A stretch of 61,237 bases of DNA from positions 1 to 61,237 of the forward strand of contig JBBTUL010000001.1 of assembly GCA_038063755.1 (NCBI GenBank), in the 5' to 3' direction. A program made the translations under genes and the position numbers. Positions 1 to 61,237 of the stretch are shown here, one piece after another. Source of the stretch: Patescibacteria group bacterium (GTDB lineage: Bacteria > Patescibacteriota > Minisyncoccia > UBA6257 > 2-01-FULL-56-20). Positions within the stretch are counted from its first letter, which is position 1; the number at the start of each line of letters is the position of its first letter. The notes beneath the pieces are model-generated. The model was not told where the DNA came from, searched no databases, and saw only the letters and a program-made list of their open reading frames with translations.

Positions 1-925
1 TGAATTGATAAATAAGCTTGCTTGCTTGCCGTGGCTTTATAACAACAAGCGAGTTCCTTTCCGGAGCGCTGAATTGCTCAAGCCCGGCCGCCAAGCCTTC
101 GAGAAGATCATTCGCTTGAAAAGGAGAGCCCGCGGATGCAAGAAGACGCACATTTACCTCGAAAAGTGGTTTCGCGTTCTTCTCTTCAAGAGCCTTCACG
201 GCTTGTTCGTCGACAACCTTCTCCTCCTTCTCTTTTCCTTTCTCTCCGACGCTTGCAAATGATTTCACCGTATCGAGGAGCGAAGTGGAGAGAATTTCTT
301 TGAGTGACGTCCCCCGCTTCAAAAGATTGATCGTCTTCCTCACCTCTTCTTTAACCTTTTTGGATGCTGGACGTATAACAAGCTGCAGAGCGGCACCCTC
401 TCCTACTTCGTTTACCTTCGCAAAGCTTCCAAGAATCGCGCCGAACGAGTCTGCATCAAACTCTTGATACGTTCGAACCGGCAGTATGTATCGCTCCTTC
501 TGCTTCACGTATGCGGCGACAGATGTACCCTGCGCATTAAAAATCGAATAGTCGTCGCTCATTCCCTCGACGGAAGCGCCGTTCCAAAGTCCCTGGATCT
601 GTTTTGATGCAACCTCGCTCCATTTTTTAGGAATCGCGATATAGAAATGTATCTCCTCGCCGACGTGAGGAACGGCAACCTCAAGGACAAACGGGTCATG
701 TATCGAAGCAAGGCTCGCAAGAAGCTGTTCGAATTTTCCGATTTGGGACTTTATATCTTCCTTTCCTTGCGAACCCTCCTTCGTGTCACGAGGAATCTTC
801 ACAAGCAAAAGCGAGAGACCAAAGGACGACGCGACTCGCCTACGATTCAGGAAGCGCACGGAAACATAAAGTCCGGCGCAAAGTATAATCCCGACGATTG
901 TTCCAACAATAAGCGGGTACACCAT
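1..925 (-). CDS. Partial CDS running off the window edge. N-terminal part of a membrane-anchored protein, probably the CPR VirB4/TraG-like (type IV secretion coupling) ATPase.
   Basis: Manual translation from ATG 925 (MVYPLIVGTIVGIILCAG...KPLFEVNVRLLAS...) is open to position 1 and is absent from the ORF track. N-terminal TM helix. The ATPase domain is not visible, so the product is inferred from family recall. Confidence 0.65.
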   Translation of the reverse strand, partial: MVYPLIVGTIVGIILCAGLYVSVRFLNRRRVASSFGLSLLLVKIPRDTKEGSQGKEDIKSQIGKFEQLLASLASIHDPFVLEVAVPHVGEEIHFYIAIPKKWSEVASKQIQGLWNGASVEGMSDDYSIFNAQGTSVAAYVKQKERYILPVRTYQEFDADSFGAILGSFAKVNEVGEGAALQLVIRPASKKVKEEVRKTINLLKRGTSLKEILSTSLLDTVKSFASVGEKGKEKEEKVVDEQAVKALEEKNAKPLFEVNVRLLASAGSPFQANDLLEGLAAGLEQFSAPERNSLVVIKPRQASKLIYQF

Positions 926-932
926 GATCGTT

Positions 933-1328
933 TTATTTCAAAACACCACGCTTCTGAAACTCCGGGTACAATTTTCCGGCGAGGGCATCGTGGAAAGCAT
1001 CGAGCACGAAAGGATTCGACTTCATCGCCATCTCGTTTGCCTTTCCGATCCCTTGATGGATTGCGAGATCAACCAGGTACTCTATTTCAAGCTTCACCTC
1101 AGAAGAAGCGCTCGTAGCATACGCGGGAATCTGGCTCTTCTGTGAATCGTCTCGAGGAATGGTCTGGATGGGTGCTTGGGCAACCGCCCGAATCGCAAGT
1201 CTTAAAAGATCTTGCTCGCTCGACGCCCTTATTTCGGGATTTTCTCGATGTCCCGCAATTTCAGCCGCAAGACGGTTCATGTCCGCCTCAAGCGCAGCGT
1301 GCTCAAATTGTGGTACTTGATCTGGCAT
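933..1328 (-). CDS. Hypothetical protein (131 aa), probably coupled to the downstream ATPase gene
   Basis: Clean ORF ending 7 nt before the next ATG; helical charged composition. Confidence 0.8.
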   Translation of the reverse strand: MPDQVPQFEHAALEADMNRLAAEIAGHRENPEIRASSEQDLLRLAIRAVAQAPIQTIPRDDSQKSQIPAYATSASSEVKLEIEYLVDLAIHQGIGKANEMAMKSNPFVLDAFHDALAGKLYPEFQKRGVLK

Positions 1329-1359
1329 AAAAAAATACGAATTACGTTATACTAAGTGT

Positions 1360-2832
1360 ATGTGGAAAAAATATATTCCAATCTTCACCGTCCTCATTAT
1401 AGCAGTCTTCTTTCGCACCTACCATCTGAAAACTCTTCCGCCCGGCCTCTATCCCGATGAAGCAATGAATGGATCGAATGGACTTACGGCGATTCATACG
1501 GGAGACTTCAAGGTCTTCTATCCAGAAAATAACGGACGGGAAGGTCTTTTCATCAACCTTCAAGCGCTCCTTGTAAAATGGAGCGGCGTTCGAGAGCCCT
1601 GGGTCTTGAGATCAGTAAGTTCGCTCTTCGGCATTTTGACCGTTCTTGGAATGTATTTTCTTGGAAAAGAGCTTTTTTCAAAACGCATCGGCCTCCTCGC
1701 ATCCTTCCTGCTTGCGACAAACTTTTTGCATATAAATTTTTCGCGTATCGGCTTTAGAGCGATCATGGCTCCGGCATTCGCTGTGTGGGGACTCTACTTT
1801 TTTATCAGAGCACTGCGGCAGGACAGAACACGCCCCGCATCAATTCTCGCCATTCTTGCGGGCGCTGTCTTCGGACTAGGACTCCATTCATATATCGCCT
1901 ATCGAGTTATGCCGGCGCTTATCGTGCTTGTGACAGCTTACTTTCTCGTTTTTGAAAAAAATCGTCGCGTAGAAACTCTGAAAAAGACGGCGCTCTTTAT
2001 AGTCGCCGCGCTTATAGTTTTCGCTCCTCTCGGAATGTATTTCTTGGAAAATCCAGGAGACTTCTTCGGACGAACATCGCAAGTGTCAGTATTCTCATCC
2101 ACATCCCCGCTTGCAGGGCTCGGATTAAACATCGCAAAAACTCTTGGCATGTTTAATGTTATTGGAGACTATAATTGGCGCCACAACATCTCCGGAAAAC
2201 CCGAACTTTACCTGCCAGTCGGGCTGCTCTTCCTTGCCGGAATTGTTCTTGCTATAAAGAAATTTTTTAAGAAATCTTCTTGGAGTGCCGGCCAAGTGCT
2301 TCCCGTTGGCATCCTGCTCTCTTGGTTCGGACTCGCAATGCTCCCTGTCATCATATCGAACGAAGGACTTCCCCATGCGCTTCGAGCAATACTCATGTTG
2401 CCGCCGGTAATGTTCTTTTCGGCGCTCGGGGGCAACGCTCTCTTTGATCTCTTCCTCTCGAAAGTAAAAGAACCATCGAAAGAACTTTGGTCTCGTCGAA
2501 TCATCTCCTTTTTTGCCGCGCTTATCCTTGCGAATGCATATGTTAGCTACTTCATCGTGTGGGGAAAGAATCCCGAGGTCCAAAACGCCTTTGCGGCAAA
2601 CTACACCGCCATCGCCCGAAAATTAAATTCACTTCCAAGAGAGGTTCCTAAGTATGTCGTCGTCGAAGCGGGCGGGGTTCTGGTGAATGGGATCCCCATG
2701 CCATCCCAGCCGATTATGTTTATGACTGACACGTTTCGCAAGGAAGAACAAACAGAAAAAAATATTTTTTACGTGCTTCCGGAAAAAAGAAATGCTATTC
2801 CAGATAATGCATCGGTATTCGTCATAGATTAA
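1360..2832 (+). CDS. Glycosyltransferase family 39 (PMT/ArnT-like) multi-pass membrane protein
   Basis: PPGLYPDEA motif, many TM segments, GT-C architecture. Confidence 0.85.
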   Translation: MWKKYIPIFTVLIIAVFFRTYHLKTLPPGLYPDEAMNGSNGLTAIHTGDFKVFYPENNGREGLFINLQALLVKWSGVREPWVLRSVSSLFGILTVLGMYFLGKELFSKRIGLLASFLLATNFLHINFSRIGFRAIMAPAFAVWGLYFFIRALRQDRTRPASILAILAGAVFGLGLHSYIAYRVMPALIVLVTAYFLVFEKNRRVETLKKTALFIVAALIVFAPLGMYFLENPGDFFGRTSQVSVFSSTSPLAGLGLNIAKTLGMFNVIGDYNWRHNISGKPELYLPVGLLFLAGIVLAIKKFFKKSSWSAGQVLPVGILLSWFGLAMLPVIISNEGLPHALRAILMLPPVMFFSALGGNALFDLFLSKVKEPSKELWSRRIISFFAALILANAYVSYFIVWGKNPEVQNAFAANYTAIARKLNSLPREVPKYVVVEAGGVLVNGIPMPSQPIMFMTDTFRKEEQTEKNIFYVLPEKRNAIPDNASVFVID

Positions 2833-2860
2833 ACATGAGCCCATTCGGGGCTCATGTTTA
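2830..2860. terminator. Perfect 13-bp inverted repeat between convergent genes, probable bidirectional terminator
   Basis: TAAACATGAGCCC-attcg-GGGCTCATGTTTA; the arm ends are the two stop codons. Confidence 0.75.
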
Positions 2861-3169
2861 TACTTGTGCTATTTCGACTTCGGTAAATTGCTGCCTGTGT
2901 CCTTTCTTTTTTCGATATCTTGCTTTCGCATGATATTTGAACACTATCTTCTTCTTCGCTCTTCCTTGAGAAAGCACTTTCCCTACCACCCTTACGCCCG
3001 GAACGTGCGGCGTTCCAACCGTCACAGCGTCTCCGTTCGCGGTAAGCAAAACATTCTCAAAAATGACCTCTGATCCAGGCTCGCCGGGAAGTTTTTCAAT
3101 CTTGATTTTCGAGCCCTGTGAAACACGATACTGCTTTCCGCCAGTCTCAATGATTGCGAATGTCGCCAT
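2858..3169 (-). CDS. rplU: 50S ribosomal protein L21
   Basis: FAIIETGGKQYRV and KKGHRQQFT motifs. Confidence 0.98.
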   Translation of the reverse strand: MATFAIIETGGKQYRVSQGSKIKIEKLPGEPGSEVIFENVLLTANGDAVTVGTPHVPGVRVVGKVLSQGRAKKKIVFKYHAKARYRKKKGHRQQFTEVEIAQV

Positions 3170-3178
3170 GGGATTATC

Positions 3179-3526
3179 TTAATTGACACTAATAATAGCT
3201 GCAAACCCGAGGAAAAGCAAGGTGCCGAGAAAGAATGACCAGACGGCGGCAAGATTGGCAAGAAACAAAGCTCTTTTCTCCAGAGTATTCGCCACGAGGA
3301 GGTTTATCGAAAGCATGACGAGACCAAAAACGCCAAAAAGCTCAAGCTCGATAAGTGATCCAATTTTTGTGATGCCATCATAGTTGTTGAATTGAAGAAT
3401 GATCGGAGACACTGTGGAACGAAAAGAGGCATAAGCCCAGGCCATTCCGAGAATAACGAGGAGGAAGCTCATTCCAAAAAAGATATTGCGCCATCCGATA
3501 TGGCGATATGGTAGCACTATACTCAT
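3179..3526 (-). CDS. Hypothetical membrane protein (3 TM)
   Basis: Three hydrophobic segments; tightly packed between galT and rplU. Confidence 0.8.
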   Translation of the reverse strand: MSIVLPYRHIGWRNIFFGMSFLLVILGMAWAYASFRSTVSPIILQFNNYDGITKIGSLIELELFGVFGLVMLSINLLVANTLEKRALFLANLAAVWSFFLGTLLFLGFAAIISVN

Positions 3527-3528
3527 AC

Positions 3529-4509
3529 CTATTTTAAGATGCGCGCGAGTTCTTCGGGAGGAACGACATTAATATCAACGCCGGTACCTAGCTCAAATCC
3601 TCCCTCTTGGGCCATCTTCGGAATCACTTCAACGTGCCAGTGGTAATGCGAATGGCTTTTTTGATTTTTAAGGGGGGCTGTGTGGATGAAAAAATTATAG
3701 TCTGGGTCGTTTAAGTTCTTCTCGATTTTCTTCAATACTCGCTGAAGCAGTTCAGCAACCGCGCGAAGCGGTTTCTCGTCAGTCTCCTCAAAAAAAGCGT
3801 AGTGCTTCTTTGGGAAAATACGTATCTTGTATGGATGTCTTGAGGCAAACGGCGCGAACGCAATCGCGTCCTTGTTCTCTGCGATGATACTTTTTCCTCC
3901 CTTCCTTTCGTGCTTGATAATATCGCAATGCGCGCATCTTCGCTTCTTGGTGAAATATTCATGAGATCCCCTTAGCGAATGCGAAACCTCGGGCGGTACG
4001 ATCGGAAGCGCGAGTAGTTGGTAGTGCGGATGGTAGAGAGACGCGCCGGCGCTTGCTCCCCAATTGGAGAACGCCGAAACATAAGTAAGGCACTTGTCTT
4101 TTTTTATACCGCGATAACGCTCCTGGAAAATAAGGAATATTCGCAAAGCCTCGCTAAGCGAAAGTCTTGAAAAATTATTTTCGTGATCTCGCGTGACCAC
4201 GAGATCGTGATATCCGATACCCGGCATGGTTTCGTAGGGACCAAGATTTATGGACTTTACGCAAACATTGCTGTGTCGAAGTGCCGGATATTTATTCGGA
4301 ATAAGCACCACGCGCCAGCTTTCTCTGTTCGGATAAGCAATGATTGGCGGCCAATTTCCCGTCTTTTCGAGGTCCTCAAACGGGCACGTTTTTTTCGGCG
4401 TTGGCCTTCGCCTGCTTTTTCCGTCAGAAAATCCGTGAGGGCGTCCTGCCCTCTCTGGCGCAACAACGATCCAATCTCCCGAAACCGGATCCTTTCGAAA
4501 CTCTGCCAT
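3529..4509 (-). CDS. galT: Galactose-1-phosphate uridylyltransferase (HIT superfamily)
   Basis: EFRKDPVSGDW, CPFE, PNKYP and the catalytic GASLYHPHYQ (HxHxQ) motif. Start placed at the second Met. Confidence 0.92.
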   Translation of the reverse strand: MAEFRKDPVSGDWIVVAPERAGRPHGFSDGKSRRRPTPKKTCPFEDLEKTGNWPPIIAYPNRESWRVVLIPNKYPALRHSNVCVKSINLGPYETMPGIGYHDLVVTRDHENNFSRLSLSEALRIFLIFQERYRGIKKDKCLTYVSAFSNWGASAGASLYHPHYQLLALPIVPPEVSHSLRGSHEYFTKKRRCAHCDIIKHERKGGKSIIAENKDAIAFAPFASRHPYKIRIFPKKHYAFFEETDEKPLRAVAELLQRVLKKIEKNLNDPDYNFFIHTAPLKNQKSHSHYHWHVEVIPKMAQEGGFELGTGVDINVVPPEELARILK

Positions 4510-4553
4510 GTATTTAGTATCGCTCATCCTTCAGGGCAAAACAAGGCGTAAAA

Positions 4554-4572
4554 AAACACCTTTTGGGTGTTT
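4554..4572 (-). terminator. Short intrinsic-terminator-like hairpin after the 101-aa ORF
   Basis: AAACACC/GGTGTTT stem followed by a T-run on the minus strand. Confidence 0.5.
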
Positions 4573-4876
4573 ATATGAACTGGCTTTCTTCTCCTCCAAA
4601 AAACTCACGGACGAATTGCGAAAACAGATCGCTATCCTCATAGGCAGCCCTCCGCAACCCCCGGACAACTACATTCGGAACCAAGCCTCCGGAAAGCTCG
4701 ACTTCGTTCGTAATTACTCCAAATCTCACGCTCCGACTCGTGGAATAGAAAAGATCTCCCACAATGCTTCTGCGCAGAACTGAGCGAGGTTTAAATATAA
4801 GCCCTGAGTCCTTCCCGAGGTAGTAGTAAAACCTGTTTACCAAAATCTCGCTTGGAAGATTTGGCAAATTCTTCAC
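4571..4876 (-). CDS. Hypothetical protein (101 aa, GTG start)
   Basis: Fills the mrdA-galT gap and is followed by a hairpin; no recognisable motif. Confidence 0.5.
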   Translation of the reverse strand: MKNLPNLPSEILVNRFYYYLGKDSGLIFKPRSVLRRSIVGDLFYSTSRSVRFGVITNEVELSGGLVPNVVVRGLRRAAYEDSDLFSQFVREFFGGEESQFI

Positions 4877-4927
4877 CTCTTTTTTCCGTTGTGCTAGGAA
4901 AATAGAAGCACAAACAAGGCCTAAGTG

Positions 4928-6796
4928 TCAAGATTTTTTAATGCGGTTTTCGTAGTACCAAGCGAATACATCCTTTGCCACAGGAACAGCATTCAGGCTT
5001 CCTTGTTTCGAATTTTCGACAAGAATCAAGATTGCAACTTCTGGGTTTTCATATGGTGCATAACCGACGAAGAACGCGTTTTCTTTTTTGTTATTCTCTA
5101 TCTGCGCACTTCCGGTTTTCCCTGCAACCGGAAACGGCAGATCACTTAAAACTCTCGCCGTTCCAAGGGGAGAAGTAACTGTCCTCCTCATTCCAATCTG
5201 AACTTCTCCGATTTCCTCTGCAAACGCAGACAGGTCCCTTCTTACCTCAGGGCTTGAGTCGCTTTTTTTCAGGATCGGTCTAAAAACCTTCCCTCCGTTT
5301 GCAATCGCGCCAACGTAACTTAAAAGCTGTATGGGCGTCACCAAGAGATCTCCCTGTCCGATTGAAACGTTGTAGGTATCCCCCAAAAGCCATGAATGCT
5401 TTGTGGTTTTTTCCTTCCATTCCGGTGAGGGCAAAAAACCAGCCGCCTCTCCTGGAAAATCAATTCCTGTTTTCTCGCCAAGACCAAACTTCTCCCACCA
5501 CTCTCGCAGGCGCTTGATACCAAGCCCTTTTTGCGAACCAGCTCCTCCGCCGACGGTATAGAAGTACACATTTGATGATTGCGCTATCGCTGCGGCAAGA
5601 TTTACATTGCCCTGATATCGCCAATCCGCATACCTGGTCGGCTTATCGGGCGCATATGGATTCGGTATCTCAAGGTATCCAGGAGAAAAAATTTCCGTTG
5701 CAGGACTCATCACCCTCTCCGCAAGGGCAGCAACCGCAACCATCGGTTTAATCGTTGACCCCGGATTATATACTCCCGCGACAGCCCGATTAAAAAGAGG
5801 TTTGGAAGATGCGGTAAGTATCTCTTTTTTTTCTTCGCGATGTCCTGGGCGAGAAAGAACGTTGTTATCATACGAAGGAAGATTTATGAAAGCTAACACT
5901 TCGCCGCTCCTTGGATCGATTGCGAGTCCAACGCCCGAAATGCGCCCGAGGCTGTCAAGGCCTGCCTTTAGGCGATGTGCGAAATACGACTGAAATCCTG
6001 CATCAATCGTAAGCGCAAGCGTTTGCCCTACCTGCGGAGAGGCTTCTTTCATGGGGGCGACTACCTCTCCTTTCGCGTTTCTGGCTTTAACTCGACTACC
6101 GGCTTCGCCTCGCAGAAAATCATCGTAAAAAGCCTCGATCCCAGCCTTCCCGATAAGATCCTGGCTCGTGATCGCGTCTTCTTTGTCCTGGAGCTCCTTT
6201 TTGGTCGGGAAGCCAACGTATCCGAGAATCGAAGAAAATGCTGCCGGGTCTTTGTATTCCCGATCTGCTGCCTGAACAACCGAAAGCGTCGGGAGGTCAA
6301 GTGCCTTCAGTCTGATTGTTTTCTCTTGCGCAAGGTCAGTCGCAAGAGTGATAGAGTCGATACCCCCTCTCTCTTCCGCTTCGTTTAGCGCATCATCAAA
6401 GTCTGCTTTTGTGATTCCCGCGATATCAGCAAGTACGCGCTCCGTTTCCCGTTGCATGCTCTCGTCGCGCAAAAAAGGACCCACATGCAAAACCAGAGAA
6501 AACGAAGGCTTGTTCTCCACAAGCGGAACATGGAATCTGTCTTCGATCACGCCGCGCGGGGCAGGAATGTGTTCTACCGCGTTTAGATTCCGAAACGCCC
6601 TCCGCTCGTACATTCCGTCGGCGGCATATCCCAAAAGAAAAACTCTTCCGGCGATAAGCAGTCCAAAAAATATAATCAGCCCACCGACAAAAATGGCGGG
6701 GGCTCTGTCGAGGGGAACTTCTTTCACGTCGAGATCACGAGACCAGTCCTCGCTTAATGCATCTTCAAAACCAAGATCACGATTTGCGGCACTCAT
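4928..6796 (-). CDS. mrdA: Penicillin-binding protein 2 (class B transpeptidase)
   Basis: PGSTIK (SxxK), SSN (SxN), GKTGSAQ (KTG) motifs; next to mreBCD. Confidence 0.95.
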   Translation of the reverse strand: MSAANRDLGFEDALSEDWSRDLDVKEVPLDRAPAIFVGGLIIFFGLLIAGRVFLLGYAADGMYERRAFRNLNAVEHIPAPRGVIEDRFHVPLVENKPSFSLVLHVGPFLRDESMQRETERVLADIAGITKADFDDALNEAEERGGIDSITLATDLAQEKTIRLKALDLPTLSVVQAADREYKDPAAFSSILGYVGFPTKKELQDKEDAITSQDLIGKAGIEAFYDDFLRGEAGSRVKARNAKGEVVAPMKEASPQVGQTLALTIDAGFQSYFAHRLKAGLDSLGRISGVGLAIDPRSGEVLAFINLPSYDNNVLSRPGHREEKKEILTASSKPLFNRAVAGVYNPGSTIKPMVAVAALAERVMSPATEIFSPGYLEIPNPYAPDKPTRYADWRYQGNVNLAAAIAQSSNVYFYTVGGGAGSQKGLGIKRLREWWEKFGLGEKTGIDFPGEAAGFLPSPEWKEKTTKHSWLLGDTYNVSIGQGDLLVTPIQLLSYVGAIANGGKVFRPILKKSDSSPEVRRDLSAFAEEIGEVQIGMRRTVTSPLGTARVLSDLPFPVAGKTGSAQIENNKKENAFFVGYAPYENPEVAILILVENSKQGSLNAVPVAKDVFAWYYENRIKKS

Positions 6797-6834
6797 TGCT
6801 ATACATTATCCCCAAAGAAGCCCTTCGGGCAAGA

Positions 6835-7296
6835 CTATCTTTCAAGCCACAGCGAAGCGTCTCGCCTTCCCCATATAGCCTCTCCCGCGTACATCACAAA
6901 CATCCCGAAAAGAAAGTTCATGCCGGCAAGCAGAAAAAGTGTTTGAAATTCAGAGTATGCCTCCCGCGGCGCAGTAATTGCGTAAAATGCAAACGTCGAT
7001 ACTGCCAACACTACGAGCATGAACGACCGACCTGGTCTCCGGAAAAGTCTCGCCGCAATCGGAAAAAGCATAAAAACTATCCAAGAGGTTTCAAGGGGGG
7101 TCGAGAAGAGAAAAAAGAAACCGGAAAATCCGGTAACGAGGACGACCTCCAGCAAAGACAGCTGCGGAATAATTGCCAACAAAAAAAGAAGGGAGAAATC
7201 GGGAGACAACCCGAAATATAGCCGAATCTTCATTTCGACGACGGCAAATACCGCGACAGAAGCGAAAAGTGAAATCAGTCTCGCGAATCTTTTCAT
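6835..7296 (-). CDS. MreD-like membrane protein
   Basis: Hydrophobic 153 aa ORF in the mreD position between mreC and mrdA; call rests on synteny. Confidence 0.6.
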   Translation of the reverse strand: MKRFARLISLFASVAVFAVVEMKIRLYFGLSPDFSLLFLLAIIPQLSLLEVVLVTGFSGFFFLFSTPLETSWIVFMLFPIAARLFRRPGRSFMLVVLAVSTFAFYAITAPREAYSEFQTLFLLAGMNFLFGMFVMYAGEAIWGRRDASLWLER

Positions 7297-7932
7297 CTAT
7301 TTCTTCTTAACGAGGGGAAGCAGTACGACCTCCCGTATCTCGTAGAGGGGGTGAAGAACCACGAGAGAAGATTTTCGAAAGGTCTCTCCTTTTGCGGACG
7401 AAATCTCTCCGACCAAACCGATAACAGTCCCGAAAGGAACCATGTCCCCTGTCGACCGAACAATGTCTTTTTGAGAAATAGAAGCATTCTCCGGTATGAG
7501 CGTAATTTCTGGATTCACACCTCCCACAAGAAGAGCATCGACCCCAAGGGCTCCGACACGCACCGGAAGCTTAAACGTCGGATCGAATAGCGTTTCAACA
7601 AGGGCTGAGTTTTCAAAAACCTCTTTTACGACTCCGACAAATGCCTCCTTATAGACTACCGCTTGCCCGACTGAAACCCCCTGCCCAAAACCTCGGGAAA
7701 TCAATAGTTCGTTCTTAAAGTTAAATGGGTATCGCGAGTAAACCTCAGCCCGAAGAGCGTCTCGCGAAGACTGCCCGTTGTCTTTTCCGCTTTCCTCTTC
7801 TATAAAAGTATTTGAAGCTATCGTCCCGTAGCTTAAAAAAGAACGTGCGCGAAGAAAAAATGGGGAACCGAAAGATGCAATTACAACGAAGAGAAGCAGT
7901 GCGACGAAAGAAGTGATAAGTTCTTTTTTCAT
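7297..7932 (-). CDS. mreC: Rod shape-determining protein MreC (short)
   Basis: N-terminal TM; GVSVGQAV and VRSTGDMVPFGTVIGLV resemble MreC; directly after mreB. Confidence 0.88.
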   Translation of the reverse strand: MKKELITSFVALLLFVVIASFGSPFFLRARSFLSYGTIASNTFIEEESGKDNGQSSRDALRAEVYSRYPFNFKNELLISRGFGQGVSVGQAVVYKEAFVGVVKEVFENSALVETLFDPTFKLPVRVGALGVDALLVGGVNPEITLIPENASISQKDIVRSTGDMVPFGTVIGLVGEISSAKGETFRKSSLVVLHPLYEIREVVLLPLVKKK

Positions 7933-7973
7933 GTATTACGATGCGCGAAAACTAACACGCAATCCAAGTCCTC

Positions 7974-9017
7974 TTAGAGCTTTATCTCTTTCGGTCTCAG
8001 GGGATTATCCAAGAGACCTTCGAAGTGCTCAAAATTATCAACCATCCTTCCTAAGCCGCGAACCATGCAGGAAAGCGGGTCTTCTACGACTTGGGTCCTC
8101 ACCGATGTTTCTTTCTCGATAAGCTCGTCTATTCCGCGAAGCAGCGCTCCGCCACCGGAAATCCAAATCCCCTGTTTCAGCATGTCTCCCGCAAGCTCCG
8201 GAGGGGTCAGCTCGATAACTTCGTGTATCGCGTCTAGAATTGAACGCAATGACTTCGCAAACGCCGCACGAACATGCGTGTTTTTAATGAGCACTTCTCT
8301 CGGAAGCCCAGACGTGTAGTCGCGTCCTCGGACAGGAATTTCGAGACGTTCATCGAGGGGAAGCGCGGACCCGACGGCTATCTTTGCAAACTCTGCGGTC
8401 GGCTCTCCAATCGCAAGCTTAAATTCGTCGCGCATAAATCGAATAATGTCTTCGTTTAGCTTGTCTCCCGCAACCTTAAGCGTCTTTGAAACCACAATCC
8501 CACCGTAGGAGATAACGGCCACATCGGTCGTCCCTCCGCCAATATCGATGATTAAGCTCGCGACCGGAGTCTCAATGGGAAGGTTCGCCCCAAGAGCCGC
8601 GGCAACAGTTGATTCCACCAGAAAAACTTTTCCACAGCCTGCTGTTTTTGCCGCATCCTCAACCGATTTCCGCTCAACCTCGGTCAGGTCATTCGGAATA
8701 CCGAGCAAGCCCCTCCGAAGGCCGAATAACGGCCTCGGTTCGATTCGCTTAAAAAACTGAGAAAGCATTTCGTGGGTCATGTCAAAATCAGATATCACGC
8801 CGTTTGAGAGCGGCCTTATAACGCTCACGTGCGATGGGGTTCGCTCAAGCATCCCTTTTGCCTTTTCTCCGACCGCCAATATTTGATTCGTTTTGTTGTT
8901 TACGGCGGCAACCGAAGGTTCGTTCACAATCACGCCTTCATACCGCGCATAAATAAGCGTGTTTGCGGTTCCAAGGTCAATTCCGATGTCTTTGAAAAGT
9001 CTTTGTTGAAATCCCAT
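7974..9017 (-). CDS. mreB: Rod shape-determining protein MreB
   Basis: IGIDLGTANT, DIGGGTTD, SGGGALLRG actin-like motifs. Confidence 0.97.
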   Translation of the reverse strand: MGFQQRLFKDIGIDLGTANTLIYARYEGVIVNEPSVAAVNNKTNQILAVGEKAKGMLERTPSHVSVIRPLSNGVISDFDMTHEMLSQFFKRIEPRPLFGLRRGLLGIPNDLTEVERKSVEDAAKTAGCGKVFLVESTVAAALGANLPIETPVASLIIDIGGGTTDVAVISYGGIVVSKTLKVAGDKLNEDIIRFMRDEFKLAIGEPTAEFAKIAVGSALPLDERLEIPVRGRDYTSGLPREVLIKNTHVRAAFAKSLRSILDAIHEVIELTPPELAGDMLKQGIWISGGGALLRGIDELIEKETSVRTQVVEDPLSCMVRGLGRMVDNFEHFEGLLDNPLRPKEIKL

Positions 9018-9021
9018 AATC

Positions 9022-10248
9022 TTATTCGCTAATCTTTTGCAACAGCTCTTCGTATGTTATGAGCGTGGATTCTTTTTTGCCTCTTTCTTTGAGTTCCACT
9101 CTCTCTCCTGTTTTCTCGCTCACAACCACTCGATATGGAATACCGATAAGGTCCGCTTCGCTGAATTTTTCTCCGGCGGAAACATCTCTCTCGTCATACA
9201 GTACTTCAACGCCGGCAGCTTGTAAATTCTTATATATTTCGCTTCCATTCCCTCCGGAAAGTTCGATAAGGTGAACGAGAAATGGTGCGGCGGATCTCGG
9301 CCAAATGATACCTTTCTCGTCATGCGATCGCTCAACGATCACCCCGAAAAGACGGGAGATTCCGATCCCATAGCACCCCATAACCGGATAGCTCTTCTTT
9401 CCCTCGCGATCGATAAATGTCAGATCGAAGTCCTTTCCATATTTCGTGCCAAGATCAAAAACATTCCCGACCTCTGATGCTCGGGCTTTTAAAAGCGTGC
9501 CCTTGCCGCATTTGGCGCATTTCGCTCCGGTTTTTTCCTCTTTCGCGATTTCGGTATTTACGCAAAACGCACACGCGTCACAATATAAAATATCGTCTTC
9601 TCCGGCATCCGTAAGCACCATAAACTCGTACGAGATTTTTTCGCTGAAACTTCCGCCGGATGCCTCGGTAACCTTGGCGGTAAGTCCCAGGCGTGAAAAA
9701 ATTTTAAGATATGCCGCCTTGACCACTTCATAGTATCGCTCGAAATCCTCCTGGTTTTCGTGAAAACTATACATGTCTTTCATGAAAAACTCGCGGCCGC
9801 GCAAAAGTCCGGATTTTGAACGAAGCTCGTCGCGAAACTTCCAGTGAATCTGATATACCGCGCGCGGCAAGTCTTTATAGGTATGCACCCTGCTCATAAC
9901 AAGCGGCGTTACAATCTCCTCTTCGCTCTGGCCCAGCGCATACTCTTTTTCGGTACGACTCGTGAGCTTAAAGAGCACGTCTATCTTGTCCCATCCTCCG
10001 GTTTGGACCCAATTAGCCTTCGGGTGCAAAACTGGCATAAGCACTTCTTCGCCACCTACCGCATCCATCTCTTCGCGCACCACCTGTTCGATCTTTCTAA
10101 GGACGCGCAAGCCAAGCGGCAGGTAGGAATATACCCCAGCCATAAGCTTCTCCACGAATCCGGCCCTCACCAAGAGCTTGGCGTTTATGGTCTCCTCGTC
10201 CTTCGGGTAATCCCGAAGCGGTTTTAGAAAAAGCTTTGATTGCAGCAT
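9022..10248 (-). CDS. proS: Prolyl-tRNA synthetase, short form without the insertion editing domain
   Basis: FRDELRSKSGLLRGREFFMKDMYSF (motif 2), GCYGIGISR (motif 3), anticodon-binding domain; 408 aa. Confidence 0.95.
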   Translation of the reverse strand: MLQSKLFLKPLRDYPKDEETINAKLLVRAGFVEKLMAGVYSYLPLGLRVLRKIEQVVREEMDAVGGEEVLMPVLHPKANWVQTGGWDKIDVLFKLTSRTEKEYALGQSEEEIVTPLVMSRVHTYKDLPRAVYQIHWKFRDELRSKSGLLRGREFFMKDMYSFHENQEDFERYYEVVKAAYLKIFSRLGLTAKVTEASGGSFSEKISYEFMVLTDAGEDDILYCDACAFCVNTEIAKEEKTGAKCAKCGKGTLLKARASEVGNVFDLGTKYGKDFDLTFIDREGKKSYPVMGCYGIGISRLFGVIVERSHDEKGIIWPRSAAPFLVHLIELSGGNGSEIYKNLQAAGVEVLYDERDVSAGEKFSEADLIGIPYRVVVSEKTGERVELKERGKKESTLITYEELLQKISE

Positions 10249-10350
10249 TGAAATTACGATATCATAAATATTTTTCTTCGGCCACTCGAAAGCCCTGGTG
10301 CTGAAGGGTAATTACCGCGACGCTCATGCCGAAACTTGTATAATTGTCTT

Positions 10351-10920
10351 ATGTCGTCCATTCGCGAAAATATCGCCGAGGCAAAAAAGAGGCACTATCT
10401 GTTTTGGGGAATCGCGCTCTTTGTGTCCGCGCTCCTGGGAAGCGCCGCTGGGTTCCGTCTGTCTCAAGGTCCGTGTGCGATCACGGCCGAGACCGTAACG
10501 GTCCGAGGAGGATCGCTTGAGCCGAAGATCGAAAATGACGACAAAATCACCCTCCTCTATGGCTATTATAGATGCCACACGCCCAGACGTAACGACATTG
10601 TCGCCTACCGGTACGCGCCGAGCAAGGACCCGCTTCTAAAGATTGTTCGAGGCATTCCTGGAGATACGCTCGCAATAGTAGAGGCCGAAAGAAAACTCTC
10701 GAACATAACGATAAATGGGATAATTCTCGAAACTTCGGAGGGAAAACCCTACCTCCTTACTCCGAACCAAAAAGACCTTCTCTCTCTTTATATCAAAGAC
10801 CACGACGGAATTATTCCACAGGATTCTTACTTGCTCTTAAGCAATCTTGCCGAAGGAGGAATCGATTCAAGAACCTTTGGTCTCGCCGGACTTTCGGATA
10901 TGCTCGCGAAAGCGAAGTGA
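10351..10920 (+). CDS. Signal peptidase I (S26 family)
   Basis: GGSLEP (Ser), LLKIVRGIPGD (Lys), DSRTFG; N-terminal TM. Start moved to ATG 10351. Confidence 0.85.
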   Translation: MSSIRENIAEAKKRHYLFWGIALFVSALLGSAAGFRLSQGPCAITAETVTVRGGSLEPKIENDDKITLLYGYYRCHTPRRNDIVAYRYAPSKDPLLKIVRGIPGDTLAIVEAERKLSNITINGIILETSEGKPYLLTPNQKDLLSLYIKDHDGIIPQDSYLLLSNLAEGGIDSRTFGLAGLSDMLAKAK

Positions 10921-12372
10921 CTAGAAAGTTTTTTCGGTGCGCACATACACGCAAGCTAGATATGTTGGCGTACTACAGCCTACGCCGGTATTAATAGCTC
11001 CATTTCCGGCTAGCTGTACTGCCGAGAAGGTGCCTGTATCCGTCCAGTTTAAGCAAAATCGGGAAGGATCAATAGAGCTTACTGCCTGTACCCAGATAGC
11101 TACGCTCCAGGGATATCGAGATCCTAACAATCTTATATTATCAATTGATGCCCATACCGATCCTGGATAATCATTCTGGCATTTTTGATTCCCGCCCTTC
11201 AGCCCGCCCAGACTCCCGTTAAACGTAGTCGAGGTATATCCCGCAAAAGATACGCTGCTTGTTGCAAGCGCGGTGTCTACATACCCTTTCGTCGCCACGT
11301 CGGATGATCCTGTTGGAGTCGAGATGCCAGTGATGCGATGACTATACATCACCAATTCGCCTGTCGTTAAAACATCAAGAATAGTAGAATCGGAAGTTCG
11401 ATTATAAACCCTAAAGCCGACGGTTGCGGGTCCGTTTATCTGCCACTCGATATCCGGTCCGCTTGATGAATCCTGGCGTATGACGAAGAAATCATCCGCA
11501 ACATCCGTAATGATTGACGGCTTTCCCCCAAGCTGGGTCCAGTTCTGAACTTTGATGTCTCCCGCAACGGAAAGCTTGTTTGAAAGCGTGGTGGTGCCAA
11601 TGCCAACGCGCTGGCTCGCGTCGACATAGATCGCGTTAAGCGAGTTGGTGAGGATGCGGAGTGGCTTGCTGTTTACGCTGTTGATGCGGGACTCTACGGA
11701 AGAATTATTGTATCCCATGTAAAGCTGCGTTGTACCAGTGTTGTCAATGTATTCCGGCCTTGGATATCCGGAAGCGGAGGTGTTTCTGATGCCCATCACG
11801 GGAACACCAGCGCCCGACCCCACAACATAGAGCGCATAGGATGGCGCGATTCCGACTCCGACACTTGCAGGGAAGGTGTAGTTTCCTCCTCCGGTATTCG
11901 CGCCGAAGGCGCCGGCGGAAGTTCCCGTCGCAGTTACGGTTGTGCCGGACGCGGCAGCTGTGGTCTGCGTCGTACCGTCAGGGAAGATGAATCCTCCGGT
12001 CGTTGACTCGATTGATCCTCCTACGCGAAGACGGGTGGTGCTTGCTGTCGGGGGAAATGTGGCGGTTGCAATAGTAACTCTGCCATCGTTTCGGACATTG
12101 AAGATGCTCGTATTTCCCGCATCAATGATACGGATGGAATAGATGGTAGAAGAAGCTCCTGTTGAGGTAGCGGCAACCAAGAGGCGGGTGTCCCCCGGAT
12201 TTGTGGTAGTGCCGATTATGATGTTTGCAGAGGTGTCGATCAAAAACGAACCGGAGCCGGACCCGGGACTTTGCGACCCTGGACCAGCGACAGCGTAGAC
12301 AAAATAGAAACCGCCGCCGCCAAGCGAGATAAGAAAAATCGACAAAAGAAATAGCTTGCGTTTTGTGCTCAT
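10921..12372 (-). CDS. Secreted fibre/adhesin-like protein A with VGIGT repeats and a C-terminal DUF1554/C-type-lectin-like tip
   Basis: Signal peptide; VGIG..L.V.G repeats; DVATKGYVD; tip TFNGSLGGLKGGNQKC...CVY. Its ATG overlaps the upstream TGA. Confidence 0.75.
   Translation of the reverse strand: MSTKRKLFLLSIFLISLGGGGFYFVYAVAGPGSQSPGSGSGSFLIDTSANIIIGTTTNPGDTRLLVAATSTGASSTIYSIRIIDAGNTSIFNVRNDGRVTIATATFPPTASTTRLRVGGSIESTTGGFIFPDGTTQTTAAASGTTVTATGTSAGAFGANTGGGNYTFPASVGVGIAPSYALYVVGSGAGVPVMGIRNTSASGYPRPEYIDNTGTTQLYMGYNNSSVESRINSVNSKPLRILTNSLNAIYVDASQRVGIGTTTLSNKLSVAGDIKVQNWTQLGGKPSIITDVADDFFVIRQDSSSGPDIEWQINGPATVGFRVYNRTSDSTILDVLTTGELVMYSHRITGISTPTGSSDVATKGYVDTALATSSVSFAGYTSTTFNGSLGGLKGGNQKCQNDYPGSVWASIDNIRLLGSRYPWSVAIWVQAVSSIDPSRFCLNWTDTGTFSAVQLAGNGAINTGVGCSTPTYLACVYVRTEKTF
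11963..12238. repeat. 276-bp exact direct repeat, copy 1 (copy 2 at 13890-14165)
   Basis: Base-by-base comparison by eye, offset 1927. Confidence 0.9.
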
Positions 12373-12869
12373 GGGGTGTATACGCACGGAAGATAATATG
12401 AATTACTGCACGCTGGGGAATTGACCGCTCCACCGGCATAGAGCGTATTGCCGTCTGCAAAAGAGCCAGTATACGAAGCGCTATTGCTTTGGTAATGGAA
12501 GCATGAGGTCTCAAGCGCGTAAGTAACATCAGCGAGCCACACGCTTTGCGTCCAGGGGTAGCTGGCGCCGAGCTTCACGAGCTCCTCTGCATCTGCCCAG
12601 ACTGAACCAGAATAGGCAGCATTGCACCATATGTTCCCTGTCTTTATTGAAGATGGCGTCCCTCCCTTCCACATGGAGCCGTCGAATGTTGTCGTGGTAT
12701 ACCCGGCCCAACGGACCGTTGTTGTCGCCGCCCATACGTAGGAGTCGGTCGAAATTTTTTTATCGAGCTCTTCCTGGAGGGTACCGGACGGTTTTAAAAA
12801 ATACGAAAAAAGAAACGAACCGACAAGCGTTGCCATCAATATCAGCACTTTAAAGGTTGCTCTCTTCAT
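12369..12869 (-). CDS. Small membrane-anchored protein consisting almost only of the same lectin-like tip domain
   Basis: TM helix, then RWAGYTTTTFDG...GNIWC...YPWT...CVY, homologous to the tips of the two neighbours. Confidence 0.75.
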   Translation of the reverse strand: MKRATFKVLILMATLVGSFLFSYFLKPSGTLQEELDKKISTDSYVWAATTTVRWAGYTTTTFDGSMWKGGTPSSIKTGNIWCNAAYSGSVWADAEELVKLGASYPWTQSVWLADVTYALETSCFHYQSNSASYTGSFADGNTLYAGGAVNSPACSNSYYLPCVYTP

Positions 12870-12877
12870 GTAGATGT

Positions 12878-14311
12878 CTAATACGTACAAGCAAGACGAT
12901 ATGAACTAATACAAGCATCGCTTGTAACGTTTGTGGTGCTCATCACTCCTCCTTGATAAGAAACACTGTTCGTTGCCCACGACAAACACGATGATCCGTC
13001 CATGAGCCACACGCTATATGTCCAGGGATAATTACTGCCAAGCGCCATAAGTTCGCTCATCGATGCCCAATGAGAACCGCTGTAATTTGAATTGCAAATG
13101 ATATTCCCTTTCCTTACCCCTCCCGTTCCACCGCCAATCGCGCCATCATACGTTGTTGTCGAATACCCTGCCCAACGAGTTGGGACGTTTACTGAATCCA
13201 CATACCCCTTCGTCGCGGCGTCCGTCGAAGCGGTCGGGGTCGAGACACCGGTTATTCTGTTCGTAGCGGTTATGAGTCCGCTTGTGGAAACGGTAAAAAG
13301 TACGCTTACGGCAGTTCTGTTTACAACCTTAAAAGCGTCACCGGCTGATCCGTTCATCTGCCACTCGATATCCGGTCCGCTTGATGAGTCCTGGCGTATG
13401 ACGAAATAGTCATTTGCAACATCAGTAGTGATTGATGGCTTTGACCCAAGCTGGGTCCAGTTCTGAACCCTAATGTCTCCTGCGACGGAGAGCTTGTTTG
13501 AAAGCGTGGTAGTACCAATGCCAACGCGCTGGCTCGCGTCAATAAAGATCGCGTCAAGCGAGTTGGTGAGGATGCGGAGTGGCTTGCTGTTTATGCTGTT
13601 TATTCTCGACTGACCGTTGGTATTGTCATACCCCATATAAAGGTTTGTCGCCCCGGCGCTATCTATGTATTCAATGCCAGGATAACCAGTTGCCGAAGTA
13701 CTTCTTATTCCCACAGCAGAAGCAGCGGCCGACCCCACGACATGCAGCGCATAGGATGGCGCGGTCGTGGTTCCGATCCCGACACTTGCAGGGAAGGTGT
13801 AGTTTCCTCCTCCGGTATTCGCGCCGAAGGCTCCGGCGGAGACATTCGCGGCAAGTACCGTCGAGGTCGCAGCAGCAGAAACTGCCGTCGTCTGCGTCGT
13901 ACCGTCAGGGAAGATGAATCCTCCGGTCGTTGACTCGATTGATCCTCCTACGCGAAGACGGGTGGTGCTTGCTGTCGGGGGAAATGTGGCGGTTGCAATA
14001 GTAACTCTGCCATCGTTTCGGACATTGAAGATGCTCGTATTTCCCGCATCAATGATACGGATGGAATAGATGGTAGAAGAAGCTCCTGTTGAGGTAGCGG
14101 CAACCAAGAGGCGGGTGTCCCCCGGATTTGTGGTAGTGCCGATTATGATGTTTGCAGAGGTGTCGGCGATAACCGCGCCCGAAGTAGAAGTGGATGAGCT
14201 TGAAGGACCAACAAACGCGGCGGTTTTAAAAACCGTAACTGCAAGGTACATGATCGCGGAGATGGCAAGAATCGCTGCCGCGTATAGTATTTTCTTCTGT
14301 GCGTTTCTCAT
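12878..14311 (-). CDS. Secreted fibre/adhesin-like protein B, paralog of 10921-12372
   Basis: Same shaft repeats, DAATKGYVD, diverged Cys-containing tip. Confidence 0.8.
   Translation of the reverse strand: MRNAQKKILYAAAILAISAIMYLAVTVFKTAAFVGPSSSSTSTSGAVIADTSANIIIGTTTNPGDTRLLVAATSTGASSTIYSIRIIDAGNTSIFNVRNDGRVTIATATFPPTASTTRLRVGGSIESTTGGFIFPDGTTQTTAVSAAATSTVLAANVSAGAFGANTGGGNYTFPASVGIGTTTAPSYALHVVGSAAASAVGIRSTSATGYPGIEYIDSAGATNLYMGYDNTNGQSRINSINSKPLRILTNSLDAIFIDASQRVGIGTTTLSNKLSVAGDIRVQNWTQLGSKPSITTDVANDYFVIRQDSSSGPDIEWQMNGSAGDAFKVVNRTAVSVLFTVSTSGLITATNRITGVSTPTASTDAATKGYVDSVNVPTRWAGYSTTTYDGAIGGGTGGVRKGNIICNSNYSGSHWASMSELMALGSNYPWTYSVWLMDGSSCLSWATNSVSYQGGVMSTTNVTSDACISSYRLACTY
13890..14165. 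repeat. 276-bp exact direct repeat, copy 2
   Basis: Identical to 11963-12238. Confidence 0.9.
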
Positions 14312-14340
14312 TTGTTCGTAGGAGACTTATTAGATCACTC

Positions 14341-14730
14341 TCATTGTGCCGCTCTCTTTTGCGCAATAGCTTGGATAAGTGGGCTCTCTTCACTAAGCTC
14401 GGTCTGCCATAAAATGTTTTTTGGATTCAAGTACAGCACATCCTTTGGACCCCATACTGCGGACTTAAAAGAAGTAACTCCGAGCTGAGGCTGGTTCTCA
14501 GGAGAAACTCCTCGTTCCATATACCAGACGTCGGTAAGGTGAGGACGTGGAAACCCTGATAACTTTCCGAAGTACATATCTCCGGAAACAAGATACACGA
14601 CCGTATAACCCGACTCGCCTGTTTGCCACACGTTCGACCTGCTCAAAAAAAGTCCACCATATACTCCGAGCGCGACGAGGATCAATGCACCAACTGCCAC
14701 CACTGCAAACTTTTTCTCTTTTAAAAACAT
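14341..14730 (-). CDS. Hypothetical membrane-anchored protein
   Basis: N-terminal TM, then a beta-rich domain (VVYLVSGDMYFGKL). Confidence 0.8.
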   Translation of the reverse strand: MFLKEKKFAVVAVGALILVALGVYGGLFLSRSNVWQTGESGYTVVYLVSGDMYFGKLSGFPRPHLTDVWYMERGVSPENQPQLGVTSFKSAVWGPKDVLYLNPKNILWQTELSEESPLIQAIAQKRAAQ

Positions 14731-14747
14731 ATATCGATAAAATTATT

Positions 14748-15299
14748 TTATTTTTTTGGAACGACCGTGATGTATCCTATTGGTCCTTTTTCCGGACCGC
14801 CGCAGGATTCGCAGTAGAGAACGAATTTCCCCGCCTGGTTAAATTGCCCCTCAAGAAGTCGGGACGACCCTTTCGGAATTGAAAGACGATATCCGTTGTC
14901 CGGCTGTACAACTTCGTACGCTTTATCAACCGCCTCAAAATCTATATGCGCCACATCGCCGACGTACAGTGCGAGAGAGTCCGGTGAAAAAATATTTTTT
15001 TCGATTCTCACTCTGAACTCTCTTATCTTCGTATCGGCTCCGGGACCCGACGGGCGCACAACGGATGGCGAGGCGATGCCCGCAATAACTCCCCCCGCCT
15101 CTGGAACGACTGCCCCGCCTGGAACCGGAAGGCGGGTTTTTGATTCAGGCAAACCGCCTTCACTAAGACTGGCTACTCCGGAATCAGTAGGAGGAACTTG
15201 TTTAACTTCCTCTTTCCGCAATGCAAACAGAAGCGCTACTCCAAGCGTAATTATGATAATGACGAGCACGATTTCGATCGCAAGTCTTTTTTTGTCCAT
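14748..15299 (-). CDS. Membrane-anchored cupredoxin-like domain protein
   Basis: FSPDSL.L.VGD and GKFVLYCESCG resemble a cupredoxin fold. Confidence 0.7.
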   Translation of the reverse strand: MDKKRLAIEIVLVIIIITLGVALLFALRKEEVKQVPPTDSGVASLSEGGLPESKTRLPVPGGAVVPEAGGVIAGIASPSVVRPSGPGADTKIREFRVRIEKNIFSPDSLALYVGDVAHIDFEAVDKAYEVVQPDNGYRLSIPKGSSRLLEGQFNQAGKFVLYCESCGGPEKGPIGYITVVPKK

Positions 15300-15337
15300 G
15301 ATTCTTTATTATACCCTATCGGACAGTAAAAAAATCT

Positions 15338-16207
15338 TCACCACGAAGACGGACCCAGGAGGTTCGTCCAAGCATATGTCCCGCCGTTCTGACGGATACA
15401 TGCCTGGACCGTGTCGGTTGCCACCGCATTTTGCACGATCCAAACCGTCCCACGCTGGGATGAATCGCATGTTGGTTGCGCGGTCGCGGTATTTACGCGG
15501 ATCCCGCCATTTACCTCAAGCGTCTGTCCGGGAGAAACAACTCCCACGCCGACGTTTGATCCGCTGAAATATATCGTGTTATTGACCGACTGCCAGTCTC
15601 CGGCGGAAGCACCGAGCTTGTAAATGTTTCCGGTTGACGGAACAACGTTTGAATCAAATGTCGCCGCCGAAACACGAGCGATTGCCGTATCGAGTATCTG
15701 CGTAAAGCGCTGCTGCGGATTCGCCGTTACGTATTCTACGGTGAAATCAACGGCGACCGAATCGTGCCCTGGCGGGTTCGCTCTTTTTTTAAACGCCATG
15801 CTCGAAACCGTCACTCGATTCGACGTAAGCGCCGTAAGAGATCCTGCGTCCGTTTCTCGCAGGTAGACCACCCCATCCTGAACGATAATATACGTCGGGT
15901 CTGCGGTTGAGGATGCCATGCGAAGCTTGAGCGTCGTAGTGCTCGTATCCGTCGGCATCTCAATCACGCTCGATTTTTCCACGAGGCGCTGAATATTTTG
16001 GAGAACGAATTGGCTCTGTCCGTTTACCTCGGCCGCAGCGATTTGGCGGACTTGTACGCGCGTAACGCCAACCAAAATTCCAAGAAATCCGATCATCGCT
16101 CCGCTGAAAATGGCAACGAACAGCAAAAGCTCGATTAAGGAAAAACCTTCTCGAGAATCCAGTAAATAGAATCTAGAAGCTAGTAGCCGACGTAGCCGAT
16201 TTACCAT
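15338..16207 (-). CDS. Type IV pilin-like protein (prepilin N-methylation motif)
   Basis: REG|FSLIELLLFVAIF class III signal; C-terminal Cys pair and fibre-like repeat. Confidence 0.88.
   Translation of the reverse strand: MVNRLRRLLASRFYLLDSREGFSLIELLLFVAIFSGAMIGFLGILVGVTRVQVRQIAAAEVNGQSQFVLQNIQRLVEKSSVIEMPTDTSTTTLKLRMASSTADPTYIIVQDGVVYLRETDAGSLTALTSNRVTVSSMAFKKRANPPGHDSVAVDFTVEYVTANPQQRFTQILDTAIARVSAATFDSNVVPSTGNIYKLGASAGDWQSVNNTIYFSGSNVGVGVVSPGQTLEVNGGIRVNTATAQPTCDSSQRGTVWIVQNAVATDTVQACIRQNGGTYAWTNLLGPSSW
16167..16186 (+). repeat. Left arm of a perfect 20-bp inverted repeat flanking the four-helix-bundle gene
   Basis: TAGAATCTAGAAGCTAGTAG; reverse complement at 16610-16629. Confidence 0.92.
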
Positions 16208-16216
16208 ATGGGGTAA

Positions 16217-16573
16217 TTATAACTTATTGAGCACCGTATTTATCATCTTCATTACCTCGCCAAGCTCGGCTTCCAGAGCCGCATATTCCACACCGCTCAA
16301 ATATCCCAACTCTAGGGCGATTATGAGTTGCGTTTCGACCTCCGCACCGGAACCATAAGCTATCCGTAAAAATTGTGTTTTTTCGCCTGAATGTTTTCGA
16401 TTGAATCCTTCTGCGATGTTCGACGGGATCGAAACACCCGCCCTTCTTAGCTGACTTGTCAGTCCATATGTTTCTTCCCGAGGAAACCGGTCAGTCGCCT
16501 TATAAAGACGGATGACAAAATCTTTGGCTTTCTGCCACATAATAAGGTCTTTGTACGATTTCACGTTTCCCAT
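16217..16573 (-). CDS. Four-helix-bundle protein (TIGR02436 / 23S rRNA IVS protein-like family)
   Basis: SYKDLIMWQK, FPREETYGLTSQLRRAGVSIPSNIAEG, GSGAEVETQL. Start placed at ATG 16573 because the TTG at 16609 lies in the repeats. Confidence 0.92.
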   Translation of the reverse strand: MGNVKSYKDLIMWQKAKDFVIRLYKATDRFPREETYGLTSQLRRAGVSIPSNIAEGFNRKHSGEKTQFLRIAYGSGAEVETQLIIALELGYLSGVEYAALEAELGEVMKMINTVLNKL

Positions 16574-16609
16574 GTTTGGAGCTTCTAAATCCTGATTTTC
16601 GAATCTCAA

Positions 16610-16629
16610 CTACTAGCTTCTAGATTCTA
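16610..16629 (-). repeat. Right arm of the 20-bp inverted repeat
   Basis: CTACTAGCTTCTAGATTCTA on the plus strand, inside a 7-bp periodic tract spanning 16581-16643. Confidence 0.92.
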
Positions 16630-16640
16630 ACTTCTCTATT

Positions 16641-18119
16641 CTATCTCCTATCTTTCGGAGTTACCCAAAAACCAAGTCTGAATTTTCCTCCAAGCATAAG
16701 ACGGGTCTGCGCCTCGAGTCCGGGAAATGCACCGAAAATAATGAGCGTAATCGGGATGAAAATCCACTCAACAACATAGAGCGCGTAGTGACGCATGCGG
16801 AACCACTTTGGTTTCGGCGGTAAAAGAACGACGCTCATAATAGCCGAAGTCGCGACCCCAACCATTGAAAGACCGATCACGAAACGAGTGATGCGCGGAA
16901 GGCTGTACGAGAGAAGTGACGCGCCGAAGGCCATTCCTCCGAGCGCGACCGGAAGCCAGCCGAGCGCAAAAATCATAAGCGAGTTCGTCGCCCAGGAGTG
17001 GTACCCCTCAAGCACGGTGAACGTCCAAAAGATCTTCCTTCGTGTCGAAATTTTTTTGCTTTTGCGAAGACCGTCCAAAAGGTACGGCACGTTTTCCGAT
17101 CCCCATCCCCATCTTCGCTGTTGCAAATAAAGATTTTTCATCGTCCCCCAAAATGTCGGCGCAACATTCGCGTCCATCGAAACAGGATATTCAAGCGGCA
17201 CAACCTTGAAATCTCCTTCGTAATGCAAAAAACATTGCCAAAATATTCGTGAATCCTCTGAAACCATGTCGGTGTGCCAATACCCGACATCCAAAAGCGC
17301 GGTGAAGGGAATTGATTGCGAAGAAAATGAAGTAAGGCGCTCAGGACGAGCCTGCTGCATCATCTGCCAGAATGTTGCGGAAAAAGATACCACTCGGGCG
17401 AGCGCGGGAGCCTGAAACACGTTGTTGGTGAAAAACGGAACGGGCTGATAGATGGCTCGCAGACGATCTGGTGTGTCAAGAAAAAGATAGGTAAGTCGTC
17501 CAAAATATTCCGAGAAAACTTGAGTGTCAATATCAAAAACCGAAACCAAAATATCTTCGTACGGAATATGGCGCGCATCCACGATTTCTTTCTTTGCCTG
17601 TTTTATCGCCCATGTTTCGTTTGCCCCTTTTCCGGCAAGCTCTCCAGAGATATCTCCAGGGTGATTTGTTACAAGAAAGCTTCCAAACTTCTCGCCGAAT
17701 TCCTTCTTTATCCTCTCGCCGACCGTTCGCGCCGCCTCCCCCGCTCTCTCCTCAAGGGCAAGTACGACATGAAGCTTCTCCTTCGGATAGTTTCCTTGAA
17801 GAATCCTTGAGAAGCTATCCAGAACAACCTCGTATGGCTCCTTATACATAGGGAAGAGTACGAGGTGCTGAACTCGGCCCCAATCCCCTTCAAATCGCTC
17901 GTTGAGTCGCAAAAGCCAGTTTTCACTCATATTTCTCTTCATTGCAAGAAACGCGACGCGTAGATGAAAAGAAAGGTAAATAGTCTTGAGAAGCCAATAG
18001 ACATCAAAAAGAATAATGAAAACCGAAACCGCAGCAGGCAGTTTCCACGAAAAAACCACCATGAGGATGAGGGTTGTCCACGCAAGCGCTCCTGGAAGAA
18101 TTTCGAAAAACCGATACAT
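16641..18119 (-). CDS. Glycosyltransferase family 2 membrane protein (cellulose-synthase-like)
   Basis: LAGKGAN, DID (DxD), SEDS, QQRRW (QxxRW) motifs with flanking TMs. Confidence 0.9.
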   Translation of the reverse strand: MYRFFEILPGALAWTTLILMVVFSWKLPAAVSVFIILFDVYWLLKTIYLSFHLRVAFLAMKRNMSENWLLRLNERFEGDWGRVQHLVLFPMYKEPYEVVLDSFSRILQGNYPKEKLHVVLALEERAGEAARTVGERIKKEFGEKFGSFLVTNHPGDISGELAGKGANETWAIKQAKKEIVDARHIPYEDILVSVFDIDTQVFSEYFGRLTYLFLDTPDRLRAIYQPVPFFTNNVFQAPALARVVSFSATFWQMMQQARPERLTSFSSQSIPFTALLDVGYWHTDMVSEDSRIFWQCFLHYEGDFKVVPLEYPVSMDANVAPTFWGTMKNLYLQQRRWGWGSENVPYLLDGLRKSKKISTRRKIFWTFTVLEGYHSWATNSLMIFALGWLPVALGGMAFGASLLSYSLPRITRFVIGLSMVGVATSAIMSVVLLPPKPKWFRMRHYALYVVEWIFIPITLIIFGAFPGLEAQTRLMLGGKFRLGFWVTPKDRR

Positions 18120-18154
18120 TAAATTGGATTACCGCAATTTATGCGCTTCCCAGC

Positions 18155-18550
18155 CTACCACAGAAAAGCATCTACGGCATACGATCCTCCGCCAAGCGAA
18201 AGGATTGCAAGGGCAGTTGCGAAAATGAAAATATCAAGCTCGTAGCCTCCGACAAACGAATCTCCCTTCTTGATTTTCCAAATGAGAATCACGAGGAATT
18301 GAACGACAAGGAGTGCCGCTAGAGCCTGTGAAAGAAAACCGAGAATAAGAGCGATTCCTCCAAAAAACTCGAGAAGTGTCACCACAACCGCCCAAAACAT
18401 TCCGGGCTTGAATCCTTCAGATGCAAACCAGGCTCCCGTTCCCCGAATGTTTTTTAGCTTCGGAATTCCATGTATCGCAAGAACTAGCCCGAGAGCGATA
18501 CGAAGTGCTAAAAGCCCCCAGTCGTCCCAAATGTATAGAAGTGGAAACAT
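18155..18550 (-). CDS. DoxX family membrane protein
   Basis: LLALRIALG...HGIPKL, EFFGGIALILG, GGGSYAVD. Start moved to ATG 18550. Confidence 0.9.
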   Translation of the reverse strand: MFPLLYIWDDWGLLALRIALGLVLAIHGIPKLKNIRGTGAWFASEGFKPGMFWAVVVTLLEFFGGIALILGFLSQALAALLVVQFLVILIWKIKKGDSFVGGYELDIFIFATALAILSLGGGSYAVDAFLW

Positions 18551-18683
18551 AATCGTTTTATTTGTTAATTTTGCGGCTTCGATGCAAGCCTTTTGTGAAG
18601 TATAGCACGGACCAGCAATTTTAACTCCCGGTAAAAATTTCCGTACTGTATGTACGGAAAGAACAAGCTTCGTGCTTGCGCAT

Positions 18684-18759
18684 GGCTCCATCGTCTAATA
18701 GTTAGGACGGCGCTCTTTTCCGCAGAAGGCGGATTTTCCTCTGGAGGACACGGCGGAAC
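18684..18759 (+). pseudogene. Degenerate 5' fragment of a tRNA-Glu with two palindromes inserted in the anticodon loop
   Basis: GGCTCCATCGTCTA...TAGGAC..CGCTCTTT[30 nt]CACGGCGG aligns to the tRNA at 19008; no T-arm or 3' acceptor. Confidence 0.65.
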
Positions 18760-18768
18760 CATTATGTG

Positions 18769-19032
18769 TAACTCTATATCCTAAAAAGCGTTTTGTTTGC
18801 CAGGTATTATATCGGCATCACTGCCAACCAAAAGGAGAGGCTTGATAAACACAACGCCAGTGAAGTAAGATCTACCAAGGCATACTCTCCATGGAGGCTT
18901 GTATATAAAGAAGGATTTTCAGAAAGAACCTCTGCTCGGAAACGAGAGATATTTCTGAAAAGAACTGCTCGAGCAAGAAAAGAGCTTTTTGAAAGAATCG
19001 AGAAAATGCCGCCATCGTCTAGCCTGGCCTAG
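18769..19032 (+). pseudogene. Small GIY-YIG nuclease gene with a disrupted start
   Basis: In-frame LYILKS...RYYIGIT...ERLDKHN...E...ARKRE..LK is preceded by GTG-TAA; the TTG ORF at 18793 lacks the first YIL strand. Confidence 0.7.
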
Positions 19033-19082
19033 GACATCGCCCTTTCACGGCGGGAACACCGGTTCAAATCCGGTTGGCGGTA
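19008..19082 (+). tRNA. tRNA-Glu(TTC)
   Basis: Cloverleaf: GCCGCCA/TGGCGGT acceptor, loop CTTTCAC, GGTTCAAATCC; CCA not encoded. Confidence 0.95.
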
Positions 19083-19127
19083 CAAATATCGTTTTGGTCT
19101 AGTCGAAGTGTGTGCTATAAAAAATAT

Positions 19128-19784
19128 ATGGTCCCGCGAAAAATTGAGCGATTCGGAAAACCGGAAGAAGGTGCCGTTTTTGAGGAACGCGAAGGTGGCG
19201 TAAAGGTTTTCAAAGTACCAGCCGAAACCGTCCAGGCTGACCTGAACAAAGATCAAGAACGAGGCCGACGAGTTCATCTAGCAATCGCCGAGGCGAAAAA
19301 AGTCCGCGACGAAAGAAAGGAGATTGCCGCATATATGGATGCGGCTCGAGGCTTTTTGGAAGCGAAATTCAACGTCAACAATCTTACAACGAGCGAGGGA
19401 GTTGAACTTCGAAAAGAAGTGGAGCGACAAGTTGCGAGGTACAACGAGCAAGAAAAATCGCGAGATAGAAACGTCGCGGGAACGGGATGGGAGATTACCA
19501 ACCCTTCAGTGGAGGCGGCTTATCTTTGGCTTCAAAATCTTTACGGCATAACCCCAGAGACCGTAAAAACTTTTTACAACTATTACTTTTGGGACGGTGG
19601 AGAGGGATTGCTTTACGAATTTAAGAGTGAAGAAGATCGGAACAGAAAGCACAGCGAATATCTCGCGAACATAAAAGAAGATCGTGCCGTGGGGTGCCTG
19701 AGATACAACGCCCCATCAAGCGCATTTGAAGAGCATTTAAGAAAAATGCGGGCAAGCGCGCACACCCCAGAGGCGGATGTGTAG
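19128..19784 (+). CDS. Hypothetical protein
   Basis: Charged ORF; start moved from inside the tRNA to ATG 19128. Confidence 0.75.
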   Translation: MVPRKIERFGKPEEGAVFEEREGGVKVFKVPAETVQADLNKDQERGRRVHLAIAEAKKVRDERKEIAAYMDAARGFLEAKFNVNNLTTSEGVELRKEVERQVARYNEQEKSRDRNVAGTGWEITNPSVEAAYLWLQNLYGITPETVKTFYNYYFWDGGEGLLYEFKSEEDRNRKHSEYLANIKEDRAVGCLRYNAPSSAFEEHLRKMRASAHTPEADV

Positions 19785-19810
19785 GCGGTCCTCAAATTAA
19801 AAAATCTCCC

Positions 19811-20641
19811 ATGGAAAATCCATTCGAAAAATACCTACCTCCGGCTGTAACATTTTATGAATCGCTTCTTCGCGAGGGAGTTCCATTCGATGAAGTCGAA
19901 GAGCTTATGGAGCGAGTTGACCTTGGCAAGCTTGAAAAAGAAATTGTCACCGACGCATTCGGGTTGTCCAAGGAAAAAGTTAATATCCTCGACGACGAAA
20001 GAGCAAGGGAGAGAACTCTCGCTTCAATCGCGCGCCTCATAATCGAGCTTCGCAAAAACATCTCCGAATATGACACGGTCATCGGAGACGACGCAAGCGC
20101 CAGAATTCTCGCCCTCCTCATCGGTAAAATAATAGACAAAAAAAGAAAGGAGTCCGGGAAAAATCCAGCGCAAAAGCTTTTCGTTCAAGGAGGAAGGCAC
20201 GGGAAGGAAAAAATCTGGGAAGCCGTGAGAGATTTCCTTTCGGAAAAAGCAAAAAAAATGGGCAAGACACTCCTTGTAACCGAATACATCACATCCGGTC
20301 GTGGCATAATGCCAACCGTCCTTGCTCTTGAAGCGAGTGGTGTAGACTTCGACCTTGCAAGCGTATCTATAACAAACAACCCTGAAAGCTACCCGCCCGA
20401 AATTCAACGACATCTCGTATTCGGCAGCGTGGGTCAGTCCGGCCTAGGACTATACTCTAGAAGCTCAGAGTCTGGCGTCAGAAAAAACTACAACCGCAAA
20501 GCGGGCTCGAAAGATCCGACCCTTGAGGCACCCAGGAATCCACACGTCGAAAAAATGAAAAACGCAAAGCAAGACAGGATTAACTTTGCACGAAGAGATG
20601 TTTCGCTTGTAGCAGAAGAGTTGGGCAAGCTCGTAGACTAA
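19811..20641 (+). CDS. Hypothetical protein with a possible phosphoribosyltransferase-like fold
   Basis: LLVTEYITSGRG resembles a degenerate PRPP-binding loop. Confidence 0.65.
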   Translation: MENPFEKYLPPAVTFYESLLREGVPFDEVEELMERVDLGKLEKEIVTDAFGLSKEKVNILDDERARERTLASIARLIIELRKNISEYDTVIGDDASARILALLIGKIIDKKRKESGKNPAQKLFVQGGRHGKEKIWEAVRDFLSEKAKKMGKTLLVTEYITSGRGIMPTVLALEASGVDFDLASVSITNNPESYPPEIQRHLVFGSVGQSGLGLYSRSSESGVRKNYNRKAGSKDPTLEAPRNPHVEKMKNAKQDRINFARRDVSLVAEELGKLVD

Positions 20642-20671
20642 AATTTTCCCTCAGCCTCAAAGAGGCGGCTG

Positions 20672-20700
20672 TTGCAAATAAGACGCGGAAATGCTATACT
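20672..20700 (+). promoter_or_regulatory. Sigma70-type promoter for the atp operon
   Basis: TTGCAA-17 nt-TATACT with an extended -10 TG. Confidence 0.65.
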
Positions 20701-20733
20701 TTCTGCGTTTTTCGCCACACTTTACTACTTTTT

Positions 20734-21474
20734 ATGTCAGAGATATCAATCAAAGCAGAAGAGCTCCTTCATATCGGAAATTTCCCCGTAACAAACGCGC
20801 TCCTTATGTCTCTTTTGGTATTCATCTTCCTCGCCTCCGCAAGCATCCTGCTTCGAAAAAAACTCTCGCTCATCCCGGGAAAGGTACAGTCTGTCCTTGA
20901 GCTTCTGCTCGAAGGAATCCTTAATCTTATGGACTCGGTCCTCGGGAGCCGCGCAAAGTCAGAAAAGTATCTCCCTTTTATCGCGACCATATTTCTCTTT
21001 ATTCTCTTCTCGAACTGGTTCGGACTTCTTCCGGGTGTCGGATCTCTTGTTCTTCGCGAAGGCGAGCATGGCGCGATTCCCGTTCTTCGCGCACCATCAA
21101 GCGACCTTAACTTCACGCTCGCCCTTGCCGTGCTTGCGGTCGTCTCCATTAATATTTTCGGAATTCTTGCAATTGGCATCGCCGCTCACGCAAAAAAGTT
21201 TTTCGATTTTTCGAACCCAATCAACTTCTTCCTCGGCATCCTTGAGCTCATTTCTGAATTTGCTAAAATGGTATCGTTCTCATTTCGTCTCTTCGGAAAT
21301 ATATTTGCCGGAGAGGTGCTTCTTACCATTATTGCCTTCCTCGTCCCCTACGTAATACCGCTTCCATTCTTGTTCCTTGAGGTATTTGTCGGATTTATAC
21401 AGGCGTTCGTTTTTGGAATGCTCGCGCTGGTTTTTACCGCGATCGCCACAACTGAACATGCTACCGAACACTAG
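20734..21474 (+). CDS. atpB: ATP synthase Fo subunit a
   Basis: SFSFRLFGNIFAGE; FIQAFVF. Confidence 0.97.
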   Translation: MSEISIKAEELLHIGNFPVTNALLMSLLVFIFLASASILLRKKLSLIPGKVQSVLELLLEGILNLMDSVLGSRAKSEKYLPFIATIFLFILFSNWFGLLPGVGSLVLREGEHGAIPVLRAPSSDLNFTLALAVLAVVSINIFGILAIGIAAHAKKFFDFSNPINFFLGILELISEFAKMVSFSFRLFGNIFAGEVLLTIIAFLVPYVIPLPFLFLEVFVGFIQAFVFGMLALVFTAIATTEHATEH

Positions 21475-21510
21475 AATATAAAAGGTCGAAAAAAACACAA
21501 CTAATCAACC

Positions 21511-21738
21511 ATGGGAATCGAAGAAATTAAGATATTAGGATCGGCGCTCGCCATCGCTGTCGGAACAATCATGCCAGCGCTCGCCATCGGGCTCATCGGA
21601 TCAAAGGGCGCAGAAGCTATTGGAAGGAATCCAGAAGCGGCACCGAAGGTTCAGACTGCTATGATTTTGGCAATCGCCTTTGCCGAAGCAATCGCAATTT
21701 ATGCGTTGGTCATCTCGCTCATTATCAAGTTCGTATAA
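21511..21738 (+). CDS. atpE: ATP synthase Fo subunit c
   Basis: IGRNPEA; FAEAIAIY with the carboxylate Glu; lacks the Na+ Ser/Thr after Glu, so probably H+-coupled. Confidence 0.97.
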
Positions 21739-21818
21739 ACGGCACATAGCAGAGGGCAAATCGTAGGATCTCTTGCCCGATTGCGCTTTGCTATTTGCCC
21801 CGAAAAGCCAGCACCTCA

Positions 21819-22319
21819 ATGGAAGAACTCTTACAAAAACTAGGAATAGACTGGAAGTTGCTTTTAAGCCAAGCGGCAAACTTTTTGCTCTTGCTCGTTA
21901 TTCTCCGCATATTCGCTTACAAACCGCTTTTGAAATTACTTAAGGAGCGACGAGAAAAAATCGAGGAGGGGGTTCAAAAAGCCGAAGAGGCAGATACCCG
22001 CCTCGGAGAAGCAGATAAGGTGCTTCAGGAGAAAACGAAGGAGGCGGAAATAAAATCTCTTGAGATACTCAAGTCTACAGAAGCCAGATCGAGGGAGGTT
22101 GAAGCGGAGATGCTCGCGGCGGCGAAACGCAAGGAGCTTGTAATGTTTGAAGAAGTGAATCGCTCTATCGCCCAAAAAGAAGAAGATATGAAGGTTCGAG
22201 TTCGCAACGAAGCAATCGTCCTTGTAAAGGAGGCGCTGACGCAAGCGGTTGGAATGAAACCGAAAGAAATCGACGAAGCCCTGATCGAACAGGCGCTCCA
22301 GAAAACAGCCAGGAAATGA
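21819..22319 (+). CDS. atpF: ATP synthase Fo subunit b
   Basis: LGIDWKLLLSQAANF, YKPLLKLLKERR coiled coil. Confidence 0.93.
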   Translation: MEELLQKLGIDWKLLLSQAANFLLLLVILRIFAYKPLLKLLKERREKIEEGVQKAEEADTRLGEADKVLQEKTKEAEIKSLEILKSTEARSREVEAEMLAAAKRKELVMFEEVNRSIAQKEEDMKVRVRNEAIVLVKEALTQAVGMKPKEIDEALIEQALQKTARK

Positions 22320-22699
22320 AGTATTCCCCCATCCTTTACGCGAAAGCGTTCTCTGCGGTCCTTGCGAAAGAGAAACCGCAGAGCGAAAAGGTAGTTCTCT
22401 CGAACATGGTCCTCCTCGTAAAGAAAAACGGAGATGAAGCGCATTGGGATGCCATCTTGAAAGAAACAAGTCGCCTTTTGAGGAAAGCCTTTGGCATTCA
22501 TCACATACTCCTTGAATCGGCTCGGCCGCTCACCAAAGAACAGCGTGCATCACTTGAGAAGTCCCTTCCCACGCCACGTGTGATCGAGGAAAAAATATCC
22601 TCGGAGCTTGTCGCGGGCGTTCGGATAACCATCGACGGAATGGAACAGTTTGACGGCTCGCTTTTCAAAAAACTAGAAACAATGCTCCCCCGTCGATAA
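22316..22699 (+). CDS. atpH: ATP synthase F1 subunit delta (short)
   Basis: Position in the operon; ESARPL and [13 protein letters not shown]-terminal motifs. Confidence 0.85.
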
Positions 22700-22712
22700 C
22701 GAAAATATCAGC

Positions 22713-24236
22713 ATGTCATACGAAATAATAGAAAAACTTAAAAAAGAAATCTCCGCGCACAAAGACTCCACGCAGTGGGAAGCTATCGGATCCGTCATTG
22801 AGGTTGGTGATGGCATTATTAAAATTATCGGCCTTTCAAAAACAGTAAGCCAAGAGTTGCTTTTGGTTGAGACCGTGGATGGACCGCGAAGAGCACTCGC
22901 TTTGAACCTCGAAGAGGAAACGGTAGGCGCACTCGTTCTCGACGACTACCTTTCAATAAAAACGGGAGACATTGTAAAAAATACCGGCTCAGTTCTTTCC
23001 CTCAACGTTGGAGTCGAGCTGCTTGGCCGCGTTATTGATCCGCTCGGAAACCCGCTTGATGGGAAGGGCCCTATCTTCAAGGAAGAAGCAAAGCCCGAGA
23101 AATATCTTTTAGAAAACAAAGCGCCGGGAGTTCTCGACCGAGAATCGGTGAATGCCCCGCTTCACACCGGAATCAAAGCGATTGATTCCATGATTCCTAT
23201 CGGGCGCGGACAACGTGAGCTTATTATCGGAGACAGACAAACGGGAAAAACCGCCGTTGCGCTTGATACGATTATTAATCAGCTGAAAGACAAGAGCGGA
23301 AAAACACCGATTTGTATCTATGTAGCGGTTGGCCAGAAAGAATCGAAGGTCGCAAAGATCGTCGAAACGCTCAAGGAACATGGCGCTATGGAATACACGG
23401 TGGTCGTCTCGGCATCTGCTTCTTCTCCGGCAGCGCTTTGGTATTTGGCTCCGTTTGCGGGATGCGCTGTTGGAGAATTTTTCCGAGATAAAGGACAGGA
23501 TGCGCTCGTAGTCTACGACGACCTTTCAAAACACGCTTGGGCATATAGACAGATTTCACTTCTCCTTCGCCGCCCGCCAGGACGTGAGGCGTATCCGGGA
23601 GATGTTTTCTACCTTCATTCCCGCCTTCTTGAACGTGCCGCAAAACTCTCGAAAGAAAAAGGCGGAGGCTCTCTCACCGCTCTTCCCATCATCGAAACTC
23701 AACTGGGAGATGTCACGGCATACATTCCGACAAACGTTATTTCGATAACCGATGGCCAAATATATCTGGAATCTGATCTTTTTTATCAGGGAGTTCGTCC
23801 GGCGGTAAACGTCGGTCTCTCGGTCTCCCGCGTAGGATCCGCAGCCCAAACGAAAGCGATGAAAAAGGTCACCGGCAAACTTCGCCTTGCGCTTGCGCAG
23901 TTCCGCGAACTTCAGGCATTCGTGCAATTCTCCTCCGACGTTGACGAAGCAACTCAAAAAAAGATCAAGCAGGGCCAGCTTGTTACCGAAATATTGAAGC
24001 AGAGCGATCTTGCCCCGCTCCCGTTTGAAAAACAAGTTGTTTCTTTCTATGCGACGCTTAACGGCTACCTTGATGAAATACCCCTCCCGCAAGCGAAAGC
24101 GAAAGAAGAGCAAATGTTTGAAAATATCGAAAGATTTCACGGAGACATCCTGGAGTCCATCCGAACAACAAAAGAGCTCTCGCCTGAGACCGAAGAATCG
24201 CTTAAAAAAGCAATAACCGCATTCCTTTCGAAATAA
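22713..24236 (+). CDS. atpA: ATP synthase F1 subunit alpha
   Basis: GDRQTGKT; [24 protein letters not shown]. Confidence 0.99.
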
Positions 24237-25180
24237 TGGAATCCCTTCAAAACATTAAAAGGCGCCTGAAGGGCGTCAAGAATATCAGCCAGATAACCAA
24301 AGCAATGGAGCTTGTTGCTGCAACCAAAATGCGACGCAGCCAAGAAGTCGCCATTTCATCTCGTCCGTACACCTACGCGGCTCTCGATCTCCTTGCGGTA
24401 CTCGCAAGACAAGGAAGCCTCCATCCGTCGCCCCTGCTGCAAAAACGGCCCCTCAACCACACGCTCGTAGTCCTTATCACGTCAGACAAGGGTCTTGCGG
24501 GCTCATTCAACAGTTCCGTCATCCGATCATTCGAGTCGTTCGCTAAGGAAACAAATATCGACATGAAAGATGGCTCGCACTTGTTCGTTGCGATCGGGCA
24601 AAAATCCGCTTCGTATCTCGATCGTCGAACGCCTCACCTTATCCAGTCGTTCATCCGATTCGGAGATTTCACAACCGTACAAGAAATTGGAAACCTCACC
24701 AAGCTGCTTGTTGACGGATACCTTGCCGAACGGTGGGACAAGGTTATTGCGATATCTACTCACTTTAAGACCGCGCTCCGCCAAGTAGTTCTGAAGCGCC
24801 AAATTCTCCCCGTAGATCCCGACCTTCTTAAAAAAACTGCCGACGAGATAGTTCCGGAAACAGGAAAGTTCGCCGAGCTCATCAGAAGCAACGGTCTCTC
24901 GTTTTTCAACGAGGGAAAGGATGCTTCGGAATACCTCATCGAACCATCCCCGCAGATTGTGCTCGAGTCCTTAGTCCCCCATCTCGTCGAGATGCAGCTC
25001 TATCACATTATTCTTGAGGCAAACGCATCAGAACACGCCGCGCGGCGGACTGCTATGAAAAGCGCGTCCGACAACGCCGAAGAATTAGCATCGAACCTCT
25101 CCCTCCAATACAACAAGTCGAGACAAGCATCTATTACAAAAGAGCTAATTGAAATTACTGCTGGAGCAGAGTCGCTCTAA
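24236..25180 (+). CDS. atpG: ATP synthase F1 subunit gamma
   Basis: ITKAMELVAATKM; SDKGLAG; YNKSRQASITKEL. Confidence 0.97.
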   Translation: MESLQNIKRRLKGVKNISQITKAMELVAATKMRRSQEVAISSRPYTYAALDLLAVLARQGSLHPSPLLQKRPLNHTLVVLITSDKGLAGSFNSSVIRSFESFAKETNIDMKDGSHLFVAIGQKSASYLDRRTPHLIQSFIRFGDFTTVQEIGNLTKLLVDGYLAERWDKVIAISTHFKTALRQVVLKRQILPVDPDLLKKTADEIVPETGKFAELIRSNGLSFFNEGKDASEYLIEPSPQIVLESLVPHLVEMQLYHIILEANASEHAARRTAMKSASDNAEELASNLSLQYNKSRQASITKELIEITAGAESL

Positions 25181-25187
25181 AAAATAA

Positions 25188-26585
<1,398 letters not shown>

Positions 26586-26594
26586 AAAACAAAA

Positions 26595-26840
26595 ATGAAA
26601 CTCGAGGCGTACGCACTGCAAAAAATTCTTTATACTGGAGAGATCTCCTCGCTCACCTGCAAAACCGCAGCTGGAGAAATTACGATTCTTGACCACCACA
26701 AACCCATTATCTCCGTGCTCGCTCCAGGAACGATCGCCATTACGGCGACTGATGGAAAAAAATCGTACTTCGAAGTAAAGAGTGGATTTCTTGAGGTTCA
26801 GGCCGGAAACTCTGTTCGTATCATAGCGGATATAAATTAA
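26595..26840 (+). CDS. atpC: ATP synthase F1 subunit epsilon, N-terminal beta domain only
   Basis: GEITILDHHKPII; GFLEV; ends at 81 aa. Confidence 0.88.
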   Translation: MKLEAYALQKILYTGEISSLTCKTAAGEITILDHHKPIISVLAPGTIAITATDGKKSYFEVKSGFLEVQAGNSVRIIADIN

Positions 26841-26841
26841 A

Positions 26842-26861
26842 AAGACCCGAAGCAGGGGTCT
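26842..26861. terminator. Hairpin between convergent atpC and GNAT genes
   Basis: AAGACCC-gaagca-GGGTCTT (about these coordinates). Confidence 0.55.
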
Positions 26862-27295
26862 TATGCGGATCTGTATTCGAGATAGTGATACGGATGTCCC
26901 CTCCAGCTCCCTCGGTCTTCTCGGGTGAAGCCAAGTTTCTTATAAAATCCCAATGCGCGGTACTCATAGAACGAACCAACAGAGATGAATTTAAGTCCAC
27001 TTTTCTTCGCTTTTTCTTTTATAAAGGAGATAAGCGCTTCTCCGACTCCGCGACGCTTATGATCGCCACGAACAGCAAGTGTGTCAATCTCGACATATCG
27101 CGCGTGGGGCGTAACGCACATGATTCCGATAATACCCTTCTCACTCACCGCAACAAAATACCTCCCCCCTGAAACAGCCTCCTTTATTGTGGTGGGCCAA
27201 TGCAAGCGAAAGCCAACGAAATCGAGCTTGAGCTCTGTAGCCGCAATTTTTTGAATCGCGGAAACGTCGTTATGTCTCGCCTTGCGGATACGCAT
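26861..27295 (-). CDS. GNAT family N-acetyltransferase
   Basis: LAVRGDHKRRGVG acetyl-CoA motif; FYKKLGF. Confidence 0.9.
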   Translation of the reverse strand: MRIRKARHNDVSAIQKIAATELKLDFVGFRLHWPTTIKEAVSGGRYFVAVSEKGIIGIMCVTPHARYVEIDTLAVRGDHKRRGVGEALISFIKEKAKKSGLKFISVGSFYEYRALGFYKKLGFTREDRGSWRGHPYHYLEYRSA

Positions 27296-27366
27296 GCTTA
27301 GTCCTTGTAAATAATGACTGCTTTTATTAGGCTAATCGAGTACGAGTTGATGTCAAGTCACTCTTT

Positions 27367-28407
27367 ATGAAAAAAATAATCATCTTAGCCATCGAAACTT
27401 CTTGCGATGAAACAGCCCTCTCTCTCGTTGAGGCCAGCGGCACAATATCTTTCCCAAGTTTTCAGGTAAAAGAAAGTATTATATCTTCGCAAATCGCGGT
27501 TCACCGACCCTTCGGGGGGGTTGTTCCCAATCTCGCAAAGCGAGAACATGAAAAAAATCTTCCGGTTCTTTTTAAAAAACTGCTTGCCGCTAACCGCTCT
27601 CTTGTAAAAAACATCCACTGCATCGCGGTTACCGTCGGCCCAGGACTTGAACCCGCGCTCTGGGCTGGCATCACCTTCGCGCAAACGATCGGCAAACAGT
27701 TGAAAAAGCCGGTTATGGGAGTAAACCATCTTGAAGGACACTTATGGAGTTTTCTCCTCCCGAAAAAAGGAGTTCGCTGGTCAAAGAAGAAAATCAAAAA
27801 TCTTTTCCCCGCAGTAGGACTTATCGTAAGCGGAGGACATACCATGCTTCTTAGGATCGATGGGCTTACGAAGTGGAAAAAAATCGGAGAGACTCGCGAC
27901 GATGCGGCTGGAGAAGCATTTGATAAAGTTGCGCGCCTCCTTAGCCTTCCCTACCCGGGAGGACCGGAAATCTCAAAACTCGCAAAGAAGGGCGATCGCA
28001 CATCCATCTCATTTCCGCAACCGATGGTTCACGCGAAAAACTTTGATTTCAGCTTCTCAGGACTCAAGACATCAGTCCTCTATTATCTGCGAGACAATCC
28101 CAGTGCTCAAAAAAAAGACGTCGCCGCATCCTTTGAACATGCTGCCGTCTCCGTCCTTGCGGAAAAAACAATGCGAGCCGTCTCTCGCATAAACGCCAAG
28201 TCCGTACTCCTCTCCGGGGGCGTTGCCGCGAACACCTATTTACGGGAGGTTCTTCTCTCTCGAACCCGTAAGGCAAAAATTCCCTTTATCGTTTCGGAGG
28301 CACAATATAATACAGACAACGCCTCCATGGTCGGAGCAGCCGCCTATATCAACCTGCTTCGCAAAAAAAAGTACCGTCTTCGTGCAAATGGAAATTTGGG
28401 AATATAG
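27367..28407 (+). CDS. tsaD: tRNA N6-threonylcarbamoyltransferase
   Basis: IETSCDET; NHLEGH; ETRDDAAGEAFDK; TDNASM. Confidence 0.97.
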   Translation: MKKIIILAIETSCDETALSLVEASGTISFPSFQVKESIISSQIAVHRPFGGVVPNLAKREHEKNLPVLFKKLLAANRSLVKNIHCIAVTVGPGLEPALWAGITFAQTIGKQLKKPVMGVNHLEGHLWSFLLPKKGVRWSKKKIKNLFPAVGLIVSGGHTMLLRIDGLTKWKKIGETRDDAAGEAFDKVARLLSLPYPGGPEISKLAKKGDRTSISFPQPMVHAKNFDFSFSGLKTSVLYYLRDNPSAQKKDVAASFEHAAVSVLAEKTMRAVSRINAKSVLLSGGVAANTYLREVLLSRTRKAKIPFIVSEAQYNTDNASMVGAAAYINLLRKKKYRLRANGNLGI

Positions 28408-28451
28408 AACACTCGCTTTCGTCTCTTGGGAAAGGTAAAATAGAATCACCA

Positions 28452-30692
28452 ATGGAAGCACTCGATACGCGCTACAACCAAAACGAAGAACCTGATATTT
28501 ACGATCTATGGGAAAAATCAGGAATCTTTACTCCGGAAACATCCAAGAAACGGGGAATAACCGATGCGGAAGCTCCGCCTTTTGTCGTGGTGCTACCCCC
28601 TCCAAATGTGACCGGAACCCTTCATATCGGACATGCATTTGAAGACACCGTCCAAGATATTTTCGTTCGCTACCATCGCATGCTCGGAGAGCCAACACTT
28701 TGGATTCCAGGTACCGATCATGCCGCAATAGCCACTCAAGCAAAAGTTGAGAAAATACTCAGCAAAGAAGAAGGGAAATCGAAATACGATCTCGGACGAG
28801 ATGAATTCTTAAAACGCGTAAACGCGTTTGCAAAAGAAAGTCACGACACCATTACGCGGCAAATCCGCCGCCTTGGAGCGTCGCTTGACTGGAGTCGTGA
28901 AGCTTACACGCTCGATGAAAAACGAAATCTTGCGGTCCGAACCGCCTTTAAGCGAATGTACGATCTCGGCCTTATTTATCGAGCTGATCGCATCGTAAAC
29001 TGGGACCCAAAAGGGCAGACAGTAATTTCGGATGACGAAGTGGTCTATGAAGAGCGCCCTGCAAAACTTTACACCTTCCGCTATTCCAAAGACTTCCCTA
29101 TCTCCATCTCAACCACTAGACCAGAGACGAAAGTCGGAGACACCGCGGTTGCGGTTCATCCCGAAGACCAACGATACAAGAAATTTGTTGGAAAAATATA
29201 CGAAGCGAATTTTTGCGGAGCTCAGATCAAGGTGAAGATCGTCGCCGACTCCTCTGTCGAAAAGGATTTCGGCACCGGAGCACTCGGCGTTACTCCCGCG
29301 CACAGCATGATCGACTGGGAAATAGCATCTCGACACGACCTTCCATTGGTGCAGGTGATAGATGAATATGGAAAAATGATGGTGGAAGATGTGCGCTTAA
29401 AAGGAAAGAAGACAATCGAAGCGAGAGAAGTAATCGTGGCATGGCTGAAAAACGAGGGCCTTCTCGAAAAGGAAGAGGACGTCACGCAAAATGTTTCGAC
29501 ATCAGAACGAACGGGAGCCGTAATAGAACCGCTTCCGAAACTTCAGTGGTTCATTGGCGTGAACAAAGAATTTGTCCTTGAGCACTCAAGCATCCACGGC
29601 ATTCCTTCGGGGTCAAAAACAACGCTCAAAGAAATCATGAGGAAGTCAGTCTCTGAAAAACAAATAAAGATTCTCCCAGAGAGATTTGAAAAGGTTTACT
29701 TCCATTGGATAGACAATCTTCGCGACTGGTGTATTTCGCGACAGCTTTGGTTCGGACATCGCATTCCCGTCTGGTACCGTTCGACTGACGCTCACGGCAA
29801 GCCGAACGGTATCCCGAGCGATAGTCGAGGGGTCGAAACTTATGTGAACGTCGAGCCACCGAAGGGCTCGGATTGGGAACAGGACTCCGACACGCTTGAT
29901 ACCTGGTTTTCTTCCGGCATGTGGACTTTTTCGACCCTGGGATGGCCCGAGAAAACAGAAGACCTTAAGCGGTACCACCCAAACGCGTTCATGTGTCCGG
30001 GGTACGAAATTATCTTCATGTGGGTCGCCCGTATGATTTTGATGAGCGGATGCCTTTTGGGGGAGATCCCTTTTCGTACCGTTCTCTTCCACGGCATCGT
30101 CCGCGACTCGCAAGGAAGAAAGTTCAGCAAATCCATCGGAAATGGTATTGACCCTTTGGAGCTCGCGAATACCTATGGTGCCGATGCGCTACGCATGGCG
30201 CTCGTGATCGGTGCTGCGCCGGGAAACGATGTAACATTTAGCGAAGATAGGGTTCGGGGATACAGGAACTTTTCGACAAAGATATGGAACCTCGCCAGAT
30301 TCCTGCGCATGAATTCGCGACCTGAGTTCTCGCACGGCAACCACAAATTCGACGAAGGCGACAGAGCGACGCTTCAGGAGTTCGAAGCCGTTAAGAAGGC
30401 GGTGACCAACCACATTGAGAACTTCGACCTGCACCTCGCCGCAGAAGGCCTATACCACTACGTCTGGCACACGTTCGCCGACAAGGTGGTCGAAGAGGCA
30501 AAGCCGCGCCTCCAGGGAGATGATTCTGAAAAAGCTCACAGAGCCTACCACCTTCTCGATCACATTCTTGTCGATTGCTTAAAGATGCTGCATCCATTCA
30601 TGCCATTTGTAACGGAAGCTGTATATCGAAAATCTCACCCGAATGATCTTTTGACAGAAGAACGCTGGCCATATATTCCCCACGTCGAGTAG
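28452..30692 (+). CDS. valS: Valyl-tRNA synthetase, short (no C-terminal coiled coil), with a 17-aa repeat-derived insert
   Basis: PPPNVTGTLHIGH; DWCISRQLWFGHRIP; DTWFSS; KFSKS. Confidence 0.96.
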   Translation: MEALDTRYNQNEEPDIYDLWEKSGIFTPETSKKRGITDAEAPPFVVVLPPPNVTGTLHIGHAFEDTVQDIFVRYHRMLGEPTLWIPGTDHAAIATQAKVEKILSKEEGKSKYDLGRDEFLKRVNAFAKESHDTITRQIRRLGASLDWSREAYTLDEKRNLAVRTAFKRMYDLGLIYRADRIVNWDPKGQTVISDDEVVYEERPAKLYTFRYSKDFPISISTTRPETKVGDTAVAVHPEDQRYKKFVGKIYEANFCGAQIKVKIVADSSVEKDFGTGALGVTPAHSMIDWEIASRHDLPLVQVIDEYGKMMVEDVRLKGKKTIEAREVIVAWLKNEGLLEKEEDVTQNVSTSERTGAVIEPLPKLQWFIGVNKEFVLEHSSIHGIPSGSKTTLKEIMRKSVSEKQIKILPERFEKVYFHWIDNLRDWCISRQLWFGHRIPVWYRSTDAHGKPNGIPSDSRGVETYVNVEPPKGSDWEQDSDTLDTWFSSGMWTFSTLGWPEKTEDLKRYHPNAFMCPGYEIIFMWVARMILMSGCLLGEIPFRTVLFHGIVRDSQGRKFSKSIGNGIDPLELANTYGADALRMALVIGAAPGNDVTFSEDRVRGYRNFSTKIWNLARFLRMNSRPEFSHGNHKFDEGDRATLQEFEAVKKAVTNHIENFDLHLAAEGLYHYVWHTFADKVVEEAKPRLQGDDSEKAHRAYHLLDHILVDCLKMLHPFMPFVTEAVYRKSHPNDLLTEERWPYIPHVE

Positions 30693-30718
30693 GCGAACCC
30701 CTCTGTTATAATGCAGGT

Positions 30719-31396
30719 ATGCTGCCGCTTGGAATCTTTCTGGGGCTTTTGCCTGGTTTTGCTTGGTTGGTTTTTTACTTAAGCGAAGATCGGCATCCAG
30801 AACCGCGCAAGGCGATCGCCCTTACTTTTATAAACGGGGCTGGATTCGCCTTTTTCGCGCTCGCCGCGCAGGTCATTCTCGATCAGATTTTCAAATCGCA
30901 GAACATCGAACACTTCGGACTCGTTGCAATTCTGGTTTTTGCATTTATCGAAGAGGTGCTCAAGTTCTTAGCGGCATACGCGGCGATACACAAAAATCCG
31001 GCATTTGACGAACCGATTGATGCGATGATTTATTCGGTTGTCGCCGCTCTTGGATTCGCAACAGTAGAAAATATTGGCATTGTAGCCGGAAGCAACGCTG
31101 GAGCATCTCCGTTTCTCGCAGGCATCCTCTATGTCATTACATTCCGCTTTGTTGGGGCAACGCTTCTGCATACCCTCACCTCGAGCATCATCGGGTATCA
31201 GTGGGCAAAAGGTATCCGAGTCTTTCGCCAAAAACCCTATGTTTTTTGGGGAATAATTCTCGCGACCGTGATTCATGCAGTTTTCAACCTCATCATCCTA
31301 AACTTCGGCGAAACAGGGTTTCCCGTCATTTTCTTGGTTATTGTGGCAATATTCGTCCTCCGCGACTTTGAGCGACTCAAACAACGCTTCGTTTAA
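30719..31396 (+). CDS. PrsW-family intramembrane metalloprotease
   Basis: IEEVLK; LGFATVEN; LLH and IHAVFN motifs. Confidence 0.92.
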   Translation: MLPLGIFLGLLPGFAWLVFYLSEDRHPEPRKAIALTFINGAGFAFFALAAQVILDQIFKSQNIEHFGLVAILVFAFIEEVLKFLAAYAAIHKNPAFDEPIDAMIYSVVAALGFATVENIGIVAGSNAGASPFLAGILYVITFRFVGATLLHTLTSSIIGYQWAKGIRVFRQKPYVFWGIILATVIHAVFNLIILNFGETGFPVIFLVIVAIFVLRDFERLKQRFV

Positions 31397-31468
31397 GTAC
31401 TTCTCTCTTTTTTTGCCAATATGATATGATAGAAGGTATAAAAATCGTCGCAGAGCCACACCATCAAC

Positions 31469-31966
31469 ATGACAAACGATCAAGAAAAATTTTTTGAAGA
31501 CCTTGCCTCCGGCACTCCCCCAGAAGCGCCTAAATACGAATTCGAACTTGCACGAGCGCGATCGAATGTTGTAGATCGAGCAGTTGCGCCTCCAAAAAAA
31601 GTTCCGGTGCGCGAAGAAATTGTGCGAAGCGAAACGGAGGGATGGCTTACCATCGACGTATACCAAAATTCACAAGAAATCGTGGTTGAGTCTGCTATTG
31701 CAGGAGTTCGTCCGGAAGATATTGACATCACCGTCACACCCGACTCTGTTTCAATTAAAGGAGATCGACAGCACGAGCAGGAGGTAAAAGGCGACGACTA
31801 TCTTTATCAGGAGTGTTATTGGGGAAGGTTTTCTCGTTCCATTATTCTCCCCCAGGAAATTGACCCGGATAATGCAACCGTGACCTTCAGAAACGGAATC
31901 CTCACCGTCCGTCTCCCCAAGCTCACCCTTCAAAAGACGAGGAGGCTTACGGTAAAAAGCGAATAA
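31469..31966 (+). CDS. Hsp20/alpha-crystallin small heat-shock protein
   Basis: IDVYQ; AGVRPEDIDI; ECYWGRFSRSI.LP; NGILTVRLPK. Confidence 0.93.
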   Translation: MTNDQEKFFEDLASGTPPEAPKYEFELARARSNVVDRAVAPPKKVPVREEIVRSETEGWLTIDVYQNSQEIVVESAIAGVRPEDIDITVTPDSVSIKGDRQHEQEVKGDDYLYQECYWGRFSRSIILPQEIDPDNATVTFRNGILTVRLPKLTLQKTRRLTVKSE

Positions 31967-31995
31967 AACGGTTCATCAATATACGACAGATGCGC

Positions 31996-32024
31996 TTGAC
32001 CCAGGCGCTTCTGTCGTATATAGT
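31996..32024 (+). promoter_or_regulatory. Sigma70-type promoter directly before rpmB
   Basis: TTGACC-17 nt-TATAGT, 7 nt before ATG 32032. Confidence 0.7.
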
Positions 32025-32031
32025 AACACCC

Positions 32032-32229
32032 ATGCGACAATGCGAAGTATGTCAAAAAGGGTCCGTCATTCGCGGCAAACGCCGTCTTTTGCGCGGCCAC
32101 TATAACCCGCTTGAAACTGCTCGCAGATATCCAAACTTGCAATGGGCAAAAGTTGACGGAGGACGCAAAAAGATTTGCGTCCAGTGCATGAGAACAACCA
32201 CGAAGAAAGGCGCCGCTAAAAAAGCGTAA
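32032..32229 (+). CDS. rpmB: 50S ribosomal protein L28 (Zn-binding form)
   Basis: CEVCQK...RRYPNLQ...ICVQCMR. Confidence 0.9.
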   Translation: MRQCEVCQKGSVIRGKRRLLRGHYNPLETARRYPNLQWAKVDGGRKKICVQCMRTTTKKGAAKKA

Positions 32230-32283
32230 CGCGAGGCCGAGTTGGTCGTTTTCGTCTTTTCGTAAAATTGCAAAAAAGCACCC

Positions 32284-32829
32284 ATGACAGACACTGGCCC
32301 AGAAAAAAGTATTGGATCATCGGAAGGAAAGGAAGAAGCGGCCGAGATACCTGAGCTCGACAAATACGCCGCCCTCATCACGGCGGACGATGTTTTGTGG
32401 GAAATGACCAAATCCGCAAAGAGTGGGTGGAGTAATATTTCGAAAGAACAGCAGAAGGAACTATTGAGCCACTTTGAAGCCATTATTGACAGTAGCCACC
32501 ACTATTATTCTGTTTACCAACAACTAAACAAGATGGTTTCTTCTCCGCACGATAAGTACTCAGAAGGAACCGCCGACGGAAAGAAGGAGTTAATCGGACG
32601 GTTAGACTCCGGTCGCCGTGCGGCACATAATGCCGTTATAGATTCGCTTAATATTATGTCGAGACGAATGAAGGAATTTGGTCTCAACAACTCTTGGCGA
32701 GGCGATGACCGTATTTATACTCCCGATAGCTCAAGCGATGGATCGGGAGAGGGAACGAGGAAAAAGATTGCGCAGTGGGTTTTCCACCTACACGATATTG
32801 AGGTTGGGTTGGAAAGAGAAGCGGAGTAA
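32284..32829 (+). CDS. Hypothetical protein, possibly DUF3232-like
   Basis: RRAAHNAVIDSLNIMSR motif recalled from that family; not searched. Confidence 0.7.
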   Translation: MTDTGPEKSIGSSEGKEEAAEIPELDKYAALITADDVLWEMTKSAKSGWSNISKEQQKELLSHFEAIIDSSHHYYSVYQQLNKMVSSPHDKYSEGTADGKKELIGRLDSGRRAAHNAVIDSLNIMSRRMKEFGLNNSWRGDDRIYTPDSSSDGSGEGTRKKIAQWVFHLHDIEVGLEREAE

Positions 32830-32835
32830 GCATCT

Positions 32836-32909
32836 CGGGCCGTAGTATACCGGTAGTACGAGCGCATGGGGTGCGTTTAGACCGGGTTCGATTCCCGGCG
32901 GCCCGACCA
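32836..32909 (+). tRNA. tRNA-Pro(GGG)
   Basis: CGGGCCG/CGGCCCG acceptor, AGCGC-atGGGgt-GCGTT arm, GGTTCGATTCC, encoded CCA. Confidence 0.95.
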
Positions 32910-32950
32910 TATATCACAAGACCACCCACGCGGTGGTTTTGTGATATATA
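32910..32950 (+). terminator. Long hairpin immediately after tRNA-Pro
   Basis: TATATCACAAGACCACC / GGTGGTTTTGTGATATA, 17-bp stem with one G-U. Confidence 0.7.
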
Positions 32951-33392
32951 TCTCGCTGGGAATCGAACAAGCGGAAGGGGTCGGGGAACCGCGACCGGTT
33001 CCCCGTGTCGGAGGTTATTCGGAACCGAGGGTTTCGAAAAGCGATTCTGAGTTTTCCGAAGAATCGCGGGTGAGATAGCGAAGCGTCCCGGCGGCCCGAC
33101 ATTAGAAGTTGGATTATCGAGCAAAGCGAGATTAACAACTCTTATGTCCCGACTCCGGTCGGGACTAGAGAAAGTCTTCGAGCAAAGCGAGTTAGAGTTT
33201 CTTGTGTCCCGTCTGAGCGAAGCGACAGCGGGACAGTAGAATCTTCGAGCGAAGCGTCCCGGCGGCCCGACATTAGACTGTGTTGAGCGGAGCGCTTACA
33301 GAATCTTATGCCCCGTCGGCAGGCGGGGCGGTAGCGATCTTAGTGAGCAAAGCGAGCTTTAGAATTTCTTATGCCCCGACAGACGTCGGGGC
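32951..33392. repeat. Cluster of tRNA-derived and REP-like palindromic repeats
   Basis: 30-bp exact direct repeat (33077-33106, 33248-33277), six GAGC(A/G)(A/G)AGCG motifs, four TCTT(A/G)TG(T/C)CCC-hairpin units. Confidence 0.85.
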
Positions 33393-33700
33393 TTTCAAGA
33401 GTCCTCTATCTCCACAATAGCCCATAGGGCGAAGGCGGGACGGCTCCAGTTTTCTAAACCAGAGAAAGAATAAAAAGAAACAAAAAACCCGACGCTGGGT
33501 CGGGGTCTTTGTCCTCTCGTCTGAGATGATCCCGGCCAAGTGCCAGGTGGGTGGGCTCGTCTTCTGCCCCAAGGGGCGGAAGAAATTTGCCCTCCCTGAT
33601 CAGATTATTTGATCCGGAATCTCAAGAACGAGATTACCTAAAGTATACCATGTGCAAGAAAAAATGAGGATAAAATCAAAAAACAAGATATAATGAATAC

Positions 33701-35026
33701 ATGAAAAGAAGATGGCGCGATACCCTATTCTATGTGCTTTTGACCTGTTTTTTCCTCCTTGGAGGAGTCGCTGTCTTATACGCGCAAGGGTGGCGATTTG
33801 ACACGTCCTTGCTCTCATTCGGAAAGGTAGGGGCAATATACTTGAGAACCTTTCCAGAGGAAACCATTGTCAAAATCGACGGGAAAGAACTTGATAAGAA
33901 ACCTGGGATTTTCGACAGAGGAGTTTTCGTAAATGGCCTCTTTCCCCGATCTTACACGATAGAAACATCGGCTCCTGGGTTTCGTACGTGGAAAACAGAT
34001 GTCGAAGTTCTACCATCTCTTGTCGAACAGTTGAAGCATATTGTGCTCGTGCCCAACCAAGGCAGCATCGTTCTTTCGGGACCAGTCGAGGGCTTATTCG
34101 GGAAAAATGAAGTCCTCATAACCCGCGACCTATCTCGCACGCTTTTCTTCAAAAACAGAAAGCTCTCAGGATCAACTGTTCTTGGAATTTCGAATGTCGG
34201 AGACGCGGTTCTCACGCATACCCCAGAACAAGCTACTTATTACTGGAATGATGTCGAAACCGGAACGACATCGAATCTTTCGGTGCTTTTCCGAGATGCC
34301 CGTAATGGCTTCCGAATCCCAGCGAACCACTCAATTCTTATGAGCGAGCGCGAGGACGGAACGGTGCTTGTATCAAACACCGCCTCGCTCTATCTCTTCA
34401 CTATGAGGTCAAACGAAGTTAGGCCGATCGTGACTCGATCGACGAACCCTATTACCGCATTCGCAATCTCTCCTCGCTGGATCTCTTGGTCAACTTATAA
34501 CGCACAAAAAAATATATCGATAGTGGAAAGCTACGATCGCGTCGCACAGCAAAACACCGAAGATCCCGTCACTCTTATTGGAAAGACCGTTTCTCTCGCA
34601 ATAAGCGGCAAAGAAACTCTCGGCGTACTCCAGCACACCGGAGAGCTCTTTCTCGGAGTTCCTCGAGACCCTCTTCGAAATATCGCGAGCGATGTTCGCT
34701 CGTTTCTTTTTACAGATGACGGAACGAAGATTGTCGCCCGAGAGTCTCAGGCAGTCGAAATTTTCTCTCTTATCGAAGACGAGGTTATGTACGCAAGACT
34801 CAACCTTCCAGCGGGAACAGACGAGGAAAAACTCATCTGGTATCATGACAACCATCACTTATTCCTCACGTACAACGATCGCGCGCTGTTCCTCGATGAA
34901 ATAGATAAAAAACTTTCGAGCGTTATTGAAATCGCCCGAGGAAAAGATTTTTTTTACAATCCAGAAGAAAACATCCTTTACTACATAGCGGATGGAGCTG
35001 TCATCGGGATGGAATTTCCTCGCTAG
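33701..35026 (+). CDS. Membrane-anchored PEGA-domain protein with a beta-propeller-like C-terminal region
   Basis: TM; GAIYLRTFPE..IVKIDG...YTIETSAPGFRTW. Confidence 0.8.
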   Translation: MKRRWRDTLFYVLLTCFFLLGGVAVLYAQGWRFDTSLLSFGKVGAIYLRTFPEETIVKIDGKELDKKPGIFDRGVFVNGLFPRSYTIETSAPGFRTWKTDVEVLPSLVEQLKHIVLVPNQGSIVLSGPVEGLFGKNEVLITRDLSRTLFFKNRKLSGSTVLGISNVGDAVLTHTPEQATYYWNDVETGTTSNLSVLFRDARNGFRIPANHSILMSEREDGTVLVSNTASLYLFTMRSNEVRPIVTRSTNPITAFAISPRWISWSTYNAQKNISIVESYDRVAQQNTEDPVTLIGKTVSLAISGKETLGVLQHTGELFLGVPRDPLRNIASDVRSFLFTDDGTKIVARESQAVEIFSLIEDEVMYARLNLPAGTDEEKLIWYHDNHHLFLTYNDRALFLDEIDKKLSSVIEIARGKDFFYNPEENILYYIADGAVIGMEFPR

Positions 35027-35044
35027 AAACTTCGGCCGAAGAAC

Positions 35045-36184
35045 CTACAAATCCCTCTCCTTCGGTCCAAGTCGGTTTATTATCTGATTAAGCTCTTCTT
35101 TCGAGTAGAAGCTGATGAGGATTTTTCCGGTACTCCCGTTCTGTTGAATTTTAACCGGAGCGCCAAGCTCTGAGCTTAATTGCTCCTGAAAGATTTGAAG
35201 TTCTGGGGAAAGACTTGCTTCGTTAAATACGCGGTGGCGGACTCTTGGCGTAACTGCTTCAACTCGCGATTTTAGCTCACGGGTCGTCATCCCCCTCGCA
35301 ATGAGGTCTCTGAAAAGCCTCTCCTGTTCGGCAGGGCTCTCAACGCCCAAAAGAAGCCTTCCGTGGCTCTCGGTCACCTCACTTCGCTCAATTGCCTCTT
35401 GAATAGTCGTCGGGAGGTCAAGAAGACGAAGGGTGTTTGCAACTGACTCTCTGCTTTTTCCGAGACGTACGGCGATTTCTCGCTGAGTCATGCGGAACTC
35501 ATCCTGTAAGCGGGAAAAGGCGCGGGCCATTTCGATTGCGTTTAGATCCTCGCGCTGCAAGTTCTCGATAACCGCGAGCTCAAGACGCTCACGCTCAAGG
35601 TCTACGCTTCGCACGATCGCCGGCACGCGCTCAAGTCCGGCAAGTTTTGCCGCCATGAGTCGTCGCTCTCCCGCAATAAGTTCGTACTCGACCTCGGTCC
35701 CTGTTGGAATTTCGTGTTCTTTTTTTGTAACAACGAGTGGTTGTAAAATACCGAACTCGCGGATGGATGACGAAAGATCGTGTAGCGCATCTTCGTCAAA
35801 TGACTTTCTGGGCTGTTGCGGATTTGGCTTTATCTTCTCAACTTCAAGATAAAAGATCGCCTCTCCGACTCCTCGTTGTGTTTTCGGGGGTTGATGTCTC
35901 GATGTCGATCGCGGGGAAAGCCAATTTACCTTTTCCTCCTTTTTCTCTGGAAGCGAGAGTTCGGTGTGTTCACCGGGGTGAGCCGCCTCGTGGGATTCAA
36001 GTTCAAAAAGAACAAAAGGTTCCTGTGGAGCATTGGCGTAGTTGTCATCCGCGGCATGAGGCACTAAAGACGCGGAGTTGCGGTAAGCTTGGCTCTGGTC
36101 TGAAGTTGGTACCGGAGGTCTCCCATCTCCTCCTTGAGATCCTTTATTTGGCGGTATAAGCGCTTCTAGTCCTTTTCCGAGCAT
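35045..36184 (-). CDS. parB: ParB/Spo0J partition protein with a long N-terminal extension
   Basis: PNPQQPRK.F; GILQPL; LIAGERRL.A; ENLQREDL; HTH GKSRESVANTLRLL. Confidence 0.95.
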   Translation of the reverse strand: MLGKGLEALIPPNKGSQGGDGRPPVPTSDQSQAYRNSASLVPHAADDNYANAPQEPFVLFELESHEAAHPGEHTELSLPEKKEEKVNWLSPRSTSRHQPPKTQRGVGEAIFYLEVEKIKPNPQQPRKSFDEDALHDLSSSIREFGILQPLVVTKKEHEIPTGTEVEYELIAGERRLMAAKLAGLERVPAIVRSVDLERERLELAVIENLQREDLNAIEMARAFSRLQDEFRMTQREIAVRLGKSRESVANTLRLLDLPTTIQEAIERSEVTESHGRLLLGVESPAEQERLFRDLIARGMTTRELKSRVEAVTPRVRHRVFNEASLSPELQIFQEQLSSELGAPVKIQQNGSTGKILISFYSKEELNQIINRLGPKERDL

Positions 36185-36197
36185 CGTATGTCAAGAT

Positions 36198-37025
36198 TTA
36201 TATTTTGATATTGAAATTACCGAAATCGGTTGAAAGAAACACCGGCTCTCCGGCGACAAACGGTTTCTCTTGTTGGATAACTTCGTGGGCAAGTTTCTTG
36301 TACGCAAGCGCTCCTGACGAGTCGGGTCGATAAAGCAAGATGGGCTGTCCGAAGCTTGGCGCTTCGGCAAGCGAAACATTTCTTGGAATTGTTACCTCAA
36401 AAACGTTATGTGGAAAATGAGCACGAACATTCTTCTCGACATCGCGGCTCAACCTCTCTCGATGATCAAACATCGTGATAACCGCCCCTGCAATACCGAG
36501 CGGATGCGCGAAATTTGCACGGAAAAGCGAGATTGTCTCAAGAAGCTGTCCCAAGCCCTCAAGGCTATAATACTCCGCCTGCACCGGAATAATTATCTCA
36601 TCTGCCGCGGCAAGCGCGTTCACCGTAAGAAGGTTCAGGCTCGGTGAAAGATCGATAATTATGTAGTCGTATTCGTGTCGTACACGATGGAGGAACTTGC
36701 GCAAGAAATATTCTCGATTTTCAAGATTTACCAACTCAACAAGCGCTCCGGCAAGATGCGGTGCTGCGGGAATGAGGTGGAGATTATAAATAAGAGATGG
36801 ACGGATAAGATCATTCGGATGCTCGTCTTCAAGGATGCCATGATAAATGCTTCGCTCTATTTTTGAAGGATTCGTACCGAGGGCGGAACTTGCGTTTGCC
36901 TGGGGGTCGAAATCCACAAGCAAAACCCTCCTCCCCCGAAGTGCGAGCGCCGCACCGAGATTAACGGCCGTTGTGGTCTTACCCACTCCCCCCTTTGCGT
37001 TGCAAATTGCAATTACGCGAGCCAT
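36198..37025 (-). CDS. parA: ParA/Soj ATPase
   Basis: KGGVGKTTT; DFDPQAN; EAPSFG. Confidence 0.95.
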   Translation of the reverse strand: MARVIAICNAKGGVGKTTTAVNLGAALALRGRRVLLVDFDPQANASSALGTNPSKIERSIYHGILEDEHPNDLIRPSLIYNLHLIPAAPHLAGALVELVNLENREYFLRKFLHRVRHEYDYIIIDLSPSLNLLTVNALAAADEIIIPVQAEYYSLEGLGQLLETISLFRANFAHPLGIAGAVITMFDHRERLSRDVEKNVRAHFPHNVFEVTIPRNVSLAEAPSFGQPILLYRPDSSGALAYKKLAHEVIQQEKPFVAGEPVFLSTDFGNFNIKI

Positions 37026-37180
37026 TGCCATCATTGTATAATTTTTGACCCGAAGTGGCAAAAATTATCGTAGTGATGAGCATCCCGTCGGAGTGGTAGC
37101 GCAGGCGGGATAAAATTTGATTTTCGTATCAAAATCTAGGATAATACCCGAATCTGGTCGAGTGGCAGGACAACCCTTTT

Positions 37181-37266
37181 GCCGCGGTGGCGGAATGGCA
37201 GACGCAAAGGACTCAAAATCCTTCGAGGGAAACCTCATGAGAGTTCGACTCTCTCCCGCGGCACCA
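37181..37266 (+). tRNA. tRNA-Leu(CAA)
   Basis: GCCGCGG/CCGCGGC acceptor, AAGGA-ctCAAaa-TCCTT, long variable arm, encoded CCA. Confidence 0.96.
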
Positions 37267-37492
37267 GAAAGGAATTCGCAAGTTTGAAAGGTTCGCATCT
37301 CCATGCCTTACCGGCAGTCAGACGAAAAGGACTCAAAATCTATCCCCGTCATTCGCATTTTCGTATATCGCGTTTGGCGGGATCACCCTCCGCCATTATT
37401 AGTTACCGAACGCACGAAAACGTGAGCGGTTACCCCGGCCCGTTTTTTTATAAAAATCCCACCGTAGTGGTGGGGTGAGTATTTCCCGAAGG

Positions 37493-37882
37493 CTAACAAA
37501 TTACGCGGCGGGAGCGAATCGGAGAACTATTTCTTGTTTCGACATCCTCTTTGCCAGAAATAACAATCTTAAACCCGGGGGTAAGAGAGTTGTCTTCACA
37601 GATAGACTGGTCGAAGTCAGAAAAATCGCCTTCCATATTGATGAAATCCCGAACGAGCTTTGCGGTCTCCTCGTCAAGGTCGAAATAGCACGCTGCTGGG
37701 GCTCCGGAACACACGAAAAAAAGAGTTTGTTCCTGGACTCCGACCGAAGCCGGATCTCCCTCGAGTGCATGCGGCATCAATTCGCAAAATCGCTCCGCCA
37801 TGTTCTCCGCTTCGGCCAGAACAGAAATTCCAACAAATCCACCCTCTTCGTCTCTCAGCAAACACAGCTCTGCGTCAATCAT
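37493..37882 (-). CDS. Small acidic hypothetical protein (129 aa)
   Basis: GGAGGAG SD-like motif before ATG 37882; 26 D/E versus 10 K/R. Confidence 0.6.
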   Translation of the reverse strand: MIDAELCLLRDEEGGFVGISVLAEAENMAERFCELMPHALEGDPASVGVQEQTLFFVCSGAPAACYFDLDEETAKLVRDFINMEGDFSDFDQSICEDNSLTPGFKIVISGKEDVETRNSSPIRSRRVIC

Positions 37883-38023
37883 GTGTCTCCTCCGTATCAA
37901 TGCTGGACCCAGCATAACACAATGGACCAACTTGTAAATGCATTGCGAACGGAAGGGGCGGGTTTTCTTCGGCCCAAAGATACGCTATGCTTTAAAAAGC
38001 CATTTTGGAAAATAGGGGGTGCG

Positions 38024-38734
38024 ATGCGGAGCCTGTCTAGGGCAGCCCCCGCAAACGCTCGCGCCATCCGAGGCGCGGTATGCGGGATTTTGCTACTCTT
38101 GAGGATATCCGGGTCTGCGGCCGAAACGCCGCCTGTCAAAACTGTTGCGGAGGAAGTCGTAGCATTCGGTGGATATAGATCAAGTATGGCGACCTACGAG
38201 GTTCGCGTGGAGTTCAGAAGCTGGCTCAAGCGGATGTTCGCCTCGTTTATGGGCGACATTCCGAAGACGCTTATCTACAAAGAACTCCCAATTCTCAGAA
38301 ACGGCGAGTTGGATTATTCTCGAATCCTTCTCACCGACAAAGCCGGAAGTTCATGGGTGCGAATCTCTATTCCGCCAACGGAAGGAATGTCGTTCGGCCT
38401 CCCGGACGGAAAGCCAATCATCCTGGACGAAGATGGGAAACGTTTCGTCATAGGGCTCTGGCAGTTCCTGAAAGATCCGAGGAGCGGAGAATATCGTGGA
38501 TCATTCGCAATCAACCACGACACCTTCGATGGAGTTGCGAAACTCGTTCCGTCGGACGTTGCCGGAATAGAAAGAAAGGTCGCCGTCACGGTGACGAGAA
38601 ACAAGAAAACAGTATCTTTTGAGAGCGAATTCTATCTTATCCCAGGGACGTATTTTCGAGCTCCTCTTATCCGCGTAAATATCGTCGAGTCCGGGGTACG
38701 CCTTACGCTTCGCGCAATCGAACCCCTAAGCTAA
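38024..38734 (+). CDS. Putative secreted hypothetical protein (236 aa)
   Basis: Signal-peptide-like N-terminus after an AGGGGG motif; followed by a terminator. The upstream part of the 419-aa ORF is probably not coding. Confidence 0.7.
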   Translation: MRSLSRAAPANARAIRGAVCGILLLLRISGSAAETPPVKTVAEEVVAFGGYRSSMATYEVRVEFRSWLKRMFASFMGDIPKTLIYKELPILRNGELDYSRILLTDKAGSSWVRISIPPTEGMSFGLPDGKPIILDEDGKRFVIGLWQFLKDPRSGEYRGSFAINHDTFDGVAKLVPSDVAGIERKVAVTVTRNKKTVSFESEFYLIPGTYFRAPLIRVNIVESGVRLTLRAIEPLS

Positions 38735-38737
38735 TCT

Positions 38738-38762
38738 GCTCCGCACCAGCGGAGCTTTTTTA
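38738..38762 (+). terminator. Intrinsic terminator
   Basis: GCTCCGC-acca-GCGGAGC followed by T7. Confidence 0.85.
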
Positions 38763-38850
38763 TACCTGGATCATGTCAGCAATCGCGCACCCTCTCGTGA
38801 GTGCGCTCCAAGCCTGTCTTACCCTCTCTCGAGGATGTGCAATTGCTGAT

Positions 38851-40629
38851 TTATGCGACTTCCGCCTGATAGCATGCTTCACAATACACAATTTCCGGAC
38901 GGCCGGGGGCGTAAGAAGTTTGGAAAGTATTCGAGCAATGTTCGGAGCCGTGGGCGTGGCTGGTGGCATTCGCGTACGCTCCCCGCTCAGAAGATACGCC
39001 GCCACACCGGCAGGTCCTTGTCCAAAGCCTTAGGGGGTTAAGGCGCGCAAACCGACGTTTGTAACGACATTCAAAGCATTTTTCAGGAAGCGGTAAATCG
39101 AATCGATTCAAAAACCCAACCTCCGCAGGAACAAAACGATACGCCCGCCCACAAACAGCACAACCAATAACTTCTTTGAAAATGTCCTCTCCGATCTTCT
39201 CGCTGGTCTTTGGCAAATCTGCTCCCTTCAGGGTGATCACGTGTTCCGAAAGAGTGCTGTCTTTCCACTCCCAACCGAAGCGATTCGCGTCCTCTCTCTT
39301 CATTGGACAATGCGTCTGAGCATCGGTCTCGTTGTAGCAATACGGCGAAAGATTGTATGGAAAGTACTCGCCATACTTCCAGATTCTTCCGCGATCATCA
39401 ATGTATGGATTTGTGTTCATATCCTCAACAATACGCGAACGCAGAGCATGAAAATCGCTTTCTGAATATTGTTTATTGAGAATGCAATATTTCTTTTTCC
39501 GAATTGCGGAACAACCAAAAAGATCCGTCGACTCTATGCACCAGAAACAGTATTCCAGATTCATAGTGTGACCCAAAGCACAAACGTAAGAAAACCTAAC
39601 ATTGTAGACACCAGCCCCAACGTTGCAACATTCGTATATTAATTCAGCGTTGTCGCCCCATATGGTATAGTCGTAGGCATCTTTCACTCGCTCATCTTTA
39701 ATGAATTGGCAGAAGCGAACATCTTCTAGTCCTCTTGCCTGAAAAGAATCTCTCGCGTTTTTTGATTCATACACGTAGTCTCCGGAAACATTCACGTTTT
39801 GAAATCCGTGCATAAACTTATGCGGCACCGAAAGCCAAACATCTTCCGCCTTCTTGCGAAGTCTCTCGATCCCCTCCCTAGTTTTCATCTCCTCGCGAAG
39901 AGATCTCATCTCGCGGGCATACTCATCTTTTGAACAAGGCTTGTTCCAAATGTAATAACTTTTGTTTCTCAGATTCGCACAACCGAAACAATTCGTGCAT
40001 CCCCAACAATTTTTTGAAAAGAGAACATCGACACAGTCGCTAGAATCCTCCGAAAAGAAAAGCCGTGATGACTTTCTACAATTCACATCCTCGTAACAAA
40101 GCTCAGACTCTCCGACAACATGTAAGTCCATCGCGTCCTTAACATTGGACAGGCGTGTGGAATAAAGAACATTCTCACAGTAGTCAGCGTCGAAAATGAG
40201 ATAGCAGTTTTTTGAAAATCCACTCTCGTTTACATATTCGCTATTCGTCAAGGTCGGATGGTTTGTACCAAGGGCAACCAGGGGAATATTGTGCCAAAGT
40301 TCGTCCACCTGATCGAAAAAGGGGCGATTTGGCTCATATTCCCGACCATATTCAAGCGGATCCCACGCGTCAGACCACCAACAGGGAGGACAATAGACAG
40401 TGTGCGGTTTTTCTGGCGAATACGTAGAAAGAATCTGTTTTTTGCATAGATCGCATTCGCGCTTGTAAAGGTTTCTTTCGTTCCGAAACATCAGTCGTCG
40501 CTGGAAACGACAATCCGGGCAAAACGTAGGCGGCGGTACGTTGATCTTCTTGTAAAAATCAAAATCTTGAGCGTTTATCAAGAACGATTCTTTACAGTTC
40601 TGACAGGCTTTATTTTCAGATGCTGGCAT
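38851..40629 (-). CDS. Cys-rich zinc-ribbon protein of the large CPR-expanded family, paralog 1
   Basis: CQNC...PPPTFCPDCRFQRR, Cys-rich repeat middle, RPEIVYCEACY end. Confidence 0.9.
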   Translation of the reverse strand: MPASENKACQNCKESFLINAQDFDFYKKINVPPPTFCPDCRFQRRLMFRNERNLYKRECDLCKKQILSTYSPEKPHTVYCPPCWWSDAWDPLEYGREYEPNRPFFDQVDELWHNIPLVALGTNHPTLTNSEYVNESGFSKNCYLIFDADYCENVLYSTRLSNVKDAMDLHVVGESELCYEDVNCRKSSRLFFSEDSSDCVDVLFSKNCWGCTNCFGCANLRNKSYYIWNKPCSKDEYAREMRSLREEMKTREGIERLRKKAEDVWLSVPHKFMHGFQNVNVSGDYVYESKNARDSFQARGLEDVRFCQFIKDERVKDAYDYTIWGDNAELIYECCNVGAGVYNVRFSYVCALGHTMNLEYCFWCIESTDLFGCSAIRKKKYCILNKQYSESDFHALRSRIVEDMNTNPYIDDRGRIWKYGEYFPYNLSPYCYNETDAQTHCPMKREDANRFGWEWKDSTLSEHVITLKGADLPKTSEKIGEDIFKEVIGCAVCGRAYRFVPAEVGFLNRFDLPLPEKCFECRYKRRFARLNPLRLWTRTCRCGGVSSERGAYANATSHAHGSEHCSNTFQTSYAPGRPEIVYCEACYQAEVA

Positions 40630-40634
40630 AGATA

Positions 40635-40733
40635 TTAAGCAAAACGAAGCGAAATCCTGAGCGTATCGAAGGGCTCGGGTTCGATAAGAAACTGATTTTT
40701 ACAATTTTGACACTGACGGTTCTCTTGGTTCAT
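40635..40733 (-). pseudogene. Truncated 5' remnant of a third zinc-ribbon paralog
   Basis: MNQENRQCQNCKNQFLIEP is identical to the start of paralog 2; it then runs into a repeat and stops at 32 aa. Confidence 0.85.
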
Positions 40734-40830
40734 GTTTCTTTATCCCGCCCATGGGCGGGATCCACGATGGCGCAGTTCGGCTTCGCCGAAGCGCCATCGG
40801 GACAATTTTGGCAATTCCTGGTTTCCTGAT

Positions 40831-42570
40831 TCATACGACTTCGGCTTGGTAACATTGCTCGCAGTACACAATCTCCGGACGGCTGGGGGCGTAAGGCGTT
40901 TCAAATTCGATCGAGCAGGCTGACCCGCCGTGAAAATGTGGGCGTGAATTCTTGTAGATTCCGTTGCTCGACGCATCGCCACCACAAGAACAGCTACGCT
41001 CCCAAAGCTTGAAAGGAAGCTTGAGCGCGTAACGCTCTAGATTCCGGCAGTAAAAACATTTTCGGGGTAGAGACACTCCTGTTTTCCTGTAGAATTGAAG
41101 TTCCTGATGTGTAATCAGGTAATTTCTCCTACACTCCACACACGCTAGAACTTCTTTCATGATTGAGTCCTTAACGTCCGCAATCGCGTTTGGCAGATCA
41201 CAGGACCTGACGGTCTCCTTGCCGGTGGTAAATTGAAAATTGTCCTGCCACCTACATCCTTTAATCAGTGCCTCTTCCTTGGTTAGCGGGAAATACAGCT
41301 GGGCAGTCGTCTCGTTGTACCCGAAATGAGAAAGATTGGCTGGAAAAAACTCGCCGTATTCCCCGGCCTCCTTCATCTGCGCTACAATCTTCGCCCGGAT
41401 CACTTGATACTCCTCTTTCGAATACTGCTTGTTCAAAATACAATATTGGGCGCTCTTCAAACCGGCACAGCCAAAAAGGTTTTGTCCCGAATGGCAGTTT
41501 TCCACATACTCTGCATGAGAGTTTTTGTATGAAAATATACTAAACAAGGTCCTATAATCATTGTCTGGCGTAATCCCTTCGTAGCAATCTTCATTTTCGC
41601 CGCCGGTCGCCATGTCGTATCCAGACTTAATCAAATTGCCATTTTGGAAATATTTCGTGTCTTCGCTACCTCTCACATTAAACGAATCGCGCATATTCTT
41701 ACAGTTAAACATCTGGTCGCCGGTGCAATTAATACAATTGCGTAAGATCGCGAATTCATGCGGGTATCCTAGAATGAACTCTCTGAACTCTTTTTTTGCT
41801 CGCTCCGCGCCACTCCACGTGTCCAGAGCGTAGTCTTTCACGATTTTCCCATACTCCTCTTTCGAATACTGCTTGTTCTTAAAGCAATACTTCCTGCGGC
41901 GCAAACCGATCGACATAAAACAATCTTCGCAGTCTCTGCATTCATAACAAAACATGCAGTTAATCAATGCAAAAGACCGGTAACAATTTCTGGCTCGGTA
42001 ACAACTCTCGAGGAAAATGCTATCGTAAATCATCTCGCATTTTTGAAAAATATCGATGCAATCGAACGTTTCTCGCACTTCAGGACCGGAGATTTGCAAT
42101 GAGTAGGCACATTCTTCGTTCTTCCAAGAAGCGGAAACCATGTAGCAATTCTTGGCTAAAGAGACATTTTGGGCATATTCGCAGTTTACGCTCCCAATAC
42201 CGTCGTCGTTGACCATAGAAATCAATGGCACAACGTTCTGGAGCTCTCTAAACTGTTCGAAAAATGATCGGGAGAAGTCGTAGTCGCGACCATATCCTTT
42301 TCCGTCCCACGCATCGGACCACCAACATTTCTGGCAATAAACCACAAGCCTCTTGTCCGGAGAATATAATGTAATAATGCTCCGACCGCACAAACTACAC
42401 TGGCTTTTGTAGAAACTTAGATCATTGCGCCATGCCCTCCTTCTCTGATTACGACAATCCGGGCAAAACGTAGGCGGTGGAACGCTGATCTTTTTGTAGA
42501 ATGCAAAGTCATCGGGCTCGATAAGAAACTGATTCTTACAATTTTGACACTGACGGTTCTCTTGGTTCAT
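40831..42570 (-). CDS. Cys-rich zinc-ribbon protein, paralog 2
   Basis: Same architecture as 38851-40629; start at ATG 42570. Confidence 0.9.
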   Translation of the reverse strand: MNQENRQCQNCKNQFLIEPDDFAFYKKISVPPPTFCPDCRNQRRRAWRNDLSFYKSQCSLCGRSIITLYSPDKRLVVYCQKCWWSDAWDGKGYGRDYDFSRSFFEQFRELQNVVPLISMVNDDGIGSVNCEYAQNVSLAKNCYMVSASWKNEECAYSLQISGPEVRETFDCIDIFQKCEMIYDSIFLESCYRARNCYRSFALINCMFCYECRDCEDCFMSIGLRRRKYCFKNKQYSKEEYGKIVKDYALDTWSGAERAKKEFREFILGYPHEFAILRNCINCTGDQMFNCKNMRDSFNVRGSEDTKYFQNGNLIKSGYDMATGGENEDCYEGITPDNDYRTLFSIFSYKNSHAEYVENCHSGQNLFGCAGLKSAQYCILNKQYSKEEYQVIRAKIVAQMKEAGEYGEFFPANLSHFGYNETTAQLYFPLTKEEALIKGCRWQDNFQFTTGKETVRSCDLPNAIADVKDSIMKEVLACVECRRNYLITHQELQFYRKTGVSLPRKCFYCRNLERYALKLPFKLWERSCSCGGDASSNGIYKNSRPHFHGGSACSIEFETPYAPSRPEIVYCEQCYQAEVV

Positions 42571-42727
42571 GTTTTTTATCCCGCCCATAGGCGGGATCCT
42601 CGATTTTGTTTATTCGCTTCGCTCATACAAAATCGGGACAGCTTTGACACGCTTGTCCCTGGTGGGGTCGAGGGGAGCTTGTCGAAGAAATTCTGGCCTC
42701 AGGCATCATCCCGTAATTCTAATCCAA

Positions 42728-42749
42728 AACCCGCGTTGGGCAAGGTGCT
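42728..42749. repeat. 22-bp direct repeat (copy 2 at 43458-43479) flanking the APH gene
   Basis: AACCCGCGTTGGGCAAGGTGCT, exact, 730 bp apart. Confidence 0.9.
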
Positions 42750-42757
42750 TTGATGCG

Positions 42758-43408
42758 CTAAATCAATCCCCAATTCTTTTGGGCCTCTTCGTATTGCATC
42801 CGTAGCTTCTCGACGAGATCTTCCGTGACATCTTTAAGGCCATACTTCTCGAGAAATCTTTTCCCGTGACCCTGTCCGAGGTTGTACCCTAAACTCCAAA
42901 CAGCGGCGGAGAGATCGACTTCCACGGCATCCACCCGCATGTCTCCGAGGTCAATATATCCGGAAAACGCGTCACCGTTGAAAACAAAGTTCGGCAGACA
43001 GGCATCGCCATGGACTAACACACCGCTTGCCTTCGGACCTCCGAACGGGCAGTCCTTCGTGTCGGTCGCGTGAAATTTTCGTAATACCTCGGCAAGGTTA
43101 TCCACGATCTTCACCGCCGACCATTGCTTGGCAAGCTTCGCGAGGTTCGTGCCATCAATCGCCGTAAGCAGGAGCGCATCCTTGTCTTCGTTCTGTATAA
43201 ACCCCGCAACCCTGGGAGTCGGTAATTTCTCGCATGCCCAATCGAGCCGTTCGCGTTCCTTGGAAAGTCCCGGTGCGATCTTGAGGAAGTACACCCCGCC
43301 AGGAGTCGAAAGCTCATACACCGCACTCTGATCGCCATGCGGTTCTTTGGTGACAACGACTTTTCCTCCAAGCAGCTTTTCCGCCCAATCGATGAAAAAT
43401 TTCTCCAT
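42758..43408 (-). CDS. Aminoglycoside 3'-phosphotransferase-like kinase with an internal deletion
   Basis: VHGDACLPN and GYIDLG match the APH(3')-II catalytic motifs; start could be TTG 43441. Confidence 0.85.
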   Translation of the reverse strand: MEKFFIDWAEKLLGGKVVVTKEPHGDQSAVYELSTPGGVYFLKIAPGLSKERERLDWACEKLPTPRVAGFIQNEDKDALLLTAIDGTNLAKLAKQWSAVKIVDNLAEVLRKFHATDTKDCPFGGPKASGVLVHGDACLPNFVFNGDAFSGYIDLGDMRVDAVEVDLSAAVWSLGYNLGQGHGKRFLEKYGLKDVTEDLVEKLRMQYEEAQKNWGLI

Positions 43409-43518
43409 GAATTCGGTAATGTCCTCGCGAGACGAAATCAAGATAATTTTAGCTCAGAACCCGCGTTGGGCAAGGTGCTCTTTCTGCAAACCAACTGAAT
43501 CTATTTGTTCACTCTAAC

Positions 43519-43896
43519 TTAAATTGCGCCTTTATCCTCTCCTTCTTCTGTGATCTTCCGGAAAGCAACCAGCACCATAAAAATGGCAACAGCAAAACTA
43601 ACAGCAGAAACCCAGGCTAGCGCTCGACTTTCTTGACTCTCGGCAGCAATAAAAAGCTGCAGAGCCATAATAATGATCTGAATAAGTCCTAGGAAAACCA
43701 GGATTATGGAAACACGTGTGGTTGCTTTGCTGAATTCCTTAAATGTTTTACGACTGCGAAGAGTCGCGCGTATATGTATCTTCTGCTGCTCCCATGGGAG
43801 AGGAGCTACATTTTTTCCTTTCCCATCCATCCAATCTAGCAAGCCATGGTCTTCCGGCAGATATAATAAATTCTTATCTTCCTCTTCAGGCTCCAT
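43519..43896 (-). CDS. Hypothetical 2-TM protein
   Basis: Two C-terminal hydrophobic helices; AT-rich. Confidence 0.7.
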   Translation of the reverse strand: MEPEEEDKNLLYLPEDHGLLDWMDGKGKNVAPLPWEQQKIHIRATLRSRKTFKEFSKATTRVSIILVFLGLIQIIIMALQLFIAAESQESRALAWVSAVSFAVAIFMVLVAFRKITEEGEDKGAI

Positions 43897-43905
43897 GACG
43901 TCATT

Positions 43906-44289
43906 CTAACCAATATGTTCTCGCCAAGTCAAAAGCCACTGCAGCAATAACATACCCAGAGCTCCAGCAACTACGCTGATGGAGTGCTGTGTTATCGAAT
44001 GGCTTAGTGCTTTCCGCGGATAATACCAGGGACTGATGAGCTGTTCCCCCGAAGAAGAAACCTTGAGTGTTTTGTTTGCATCTTCGACGATGTAATGATC
44101 CTCTATGCAGTAACTTAAAATCTGATGAATTTTCTTTCTGTCCCAATATATTTTTGTATTAAGCATTACTTTGCTTTTTAAAATTTTCGCAAAAGTCATT
44201 TTGCTAAGATATTCCATAAATTGATCCCGCGGAACGCCAGCCCCCAGATTTGACGGGTCCCTCGCAAAGTCGTCGAGCATCTTTACCAT
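43906..44289 (-). CDS. Hypothetical protein with a C-terminal TM
   Basis: GAAGGGAGAG SD-like motif before ATG 44289; AT-rich. Confidence 0.7.
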   Translation of the reverse strand: MVKMLDDFARDPSNLGAGVPRDQFMEYLSKMTFAKILKSKVMLNTKIYWDRKKIHQILSYCIEDHYIVEDANKTLKVSSSGEQLISPWYYPRKALSHSITQHSISVVAGALGMLLLQWLLTWREHIG

Positions 44290-44384
44290 CTCCCTCCTTC
44301 TGTTTTTAATAGGCATAAATCAAGAAATTCTGGTTATGCTTTCGGTAGAATCTTGCACCTCTTCTTGCTTTTTTGATCACCCAC

Positions 44385-45053
44385 TCAGACAGATTCATGA
44401 AAGCTCTTCCCTACAGCTCCCCAATCGACGATATTCCACCAGTTTTCTATATACTCCGCGCGGCGGTTTTGATACTTCAGATAATAGGCGTGTTCCCAAA
44501 CATCAAGCGCCAAAACCGGTTTCTTGCCCTGCGACAGGGGCGTATCCTGATTCGGGGTTGTAAGGATCTCAAGGCCAAGTCCTTCGGCGGGGCTCCCCTC
44601 GGCTCTGCTCGGGACAGGCAGGACAATTCCTTCGGGGTTACTCAGGACAAGCCACGTCCAACCGCTACCGAATACTTTAAGCGCGGAGTCCGTAAACGCT
44701 TTCTTGAAATCCGCAAACGACCCGTACGCACCCGCGACCGCAGTTGCAAGCTCGCCCTGCGGCTCGCTTACACCCCCCGCAGGCGCAAGAAGCGTCCAAA
44801 AAAGCGAGTGGTTCAGGTGTCCCCCGCCGTGGTTCTTTACCGCGCCGCGAATGTCCTCGGGAACGGCATCCAAATTCTTCAAAAGTTCCTCAAGCGGGGT
44901 CTCCGCTATTTCGGGGTGCTTTGCGAGAGCCTCGTTCAGCTTATCGACATAGGCCTGGTGGTGCTTTGCGTGGTGCAACTCCATCGTTCGCGCATCGATG
45001 AATGGCTCAAGCGCATCGTATCCGTACGGCAGTTTCGGCAGTTCGTATTTCAT
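44385..45053 (-). CDS. sodA: Fe/Mn superoxide dismutase with a 23-aa repeat-derived insert
   Basis: [10 protein letters not shown]; [13 protein letters not shown]; DVWEHAYY. Confidence 0.96.
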
Positions 45054-45119
45054 ATGTTTCTCATTATACACGCAAGAATTAAAAAACCGAAGAAATTCCT
45101 TCGGTTTGAACTGCGGGGA

Positions 45120-45515
45120 CTACTCGAAATATGGCGGCCACATCCACGACGAGACTACTTTTGCCGAAAAACGCGGGAATGCTTCCTTGCACCTTTTCAC
45201 CTGCTCTCTGAAACGCGACTGAAACTCGTACGAAAGCGCCATGTGGACGTTTTTGATCGCACTGAGATGCGGACCACCCACACCAGGATTCCAATAATCG
45301 CATGCCTCACAGATCAAAACCACTCGGCACCTTGCGACTTCGTCAACGCTCTGACGGGCAACGAGCCTCTTTTTGCACGTCGGGCACGAGAAGAACAGCC
45401 CCTCTTCATCTCCGACAACCTTCATTGAGGTGCTATCTTGCCCCGCAAGATTGAGGGTCAAATGAAATCGTCCTTTCGCCGGATCGAAAAACGCGCGAAC
45501 GGTGCTCTCAACCAT
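45120..45515 (-). CDS. Hypothetical protein with two CxxC motifs (Zn ribbon)
   Basis: CPTC and CEAC; GGAGG 6 nt upstream of ATG. Confidence 0.65.
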   Translation of the reverse strand: MVESTVRAFFDPAKGRFHLTLNLAGQDSTSMKVVGDEEGLFFSCPTCKKRLVARQSVDEVARCRVVLICEACDYWNPGVGGPHLSAIKNVHMALSYEFQSRFREQVKRCKEAFPRFSAKVVSSWMWPPYFE

Positions 45516-45582
45516 ATTCTTCCTCCAGTGGCACGCAAAATACTGCAGCTATTAAAACAGAAAACCATGAAAAACGCAATGG

Positions 45583-46125
45583 TTAGTTCGTGCTATGCTC
45601 CAGACGATTGATGTGTGGTCCGAGCAGTATGCGAATCACATATGCAGAAAACATTCCCACGGCGAGCCCTCCTGCGATATCAAGCGGCCAGTGAACACCT
45701 GCGGCGACTCGCGCGATACCCATGAGGAATGAAAGCGCAAAAAGGGCGATCCCCAAACGCCGATTCATAAAGTATATTCCCGTTGCAAGCGCAAAGAAAA
45801 ACGCTGCGTGTCCCGAAGGAAACGATGAGCTCGTCTCGGCAAAAAGGGACGGAAGTCCGAGAAGCGTGTTCGGCCGTGGATGAAGATATGCCGCACGGAC
45901 GATTTCCGTGATAATCCCGCGAGCAAGAATAATGCTAAGCACAAGATGCCCGAGCCTGGCATAGCGCAGACGCCACGAAGGGATCTTGAAGCAAAAGACG
46001 AGCGCCCCAAGTACCAAAAAATATCCGAGATATTCGGACAAAAAAACGATCACGGCGTCAAAGAACCATCCGTGATAACTTAGCCTATAAAGATATTCGA
46101 AAACGGCTTGATTCATAAGAAACAA
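45583..46125 (-). CDS. PAP2-family phosphatase (undecaprenyl-pyrophosphate phosphatase BcrC-like)
   Basis: R...HPRP; SFPSGHA; ARVAAGVHWPLDI. Confidence 0.92.
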   Translation of the reverse strand: MFLMNQAVFEYLYRLSYHGWFFDAVIVFLSEYLGYFLVLGALVFCFKIPSWRLRYARLGHLVLSIILARGIITEIVRAAYLHPRPNTLLGLPSLFAETSSSFPSGHAAFFFALATGIYFMNRRLGIALFALSFLMGIARVAAGVHWPLDIAGGLAVGMFSAYVIRILLGPHINRLEHSTN

Positions 46126-46132
46126 GCAAATG

Positions 46133-46336
46133 TTACCTCCTCACGAACGGCAGGAGCCCCATGAATCGGGCGCGCTTTACTGCCTCCGCAAGACGCCTCT
46201 CGTGCTTCGCGCAAACGCCGGTGTGTTTCGGGTTGATGATTTTCGCCTGACTCGACGTGAAACGTTTCAGCATTTCAACGTCTTTGTAGTCGATTTCCAT
46301 TAGATTTTGCGAGCAGTAGAAGCACTGTTTTGTCAT
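46133..46336 (-). CDS. rpsR: 30S ribosomal protein S18
   Basis: CFYC..IDYKDVEMLKRF; TGVCAKH; RARFMGLLPF. Confidence 0.98.
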   Translation of the reverse strand: MTKQCFYCSQNLMEIDYKDVEMLKRFTSSQAKIINPKHTGVCAKHERRLAEAVKRARFMGLLPFVRR

Positions 46337-46358
46337 GATTTTGATAATACTTTAATAA

Positions 46359-46817
46359 TTAGAACGGGATTTCTTCCATCGGTGCGGCATCGTCGAGGTT
46401 GATGATCGGGATTTCTTCTTCCTTCGCCTCTTCCTGTGGAATTTCTGCGCTTTTTGCCGCTCCGCCGCTTCTGTCTCCTCCGCCTCCCTGCGGCTTTGGC
46501 CCAAGTTGCAAGCGCTCGCAAATAATTTCCGTCGATTTATGATTCGCGCCATTTTTATCCTGCCACGTGCGAGTCTGCAGACGCCCCTCAACGAGCGTAA
46601 GGCTCCCCTTGGTGAGGAATTGTGTCGCAATTTCGGCTTGCCTTCCCCAGGCAACAACGTTATGGAACTCTGTCTCTTCCTGCCGCGCGCCACCCTTGTC
46701 GCTCCAAGTCCGATTTGTCGCGACGCTAAAGGTCGTCACCGACGAACCGCTTGCGGTTCGGCGAAGTTCCGGCGTTGCGGTTACCCTTCCTACGATAAAT
46801 GCTTTGTTGAGATTCAT
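46359..46817 (-). CDS. ssb: Single-stranded DNA-binding protein
   Basis: NKAFIVGR...PELR; VEGRLQTRTW; acidic EEIPF tail. Confidence 0.98.
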   Translation of the reverse strand: MNLNKAFIVGRVTATPELRRTASGSSVTTFSVATNRTWSDKGGARQEETEFHNVVAWGRQAEIATQFLTKGSLTLVEGRLQTRTWQDKNGANHKSTEIICERLQLGPKPQGGGGDRSGGAAKSAEIPQEEAKEEEIPIINLDDAAPMEEIPF

Positions 46818-46838
46818 CTTTTTTTCTCGCTTACTTAG

Positions 46839-47261
46839 TTATTGCAGGATTTCTTCGATTTTCTTTTCGAGCGCTTCGTTGCTAAGCGTTGCCGGCTTCG
46901 CTTCGTACGGTTTTTGGGGACGCATCCGTTCTCCTCCGCCAAATCCACCCTGGAAGTCTCTAGGCCTTGGCTTCTGTCGTGAAAACGGAGGCGTAATAAG
47001 TAAAAAGCGAATGATTCCGGGTTTTATGTTTAACTCGTTGCTCACGTCTTTTGTTTTCTCCGGAAGAAGCGAGAAATGGCAATATCCAAAAAGCGCCACG
47101 CCCTCCTTCTTTATCTCGTAGGCAAGAGTCGTGCGGGTCACCGGACCTTCGAAGCTCACATCTGCTTCAAATTTCTTGAGTGTCGCGATGAGATCTTTCG
47201 CGTCTTCTTCTGCTTTCGCAAGGAACGCGAGTTCGTATTCTTTTTTATCGGTAGTTTCCAT
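46839..47261 (-). CDS. rpsF: 30S ribosomal protein S6
   Basis: YELAF; LAYEIKK; IIRFLLI; rpsF-ssb-rpsR synteny. Confidence 0.93.
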   Translation of the reverse strand: METTDKKEYELAFLAKAEEDAKDLIATLKKFEADVSFEGPVTRTTLAYEIKKEGVALFGYCHFSLLPEKTKDVSNELNIKPGIIRFLLITPPFSRQKPRPRDFQGGFGGGERMRPQKPYEAKPATLSNEALEKKIEEILQ

Positions 47262-47268
47262 GTATTTT

Positions 47269-50200
47269 TTATGCTTGATGCTCTTGGACTACGTCGTCAG
47301 ACATACCTGGCGCGGCTTCGGTTATTTCGGGAACTTTATACCCCGATCCGGCAGGAATCAATCTTCCGATGATGACATTCTCCTTGAGTCCACGCAGCGT
47401 GTCAACCCTCCCTTCAATCGCGGCCCCTACCAGTACGCGCGATGTATCTTGGAATGATGCTGCGGAAAGGAAGCTCTCTGTGGTAAGCGCAACACGGGTA
47501 ATTCCCATAAGCAACTGTCTTGCCTTTGCGGGAGTCTTGCCGTCTTTCTTGAGCGCGCGATTCAATTCCAGAAACTTTGATTTTTCGAGAACTTCTCCCA
47601 TAACTATTTCGCCCGCATCTCCGGCGTGCGTCACGCGGACACGCGAGAACATCTGCCGAACAATAACTTCGATGTGCTTGTCGTGGATCGCAGCTCCTTC
47701 GGCCATATAGATTCTCTGCACTTCGCCGATGATATGCCTCATAACCTCGTGGCTTCCTCTGAACTGCAAAAGTTCTTTTAGGTCAATGCTTCCTTCCGAG
47801 AGCTGATCACCAGCCTTCACCTTGTCGCCAGTTTTTACGAGCGTAAGAACCGAGCGAGGAATAGGATATTCGATCTGCTTCACGTCGCCCTTCTTCGCCT
47901 TTGTTCCTGGTGCTGGCTTCTTCGTTTTTGTTCGCTTTCGAAGCTCCCCTTCAACGCGAACAACGATCACCTTGAATGATTCGCGCTCCTCAACTGCCTC
48001 CACGACCCCATCGGAAGCTGAAAGTACGGCCTTTCCTTTTGGAGGACGAGCTTCGAAAAGCTCTTCGATACGAGGAAGACCGTGCGTAATATCAAGTCCG
48101 GCGACTCCTCCGGTATGGAACGTTCTCATGGTGAGCTGTGTCCCTGGCTCTCCGATTGACTGCGCGGCAATAACGCCAACTGCCGAACCGATCGAAACCG
48201 CCTGATTCATTCCGAGGTCAAATCCGTAACATTTTCCACATAAGCCAAAAAGCGTTTTACAGGCAAGCGGAGAACGAACGGCAATAGAATCAACACCTGA
48301 AGCGTCGACAATCTCCGCGGTTCTCTTATCAACAATTTCTCCCGCTTTCACAAGCGTTTTTCGGCCATCCTTTACGTCTTCAATAACCGATCGCGCGAAG
48401 AGACGCGTACCGAATGATTGTCCGAATGCCCTTCCGTCGTTTCGATTAATCGTAACGCCTTCTTTTGTCCGGCAATCGTCCTCTCGAATAATGATGTCTT
48501 GGGCCACATCAACCAAGCGCCGAGTCAAATACCCTGCTTGCGCGGTTTTGAGCGCCGTATCCGTCGTTCCTTTGCGAGCGCCGTGAGTCGAGATGAAATA
48601 TTCGATAACCGAGAGACCTTCTTTATATGAAGCCTTGATCGGAAGTTCCATGGTTTCACCCTTTGGGTTCGAAACGAGTCCCTTCATGCCCATCATCTGG
48701 GACGGCTGAGACCATGATCCACGCGCGTTCGAATCGACAATCTGATAGACCGGATTATCTTTCTTGAGGGCGCTTAAAACAAGCTTGTCGATTTGGCTCT
48801 TCACGCGCATCCAAACCTCGATCACTCGTGCGCGACGCTCGCCTTCGGTAAGTAAACCGTCATTGAACTGTTCGTGGATGGCATCGATTTCCTTCTCCGC
48901 GCTCTTTACGATACCCTCCTTCTCTTTCGGGGTAACGAGGTCCGATATCGCCCAGGTGATGCCTGATTTTGTTGCCATCTCGAATCCAAGAAGTTTAACG
49001 TTGTCTAAAATCTGTCGCGCTCGCTCTAGGCCGCGCATATCAAATATCTGCTCGATGACCTTCGCGATTTTCTTCTTGTTCAATGTTTCTCCGACGAATG
49101 GAAGCGTCCCTTCAAGTGAGCGGTTCAAGATGAACCTGCCAAACGTTGAGGTTCTGTCTTCGATAATAATTTCTTCGTGAAGCTTGATCACCTTGTTTTC
49201 GTAAGCCATCAAAGCCTCGTTGTAATCAACAAATACTTTCTTCTTTTTCTTGGGATCAATTTCCGCTTCCGGTCGTGTGAGATAATAGATACCAAGAACC
49301 GCGTCCTGCGTAAGTCCCGTAATGAGATCGCCGGTCGCCGGCTTCAAAAGGTTTCTTCCTGCCGACATTATCTCTGCAGCCTCCCATTGCGCGGCGCGGG
49401 AAAGCGGAACGTGTACGGCCATCTGGTCTCCGTCGAAATCGGCGTTAAAAGCCGCGCAAACAAGCGGAGGAATTTGGATTGCAAGGCCTTCAACCAAGAG
49501 CGGTCGGAATGCCTGTACGGAGAGTCTGTGCAAAGTCGGCGCGCGGTTTAGAAGCACTTTTTTATCTCGAATTACGTCTTCAAGAATCGCCCAGATCTCA
49601 TCGCTCCCCTGCTCAATCATGCGATTCGCGATTTTAATGTTGTGCACCAGGCCGCGGTTAATCATCTCTCCGATCACAAATGGACGGAAAAGCTCAAGTG
49701 CCATTTTCTTCGGCAACCCGCATTCGTCGAGACGAAGACGCGGACCAACCACGATTACGGAACGTCCGGAATAGTCAACGCGCTTTCCAAGTAGGTTTTG
49801 GCGGAAACGGCCCTGCTTGCCTTTTAACATATCAGCGAGCGAGCGAAGTGGTCTCCGCTGAGCGGAAAGCTGCTGCGTACCAAAGCGGGCTGAGTTATCT
49901 ATAAGAGCATCAACGGCCTCCTGAAGCATGCGCTTCTCATTTCGAACGATGATTTCCGGAGCTTTGATCTCGAGAAGTTTCTTTAGGCGGTTGTTGCGGT
50001 TTAAGACGCGGCGATAGAGATCATTCAAGTCTGAAGTCGCGTAACGTCCGCCGTCCAAGGCAACCATCGGACGAAGATCCGGAGGGAGCACAGGGAGAAG
50101 CTTCATGATGAGCCACTCGGGACGAGTATTATTCCTCACCATCGCCTTTATAATCTTCAATCTCCGGAGGAGCTTTATTTCGGTTGTTGGGTCTTTCATT

Positions 50201-53200
50201 TCCGAAATCTCCTTTTCCATCGCGGCGACCTCCTTCTTTAGGTTGAGATTCTCAAGAATCGTTTGGATCGCTTCGGCTCCGCTTCCCGCCTTGAAAACCG
50301 TGCTGAATCTGCGAGAGAGCGAAACATATTCGTCTTCACGCAAAATGGTCCCTGGATGAAGTTCCTCGAGTAAATCTTTTACGCGATTCGCACCATCCAA
50401 AAGTTCGCGAGTCGCTTCTTTGCTGTCTGATCCGATAGCCTTAAGCTTTCCCTTGAGCTCCGAGTCAACTTCTTTCATGACGGCCTTTCTGCTTTCGTCA
50501 TCAACTTCGGTCACAATATAGTCGACGTAGTAGATAACTCGTTCGAGCTTCGATGACTGAACGTTCAAAAGCAAAGAGAGTGGCGATGGCGCGCTCTTAA
50601 AGAACCAGATGTGCGTCACTGGCGTAGCAAGCGTAATATGACCAAGTCGCTCGCGGCGCACAACCGAACGGGTTACTTCAACACCGCACTTATCGCAAAC
50701 CACTCCCTTGTAGCGAATTTTTCGATATTTACCACAGTAGCACTCGTAGTCTTTTGTTGGACCGAAAATACGTTCACTAAAAAGTCCGTCTTTTTCCGGT
50801 CTCTGCGTTCGATAGTTAATTGTTTCCGGTTTTATAACTTCTCCATGCGACCAACGCAAGACGTCATCTGGAGAGGCAACGCCAATGCGTAAGCTCGAAA
50901 AATCTTTTGGAGCCTCTGCTTCGGTGAGCGGATTTCCTGCTTTCGTAATGGGTTCGATGTTGAGTCCCAATGACTTCAACTCGCTTACGAGCACGTTAAA
51001 CGATGCCGGAATGTTCGGTTCTTTAATCTCCTCTCCTCGAATAATCGCTTCGTATGCCGCTGACCGCCCCAACACGTCGTCGGATTTAATTGTAAGCATC
51101 TCCTGGAGCACGTGTCGTGCGCCATAGCCCTCAAGCGCCCAGACTTCCATTTCTCCGAAGCGCTGTCCTCCAAACTGCGCCTTTCCTCCAAGCGGCTGCT
51201 GCGTGATTAAGGAGTACGGACCAATGGAACGCATGTGCACCTTATCTTCTACAAGATGGTTCAGCTTCATCATGTAGATTTGTCCGACCATGACGCGGTC
51301 ATGAAACGGCTCTCCCGTTCGGCCATCGTAGAGCATTACCTTTCCGTCTGCAGGAAGATTCGCTTTTTTAAGCTCCTCCCAAATTTGCGCCTCGCTCACT
51401 GAATCAAACGATGGAGTGATTGCTCTATATCCAAGTTTTTCGGCGGCCCAGCCCAAATGCGTCTCAAGAATTTGGCCAAGATTCATACGAGAAACGACGC
51501 CTAATGGGTTTAAAATAATGTCAACGGGAGTGCCATCCGCAAGATGCGGCATGTCCTCCACGGGGCGAACCTGGGAAATGACACCCTTGTTTCCATGGCG
51601 GCCCGCAAGCTTGTCTCCAGCTTGCACCTTCCTGAGGCTCGCGACTTCAATCTGAATTCGTTTAATAATTCCTGCTTCAAGCTTATCTCCCTCGTCGCGC
51701 GAAAAGATTTTCACCCCCACGACGCGCCCGCGCTTTCCGTGCGGCAACGTAAGAGATGTATCTTTTACATCGCGAGCCTTCTCTCCAAAAATGGCGCGAA
51801 GCAAGCGCTCTTCGGCCGTAAGCTCCGCTTCGCCTCGCGGAGAAATTTTTCCAACAAGAATATCTCCCGCATGAACCTCGGCGCCAATACGCACGATTCC
51901 TTCCTCATCAAGATTCTTGAGTTTTTCCTCGGAAACGTTCGGAATATCCGGAGTCATAATTTCCGGCCCAAGCTTCGTGTCTCGAACGTCGCAGTAAAAG
52001 TCTTCTATGTGAATGGAAGTAAACAAATCTTCTCTCGCTACTCGCTCGGAAAGGATAATGGCATCTTCAAAGTTTGCTCCTTCCCACGACATAAACGACA
52101 CAAGAAGATTCTGTCCGAGCGCGAGCACTCCGCGATCAACCGAGGAGCCGTTTGCGATAATATCTCCCTTCTTAACCTTCTGTCCTTTTGTAACGAGCGG
52201 ATCTTGCGAAATGGCGCTGAATTGGTTGGAACGCTTGAACTTTACAAGATTGTATTCCTTCGTGGTTCCTTTGGCATATTTTACGGTTATTTTGCTCGAA
52301 TCAACCTGGGTCACCACGCCTTCCCCTTCTGCCGCAATAACATATCCCGAATCTCTTGCAACCTTTTCTTCCTCTCCGGTCCCAACGTAAGGAGCGCTCG
52401 GACGGATTGACGGCACCGCTTGGCGCTGCATGTTTGAACCCATGAGTGCGCGGTTTGCATCGTCATGCTGTAAGAATGGAATAAGCGATGTCGCAACGGA
52501 AACGAATTGATGCGGAGCCACTTCCATAAGATCAATGTCCCCTACGGGGCAGGTGCTCGGCTCACCTCCGATGCGGGATTCCACAACCGTTCCTAAAATC
52601 TTTCCTTTCGCATCGCGCTCAACGGCCCCGTTTGCGATTTTATATTTTTCTTCCTCAAGCGCATCAAGCCAAACAATTTCATCAGTCGCTCTTCCACTTT
52701 TAACTTTTACGTACGGAGTTTCAAGAAAACCAAAATCGTTTACTCGGGCGAAGCTCGCAAGATAGTTGATAAGACCGATGTTCGATCCTTCCGGCGTCTC
52801 GATCGGACAGATGCGTCCGTAGTGAGAGCGGTGAACGTCACGCACTTCGAAGCTTGCGCGCTCGCGCGTAAGACCTCCGGGACCGAGTGCCGAAAGACGC
52901 CTCTTATGCTCAAGTTCGGCTAAAGGATTTACCTGGTCCATGAACTGCGAAAGCTGTGAAGAAGCAAAAAACTCTTTAATAACTGCTGCAATCGGGCGGA
53001 AATTGATGAGCTGTGCCGGAGCGAGTGCATCGCGATCAAGCGTTGACATTCTATCCTGTACAATACGGCGAAGCCGTGCAACACCAACGCGAAGCCTTCC
53101 CTCAAGCAATTCTCCGACCGCCTTCACGCGGCGATTTCCCAAGTGGTCAATGTCATCCGATATGGCACTCGACGTATTGTTGAGCCTGATAATTTCACGG

Positions 53201-54087
53201 ACCATTCCCAAAATATCCTCTTTGTCCAAAAGAGGTTCTTTTTTCTTCTCGGAAAGGCCAAGTCTACGATTTACCTTGAAACGACCTACTGCCGAAAGGT
53301 CATAGCGATCAAATCGATGAAAAATACCATCGATAAGGCTTTTTGCTGTTTCGGCGTTTGCAGGGTCGCCCGGGCGCAAGCGACGATAGATCTCTATATA
53401 TGACTCGTCGACATCCTTTGCGATGTCTTTTTTAAATGTTGCCTCAAGAAAATTTATCGGCCCGGTATCGATATCGAGGAGCTTTCTCCTCATCTCTTCT
53501 TCTCCGACTCCAAAGATACGAAGGAGGTCGGTCACGGGAACCTTTCGATGCCGATCGATTTTAACGCCGATTACTCCATCGATGTCTGTCTCGAATTCAA
53601 GCCATGATCCTCGGTTCGGAATAACCTTCGCACCGAAAAGTTTCTTCCCGCGAAAAGCGACTGCCGTGAAATATACTCCGGCAGAACGAACAAGCTGCGA
53701 AACGACAACGCGCTCAACGCCGTTTATAATGAAAGTTCCGCGATCGGTCATGACCGGGAAGTCGCCGAAATACACCTCCTGCTTTTCGGTGTGTCCTGTG
53801 TTTTTGTTCTTCAAGCGAATGCTCATATGAAGGGGTGCCTCATATGTCGCTTCTTTGTATCGGGATGTTACTTCGTCGTACTTCGGTTCGCCAAAAGAAT
53901 AATCATCGAAGTGAAGCTCGAGCTCGTTTCCGGTGTGATCATGAATCGGGGAAATTTCTTTTAATAATGTCTTGAGTCCTTCTTTTAAAAACCACTGATA
54001 GGACTTCAACTGCATCTCATTCAAGTTGTCGATGGAGAGAGCCGGCTTGAACCGCGAGAAGTCTTTCTTGGGAAGTGGGTGCGACAT
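47269..54087 (-). CDS. rpoBC: Fused RNA polymerase beta-beta' subunit (2272 aa)
   Basis: Beta motifs (SQFMDQ, GDKLAGRHGNKG, GQRFGEMEVWAL) continue without a stop into beta' motifs (CYCGK..CDKC, NADFDGD, GEPGTQLT). Confidence 0.95.
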   Translation of the reverse strand: MSHPLPKKDFSRFKPALSIDNLNEMQLKSYQWFLKEGLKTLLKEISPIHDHTGNELELHFDDYSFGEPKYDEVTSRYKEATYEAPLHMSIRLKNKNTGHTEKQEVYFGDFPVMTDRGTFIINGVERVVVSQLVRSAGVYFTAVAFRGKKLFGAKVIPNRGSWLEFETDIDGVIGVKIDRHRKVPVTDLLRIFGVGEEEMRRKLLDIDTGPINFLEATFKKDIAKDVDESYIEIYRRLRPGDPANAETAKSLIDGIFHRFDRYDLSAVGRFKVNRRLGLSEKKKEPLLDKEDILGMVREIIRLNNTSSAISDDIDHLGNRRVKAVGELLEGRLRVGVARLRRIVQDRMSTLDRDALAPAQLINFRPIAAVIKEFFASSQLSQFMDQVNPLAELEHKRRLSALGPGGLTRERASFEVRDVHRSHYGRICPIETPEGSNIGLINYLASFARVNDFGFLETPYVKVKSGRATDEIVWLDALEEEKYKIANGAVERDAKGKILGTVVESRIGGEPSTCPVGDIDLMEVAPHQFVSVATSLIPFLQHDDANRALMGSNMQRQAVPSIRPSAPYVGTGEEEKVARDSGYVIAAEGEGVVTQVDSSKITVKYAKGTTKEYNLVKFKRSNQFSAISQDPLVTKGQKVKKGDIIANGSSVDRGVLALGQNLLVSFMSWEGANFEDAIILSERVAREDLFTSIHIEDFYCDVRDTKLGPEIMTPDIPNVSEEKLKNLDEEGIVRIGAEVHAGDILVGKISPRGEAELTAEERLLRAIFGEKARDVKDTSLTLPHGKRGRVVGVKIFSRDEGDKLEAGIIKRIQIEVASLRKVQAGDKLAGRHGNKGVISQVRPVEDMPHLADGTPVDIILNPLGVVSRMNLGQILETHLGWAAEKLGYRAITPSFDSVSEAQIWEELKKANLPADGKVMLYDGRTGEPFHDRVMVGQIYMMKLNHLVEDKVHMRSIGPYSLITQQPLGGKAQFGGQRFGEMEVWALEGYGARHVLQEMLTIKSDDVLGRSAAYEAIIRGEEIKEPNIPASFNVLVSELKSLGLNIEPITKAGNPLTEAEAPKDFSSLRIGVASPDDVLRWSHGEVIKPETINYRTQRPEKDGLFSERIFGPTKDYECYCGKYRKIRYKGVVCDKCGVEVTRSVVRRERLGHITLATPVTHIWFFKSAPSPLSLLLNVQSSKLERVIYYVDYIVTEVDDESRKAVMKEVDSELKGKLKAIGSDSKEATRELLDGANRVKDLLEELHPGTILREDEYVSLSRRFSTVFKAGSGAEAIQTILENLNLKKEVAAMEKEISEMKDPTTEIKLLRRLKIIKAMVRNNTRPEWLIMKLLPVLPPDLRPMVALDGGRYATSDLNDLYRRVLNRNNRLKKLLEIKAPEIIVRNEKRMLQEAVDALIDNSARFGTQQLSAQRRPLRSLADMLKGKQGRFRQNLLGKRVDYSGRSVIVVGPRLRLDECGLPKKMALELFRPFVIGEMINRGLVHNIKIANRMIEQGSDEIWAILEDVIRDKKVLLNRAPTLHRLSVQAFRPLLVEGLAIQIPPLVCAAFNADFDGDQMAVHVPLSRAAQWEAAEIMSAGRNLLKPATGDLITGLTQDAVLGIYYLTRPEAEIDPKKKKKVFVDYNEALMAYENKVIKLHEEIIIEDRTSTFGRFILNRSLEGTLPFVGETLNKKKIAKVIEQIFDMRGLERARQILDNVKLLGFEMATKSGITWAISDLVTPKEKEGIVKSAEKEIDAIHEQFNDGLLTEGERRARVIEVWMRVKSQIDKLVLSALKKDNPVYQIVDSNARGSWSQPSQMMGMKGLVSNPKGETMELPIKASYKEGLSVIEYFISTHGARKGTTDTALKTAQAGYLTRRLVDVAQDIIIREDDCRTKEGVTINRNDGRAFGQSFGTRLFARSVIEDVKDGRKTLVKAGEIVDKRTAEIVDASGVDSIAVRSPLACKTLFGLCGKCYGFDLGMNQAVSIGSAVGVIAAQSIGEPGTQLTMRTFHTGGVAGLDITHGLPRIEELFEARPPKGKAVLSASDGVVEAVEERESFKVIVVRVEGELRKRTKTKKPAPGTKAKKGDVKQIEYPIPRSVLTLVKTGDKVKAGDQLSEGSIDLKELLQFRGSHEVMRHIIGEVQRIYMAEGAAIHDKHIEVIVRQMFSRVRVTHAGDAGEIVMGEVLEKSKFLELNRALKKDGKTPAKARQLLMGITRVALTTESFLSAASFQDTSRVLVGAAIEGRVDTLRGLKENVIIGRLIPAGSGYKVPEITEAAPGMSDDVVQEHQA

Positions 54088-54185
54088 TATTATTTTAAAT
54101 AATTATTTTTAATGCAGTCGTAATTTTTGAAACAAGAAAAAACGGACGGCGAAGAGAAAAGCGCACCAAGACAGAACTTGGCTTT

Positions 54186-55181
54186 TTACGAGTTCTTTAA
54201 GAGGTATTTAACTCTATTCTCCTCGTGCCTGTCAAGGGTTTGTGAAAAAATAGTTTTCCCGGTCTTCGGATCGGAAAGATAGAACCAATATGGCGAATCG
54301 ACCGGTTGAAGCGCTGCCCGTATTGCCTCTATCCCCGGATTTCCAATCGGTCCGGGAGGAAGACCCTTATTTAGGTAGGTATTATATGGCGAATCGATCT
54401 TGAAGTCAAGCGAAGAGAGGGGGTAACAGTTCGAGACCCTCGTTTTGGCCTCTTTTATATAGCAAATTGAGGCATCGACCTGAAGAGCCATACCGACCTT
54501 AAGCCGCTTTTTAAGAATACCTGCGACAATCTGCCGATCAGAAAAATCGCTCACTTCCCTTTCAAGAAGTGAGGCCAACACCAGATCATCTGCTCCGCCA
54601 TCCGGCCTTCCGGCGAGAAGTTCATCGGTCCGCTCTCTAAAGTTTTGGATCATCTTTTCAAGCACTTCATTTGGCGTTGACGAGACATAAAAACGATAGG
54701 TGTCTGGAAAAAGCTTCCCCTCTGCGGAAATGGACGACGGAAAGATGCGGGAAATAAACGATCCTTTTTTTAATACTCCGCTTTCGGCAAGTACCGCATC
54801 GATATCGTAAATCGTCGACCCTTCAACAATGGTTACCTCAACCTCTCTTGATGGCCCCGCGACGAACGCCCGAATGATTTTCGGTGTTCGATCGGTCGCA
54901 TCAAAAATATAGGCTCCGGGCTTCAGATCGTTCCATGCGCCCGAAAGTATCGCGTAACCCGCAAAGGCAAACGACGAACGGACAAGTCTCGCGCTCACCA
55001 CTTCTTTTGCAACGTCGAACACGCCAGACTCATTTGAAATTACGACTTGAACCTTTCCTTTCCCGCCAGGAAAAAAGAGCGATATAAACAAGAGATAGCC
55101 GAAAAACGCGCACAAAAAAAGCACTGAGGAAAAAAGTCCAACGGTTAAATATCGGATATTATGATCGTCTTCGAATTGCAT
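54186..55181 (-). CDS. mltG: Endolytic transglycosylase MltG
   Basis: EGKLFPDTY; LASLLERE; LQVDAS; SPYNTYLNKGLPPGPIGNPG. Confidence 0.95.
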   Translation of the reverse strand: MQFEDDHNIRYLTVGLFSSVLFLCAFFGYLLFISLFFPGGKGKVQVVISNESGVFDVAKEVVSARLVRSSFAFAGYAILSGAWNDLKPGAYIFDATDRTPKIIRAFVAGPSREVEVTIVEGSTIYDIDAVLAESGVLKKGSFISRIFPSSISAEGKLFPDTYRFYVSSTPNEVLEKMIQNFRERTDELLAGRPDGGADDLVLASLLEREVSDFSDRQIVAGILKKRLKVGMALQVDASICYIKEAKTRVSNCYPLSSLDFKIDSPYNTYLNKGLPPGPIGNPGIEAIRAALQPVDSPYWFYLSDPKTGKTIFSQTLDRHEENRVKYLLKNS

Positions 55182-56202
55182 AAAATGCTCCTACGAGTGA
55201 AAAATTTAAAAGCATGTTCGACCCCCCGTAGCTTAAAAATGGAAATGGAACCCCGATGACCGGGAGAAGCCCGACTGCCGATCCGGTGTTTACCAAAAAA
55301 TGAAGCCCGAAGACAACAACCATACCAAGAGAAACAAACTTCTCAAAATTAGTTTCTGCCCGAAGTCCCTCGCGGAGGATTCCTATGCAAAGAAAAACGA
55401 GAGCGGCAATGATGATAAGTCCGGCAATGCGGCCCCACTCCTCAACGAGAGCGGAAAAGATGAAGTCTGTTGCCGGATCGGTCAAAAACCCAAGCTGCGT
55501 TTGAGATCCTTGCCCATACCCCTTCCCCCAAAAACCGGCGGAACCAATTGCAATTTTGGACTGTATAACGCTGTAGTTTATTCCAAGAGCGTTCCGTTCC
55601 GGGTAAAAAACCGCCGCAATACGATCGCGCTGATAGTCCTTAAGAAATACGCTCCACCCGATTGCAAGCGCGATCACAAAAAGAACAAGCGACGCGATTA
55701 TCCATTTTCTTGGAAGACCGGAGACCAGAAGGAATCCGAACCAAAGCCCCACGAGTATTATCGCCGAACCGAGATCTGGCTGAAGCAGTGTGAGTAGGAC
55801 GGGAACCGCGCAGATTCCACCGGAAATAAAAACATATCTTAATCGCGCGATACTCAAATGTCTTCGGCTGAAATACTGTGCGAACACTAAAATAAGCGCG
55901 AGTTTTGCAAGCTCTACTGGCTGGAAATGGAACGGACCGAAAACAAGCCAGCTTCGCGTGTTGCGAATACCCGGTGCTACGAAAAGCGTGATAAGAAGCA
56001 GCGCAACCGCGACTCCATAAACTGTCCACGAAAACCATCCAGCACGGAGCATTCCGGCCCTCTCAAGCGCGAACATTACCCCCACAATCACTATTCCCGC
56101 CGCAAGCCATCCAAGCTGAAGCAAAAGAAAGCTCGAAGAAATACTCGAAAGCATCACGAGACTCGCAAAAACAAGAACTCCTACCGGAAACCAAATTTTC
56201 AT
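55159..56202 (-). CDS. rodA: SEDS peptidoglycan polymerase (RodA/FtsW)
   Basis: RSWL..G..HFQPVELAK; QPDLGSA; TDFIFS..VEEWG; PFLSYGGS. Confidence 0.9.
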   Translation of the reverse strand: MKIWFPVGVLVFASLVMLSSISSSFLLLQLGWLAAGIVIVGVMFALERAGMLRAGWFSWTVYGVAVALLLITLFVAPGIRNTRSWLVFGPFHFQPVELAKLALILVFAQYFSRRHLSIARLRYVFISGGICAVPVLLTLLQPDLGSAIILVGLWFGFLLVSGLPRKWIIASLVLFVIALAIGWSVFLKDYQRDRIAAVFYPERNALGINYSVIQSKIAIGSAGFWGKGYGQGSQTQLGFLTDPATDFIFSALVEEWGRIAGLIIIAALVFLCIGILREGLRAETNFEKFVSLGMVVVFGLHFLVNTGSAVGLLPVIGVPFPFLSYGGSNMLLNFSLVGAFYAIRRRS

Positions 56203-56981
56203 GGCCTAAGTTCAGGATGTAAAAATACTTCTGTTCTGGTTGAATCAAGATGGTCTATCAGAGGATAAAATATTGAAAACTCTCGCGTTTCCTGTGGACC
56301 GAACCGATCAAGAATCGTCCTCGACGCTCCGGCTAGAACCTCCGATTCGTCATAAAAAAGCGCGGAGATCGTAAGCGATGGAAAAGAAACTATATCTTGA
56401 TTTACCACTATCCCCCGCACGACCGTGAGATTCGTCTCGTTTGTTGTTTTCGCATCACGGACGCGCACCTCTGGACGCACAAAGTCCTTGCTCTTGGTCC
56501 AGGTCGGAGTACCGAGATAAACCTCGGCGGTAAATGGGCCGATTCCAGATGGCTTTATATTGGGGACGACGAGCTGAAACACGTCTCCCCCGTAAAGCGA
56601 AGCTGATCCCTCGACTGTCGCGCTTGCCGTTCTGTCTCTGTTGAAAATGGCGACGCGGTATGGCAGCTTGCTCACTCCGAAGTCGGTGTTCGCGTTCTGG
56701 ATTCTTTGTACCACCGTCACTCCGCTCGCCGTCCCAGAAGAACCTGGAATCGTTATGGTTCGTATGGGTCCCACGAGCTCCGGCATGCGAATATCGGGTG
56801 GAGTACATACTTTCGCGCAGGAGCCTTCGCAGTCGACACCGAGCTCGTTTCCGTTTCGCTTGCCGTCAAAACATGACGGCGATGGCTTCAACTTTAAAAA
56901 ATAAAGAGCTCCGGCCATTGCCGCGAGTACCGCTAAATATAATCCACCATATACAACCTGCTTTAGAATCCGCCTTGGCAT
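56199..56981 (-). CDS. Conserved hypothetical membrane-anchored protein (Cys motif, FxLYD-like domain)
   Basis: SCFDGKRNGNELGVDCEGSCAKVC; ALFYD. Confidence 0.8.
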   Translation of the reverse strand: MPRRILKQVVYGGLYLAVLAAMAGALYFLKLKPSPSCFDGKRNGNELGVDCEGSCAKVCTPPDIRMPELVGPIRTITIPGSSGTASGVTVVQRIQNANTDFGVSKLPYRVAIFNRDRTASATVEGSASLYGGDVFQLVVPNIKPSGIGPFTAEVYLGTPTWTKSKDFVRPEVRVRDAKTTNETNLTVVRGIVVNQDIVSFPSLTISALFYDESEVLAGASRTILDRFGPQETREFSIFYPLIDHLDSTRTEVFLHPELRP

Positions 56982-57025
56982 TACCGCTATTATACCTCGC
57001 CCTTTGAACGAAACAAAAACCCGCG

Positions 57026-58216
57026 CTAAAAGCGCGGGGATGATTCCAGCTGATCAAGAAGGCACGCGTGTGCCCTACTCCACCTTGCCCATCTGTAAGC
57101 CCAGCCGGTAGCAGATGCCCGCTCCTCGGAAGGACTCACGCCGTCATCGCTTGCGAACACGACGTCCGGAAAAACGCCGATGCCGTGCAGTTTTTTCGCT
57201 CGTGGTCCTAGGAGATACTCGAGGTCTGTGAGATGAAGCGCTGATCCATCTCGAAGTTCATAGGTCGACTGCCCCACTCCCTTGCCAAACGTGCGTCTCC
57301 CAACGACAAGGGCGTATCCGAGTTCTTGCATCGCACCGGCAAAGAACTCTGATGCTGATGCGGTATGTTCATTTACGAGAATTACGGTCGGGACTCCATG
57401 AAGCGCCCCTCTTCCTGGCTTCATTCCTTCGGTGCCGAAGCTGAATCGCGATACAGTCGTCGCCACCGTGAGCACCTTTCCTCCTCGTCCGGCGAGAGAA
57501 AAAATAGTGTCGCCATCTTTAGTGAATTGTAAGAGCAAAGATTCCGCAAGGTAAGCATACCCGCCAAGATTGTCGCGCAAATCAATCACGAGACCCTCGT
57601 AACCGCCAGATGAAAAGTCCTTGGTAATGCGGTTGAGCTTTGCCACAAGGCCCTCGTCCAGAAACGAATGTATTCTCAGATAATAAACGGAAAGTCCGGT
57701 ATTTATCGAGACGCTCCCGCGCGGGAATGGTCTGCACTCAAGCTCTTTCTCGAGCTTCGTCTTCCCTCTTCGAATAAGAACGCGCAACTTCTCTCCGGAT
57801 TCGCGACAGATAAGAGCATCCTTGAGGCGCTTCGGGTTTGAAGGCGCAAAAATCGCTTTTCCAGCTTTCTCTACGAAGTCATTTGTCCGCAGGTCCACCT
57901 CTTCGGCAGAGCTCATTGGGAAAATGCCGACGATCATGCCATCACTTGATCGCAGGTTCATAATGCCATAGCTGAACTCCGACACAGGAGCAGTGTTTGC
58001 AAGGCGATCATTTATGGTCGCGAACCACGAATGTTCGTCGAGACACTGTTCAATGTTTTCGATGCCAACCCGCCGGATGCATTTTCCTCCTCCCTCATAA
58101 AGATAGTTTTTCTCGACAACCGCGATAACTTCTTCAAGGACCGGCTGAGGCGAATAACACGAACTTCCGATAAGTATCGAAAGAAAAGGCAGGAGTCCGC
58201 CAGAACAGATACCCAT
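57026..58216 (-). CDS. S41 C-terminal processing peptidase (CtpA-like)
   Basis: IDLRDNLGG; TASASE (Ser); RTFGKG (Lys); PDZ-like segment. Start moved to ATG 58216 after GGGGAGA. Confidence 0.85.
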   Translation of the reverse strand: MGICSGGLLPFLSILIGSSCYSPQPVLEEVIAVVEKNYLYEGGGKCIRRVGIENIEQCLDEHSWFATINDRLANTAPVSEFSYGIMNLRSSDGMIVGIFPMSSAEEVDLRTNDFVEKAGKAIFAPSNPKRLKDALICRESGEKLRVLIRRGKTKLEKELECRPFPRGSVSINTGLSVYYLRIHSFLDEGLVAKLNRITKDFSSGGYEGLVIDLRDNLGGYAYLAESLLLQFTKDGDTIFSLAGRGGKVLTVATTVSRFSFGTEGMKPGRGALHGVPTVILVNEHTASASEFFAGAMQELGYALVVGRRTFGKGVGQSTYELRDGSALHLTDLEYLLGPRAKKLHGIGVFPDVVFASDDGVSPSEERASATGWAYRWARWSRAHACLLDQLESSPRF

Positions 58217-58374
58217 TCCTATCTCCCCCAGACTCAAGGCACTACGTTCATTGACTCTCTCCAGGCTTGGAAAGTCAAGTTTTTCGCGTCGCCTCACTTG
58301 CACGGTCCCGTATTGTGTTTTTCTACGCTTCACGTGTATATTCAGAAATAGCGACATTGAAAAAGGTGGGTAAA

Positions 58375-60708
58375 ATGAAAAAAGCGATCGTCTTCGTGAT
58401 GAAGGACAAAACGCTTCCATTGCGACGGGACCCAAATAACTGCGACTTCCCCGCAAGCGAAGAGTTACTGAACTACCTTGAATCGAATGAACCGATATTT
58501 GCGCTGACCGCCCCTGGGACGGAAATGGTTGTCCTTTCGCGCGGAAAGCTGGTGGAGGAATTTCCAGAAGCAAAATCTATTCGCATTCGCCTGCAACCGT
58601 TTGGTCGGGCATGGTGCGACCAGAGAGAAAAAGAAGGACTCGAGAAAATATCGGGGCTTTCACTTGCTCCATACAACCTCGCGAAAGAGGCTCATGTTCC
58701 GTTGGCAAGATTCTTGCACAAAGAGTTTGGCGAGAAGCTTTATGTTTTGATTGAGCTCTCAACTGAGACAAAAAGATGGAAGGATCTGAAGAATTTCGTC
58801 GACGAAAAACTTATGCCGAACAGCGCTGGGATGTTTGTCGACAAGTTGGCCGATGGGCTGAACGCCTTTGCCGAAAGCCCAGGAGTCATGGAGATGCTTA
58901 TTGAAATTCTTGAGGCGCTCGATGTAGAAACAAGACTTGATCTTACAATCGGTGCCTATGAGCGCATAAAGTACAATGGTCCCGAAAGGAAGCTGATCAA
59001 GGAAAGAGAAAAGTCGGAGGACCCCGTAAAGCCAAAGCAAGATGATAACGAAAAGGAAAAATATCCTCCGGAGGTTTGGGATGTAATCGCTTCCGAACGG
59101 AAACGGATTGAGGCCGGCTTGGGGCACCAAGAAGCGGATCTTTCAAGAAAATACCTCGGAGTCCTTGAGCGCCTTCCCTGGAAAGTGCTCGCAACCGAAA
59201 ATAGTGACCCGGCGCTAGTTAGCCGGAAATTAAATCTTGGACATTATGGTATGGAGCAGGCAAAAGACAAAATCCTTGACCATATTGCGGTGCGCACGCT
59301 AAACCGCGATTCGCGCGGAGAAATCATTTGTCTTGAAGGTCCTCCTGGAGTCGGGAAAACGTCTCTTGCGCGCAGCATTGCAGACTCCCTCGGACTTCCC
59401 TTCGGACACATAAATCTTGGCGGAGTGCATGATATGACAGAGCTTAGGGGGCACCGACGCACGTATATCGGAGCGATCCCCGGAAGCCTTATTCGCGTGC
59501 TGATCAAGGCCGGGGTTAAAAATCCAGTCATCCTCTTGGACGAGGTTGATAAGATTGGAATCCATAACGGTTCACGAGAAGTGGAGAATGCTCTGCTTGA
59601 GATCCTCGATCCAACGGAAAATGCGAATTTCCGGGATCATTTTCTTGATGTTCCTTTTGACCTTTCTCGCGTGACGTTCATCGCGGCAATCAACGAACCG
59701 AACCTTTCGCCAAGCCTCTTGGACAGAATGGATCGAGTCGTTCTCCATGGATACGGAGAGGCCGAAAAACTCATAATCGCGAGGGAATATCTCATTCCGC
59801 AGATCAGGCATTCGTGCGGGCTTACGAATCACTCGATTCCCCACCTTACGAACGAACTTCTGCTTGAAATTGTCCGGTCGTACACGCATGAGGCAGGTGT
59901 GCGAAAGTTCCGAGAGAAACTTCTTACCGTTCACAAAAAAATCGCAAGAAAGATCGTCAGCGGAATACTCCTCGGAGAAGAGCTCTCGCTTGCGGAACTC
60001 AAGGAGCACCTCGGAGATCCTCAACCGAACCTATACACGGCGGATTTCGGAAACTTCGGTCCTGGCGTCGGCGTTTTTCTTTTCGTGCAAAATGGACTGG
60101 GAGACGTCGGAACCGTTGAGGTGACGCTTCGGAAGAAACGCTCTCAAAGCGACGACGAGATCACGGGAAATCTCGGAAAAGACATCCATGAATCCGTGAA
60201 GCTCGCAATCGGACGCATCCGAGAAAAATTCCCACACCTCTTTGAGGCTGGCAGTTCGTACCATCTTCATGTAAGCGATGGCGGAACGCCAAAGCGAGGT
60301 CCATCAGCCGGCGTCATCATTTACACGGCTCTTGTATCTGCGTTCTCGAAAATTCCGATTAAGCCTGGATTCGCCGTAACCGGAGAGAATATGCTCCTTC
60401 GCGACGCGGTCGATCCTGTCGGCGGAATCGTACAGAAACTTCTTGGCGCAGAGCGACGGGGACTCATCGAGGTTGCAATTCCTTCGGTGACCGCCGGGCA
60501 GTTAGGCGTAATGCCAAAGGATCATCTTGAAAAGATGGAAATTATCCGCGTCGGTTCCCTCGGGGATAACCCGGAAGCCATTTTGCGGAAACTTGTTGAA
60601 GTTTCACGACTTCCGAAGCGGAAGTTCACGGTTTATCTCATTGACACTCCGGAGCAGGCACTTGCAATCGCCTTCCCGGAACACTTTTTCAGTCAAATTC
60701 AGAAATGA
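58375..60708 (+). CDS. lon: Divergent ATP-dependent Lon protease
   Basis: GPPGVGKTS; ILLDEVDK; RRTYIGA.PG; GPSAG; GG..QK. Confidence 0.9.
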   Translation: MKKAIVFVMKDKTLPLRRDPNNCDFPASEELLNYLESNEPIFALTAPGTEMVVLSRGKLVEEFPEAKSIRIRLQPFGRAWCDQREKEGLEKISGLSLAPYNLAKEAHVPLARFLHKEFGEKLYVLIELSTETKRWKDLKNFVDEKLMPNSAGMFVDKLADGLNAFAESPGVMEMLIEILEALDVETRLDLTIGAYERIKYNGPERKLIKEREKSEDPVKPKQDDNEKEKYPPEVWDVIASERKRIEAGLGHQEADLSRKYLGVLERLPWKVLATENSDPALVSRKLNLGHYGMEQAKDKILDHIAVRTLNRDSRGEIICLEGPPGVGKTSLARSIADSLGLPFGHINLGGVHDMTELRGHRRTYIGAIPGSLIRVLIKAGVKNPVILLDEVDKIGIHNGSREVENALLEILDPTENANFRDHFLDVPFDLSRVTFIAAINEPNLSPSLLDRMDRVVLHGYGEAEKLIIAREYLIPQIRHSCGLTNHSIPHLTNELLLEIVRSYTHEAGVRKFREKLLTVHKKIARKIVSGILLGEELSLAELKEHLGDPQPNLYTADFGNFGPGVGVFLFVQNGLGDVGTVEVTLRKKRSQSDDEITGNLGKDIHESVKLAIGRIREKFPHLFEAGSSYHLHVSDGGTPKRGPSAGVIIYTALVSAFSKIPIKPGFAVTGENMLLRDAVDPVGGIVQKLLGAERRGLIEVAIPSVTAGQLGVMPKDHLEKMEIIRVGSLGDNPEAILRKLVEVSRLPKRKFTVYLIDTPEQALAIAFPEHFFSQIQK

Positions 60709-60713
60709 AAACA

Positions 60714-60739
60714 CCCCGACATACGTCGGGGCATTTTTT
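60714..60739. terminator. Hairpin between lon and the 5S rRNA gene
   Basis: CCCCGAC-atac-GTCGGGG followed by a T-run. Confidence 0.75.
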
Positions 60740-60769
60740 TGAAAACAAAAAACCGCATGAGATCCTTTT

Positions 60770-60888
60770 GTGTCGGCATACCCTACTTTCCCCAGAACCG
60801 AAGCTCTAAGTATCATCGGGCTTGAACGCTTTCACTTCTCTGTTCGGAATGGGAAGAGGTGGGTCACGTTCAAGTAGAACACCGACGC
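60770..60888 (-). rRNA. rrf: 5S rRNA
   Basis: Plus strand matches the reverse complement of 5S (CCCTACT...TTTCACTTC..GTTCGG.ATGGG..AGGTGGG); ends approximate. Confidence 0.93.
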
Positions 60889-60999
60889 AAAAGGACCCCA
60901 TACGGTCTCTTGAGCGCTTGAATCAAAAACTTGTAAGTCAACAGTTATATTTTATTACAACCTGTTGGTCGCCCCGACAAAAGTCGGAACGCACCAGCA

Positions 61000-61237
61000 T
61001 TGGGATGGTTGGTGGTTATTAGTACTCCTTGGCTGAACACCTTGCGGTGCGTACACCTAGAGCCTATCAACGTGGTAGTCTTCCACGAAACCATTGTGTC
61101 TAATCTTGGGATAGGCTTCGTACTTAGATGCTTTCAGTACTTATCCCTTCCGAACATAGCTACCCGGCGCTTCACCTGGTGGCAAAGCCGGTAGACCAGA
61201 GGTTCGTTCAACCCGGTCCTCTCGTACTAGGGTCAAC
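61000..61237 (-). rRNA. rrl: 23S rRNA, 3' end (partial)
   Basis: Sarcin-ricin loop CTAGTACGAGAGGACC on the minus strand; CTTAGATGCTTTCAG and CCTATCAAC landmarks. Confidence 0.97.

Follow-up and report, generated by a model that had tools for sequence, protein, structure and literature searches.

A surface loop of a Patescibacteria superoxide dismutase is very probably made of a short, self-nesting DNA repeat

Results

The DNA analysed here, called the window throughout, is a 61,237-nt stretch from an ultra-small groundwater bacterium of the Patescibacteria group. On its minus strand, at 44385-45053, lies a gene for an Fe/Mn superoxide dismutase (SOD) of 222 aa, with its ATG at 45053. The ORF matches Fe/Mn SODs in the PDB (best E = 9e-79), contains both the N-terminal and the C-terminal domain of the family (PF00081 and PF02777), and retains the complete His/His/Asp/His set of metal ligands (H27, H82, D184, and H188), all of which fall in invariant columns of the homologue alignment. 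Its closest database homologues come from Patescibacteria (Ryan-, Lipton-, and Jorgensenbacteria, Paceibacterota). No exact match to the 222-aa protein is on record, and a scan of genome contigs with this protein returned mostly distant SODs and no closer orthologue. Two metagenomic loci, L084 and L001, are syntenic with this part of the window and share the order fused rpoB-rpoC, S6, SSB, S18, PAP2, SOD. The fused gene is a single ORF of 2272 aa in the window (47269-54087, minus strand); its L084 counterpart (297-7112) has both the Rpb2 (beta) and the Rpb1 (beta') Pfam domains, and thus rpoB and rpoC are fused. Between PAP2 and SOD the window also carries a 131-aa ORF with CxxC...CxxC motifs (45120-45515, minus strand). 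L001 and L084 have only a short spacer at this place, so the 131-aa ORF is a lineage-specific gene insertion.

When the SOD was compared with solved structures, each of the three PDB matches displayed by HMMER was split into two segments, residues 1-139/141 and residues 161-219/220, and therefore some 19-20 residues have no counterpart in those SODs. We measured the loop at this position, counted from GSGWxW to the P/A/S-x-Q-D/E (PNQD) motif, in 118 homologues. It has 13-14 residues in 89 of them and 32 in the window SOD, the third longest of the set, in agreement with the initial annotation, made from the letters of the window, which had stated that other Fe/Mn SODs have only a short turn here. 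That annotation had also proposed modelling the position of the loop. An AlphaFold2 model run with 120 homologues gave a confident fold (pLDDT 87, pTM 0.86) with strands at residues 131-137 and 161-167; residues 144-157 have a pLDDT below 50, and the insert is thus predicted to be a disordered extension at the tip of the beta1-beta2 hairpin. Through the extra DNA described below, this C-terminal-domain hairpin has grown to 32 residues, from the usual 13-14. The beta1-beta2 loop is enlarged in about one quarter of related Patescibacteria SODs, and the loop peptides of different SOD lineages are mutually unrelated.

Read on the minus strand, 44580-44648 consists of GTCCTGAGTAACCCCGAAGGA + ATT + GTCCTG + CCTGTCCCGAGCAGAGCCGAGGGG + AGCCCCGCCGAAGGA, a total of 69 nt or 23 codons (SOD residues 136-158), exactly as first described. 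The natural unit of this DNA is 24 nt, composed of a 9-nt left half and a 15-nt right half, and the full block is 72 nt long (44580-44651, minus strand), with three 24-nt modules that each begin at a codon boundary. It parses as CTTGTCCTG-AGTAACCCCGAAGGA followed by ATTGTCCTG {CCTGTCCCG-AGCAGAGCCGAGGGG} AGCCCCGCCGAAGGA, that is, a simple module A in tandem with a compound module C, between whose halves an inner module B, exactly CCTGTCCCGAGCAGAGCCGAGGGG, is nested. Module A (44628-44651, minus strand; unit profile E = 0.035) encodes LVLSNPEG, residues 135-142, and overlaps the conserved Leu codon of W-L. The left half of module C (44619-44627, minus strand) follows the family consensus gCcTGtCCtG and lies within the compound-profile match given below; its right half (44580-44594, minus strand) forms TCCT/AGGA pairs with the left one, and these covary among members of the family. 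Module B (44595-44618, minus strand; E = 6.5e-5) encodes PVPSRAEG, residues 146-153, and sits at CCTG^AG of module C. Modules A and C are identical at 17 of 21 positions. The GC content is 64% in the block and 75% in the inner unit, against 49% in the window. Among the three sense frames, only the one used by SOD is without a stop codon in the block, which together with the 24-nt length of the modules allows the block to be read through as about 19 extra residues.

The two syntenic loci differ at this site. L084, whose SOD is 74% identical, has an empty site with a 13-residue loop (TGG CTC GTA AAA GAC GGA GAA ACG CTC). L001, at 81% identity, has GTCCTGAGC-TCGCCGAAGGA and then ATTCATCCT, which amounts to one module and apparently the left half of another, 42 nt less than in the window. 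The alignment with relatives that had been suggested as a way to find empty alleles thus yielded one empty site and one partly filled site. Module A is common to the window SOD and L001 apart from a 1-nt indel, through which L001 reads the common DNA in another frame (SPKDSSS versus NPEGIVL). The nucleotides of the common module are as similar between L001 and the window as those in the rest of the gene, and, given the frame shift, it is the DNA that is conserved and not the peptide. In the simplest history, the array probably predates the split between the window and L001 lineages, and L001 then lost about 40 nt; alternatively, there may have been a gain in the window lineage. No relative with more than 90% identity and an empty site was found in the databases searched, where the closest relative is at 81%.

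We scanned metagenomes with the pattern TGTCCCGAG-N5-CCGAGGGGAG and obtained at least 120 loci. The inner 24-mer is present in at least 120 independent copies, with 120 unique contexts among the matches listed. Outside the fixed pattern, the flanks follow the consensus gCcTGtCCtG before the unit and AGCnnnGyCGAaGGg after it, and both outer halves (YCCYG ... AG-N6-CGARGG) surround the 24-mer in 66 of the 120 copies listed. When nesting depth was scored as (left, right) among these 120, 21 copies were 0,0, 50 were 1,1, and nine were 2,2; left and right depths agree, and the deepest array among the matches listed is nested to at least 5,4 (n = 1). A 48-nt compound profile, built from 36 metagenomic copies with the window left out, matches 44626-44581 over profile positions 2-47 with E = 6.8e-14, and 44580-44627 shows the complete family architecture, NYTGYCCYG plus AG-N6-CGARGGR with the inner unit at YG^AG of the outer. 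We had also considered GTCCTG as part of the 24-mer. This was ruled out, as the outer-plus-inner compound is the canonical architecture and the 24-mer inserts alone.

Intergenic tandem arrays of the family have a 24-nt period too, so that a length divisible by three is a property of the module and does not come only from coding selection. The earlier statement that every unit is a multiple of three stands for the 24-nt unit, and the block measures 72 rather than 69 nt. Copies occur in several phyla, namely Patescibacteria, Planctomycetota, and PKS-bearing high-GC bacteria, as judged from one named host lineage and from gene content. Some loci embed the repeat in larger structures. In L192 and L202 the 24-mer core lies at the tip of locus-specific complementary arms of 12 nt and 9 nt, respectively, and in L124, L129, and L136 the 48-nt compound forms the centre of a repeat of more than 120 nt that is present in several copies per contig and is flanked by ...GGAGGAGATCCCTCGCT... 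and ...CTCGCTCAGGATGACATTAAC....

The two halves of a module can pair, YCCY with RGGR, followed by tandem G.A pairs. Among depth-matched pairs of the Y in CCYG and the R in CGARGG, 57 are TA, 20 are CG, three are CA, and one is TG. A formal count found pairing in 99% of cells and a covariation score of 0.154 (versus 0.101 +/- 0.012), which none of 500 shuffles attained. Since the inner stem was held constant by the search pattern, this signal comes from just two variable pairs. The modules of the window conform to this rule, with T/A in A and C and C/G in B. The apex is GCGNAGC, with N free, in 64 of the 120 copies listed. The window apex, GCAGAGC, is off this consensus, and its variant, A at the second variable apex position, is common to 28 of the 120 copies listed. 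The sequence d(GCGNAGC) is the rule for an extraordinarily stable DNA mini-hairpin, the stability of which is missed by standard energy models (PMC13037366). ViennaRNA folding with DNA nearest-neighbour parameters gave no significant hairpin energy (z = -0.9 to +0.8), since tandem G.A pairs and mini-hairpins are poorly modelled.

A filled and an empty version of the same site were found in mutL of Planctomycetota (Sedimentisphaerales-like), where loci L144 and L210 are about 85% identical in nucleotides. Precisely 24 bases, reading as the reverse complement of CCTGTCCCGAGCGAAGCCGAGGGG, have been added to the filled site at TCG^AGC with no target duplication, and a relative at 81% protein identity is without exactly eight residues. 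Across the family, no target duplication of fixed length was detected (direct repeats in the flanks average 3.2-3.9 nt, compared with 2.6 nt in the control), and the base at position -1 of the unit is G in 116 of the 120 copies listed and in 18 of the 22 copies that have no outer half. Judged from these comparisons of sequence, the unit of insertion is the 24-mer alone. The nested parse first proposed for the SOD block, one unit interrupted by a related one, is thereby upheld by both the mutL pair and the 66 copies in which the same 24-mer lies between YCCYG and AG-N6-CGARGG.

Other copies are read through in real genes, mostly in inter-domain linkers, in several frames and in both orientations. 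One lies in a 2532-aa polyketide synthase (PKS), between the AT and ACP domains; the copy in MutL lies between its two C-terminal domains; and further copies lie in genes for MalT/LuxR-type regulators, BTAD-NB-ARC-type regulators, and a Wzy-TPR protein. The proposal that such repeats create new peptide loops is borne out by the empty site of L084 together with these linker copies in real genes of other phyla.

The loop could in principle have arisen in place, by slippage or tandem duplication of the native turn (VLSNPEG) and subsequent divergence, with no dispersed element. Three adjacent units that are as alike as A and C would be expected from such a process, as would a module A that is common to L001 and so predates the rest; there is also no second near-identical copy in sequencing run X1 (see below), and in one metagenome contig the 24-mer region has been doubled locally in tandem. 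However, slippage at a single site does not account for an inner 24-mer and a 48-nt compound with the same architecture in at least 120 unrelated contexts, for the match to a profile that excluded the window, or for the exact 24-nt insertion into mutL, an unrelated gene from a different phylum. Nor can it explain identical units at loci that have no relation to one another. The metagenomic copies are not fragments of SOD genes, as their flanks differ and host genes have been identified. We thus consider a purely local origin very unlikely. A mixed version, in which the first 21-mer is native and the rest is local slippage, was ruled out by the metagenome copies, the profile match, and the mutL pair.

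Family units also occupy the same codon position in at least five other Patescibacteria SOD genes (L001, L082, L083, L205, and L208). In L082 the loop unit is CCCTGAGCGAGCGAAGCGAGTCGAAGGG, read as LSERSESKG, and in L205 it is CCCTGAGCAAAGTCGAAGGG, read as LSKVEG. L083 has two intergenic copies within 1.4 kb in addition to its SOD-loop unit, and in L208 the outer halves enclose a different inner palindrome, CCTGGCCGGCCGGCAGG. The conserved SOD codons TGG CTT GYC (W-L-V/A) resemble the start of a left half, GCTTGYCCTG, and this likeness in sequence may help explain why the site has been hit repeatedly; a permissive hairpin tip may also be a sufficient explanation. In the Jorgensenbacteria SOD of L082, a second 24-nt unit in reverse orientation, CCTGCCCTGAGTCGCATCGAAGGG, lies at 10271-10294 in a variable loop of the N-terminal domain and is read as PFDATQG, so that family units are found in two loops of a single SOD gene. 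An insert of 13 aa, with a weaker resemblance to the family, occupies the same N-terminal-domain loop in L001.

By chance, 0.075 occurrences of TCCYGAG-N4-8-CGARGG would be expected in the window; it has four, of which two lie in the SOD gene, one in valS, and one in the intergenic region at 40655. The last of these is a simple unit, TCCTGAGCGTATCGAAGG (40655-40672, plus strand), which fits the motif and matches the profile weakly (unit E = 2). A degenerate compound copy, GCTTGTCCCTG GTGGGGTCGAGGGG AGCTTGTCGAAG, is also intergenic (42646-42687, plus strand; compound profile E = 0.016), and the same interval was detected as inverted repeat I6 against the SOD insert. In valS, a related motif, TCCCGAGCGATAGTCGAGGGG (29812-29832, plus strand), is in frame and read as IPSDSRG, with E = 0.56-0.82 and uncertain membership. 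There are only two to four copies of the family within the 61-kb window. The repeat family that the initial annotation had postulated is established by the intergenic copies in the window, at least five other SOD genes, and at least 120 metagenomic contexts.

The valS motif was tried as a second clean copy and rejected, because it belongs to a palindromic segment of 16 aa, STDAHGKPNGIPSDSRGV, that recurs nearly letter for letter in the ValRS of many Paceibacteria. An imperfect palindrome of 48 nt (29780-29832, plus strand) encodes this segment, which neither the closest relative (P0123, 81% identity) nor P0153 has. Its distribution is patchy, like that of an inserted element, yet the peptide is conserved. 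Elsewhere in the window, an intergenic array at 33070-33400 repeats about every 60 nt. It has GAGCRAAGCG motifs, each including the GCGAAGC mini-hairpin, in alternation with hairpins of the type GTCCCG...CGGGAC or GCCCCG...CGGGGC whose loops differ.

Contigs identical to the window span the insert without differences in five sequencing runs from two studies, and the SOD allele is identical in samples from 2021 and 2025. Run X1, which holds the whole stretch and is the best match to the source sample, contains only the SOD copy at 80% identity or above. The same groundwater metagenomes also contain contigs whose flanks are unrelated and which show two to six differences from 44580/44593-44626; one of these has two tandem copies. 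As X1 holds only the SOD copy, the close copies in these metagenomes belong to other organisms. A blastn-short search of the block against the collected loci gave no other close copy, a search of a plasmid collection gave no match, and viral contigs gave one chance-like match that lacks the family flanks. No empty allele was seen in eight runs of Logan contigs, which drop rare variants.

In runs X2 and X5, the insert lies between ends of Logan contigs, at 44581 and 44671. These ends could reflect low depth or a dropped population variant, and no alternative allele was recovered. The same breaks are what a chimeric contig or a collapsed repeat might leave behind, and the insert would then be an artefact of assembly or binning. 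Against this stand the identical contigs that cross the whole insert, an intact reading frame, and flanks that are colinear with the orthologues, and we regard an artefact as extremely improbable.

A fixed allele that is identical in samples of two studies, together with enlargement of the same loop in about a quarter of related Patescibacteria SODs, might instead point to a selected, lineage-specific extension of the enzyme, for example for partner binding or localisation, to which the likeness to a repeat is secondary. However, the loop peptides are unrelated between lineages, L001 reads the common DNA in a different frame, the extension is predicted to be disordered, and unrelated proteins include translations of this DNA in other frames and orientations. 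A selected extension is thus highly unlikely in our judgement.

Discussion

We conclude, with considerable confidence, that the enlarged SOD loop is a 72-nt mini-array of a dispersed, short, GC-rich, self-nesting DNA repeat family. The SOD block would have arisen by the same 24-nt insertion process that is recorded at mutL, and it would be tolerated as a disordered surface loop. We infer that the block is old, since it is off-consensus, is seemingly the only close copy in its genome, and is identical across the samples that span it. The extra loop is most likely neutral for the SOD enzyme, and thus an old passenger. The initial annotation had called the family active and self-inserting. Self-insertion is well founded; activity is not, given a single SOD copy in X1 and an allele that is the same in 2021 and 2025.

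How might such modules spread? New modules insert precisely at G^AG(C), with no target duplication. Since G^AG(C) is also the junction of the two halves in every module, insertion at this target explains the nesting. The process may act on single-stranded DNA hairpins, and two candidates can be considered. First, an HUH/RAYT-type enzyme could act in trans; a ssDNA hairpin substrate with no target duplication is reminiscent of such action on REPs. Second, template switching between copies could occur at stable hairpins. We consider these two routes about equally likely. A broader proposal is that the 24-nt module, a hairpin with a GCGNAGC cap, ranks among the smallest mobile DNAs, inserting precisely at G^AG(C), building nested arrays, spreading across phyla by a trans-acting ssDNA enzyme or by hairpin-driven copying, and remodelling the loops and linkers of housekeeping proteins. 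We offer this broader proposal tentatively, and it may well turn out to be wrong.

Several known systems resemble the family in part. REPs are extragenic, have a conserved 5' GTAG, and are accompanied by a RAYT (TnpA_REP) gene. REP, BIME, and REPIN elements and the 24-nt family all consist of short imperfect palindromes, 20-40 nt long, which are dispersed and in many cases form tandem or clustered arrays; neither REPs nor the 24-nt family makes a target-site duplication, and a ssDNA hairpin substrate is plausible for both. Unlike REP/REPIN elements, however, the 24-nt family has a consensus without GTAG, has copies inside genes, and inserts at G^AG(C), including the centre of the element itself. 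MITEs are defined by terminal inverted repeats and a target-site duplication of fixed length, and the absence of any duplication at mutL sets the family apart from them. The d(GCGNAGC) mini-hairpin fits the apex of the family's inner unit, but it is a structural motif rather than a repeat family or mobile element.

In behaviour the family resembles the Rickettsia palindromic elements (RPE-1 to RPE-10), described by Ogata et al. (2000) and summarised in PMC10969869. RPEs are about 100-150 bp long and confined to Rickettsia, and each of their families encodes a conserved peptide. Both RPEs and the 24-nt family are non-coding, hairpin-forming repeats found in intergenic regions and in housekeeping genes, and both are read in frame as extra surface segments that do not destroy the protein. 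In contrast to RPEs, the family has a 24-nt unit (72 nt for the whole block) and a Patescibacteria host, and is set apart by this size and host; it also nests within itself and occurs in several frames, both orientations, and several phyla. Thus the comparison with REPs and with Rickettsia elements drawn at the outset holds as a likeness of behaviour, not as membership of either family. Among the BoxC/PIT/TMECO intrastrand-triplex repeats, TMECO, with the consensus CCCTCNCCC-N3-6-GGGNGAGGG-N3-GGGNGAGGG, is reported to be always intergenic (Holder et al., 2015; PMC4666352). These triplex repeats share with the 24-nt family a short, GC-rich, strand-asymmetric make-up (a pyrimidine arm and a purine arm), a dispersed occurrence, conservation across bacteria, and a function that is unknown, but neither the window block nor the family consensus fits the TMECO consensus.

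No Rfam family was matched, apart from one CsrC match far below threshold. In the literature, we found no paper linking RPE-like elements or MITEs with Patescibacteria/CPR; family-specific sequence strings appeared in no paper, and shorter generic strings appeared only in unrelated ones. The 24-nt repeat family thus seems to be undescribed. To our knowledge, in-frame selfish repeats in essential genes are textbook knowledge only from Rickettsia. Here the same behaviour is seen with a far smaller unit and with its own grammar: two halves, insertion at its own centre, and no duplication. The GCGNAGC apex ties an oddity of DNA chemistry to a natural, genome-wide repeat, and the mutL pair supplies a defined substrate and target for an enzyme search. 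Low-complexity inserts such as PVPSxAEG, LPSASLGTG, and SPRLRSGQA are translated repeat DNA, which calls for caution in annotation and structure prediction. While the consequence for the SOD gene itself is modest, the family is a concrete source of variation in loop and linker length in the proteins of uncultivated bacteria.

Follow-up and report, generated by a model that had tools for sequence, protein, structure and literature searches.

A natural rpoB-rpoC gene fusion shared by a family of uncultured Paceibacteria

In the genome of an ultra-small groundwater bacterium of the Patescibacteria, the genes for the two large RNA polymerase subunits, rpoB (beta) and rpoC (beta'), run into one another in a single reading frame. 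This raises the question of whether the two genes are truly fused, how and how often such a fusion has arisen, and whether the cell makes one polypeptide or two. Natural beta-beta' fusions are known in Helicobacteraceae (Zakharova et al. 1999, as cited in PMC1557499 and PMC7483510) and in Wolbachia (Lane and Darst 2010, as cited in PMC7483510), and the earlier note on this DNA names both groups; in PMC1557499, the rpoB-rpoC fusion serves as a rare genomic change uniting Helicobacter and Wolinella. For CPR, Patescibacteria or Parcubacteria, a full-text literature search found no published mention of fused rpoB and rpoC.

Here, we describe the structure, distribution and proposed origin of the fused gene in a window of 61,237 nucleotides, the whole stretch of DNA that was analysed (contig JBBTUL010000001.1 of GenBank assembly GCA_038063755.1). 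We are highly confident that the rpoB-rpoC gene fusion in the window is genuine and ancient. Real and inherited, it adds one more independent example of an already known type of fusion and opens no new mechanism. What it offers is a rare genomic change marking a whole family of uncultured Paceibacteria (hereafter f1; ~125 species and 48 genera in GTDB), and further natural examples, independent in origin, of large RNA polymerase subunits that are tethered, to set beside those of Helicobacteraceae and Wolbachia.

Gene structure and neighbourhood

On the minus strand of the window, positions 47269-54087 form a single open reading frame (rpoBC) of 2272 codons without an internal stop, closed by TAA and encoding a predicted protein of 253 kDa. 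An open frame of this length cannot be a product of chance. Searching the protein against Pfam recovered all seven RpoB domains (Rpb2 domains 1, 2, 3, 45, 6 and 7) followed by all five RpoC domains (1-5), in order. The RpoB module comprises residues 1-1045 (50953..54087, minus strand) and retains the beta motif GEMEVWALE at residues 978-986. The RpoC module comprises residues 1062-2272 (47272..50904, minus strand) and starts at DFSSLRIGVASP, equivalent to residue 2 onward of free RpoC; its zinc finger CYCGKY...CDKCG (residues 1116-1135) and catalytic NADFDGD (residues 1548-1554) are both intact. Joining the modules is a 16-residue linker, PITKAGNPLTEAEAPK (residues 1046-1061; 50905..50952, minus strand). 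The earlier note had placed a fusion linker of this length at exactly these coordinates; the strand was absent from it.

Comparison with NCBIfam models gave 1532.2 bits against a cut-off of 896 for rpoB NF001616 (residues 7-1045, model positions 3-1093 of 1096), 1523.5 bits against 801 for RpoB model TIGR02013, and 1536.9 bits against 963.5 for rpoC TIGR02386 (residues 1066-2251). With NF001616 and TIGR02386 matched end to end above their cut-offs and the motifs intact, both halves are complete. The window's genome (868 kb, 17 contigs, 98% complete) yielded one rpoB/rpoC match, and a search of it found no second, separate rpoB or rpoC.

The classical arrangement of these genes is rplKAJL-rpoBC-rpsLG. 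In the window, the upstream neighbours of rpoBC are yceG/mltG (54186-55181, minus strand) and ftsW/rodA (55159-56202, minus strand), with an open reading frame and an S41 peptidase farther upstream, and on the downstream side rpsF (46839-47261, minus strand) and ssb (46359-46817, minus strand) replace the usual rpsL-rpsG. The remark in the earlier note that rplL/rplJ are not upstream thus holds, and we located rplJ-rplL on contig C8 of the same genome at ~48.4-49.3 kb. The order ftsW-yceG/mltG-rpoB-rpoC-rpsF-ssb is common to fused and unfused members of the taxonomic order (loci L013-L086), and rplL lies upstream of rpoB only in non-CPR outgroups. We considered whether the rearrangement of rplKAJL is tied to the fusion and rejected this, as unfused relatives have the same gene order; the rearrangement is older than the fusion and has no connection with it.

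Between yceG and rpoBC lies a 98-nt spacer that contains, on the minus strand, a terminator-like hairpin (54182-54165) and then a promoter-like TTCAAA-18-AATAAT (54131-54102); both are consensus matches only, and the promoter-like site is weak. A conserved 5' leader RNA was also considered and found no support, with eight f1 upstream regions aligning at 34% identity without an invariant column. The upstream spacer of rpoBC had no match in Rfam.

Distribution and independent origins of the fusion

We took a census of the family using 125 species genomes of f1 and a 351-aa probe spanning the junction. The probe matched 115 species, and the junction is stop-free in 111 of them. Read on DNA, the four exceptions are uninformative: one contig ends inside the fused frame (G856), two error-rich assemblies carry frameshifts all along the gene (G819 and G837), and one divergent contig, only 50% identical, carries TGA codons (G871:C44). 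Among the 115 matching species no reversal to separate rpoB and rpoC was seen. As a separate observation, rpoBC of G819 (C3:280500-289500; locus L133) and G837 (C2:128000-137000; L134) is broken into ~10 pieces in differing frames, in assemblies of few contigs; the likeliest cause of the breakage is indel errors left uncorrected in long-read assemblies.

Beyond the family, we surveyed 401 genomes of the order and classified the junctions of 40 representative loci and 91 other loci on DNA. Apparent open-frame length in this survey reads through stops, and each junction was checked at the nucleotide level. Seven genomes with two same-frame matches (G038, G040, G049, G123, G154, G170 and G206) were rejected as fusions on finding stops between the genes, and locus L074, which had counted as fused only because its junction is masked with N, was dropped. 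Fusions outside f1 were found in family f30 (G065, G114 and G134; linkers of 60-72 nt), in family f8 (G043; 33 nt) and in one genome of family f15 (G078; 90 nt), all with linkers unrelated in sequence to that of f1. All other sampled families have separate rpoB and rpoC, including MAGs named Wolfebacteria, Harrisonbacteria and Brennerbacteria, and outside the order the same holds for more distant MAGs, those of Portnoybacteria and Doudnabacteria. Across samples of 400 class and 400 phylum genomes, a screen at E <= 1e-90, which long-linker fusions would escape, found no further stop-free short-linker junction; further in-frame arrangements did occur there, all with stops.

In 31 of the 86 classifiable unfused loci, a share inflated by loci chosen for this property, rpoB and rpoC lie in the same frame with only stops between them, and some spacers measure no more than three codons (for example ...EIEKK*KTMNFDALK). 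This arrangement, with one to three stops, mostly TAA, and a short spacer, occurs in dozens of Paceibacteria and other Patescibacteria. Same-frame pairs of this kind are one substitution from fusion.

Two further observations were made in the survey. Bin G207 of family f24 contains two junctions (C3:32600-33634 and C11:10660-11745), one fused, f1-like and 75% identical to that of the window, the other of its own family's type with TAA between the genes, which suggests that the bin is mixed or contaminated. Fusion state could be used as a check for mixed bins, a fused contig in another family's bin signalling contamination. In family f7 of the same order, the rpoB/rpoC genes of loci L105 (G042:C7:3300-10700) and L131 (G118:C6:7500-16000) contain 13 and 15 in-frame TGA codons, respectively. 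Ten of the 13 in L105 fall on alignment columns with Trp in at least 96 of 111 other sequences, and family f7 thus appears, from the rpoB/rpoC alignment, to read TGA as Trp.

Mapping a fusion survey on a tree, as the earlier note had proposed, placed the fused genes in separate parts of the order. The trees are those of the polymerase proteins themselves, computed from concatenated RpoB and RpoC with the linker omitted (FastTree, 113 rows; IQ-TREE, 53 rows). On them the f1 rows, all of them fused, group together with 100% support, and the sister of this clade, L039, is unfused. A second fused clade, again supported at 100%, unites families f8 and f30; it is sister to f15, in which fusion is confined to the basal genome G078. 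At least three changes in fusion state are needed, a number that branches with strong support force. A single clade of all fused rows was rejected by an AU test (log-likelihood difference 332, p = 7e-53), and this rejection together with the separate clades indicates at least two independent fusions in the order. The f8/f30/f15 group is explained either by two gains or by one gain and one re-split; beyond f1 there was at least one further fusion in the order and probably two. The fusion had been put forward as a useful clade marker, a claim that holds with a qualification: f1 is a wholly fused clade with an unfused sister, but fusion is not unique to it in the order. It is a genuine family-level marker in Liptonbacteria-type Paceibacteria, of use in taxonomy and in quality control of bins.

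Why the fusion was kept is a separate matter, on which the omega subunit bears. We did not detect rpoZ (omega, PF01192) in any of 61 genomes of the order (G000-G060), fused or unfused, and the same search found it in 14 of 14 control genomes. The negative genomes comprise that of the window with 36 f1 relatives, and all 24 examined from the order's other families, nearly all with separate rpoB and rpoC. Since rpoZ is undetected in unfused families as well, a lack of omega can be no more than a permissive background to the fusion and did not cause it; missing across the order, neither omega nor the rplKAJL linkage is tied to it. A narrower proposal, compatible with the main explanation, is that the tether was retained in these minimal cells as an adaptive substitute for omega, which aids the folding and assembly of beta'. 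The lack of a detectable rpoZ throughout the sampled f1 genomes and the recurrence of at least two independent fusions within one order speak for this. However, omega is equally undetectable in the 24 genomes of other families, so that its loss neither requires nor predicts fusion; a variable linker and a hard reversal fit a neutral ratchet equally well; and a Pfam profile could miss short, divergent omega homologues. We consider such a substitution unlikely.

The junction and its product

The junction reads ...ELKSLGLNIE-PITKAGNPLTEAEAPK-DFSSLRIGVASP..., free of stops. A codon check bore out the description in the earlier note of a linker with neither a stop nor an in-frame ATG, GTG or TTG, and extended it: no such start codon occurs in frame between residues 1041 and 1076, the nearest being TTG at residue 1040 (six codons before the linker) and TTG at residue 1077 (16 after it). 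The sole start-like codon within the linker is ATT at residue 1047. Where the linker lies, unfused relatives have the C-terminal tail of RpoB, a stop codon, a spacer and the start codon of rpoC, and their free RpoC begins M-[DN]-F-x-A-[IL]-K-[LI]-K-[IL]-A-S-P-E. In f1 the same RpoC motif follows the linker, and D, E, N or K has taken the place of the former initiator Met in the whole family. This family-wide replacement of the initiator Met, combined with the lack of a stop, indicates that the rpoB stop and the rpoC start have both been lost.

Linkers in f1 range from 10 to 19 residues. The majority form has 11, with the pattern P-[ILV]-[YF]-[DE]-S-x-x-x-R-[KR]-[DE]. A single fixed, conserved linker for the family can be dismissed, as this pattern holds for the majority only, and the window, its sister genome G003 and three other subclades differ in length and sequence: the linker of G003 is VPKPEEGGKQN, Liptonbacteria MAGs L026 and L027 have 18-19 residues, and L020, L034 and L036 have 10-12 residues of unrelated sequence. 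We modelled residues 940-1340 with AlphaFold2 using 32 aligned fused sequences, a fragment out of context that gave a prediction of modest quality (mean pLDDT 66). The linker is predicted as coil with pLDDT ~61-70, a dip between the C-terminal strand of beta (~79) and the N-terminal strand of beta' (~88). The model fits a tolerant tether and not a structured new element, and variation of the linker in both length and sequence fits a simple tether as well.

Judged from the gene, the cell would make one beta-beta' polypeptide of ~253 kDa. The genes could be fused and two subunits still be made, either because translation starts again internally, close to the junction, or because proteolysis cuts an exposed linker, and some features would accommodate this: the in-frame TTG codons at residues 1040 and 1077 and the ATT at 1047, the predicted exposed coil, and an NCBI record that places a 1204-aa beta' inside the fused frame of a relative. 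However, the linker has no canonical start and the ancestral Met is replaced in every f1 member; internal initiation would not end beta, so that the full-length fused chain would still be made; and the 1204-aa call is most simply attributed to gene calling guided by a protein model. Production of two subunits is therefore quite improbable. A tryptic peptide within the linker, AGNPLTEAEAPK, would belong to the single chain.

The record in question, RJQ29345.1, is a 1204-aa beta' carved from a 2249-aa fused frame (L013, QZIV01000009.1). Another, MFA6354126.1 (L024, JBAYLC010000001.1), is a fused protein of 2274 aa named only beta'. These point to an annotation gap, in which public records call proteins of 2250-2300 aa simply beta' or split them artificially.

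The junction stretch is also present in public groundwater metagenome runs. Logan contigs assembled separately from two groundwater samples (X1 and X2) span positions 50600-51160 at depths of ~9.7 and ~5, and neither a differing letter nor an indel sets them apart from the window; X1 may be the source of the window and X2 comes from the same study, which makes their support only partly independent. The judgement of the earlier note that a single sequencing error would not easily explain the junction agrees with these contigs and with the open junction of 111 of 115 f1 species. MAG assemblies can carry a lost stop or an indel that falsely joins two ordinary genes, and two f1 assemblies are full of frameshifts, but an open junction in 111 independently assembled species, the exact match of contigs from two samples and a family-wide missing rpoC start codon, which a single error cannot yield, leave a negligible chance of such an artefact.

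Proposed origin and comparison with known fusions

How might rpoB and rpoC have become fused? Many unfused relatives carry rpoB-TAA-short spacer-ATG-rpoC in one frame, and in the ancestor of one Paceibacteria family, whose members include Candidatus Liptonbacteria MAGs, the two genes would likewise have been closely abutting already. The rpoB stop would have been lost first, after which the redundant rpoC start would have decayed to leave one frame. Stop loss in such an in-frame pair is, we infer, the simplest route to fusion, and the family exposes it as a probable one: a stop codon lost in tightly abutting in-frame genes.

In the resulting ~253 kDa chain a short, sequence-tolerant linker would tie two strands together, the C-terminal one of beta and the N-terminal one of beta', ends that would lie adjacent in the assembled enzyme, and the chain would combine with alpha2 and sigma to form the cell's only RNA polymerase. 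The benefit to the cell that we infer is that the tether would guarantee 1:1 stoichiometry and render beta/beta' association intramolecular. Once formed, the fusion would be hard to undo, because separation needs both a new stop and a new translation start, and this would explain its persistence through ~48 genera.

We also put forward, tentatively, a broader reading of the order as a hotspot of recurrent beta-beta' fusion. It would have seen at least two and probably three events, arising from close abutting and often in-frame genes in omega-less cells, and the fusions would have been kept by selection, as an aid to assembly and stoichiometry of a minimal RNA polymerase, and not by a neutral ratchet.

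Since the 1990s it has been known that beta and beta' can function in fused form. A synthetic E. coli rpoB-rpoC fusion is described as functional where bioRxiv 10.1101/2021.11.05.467461 cites its reference 21. It supplies the mechanistic premise for the fusion in the window, namely that an enzyme whose beta C-terminus is tethered to the N-terminus of beta' can be active. Unlike the rpoBC studied here, that fusion was engineered, in a setting with omega and long E. coli subunits, and is not a natural, fixed trait.

Closer at hand, the fusions of f30, f8 and G078 (f15) in the same order share the neighbourhood and the kind of junction, with short linkers of 33-90 nt, and differ in their unrelated linker sequences and in their positions on the tree, where a common clade was rejected.

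What the window has in common with Wolbachia (NF011417/PRK14844) is a beta-beta' fusion that occurs naturally in a bacterium with a small genome and a dependence on a host, but the two are separate events, Wolbachia belonging to the Alphaproteobacteria. The protein of the window scored 2046 bits against the Wolbachia-type fused equivalog NF011417, whose cut-off of 4632 it does not reach.

The Helicobacteraceae (Helicobacter, Wolinella; NF007172/PRK09603) offer the fullest parallel. There, too, rpoB and rpoC lie head to tail in one frame to give one beta-beta' polypeptide, and an entire family inherits the fusion, which is usable taxonomically as a rare genomic change. The window's fusion differs in phylum, in its independent origin and in an unrelated linker, and its protein has 2272 aa against ~2890 aa, shorter because CPR subunits are without lineage-specific insertions. 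Against the Helicobacter-type fused equivalog NF007172 it scored 2241.9 bits, short of the cut-off of 5372. With the protein of the window far below both fused cut-offs and the f1 clade surrounded by unfused Paceibacteria, the fusion is thus an independent one in a CPR lineage, as had been proposed from the sequence: the same kind of fusion as in Helicobacteraceae and Wolbachia, and not a member of either of those families.
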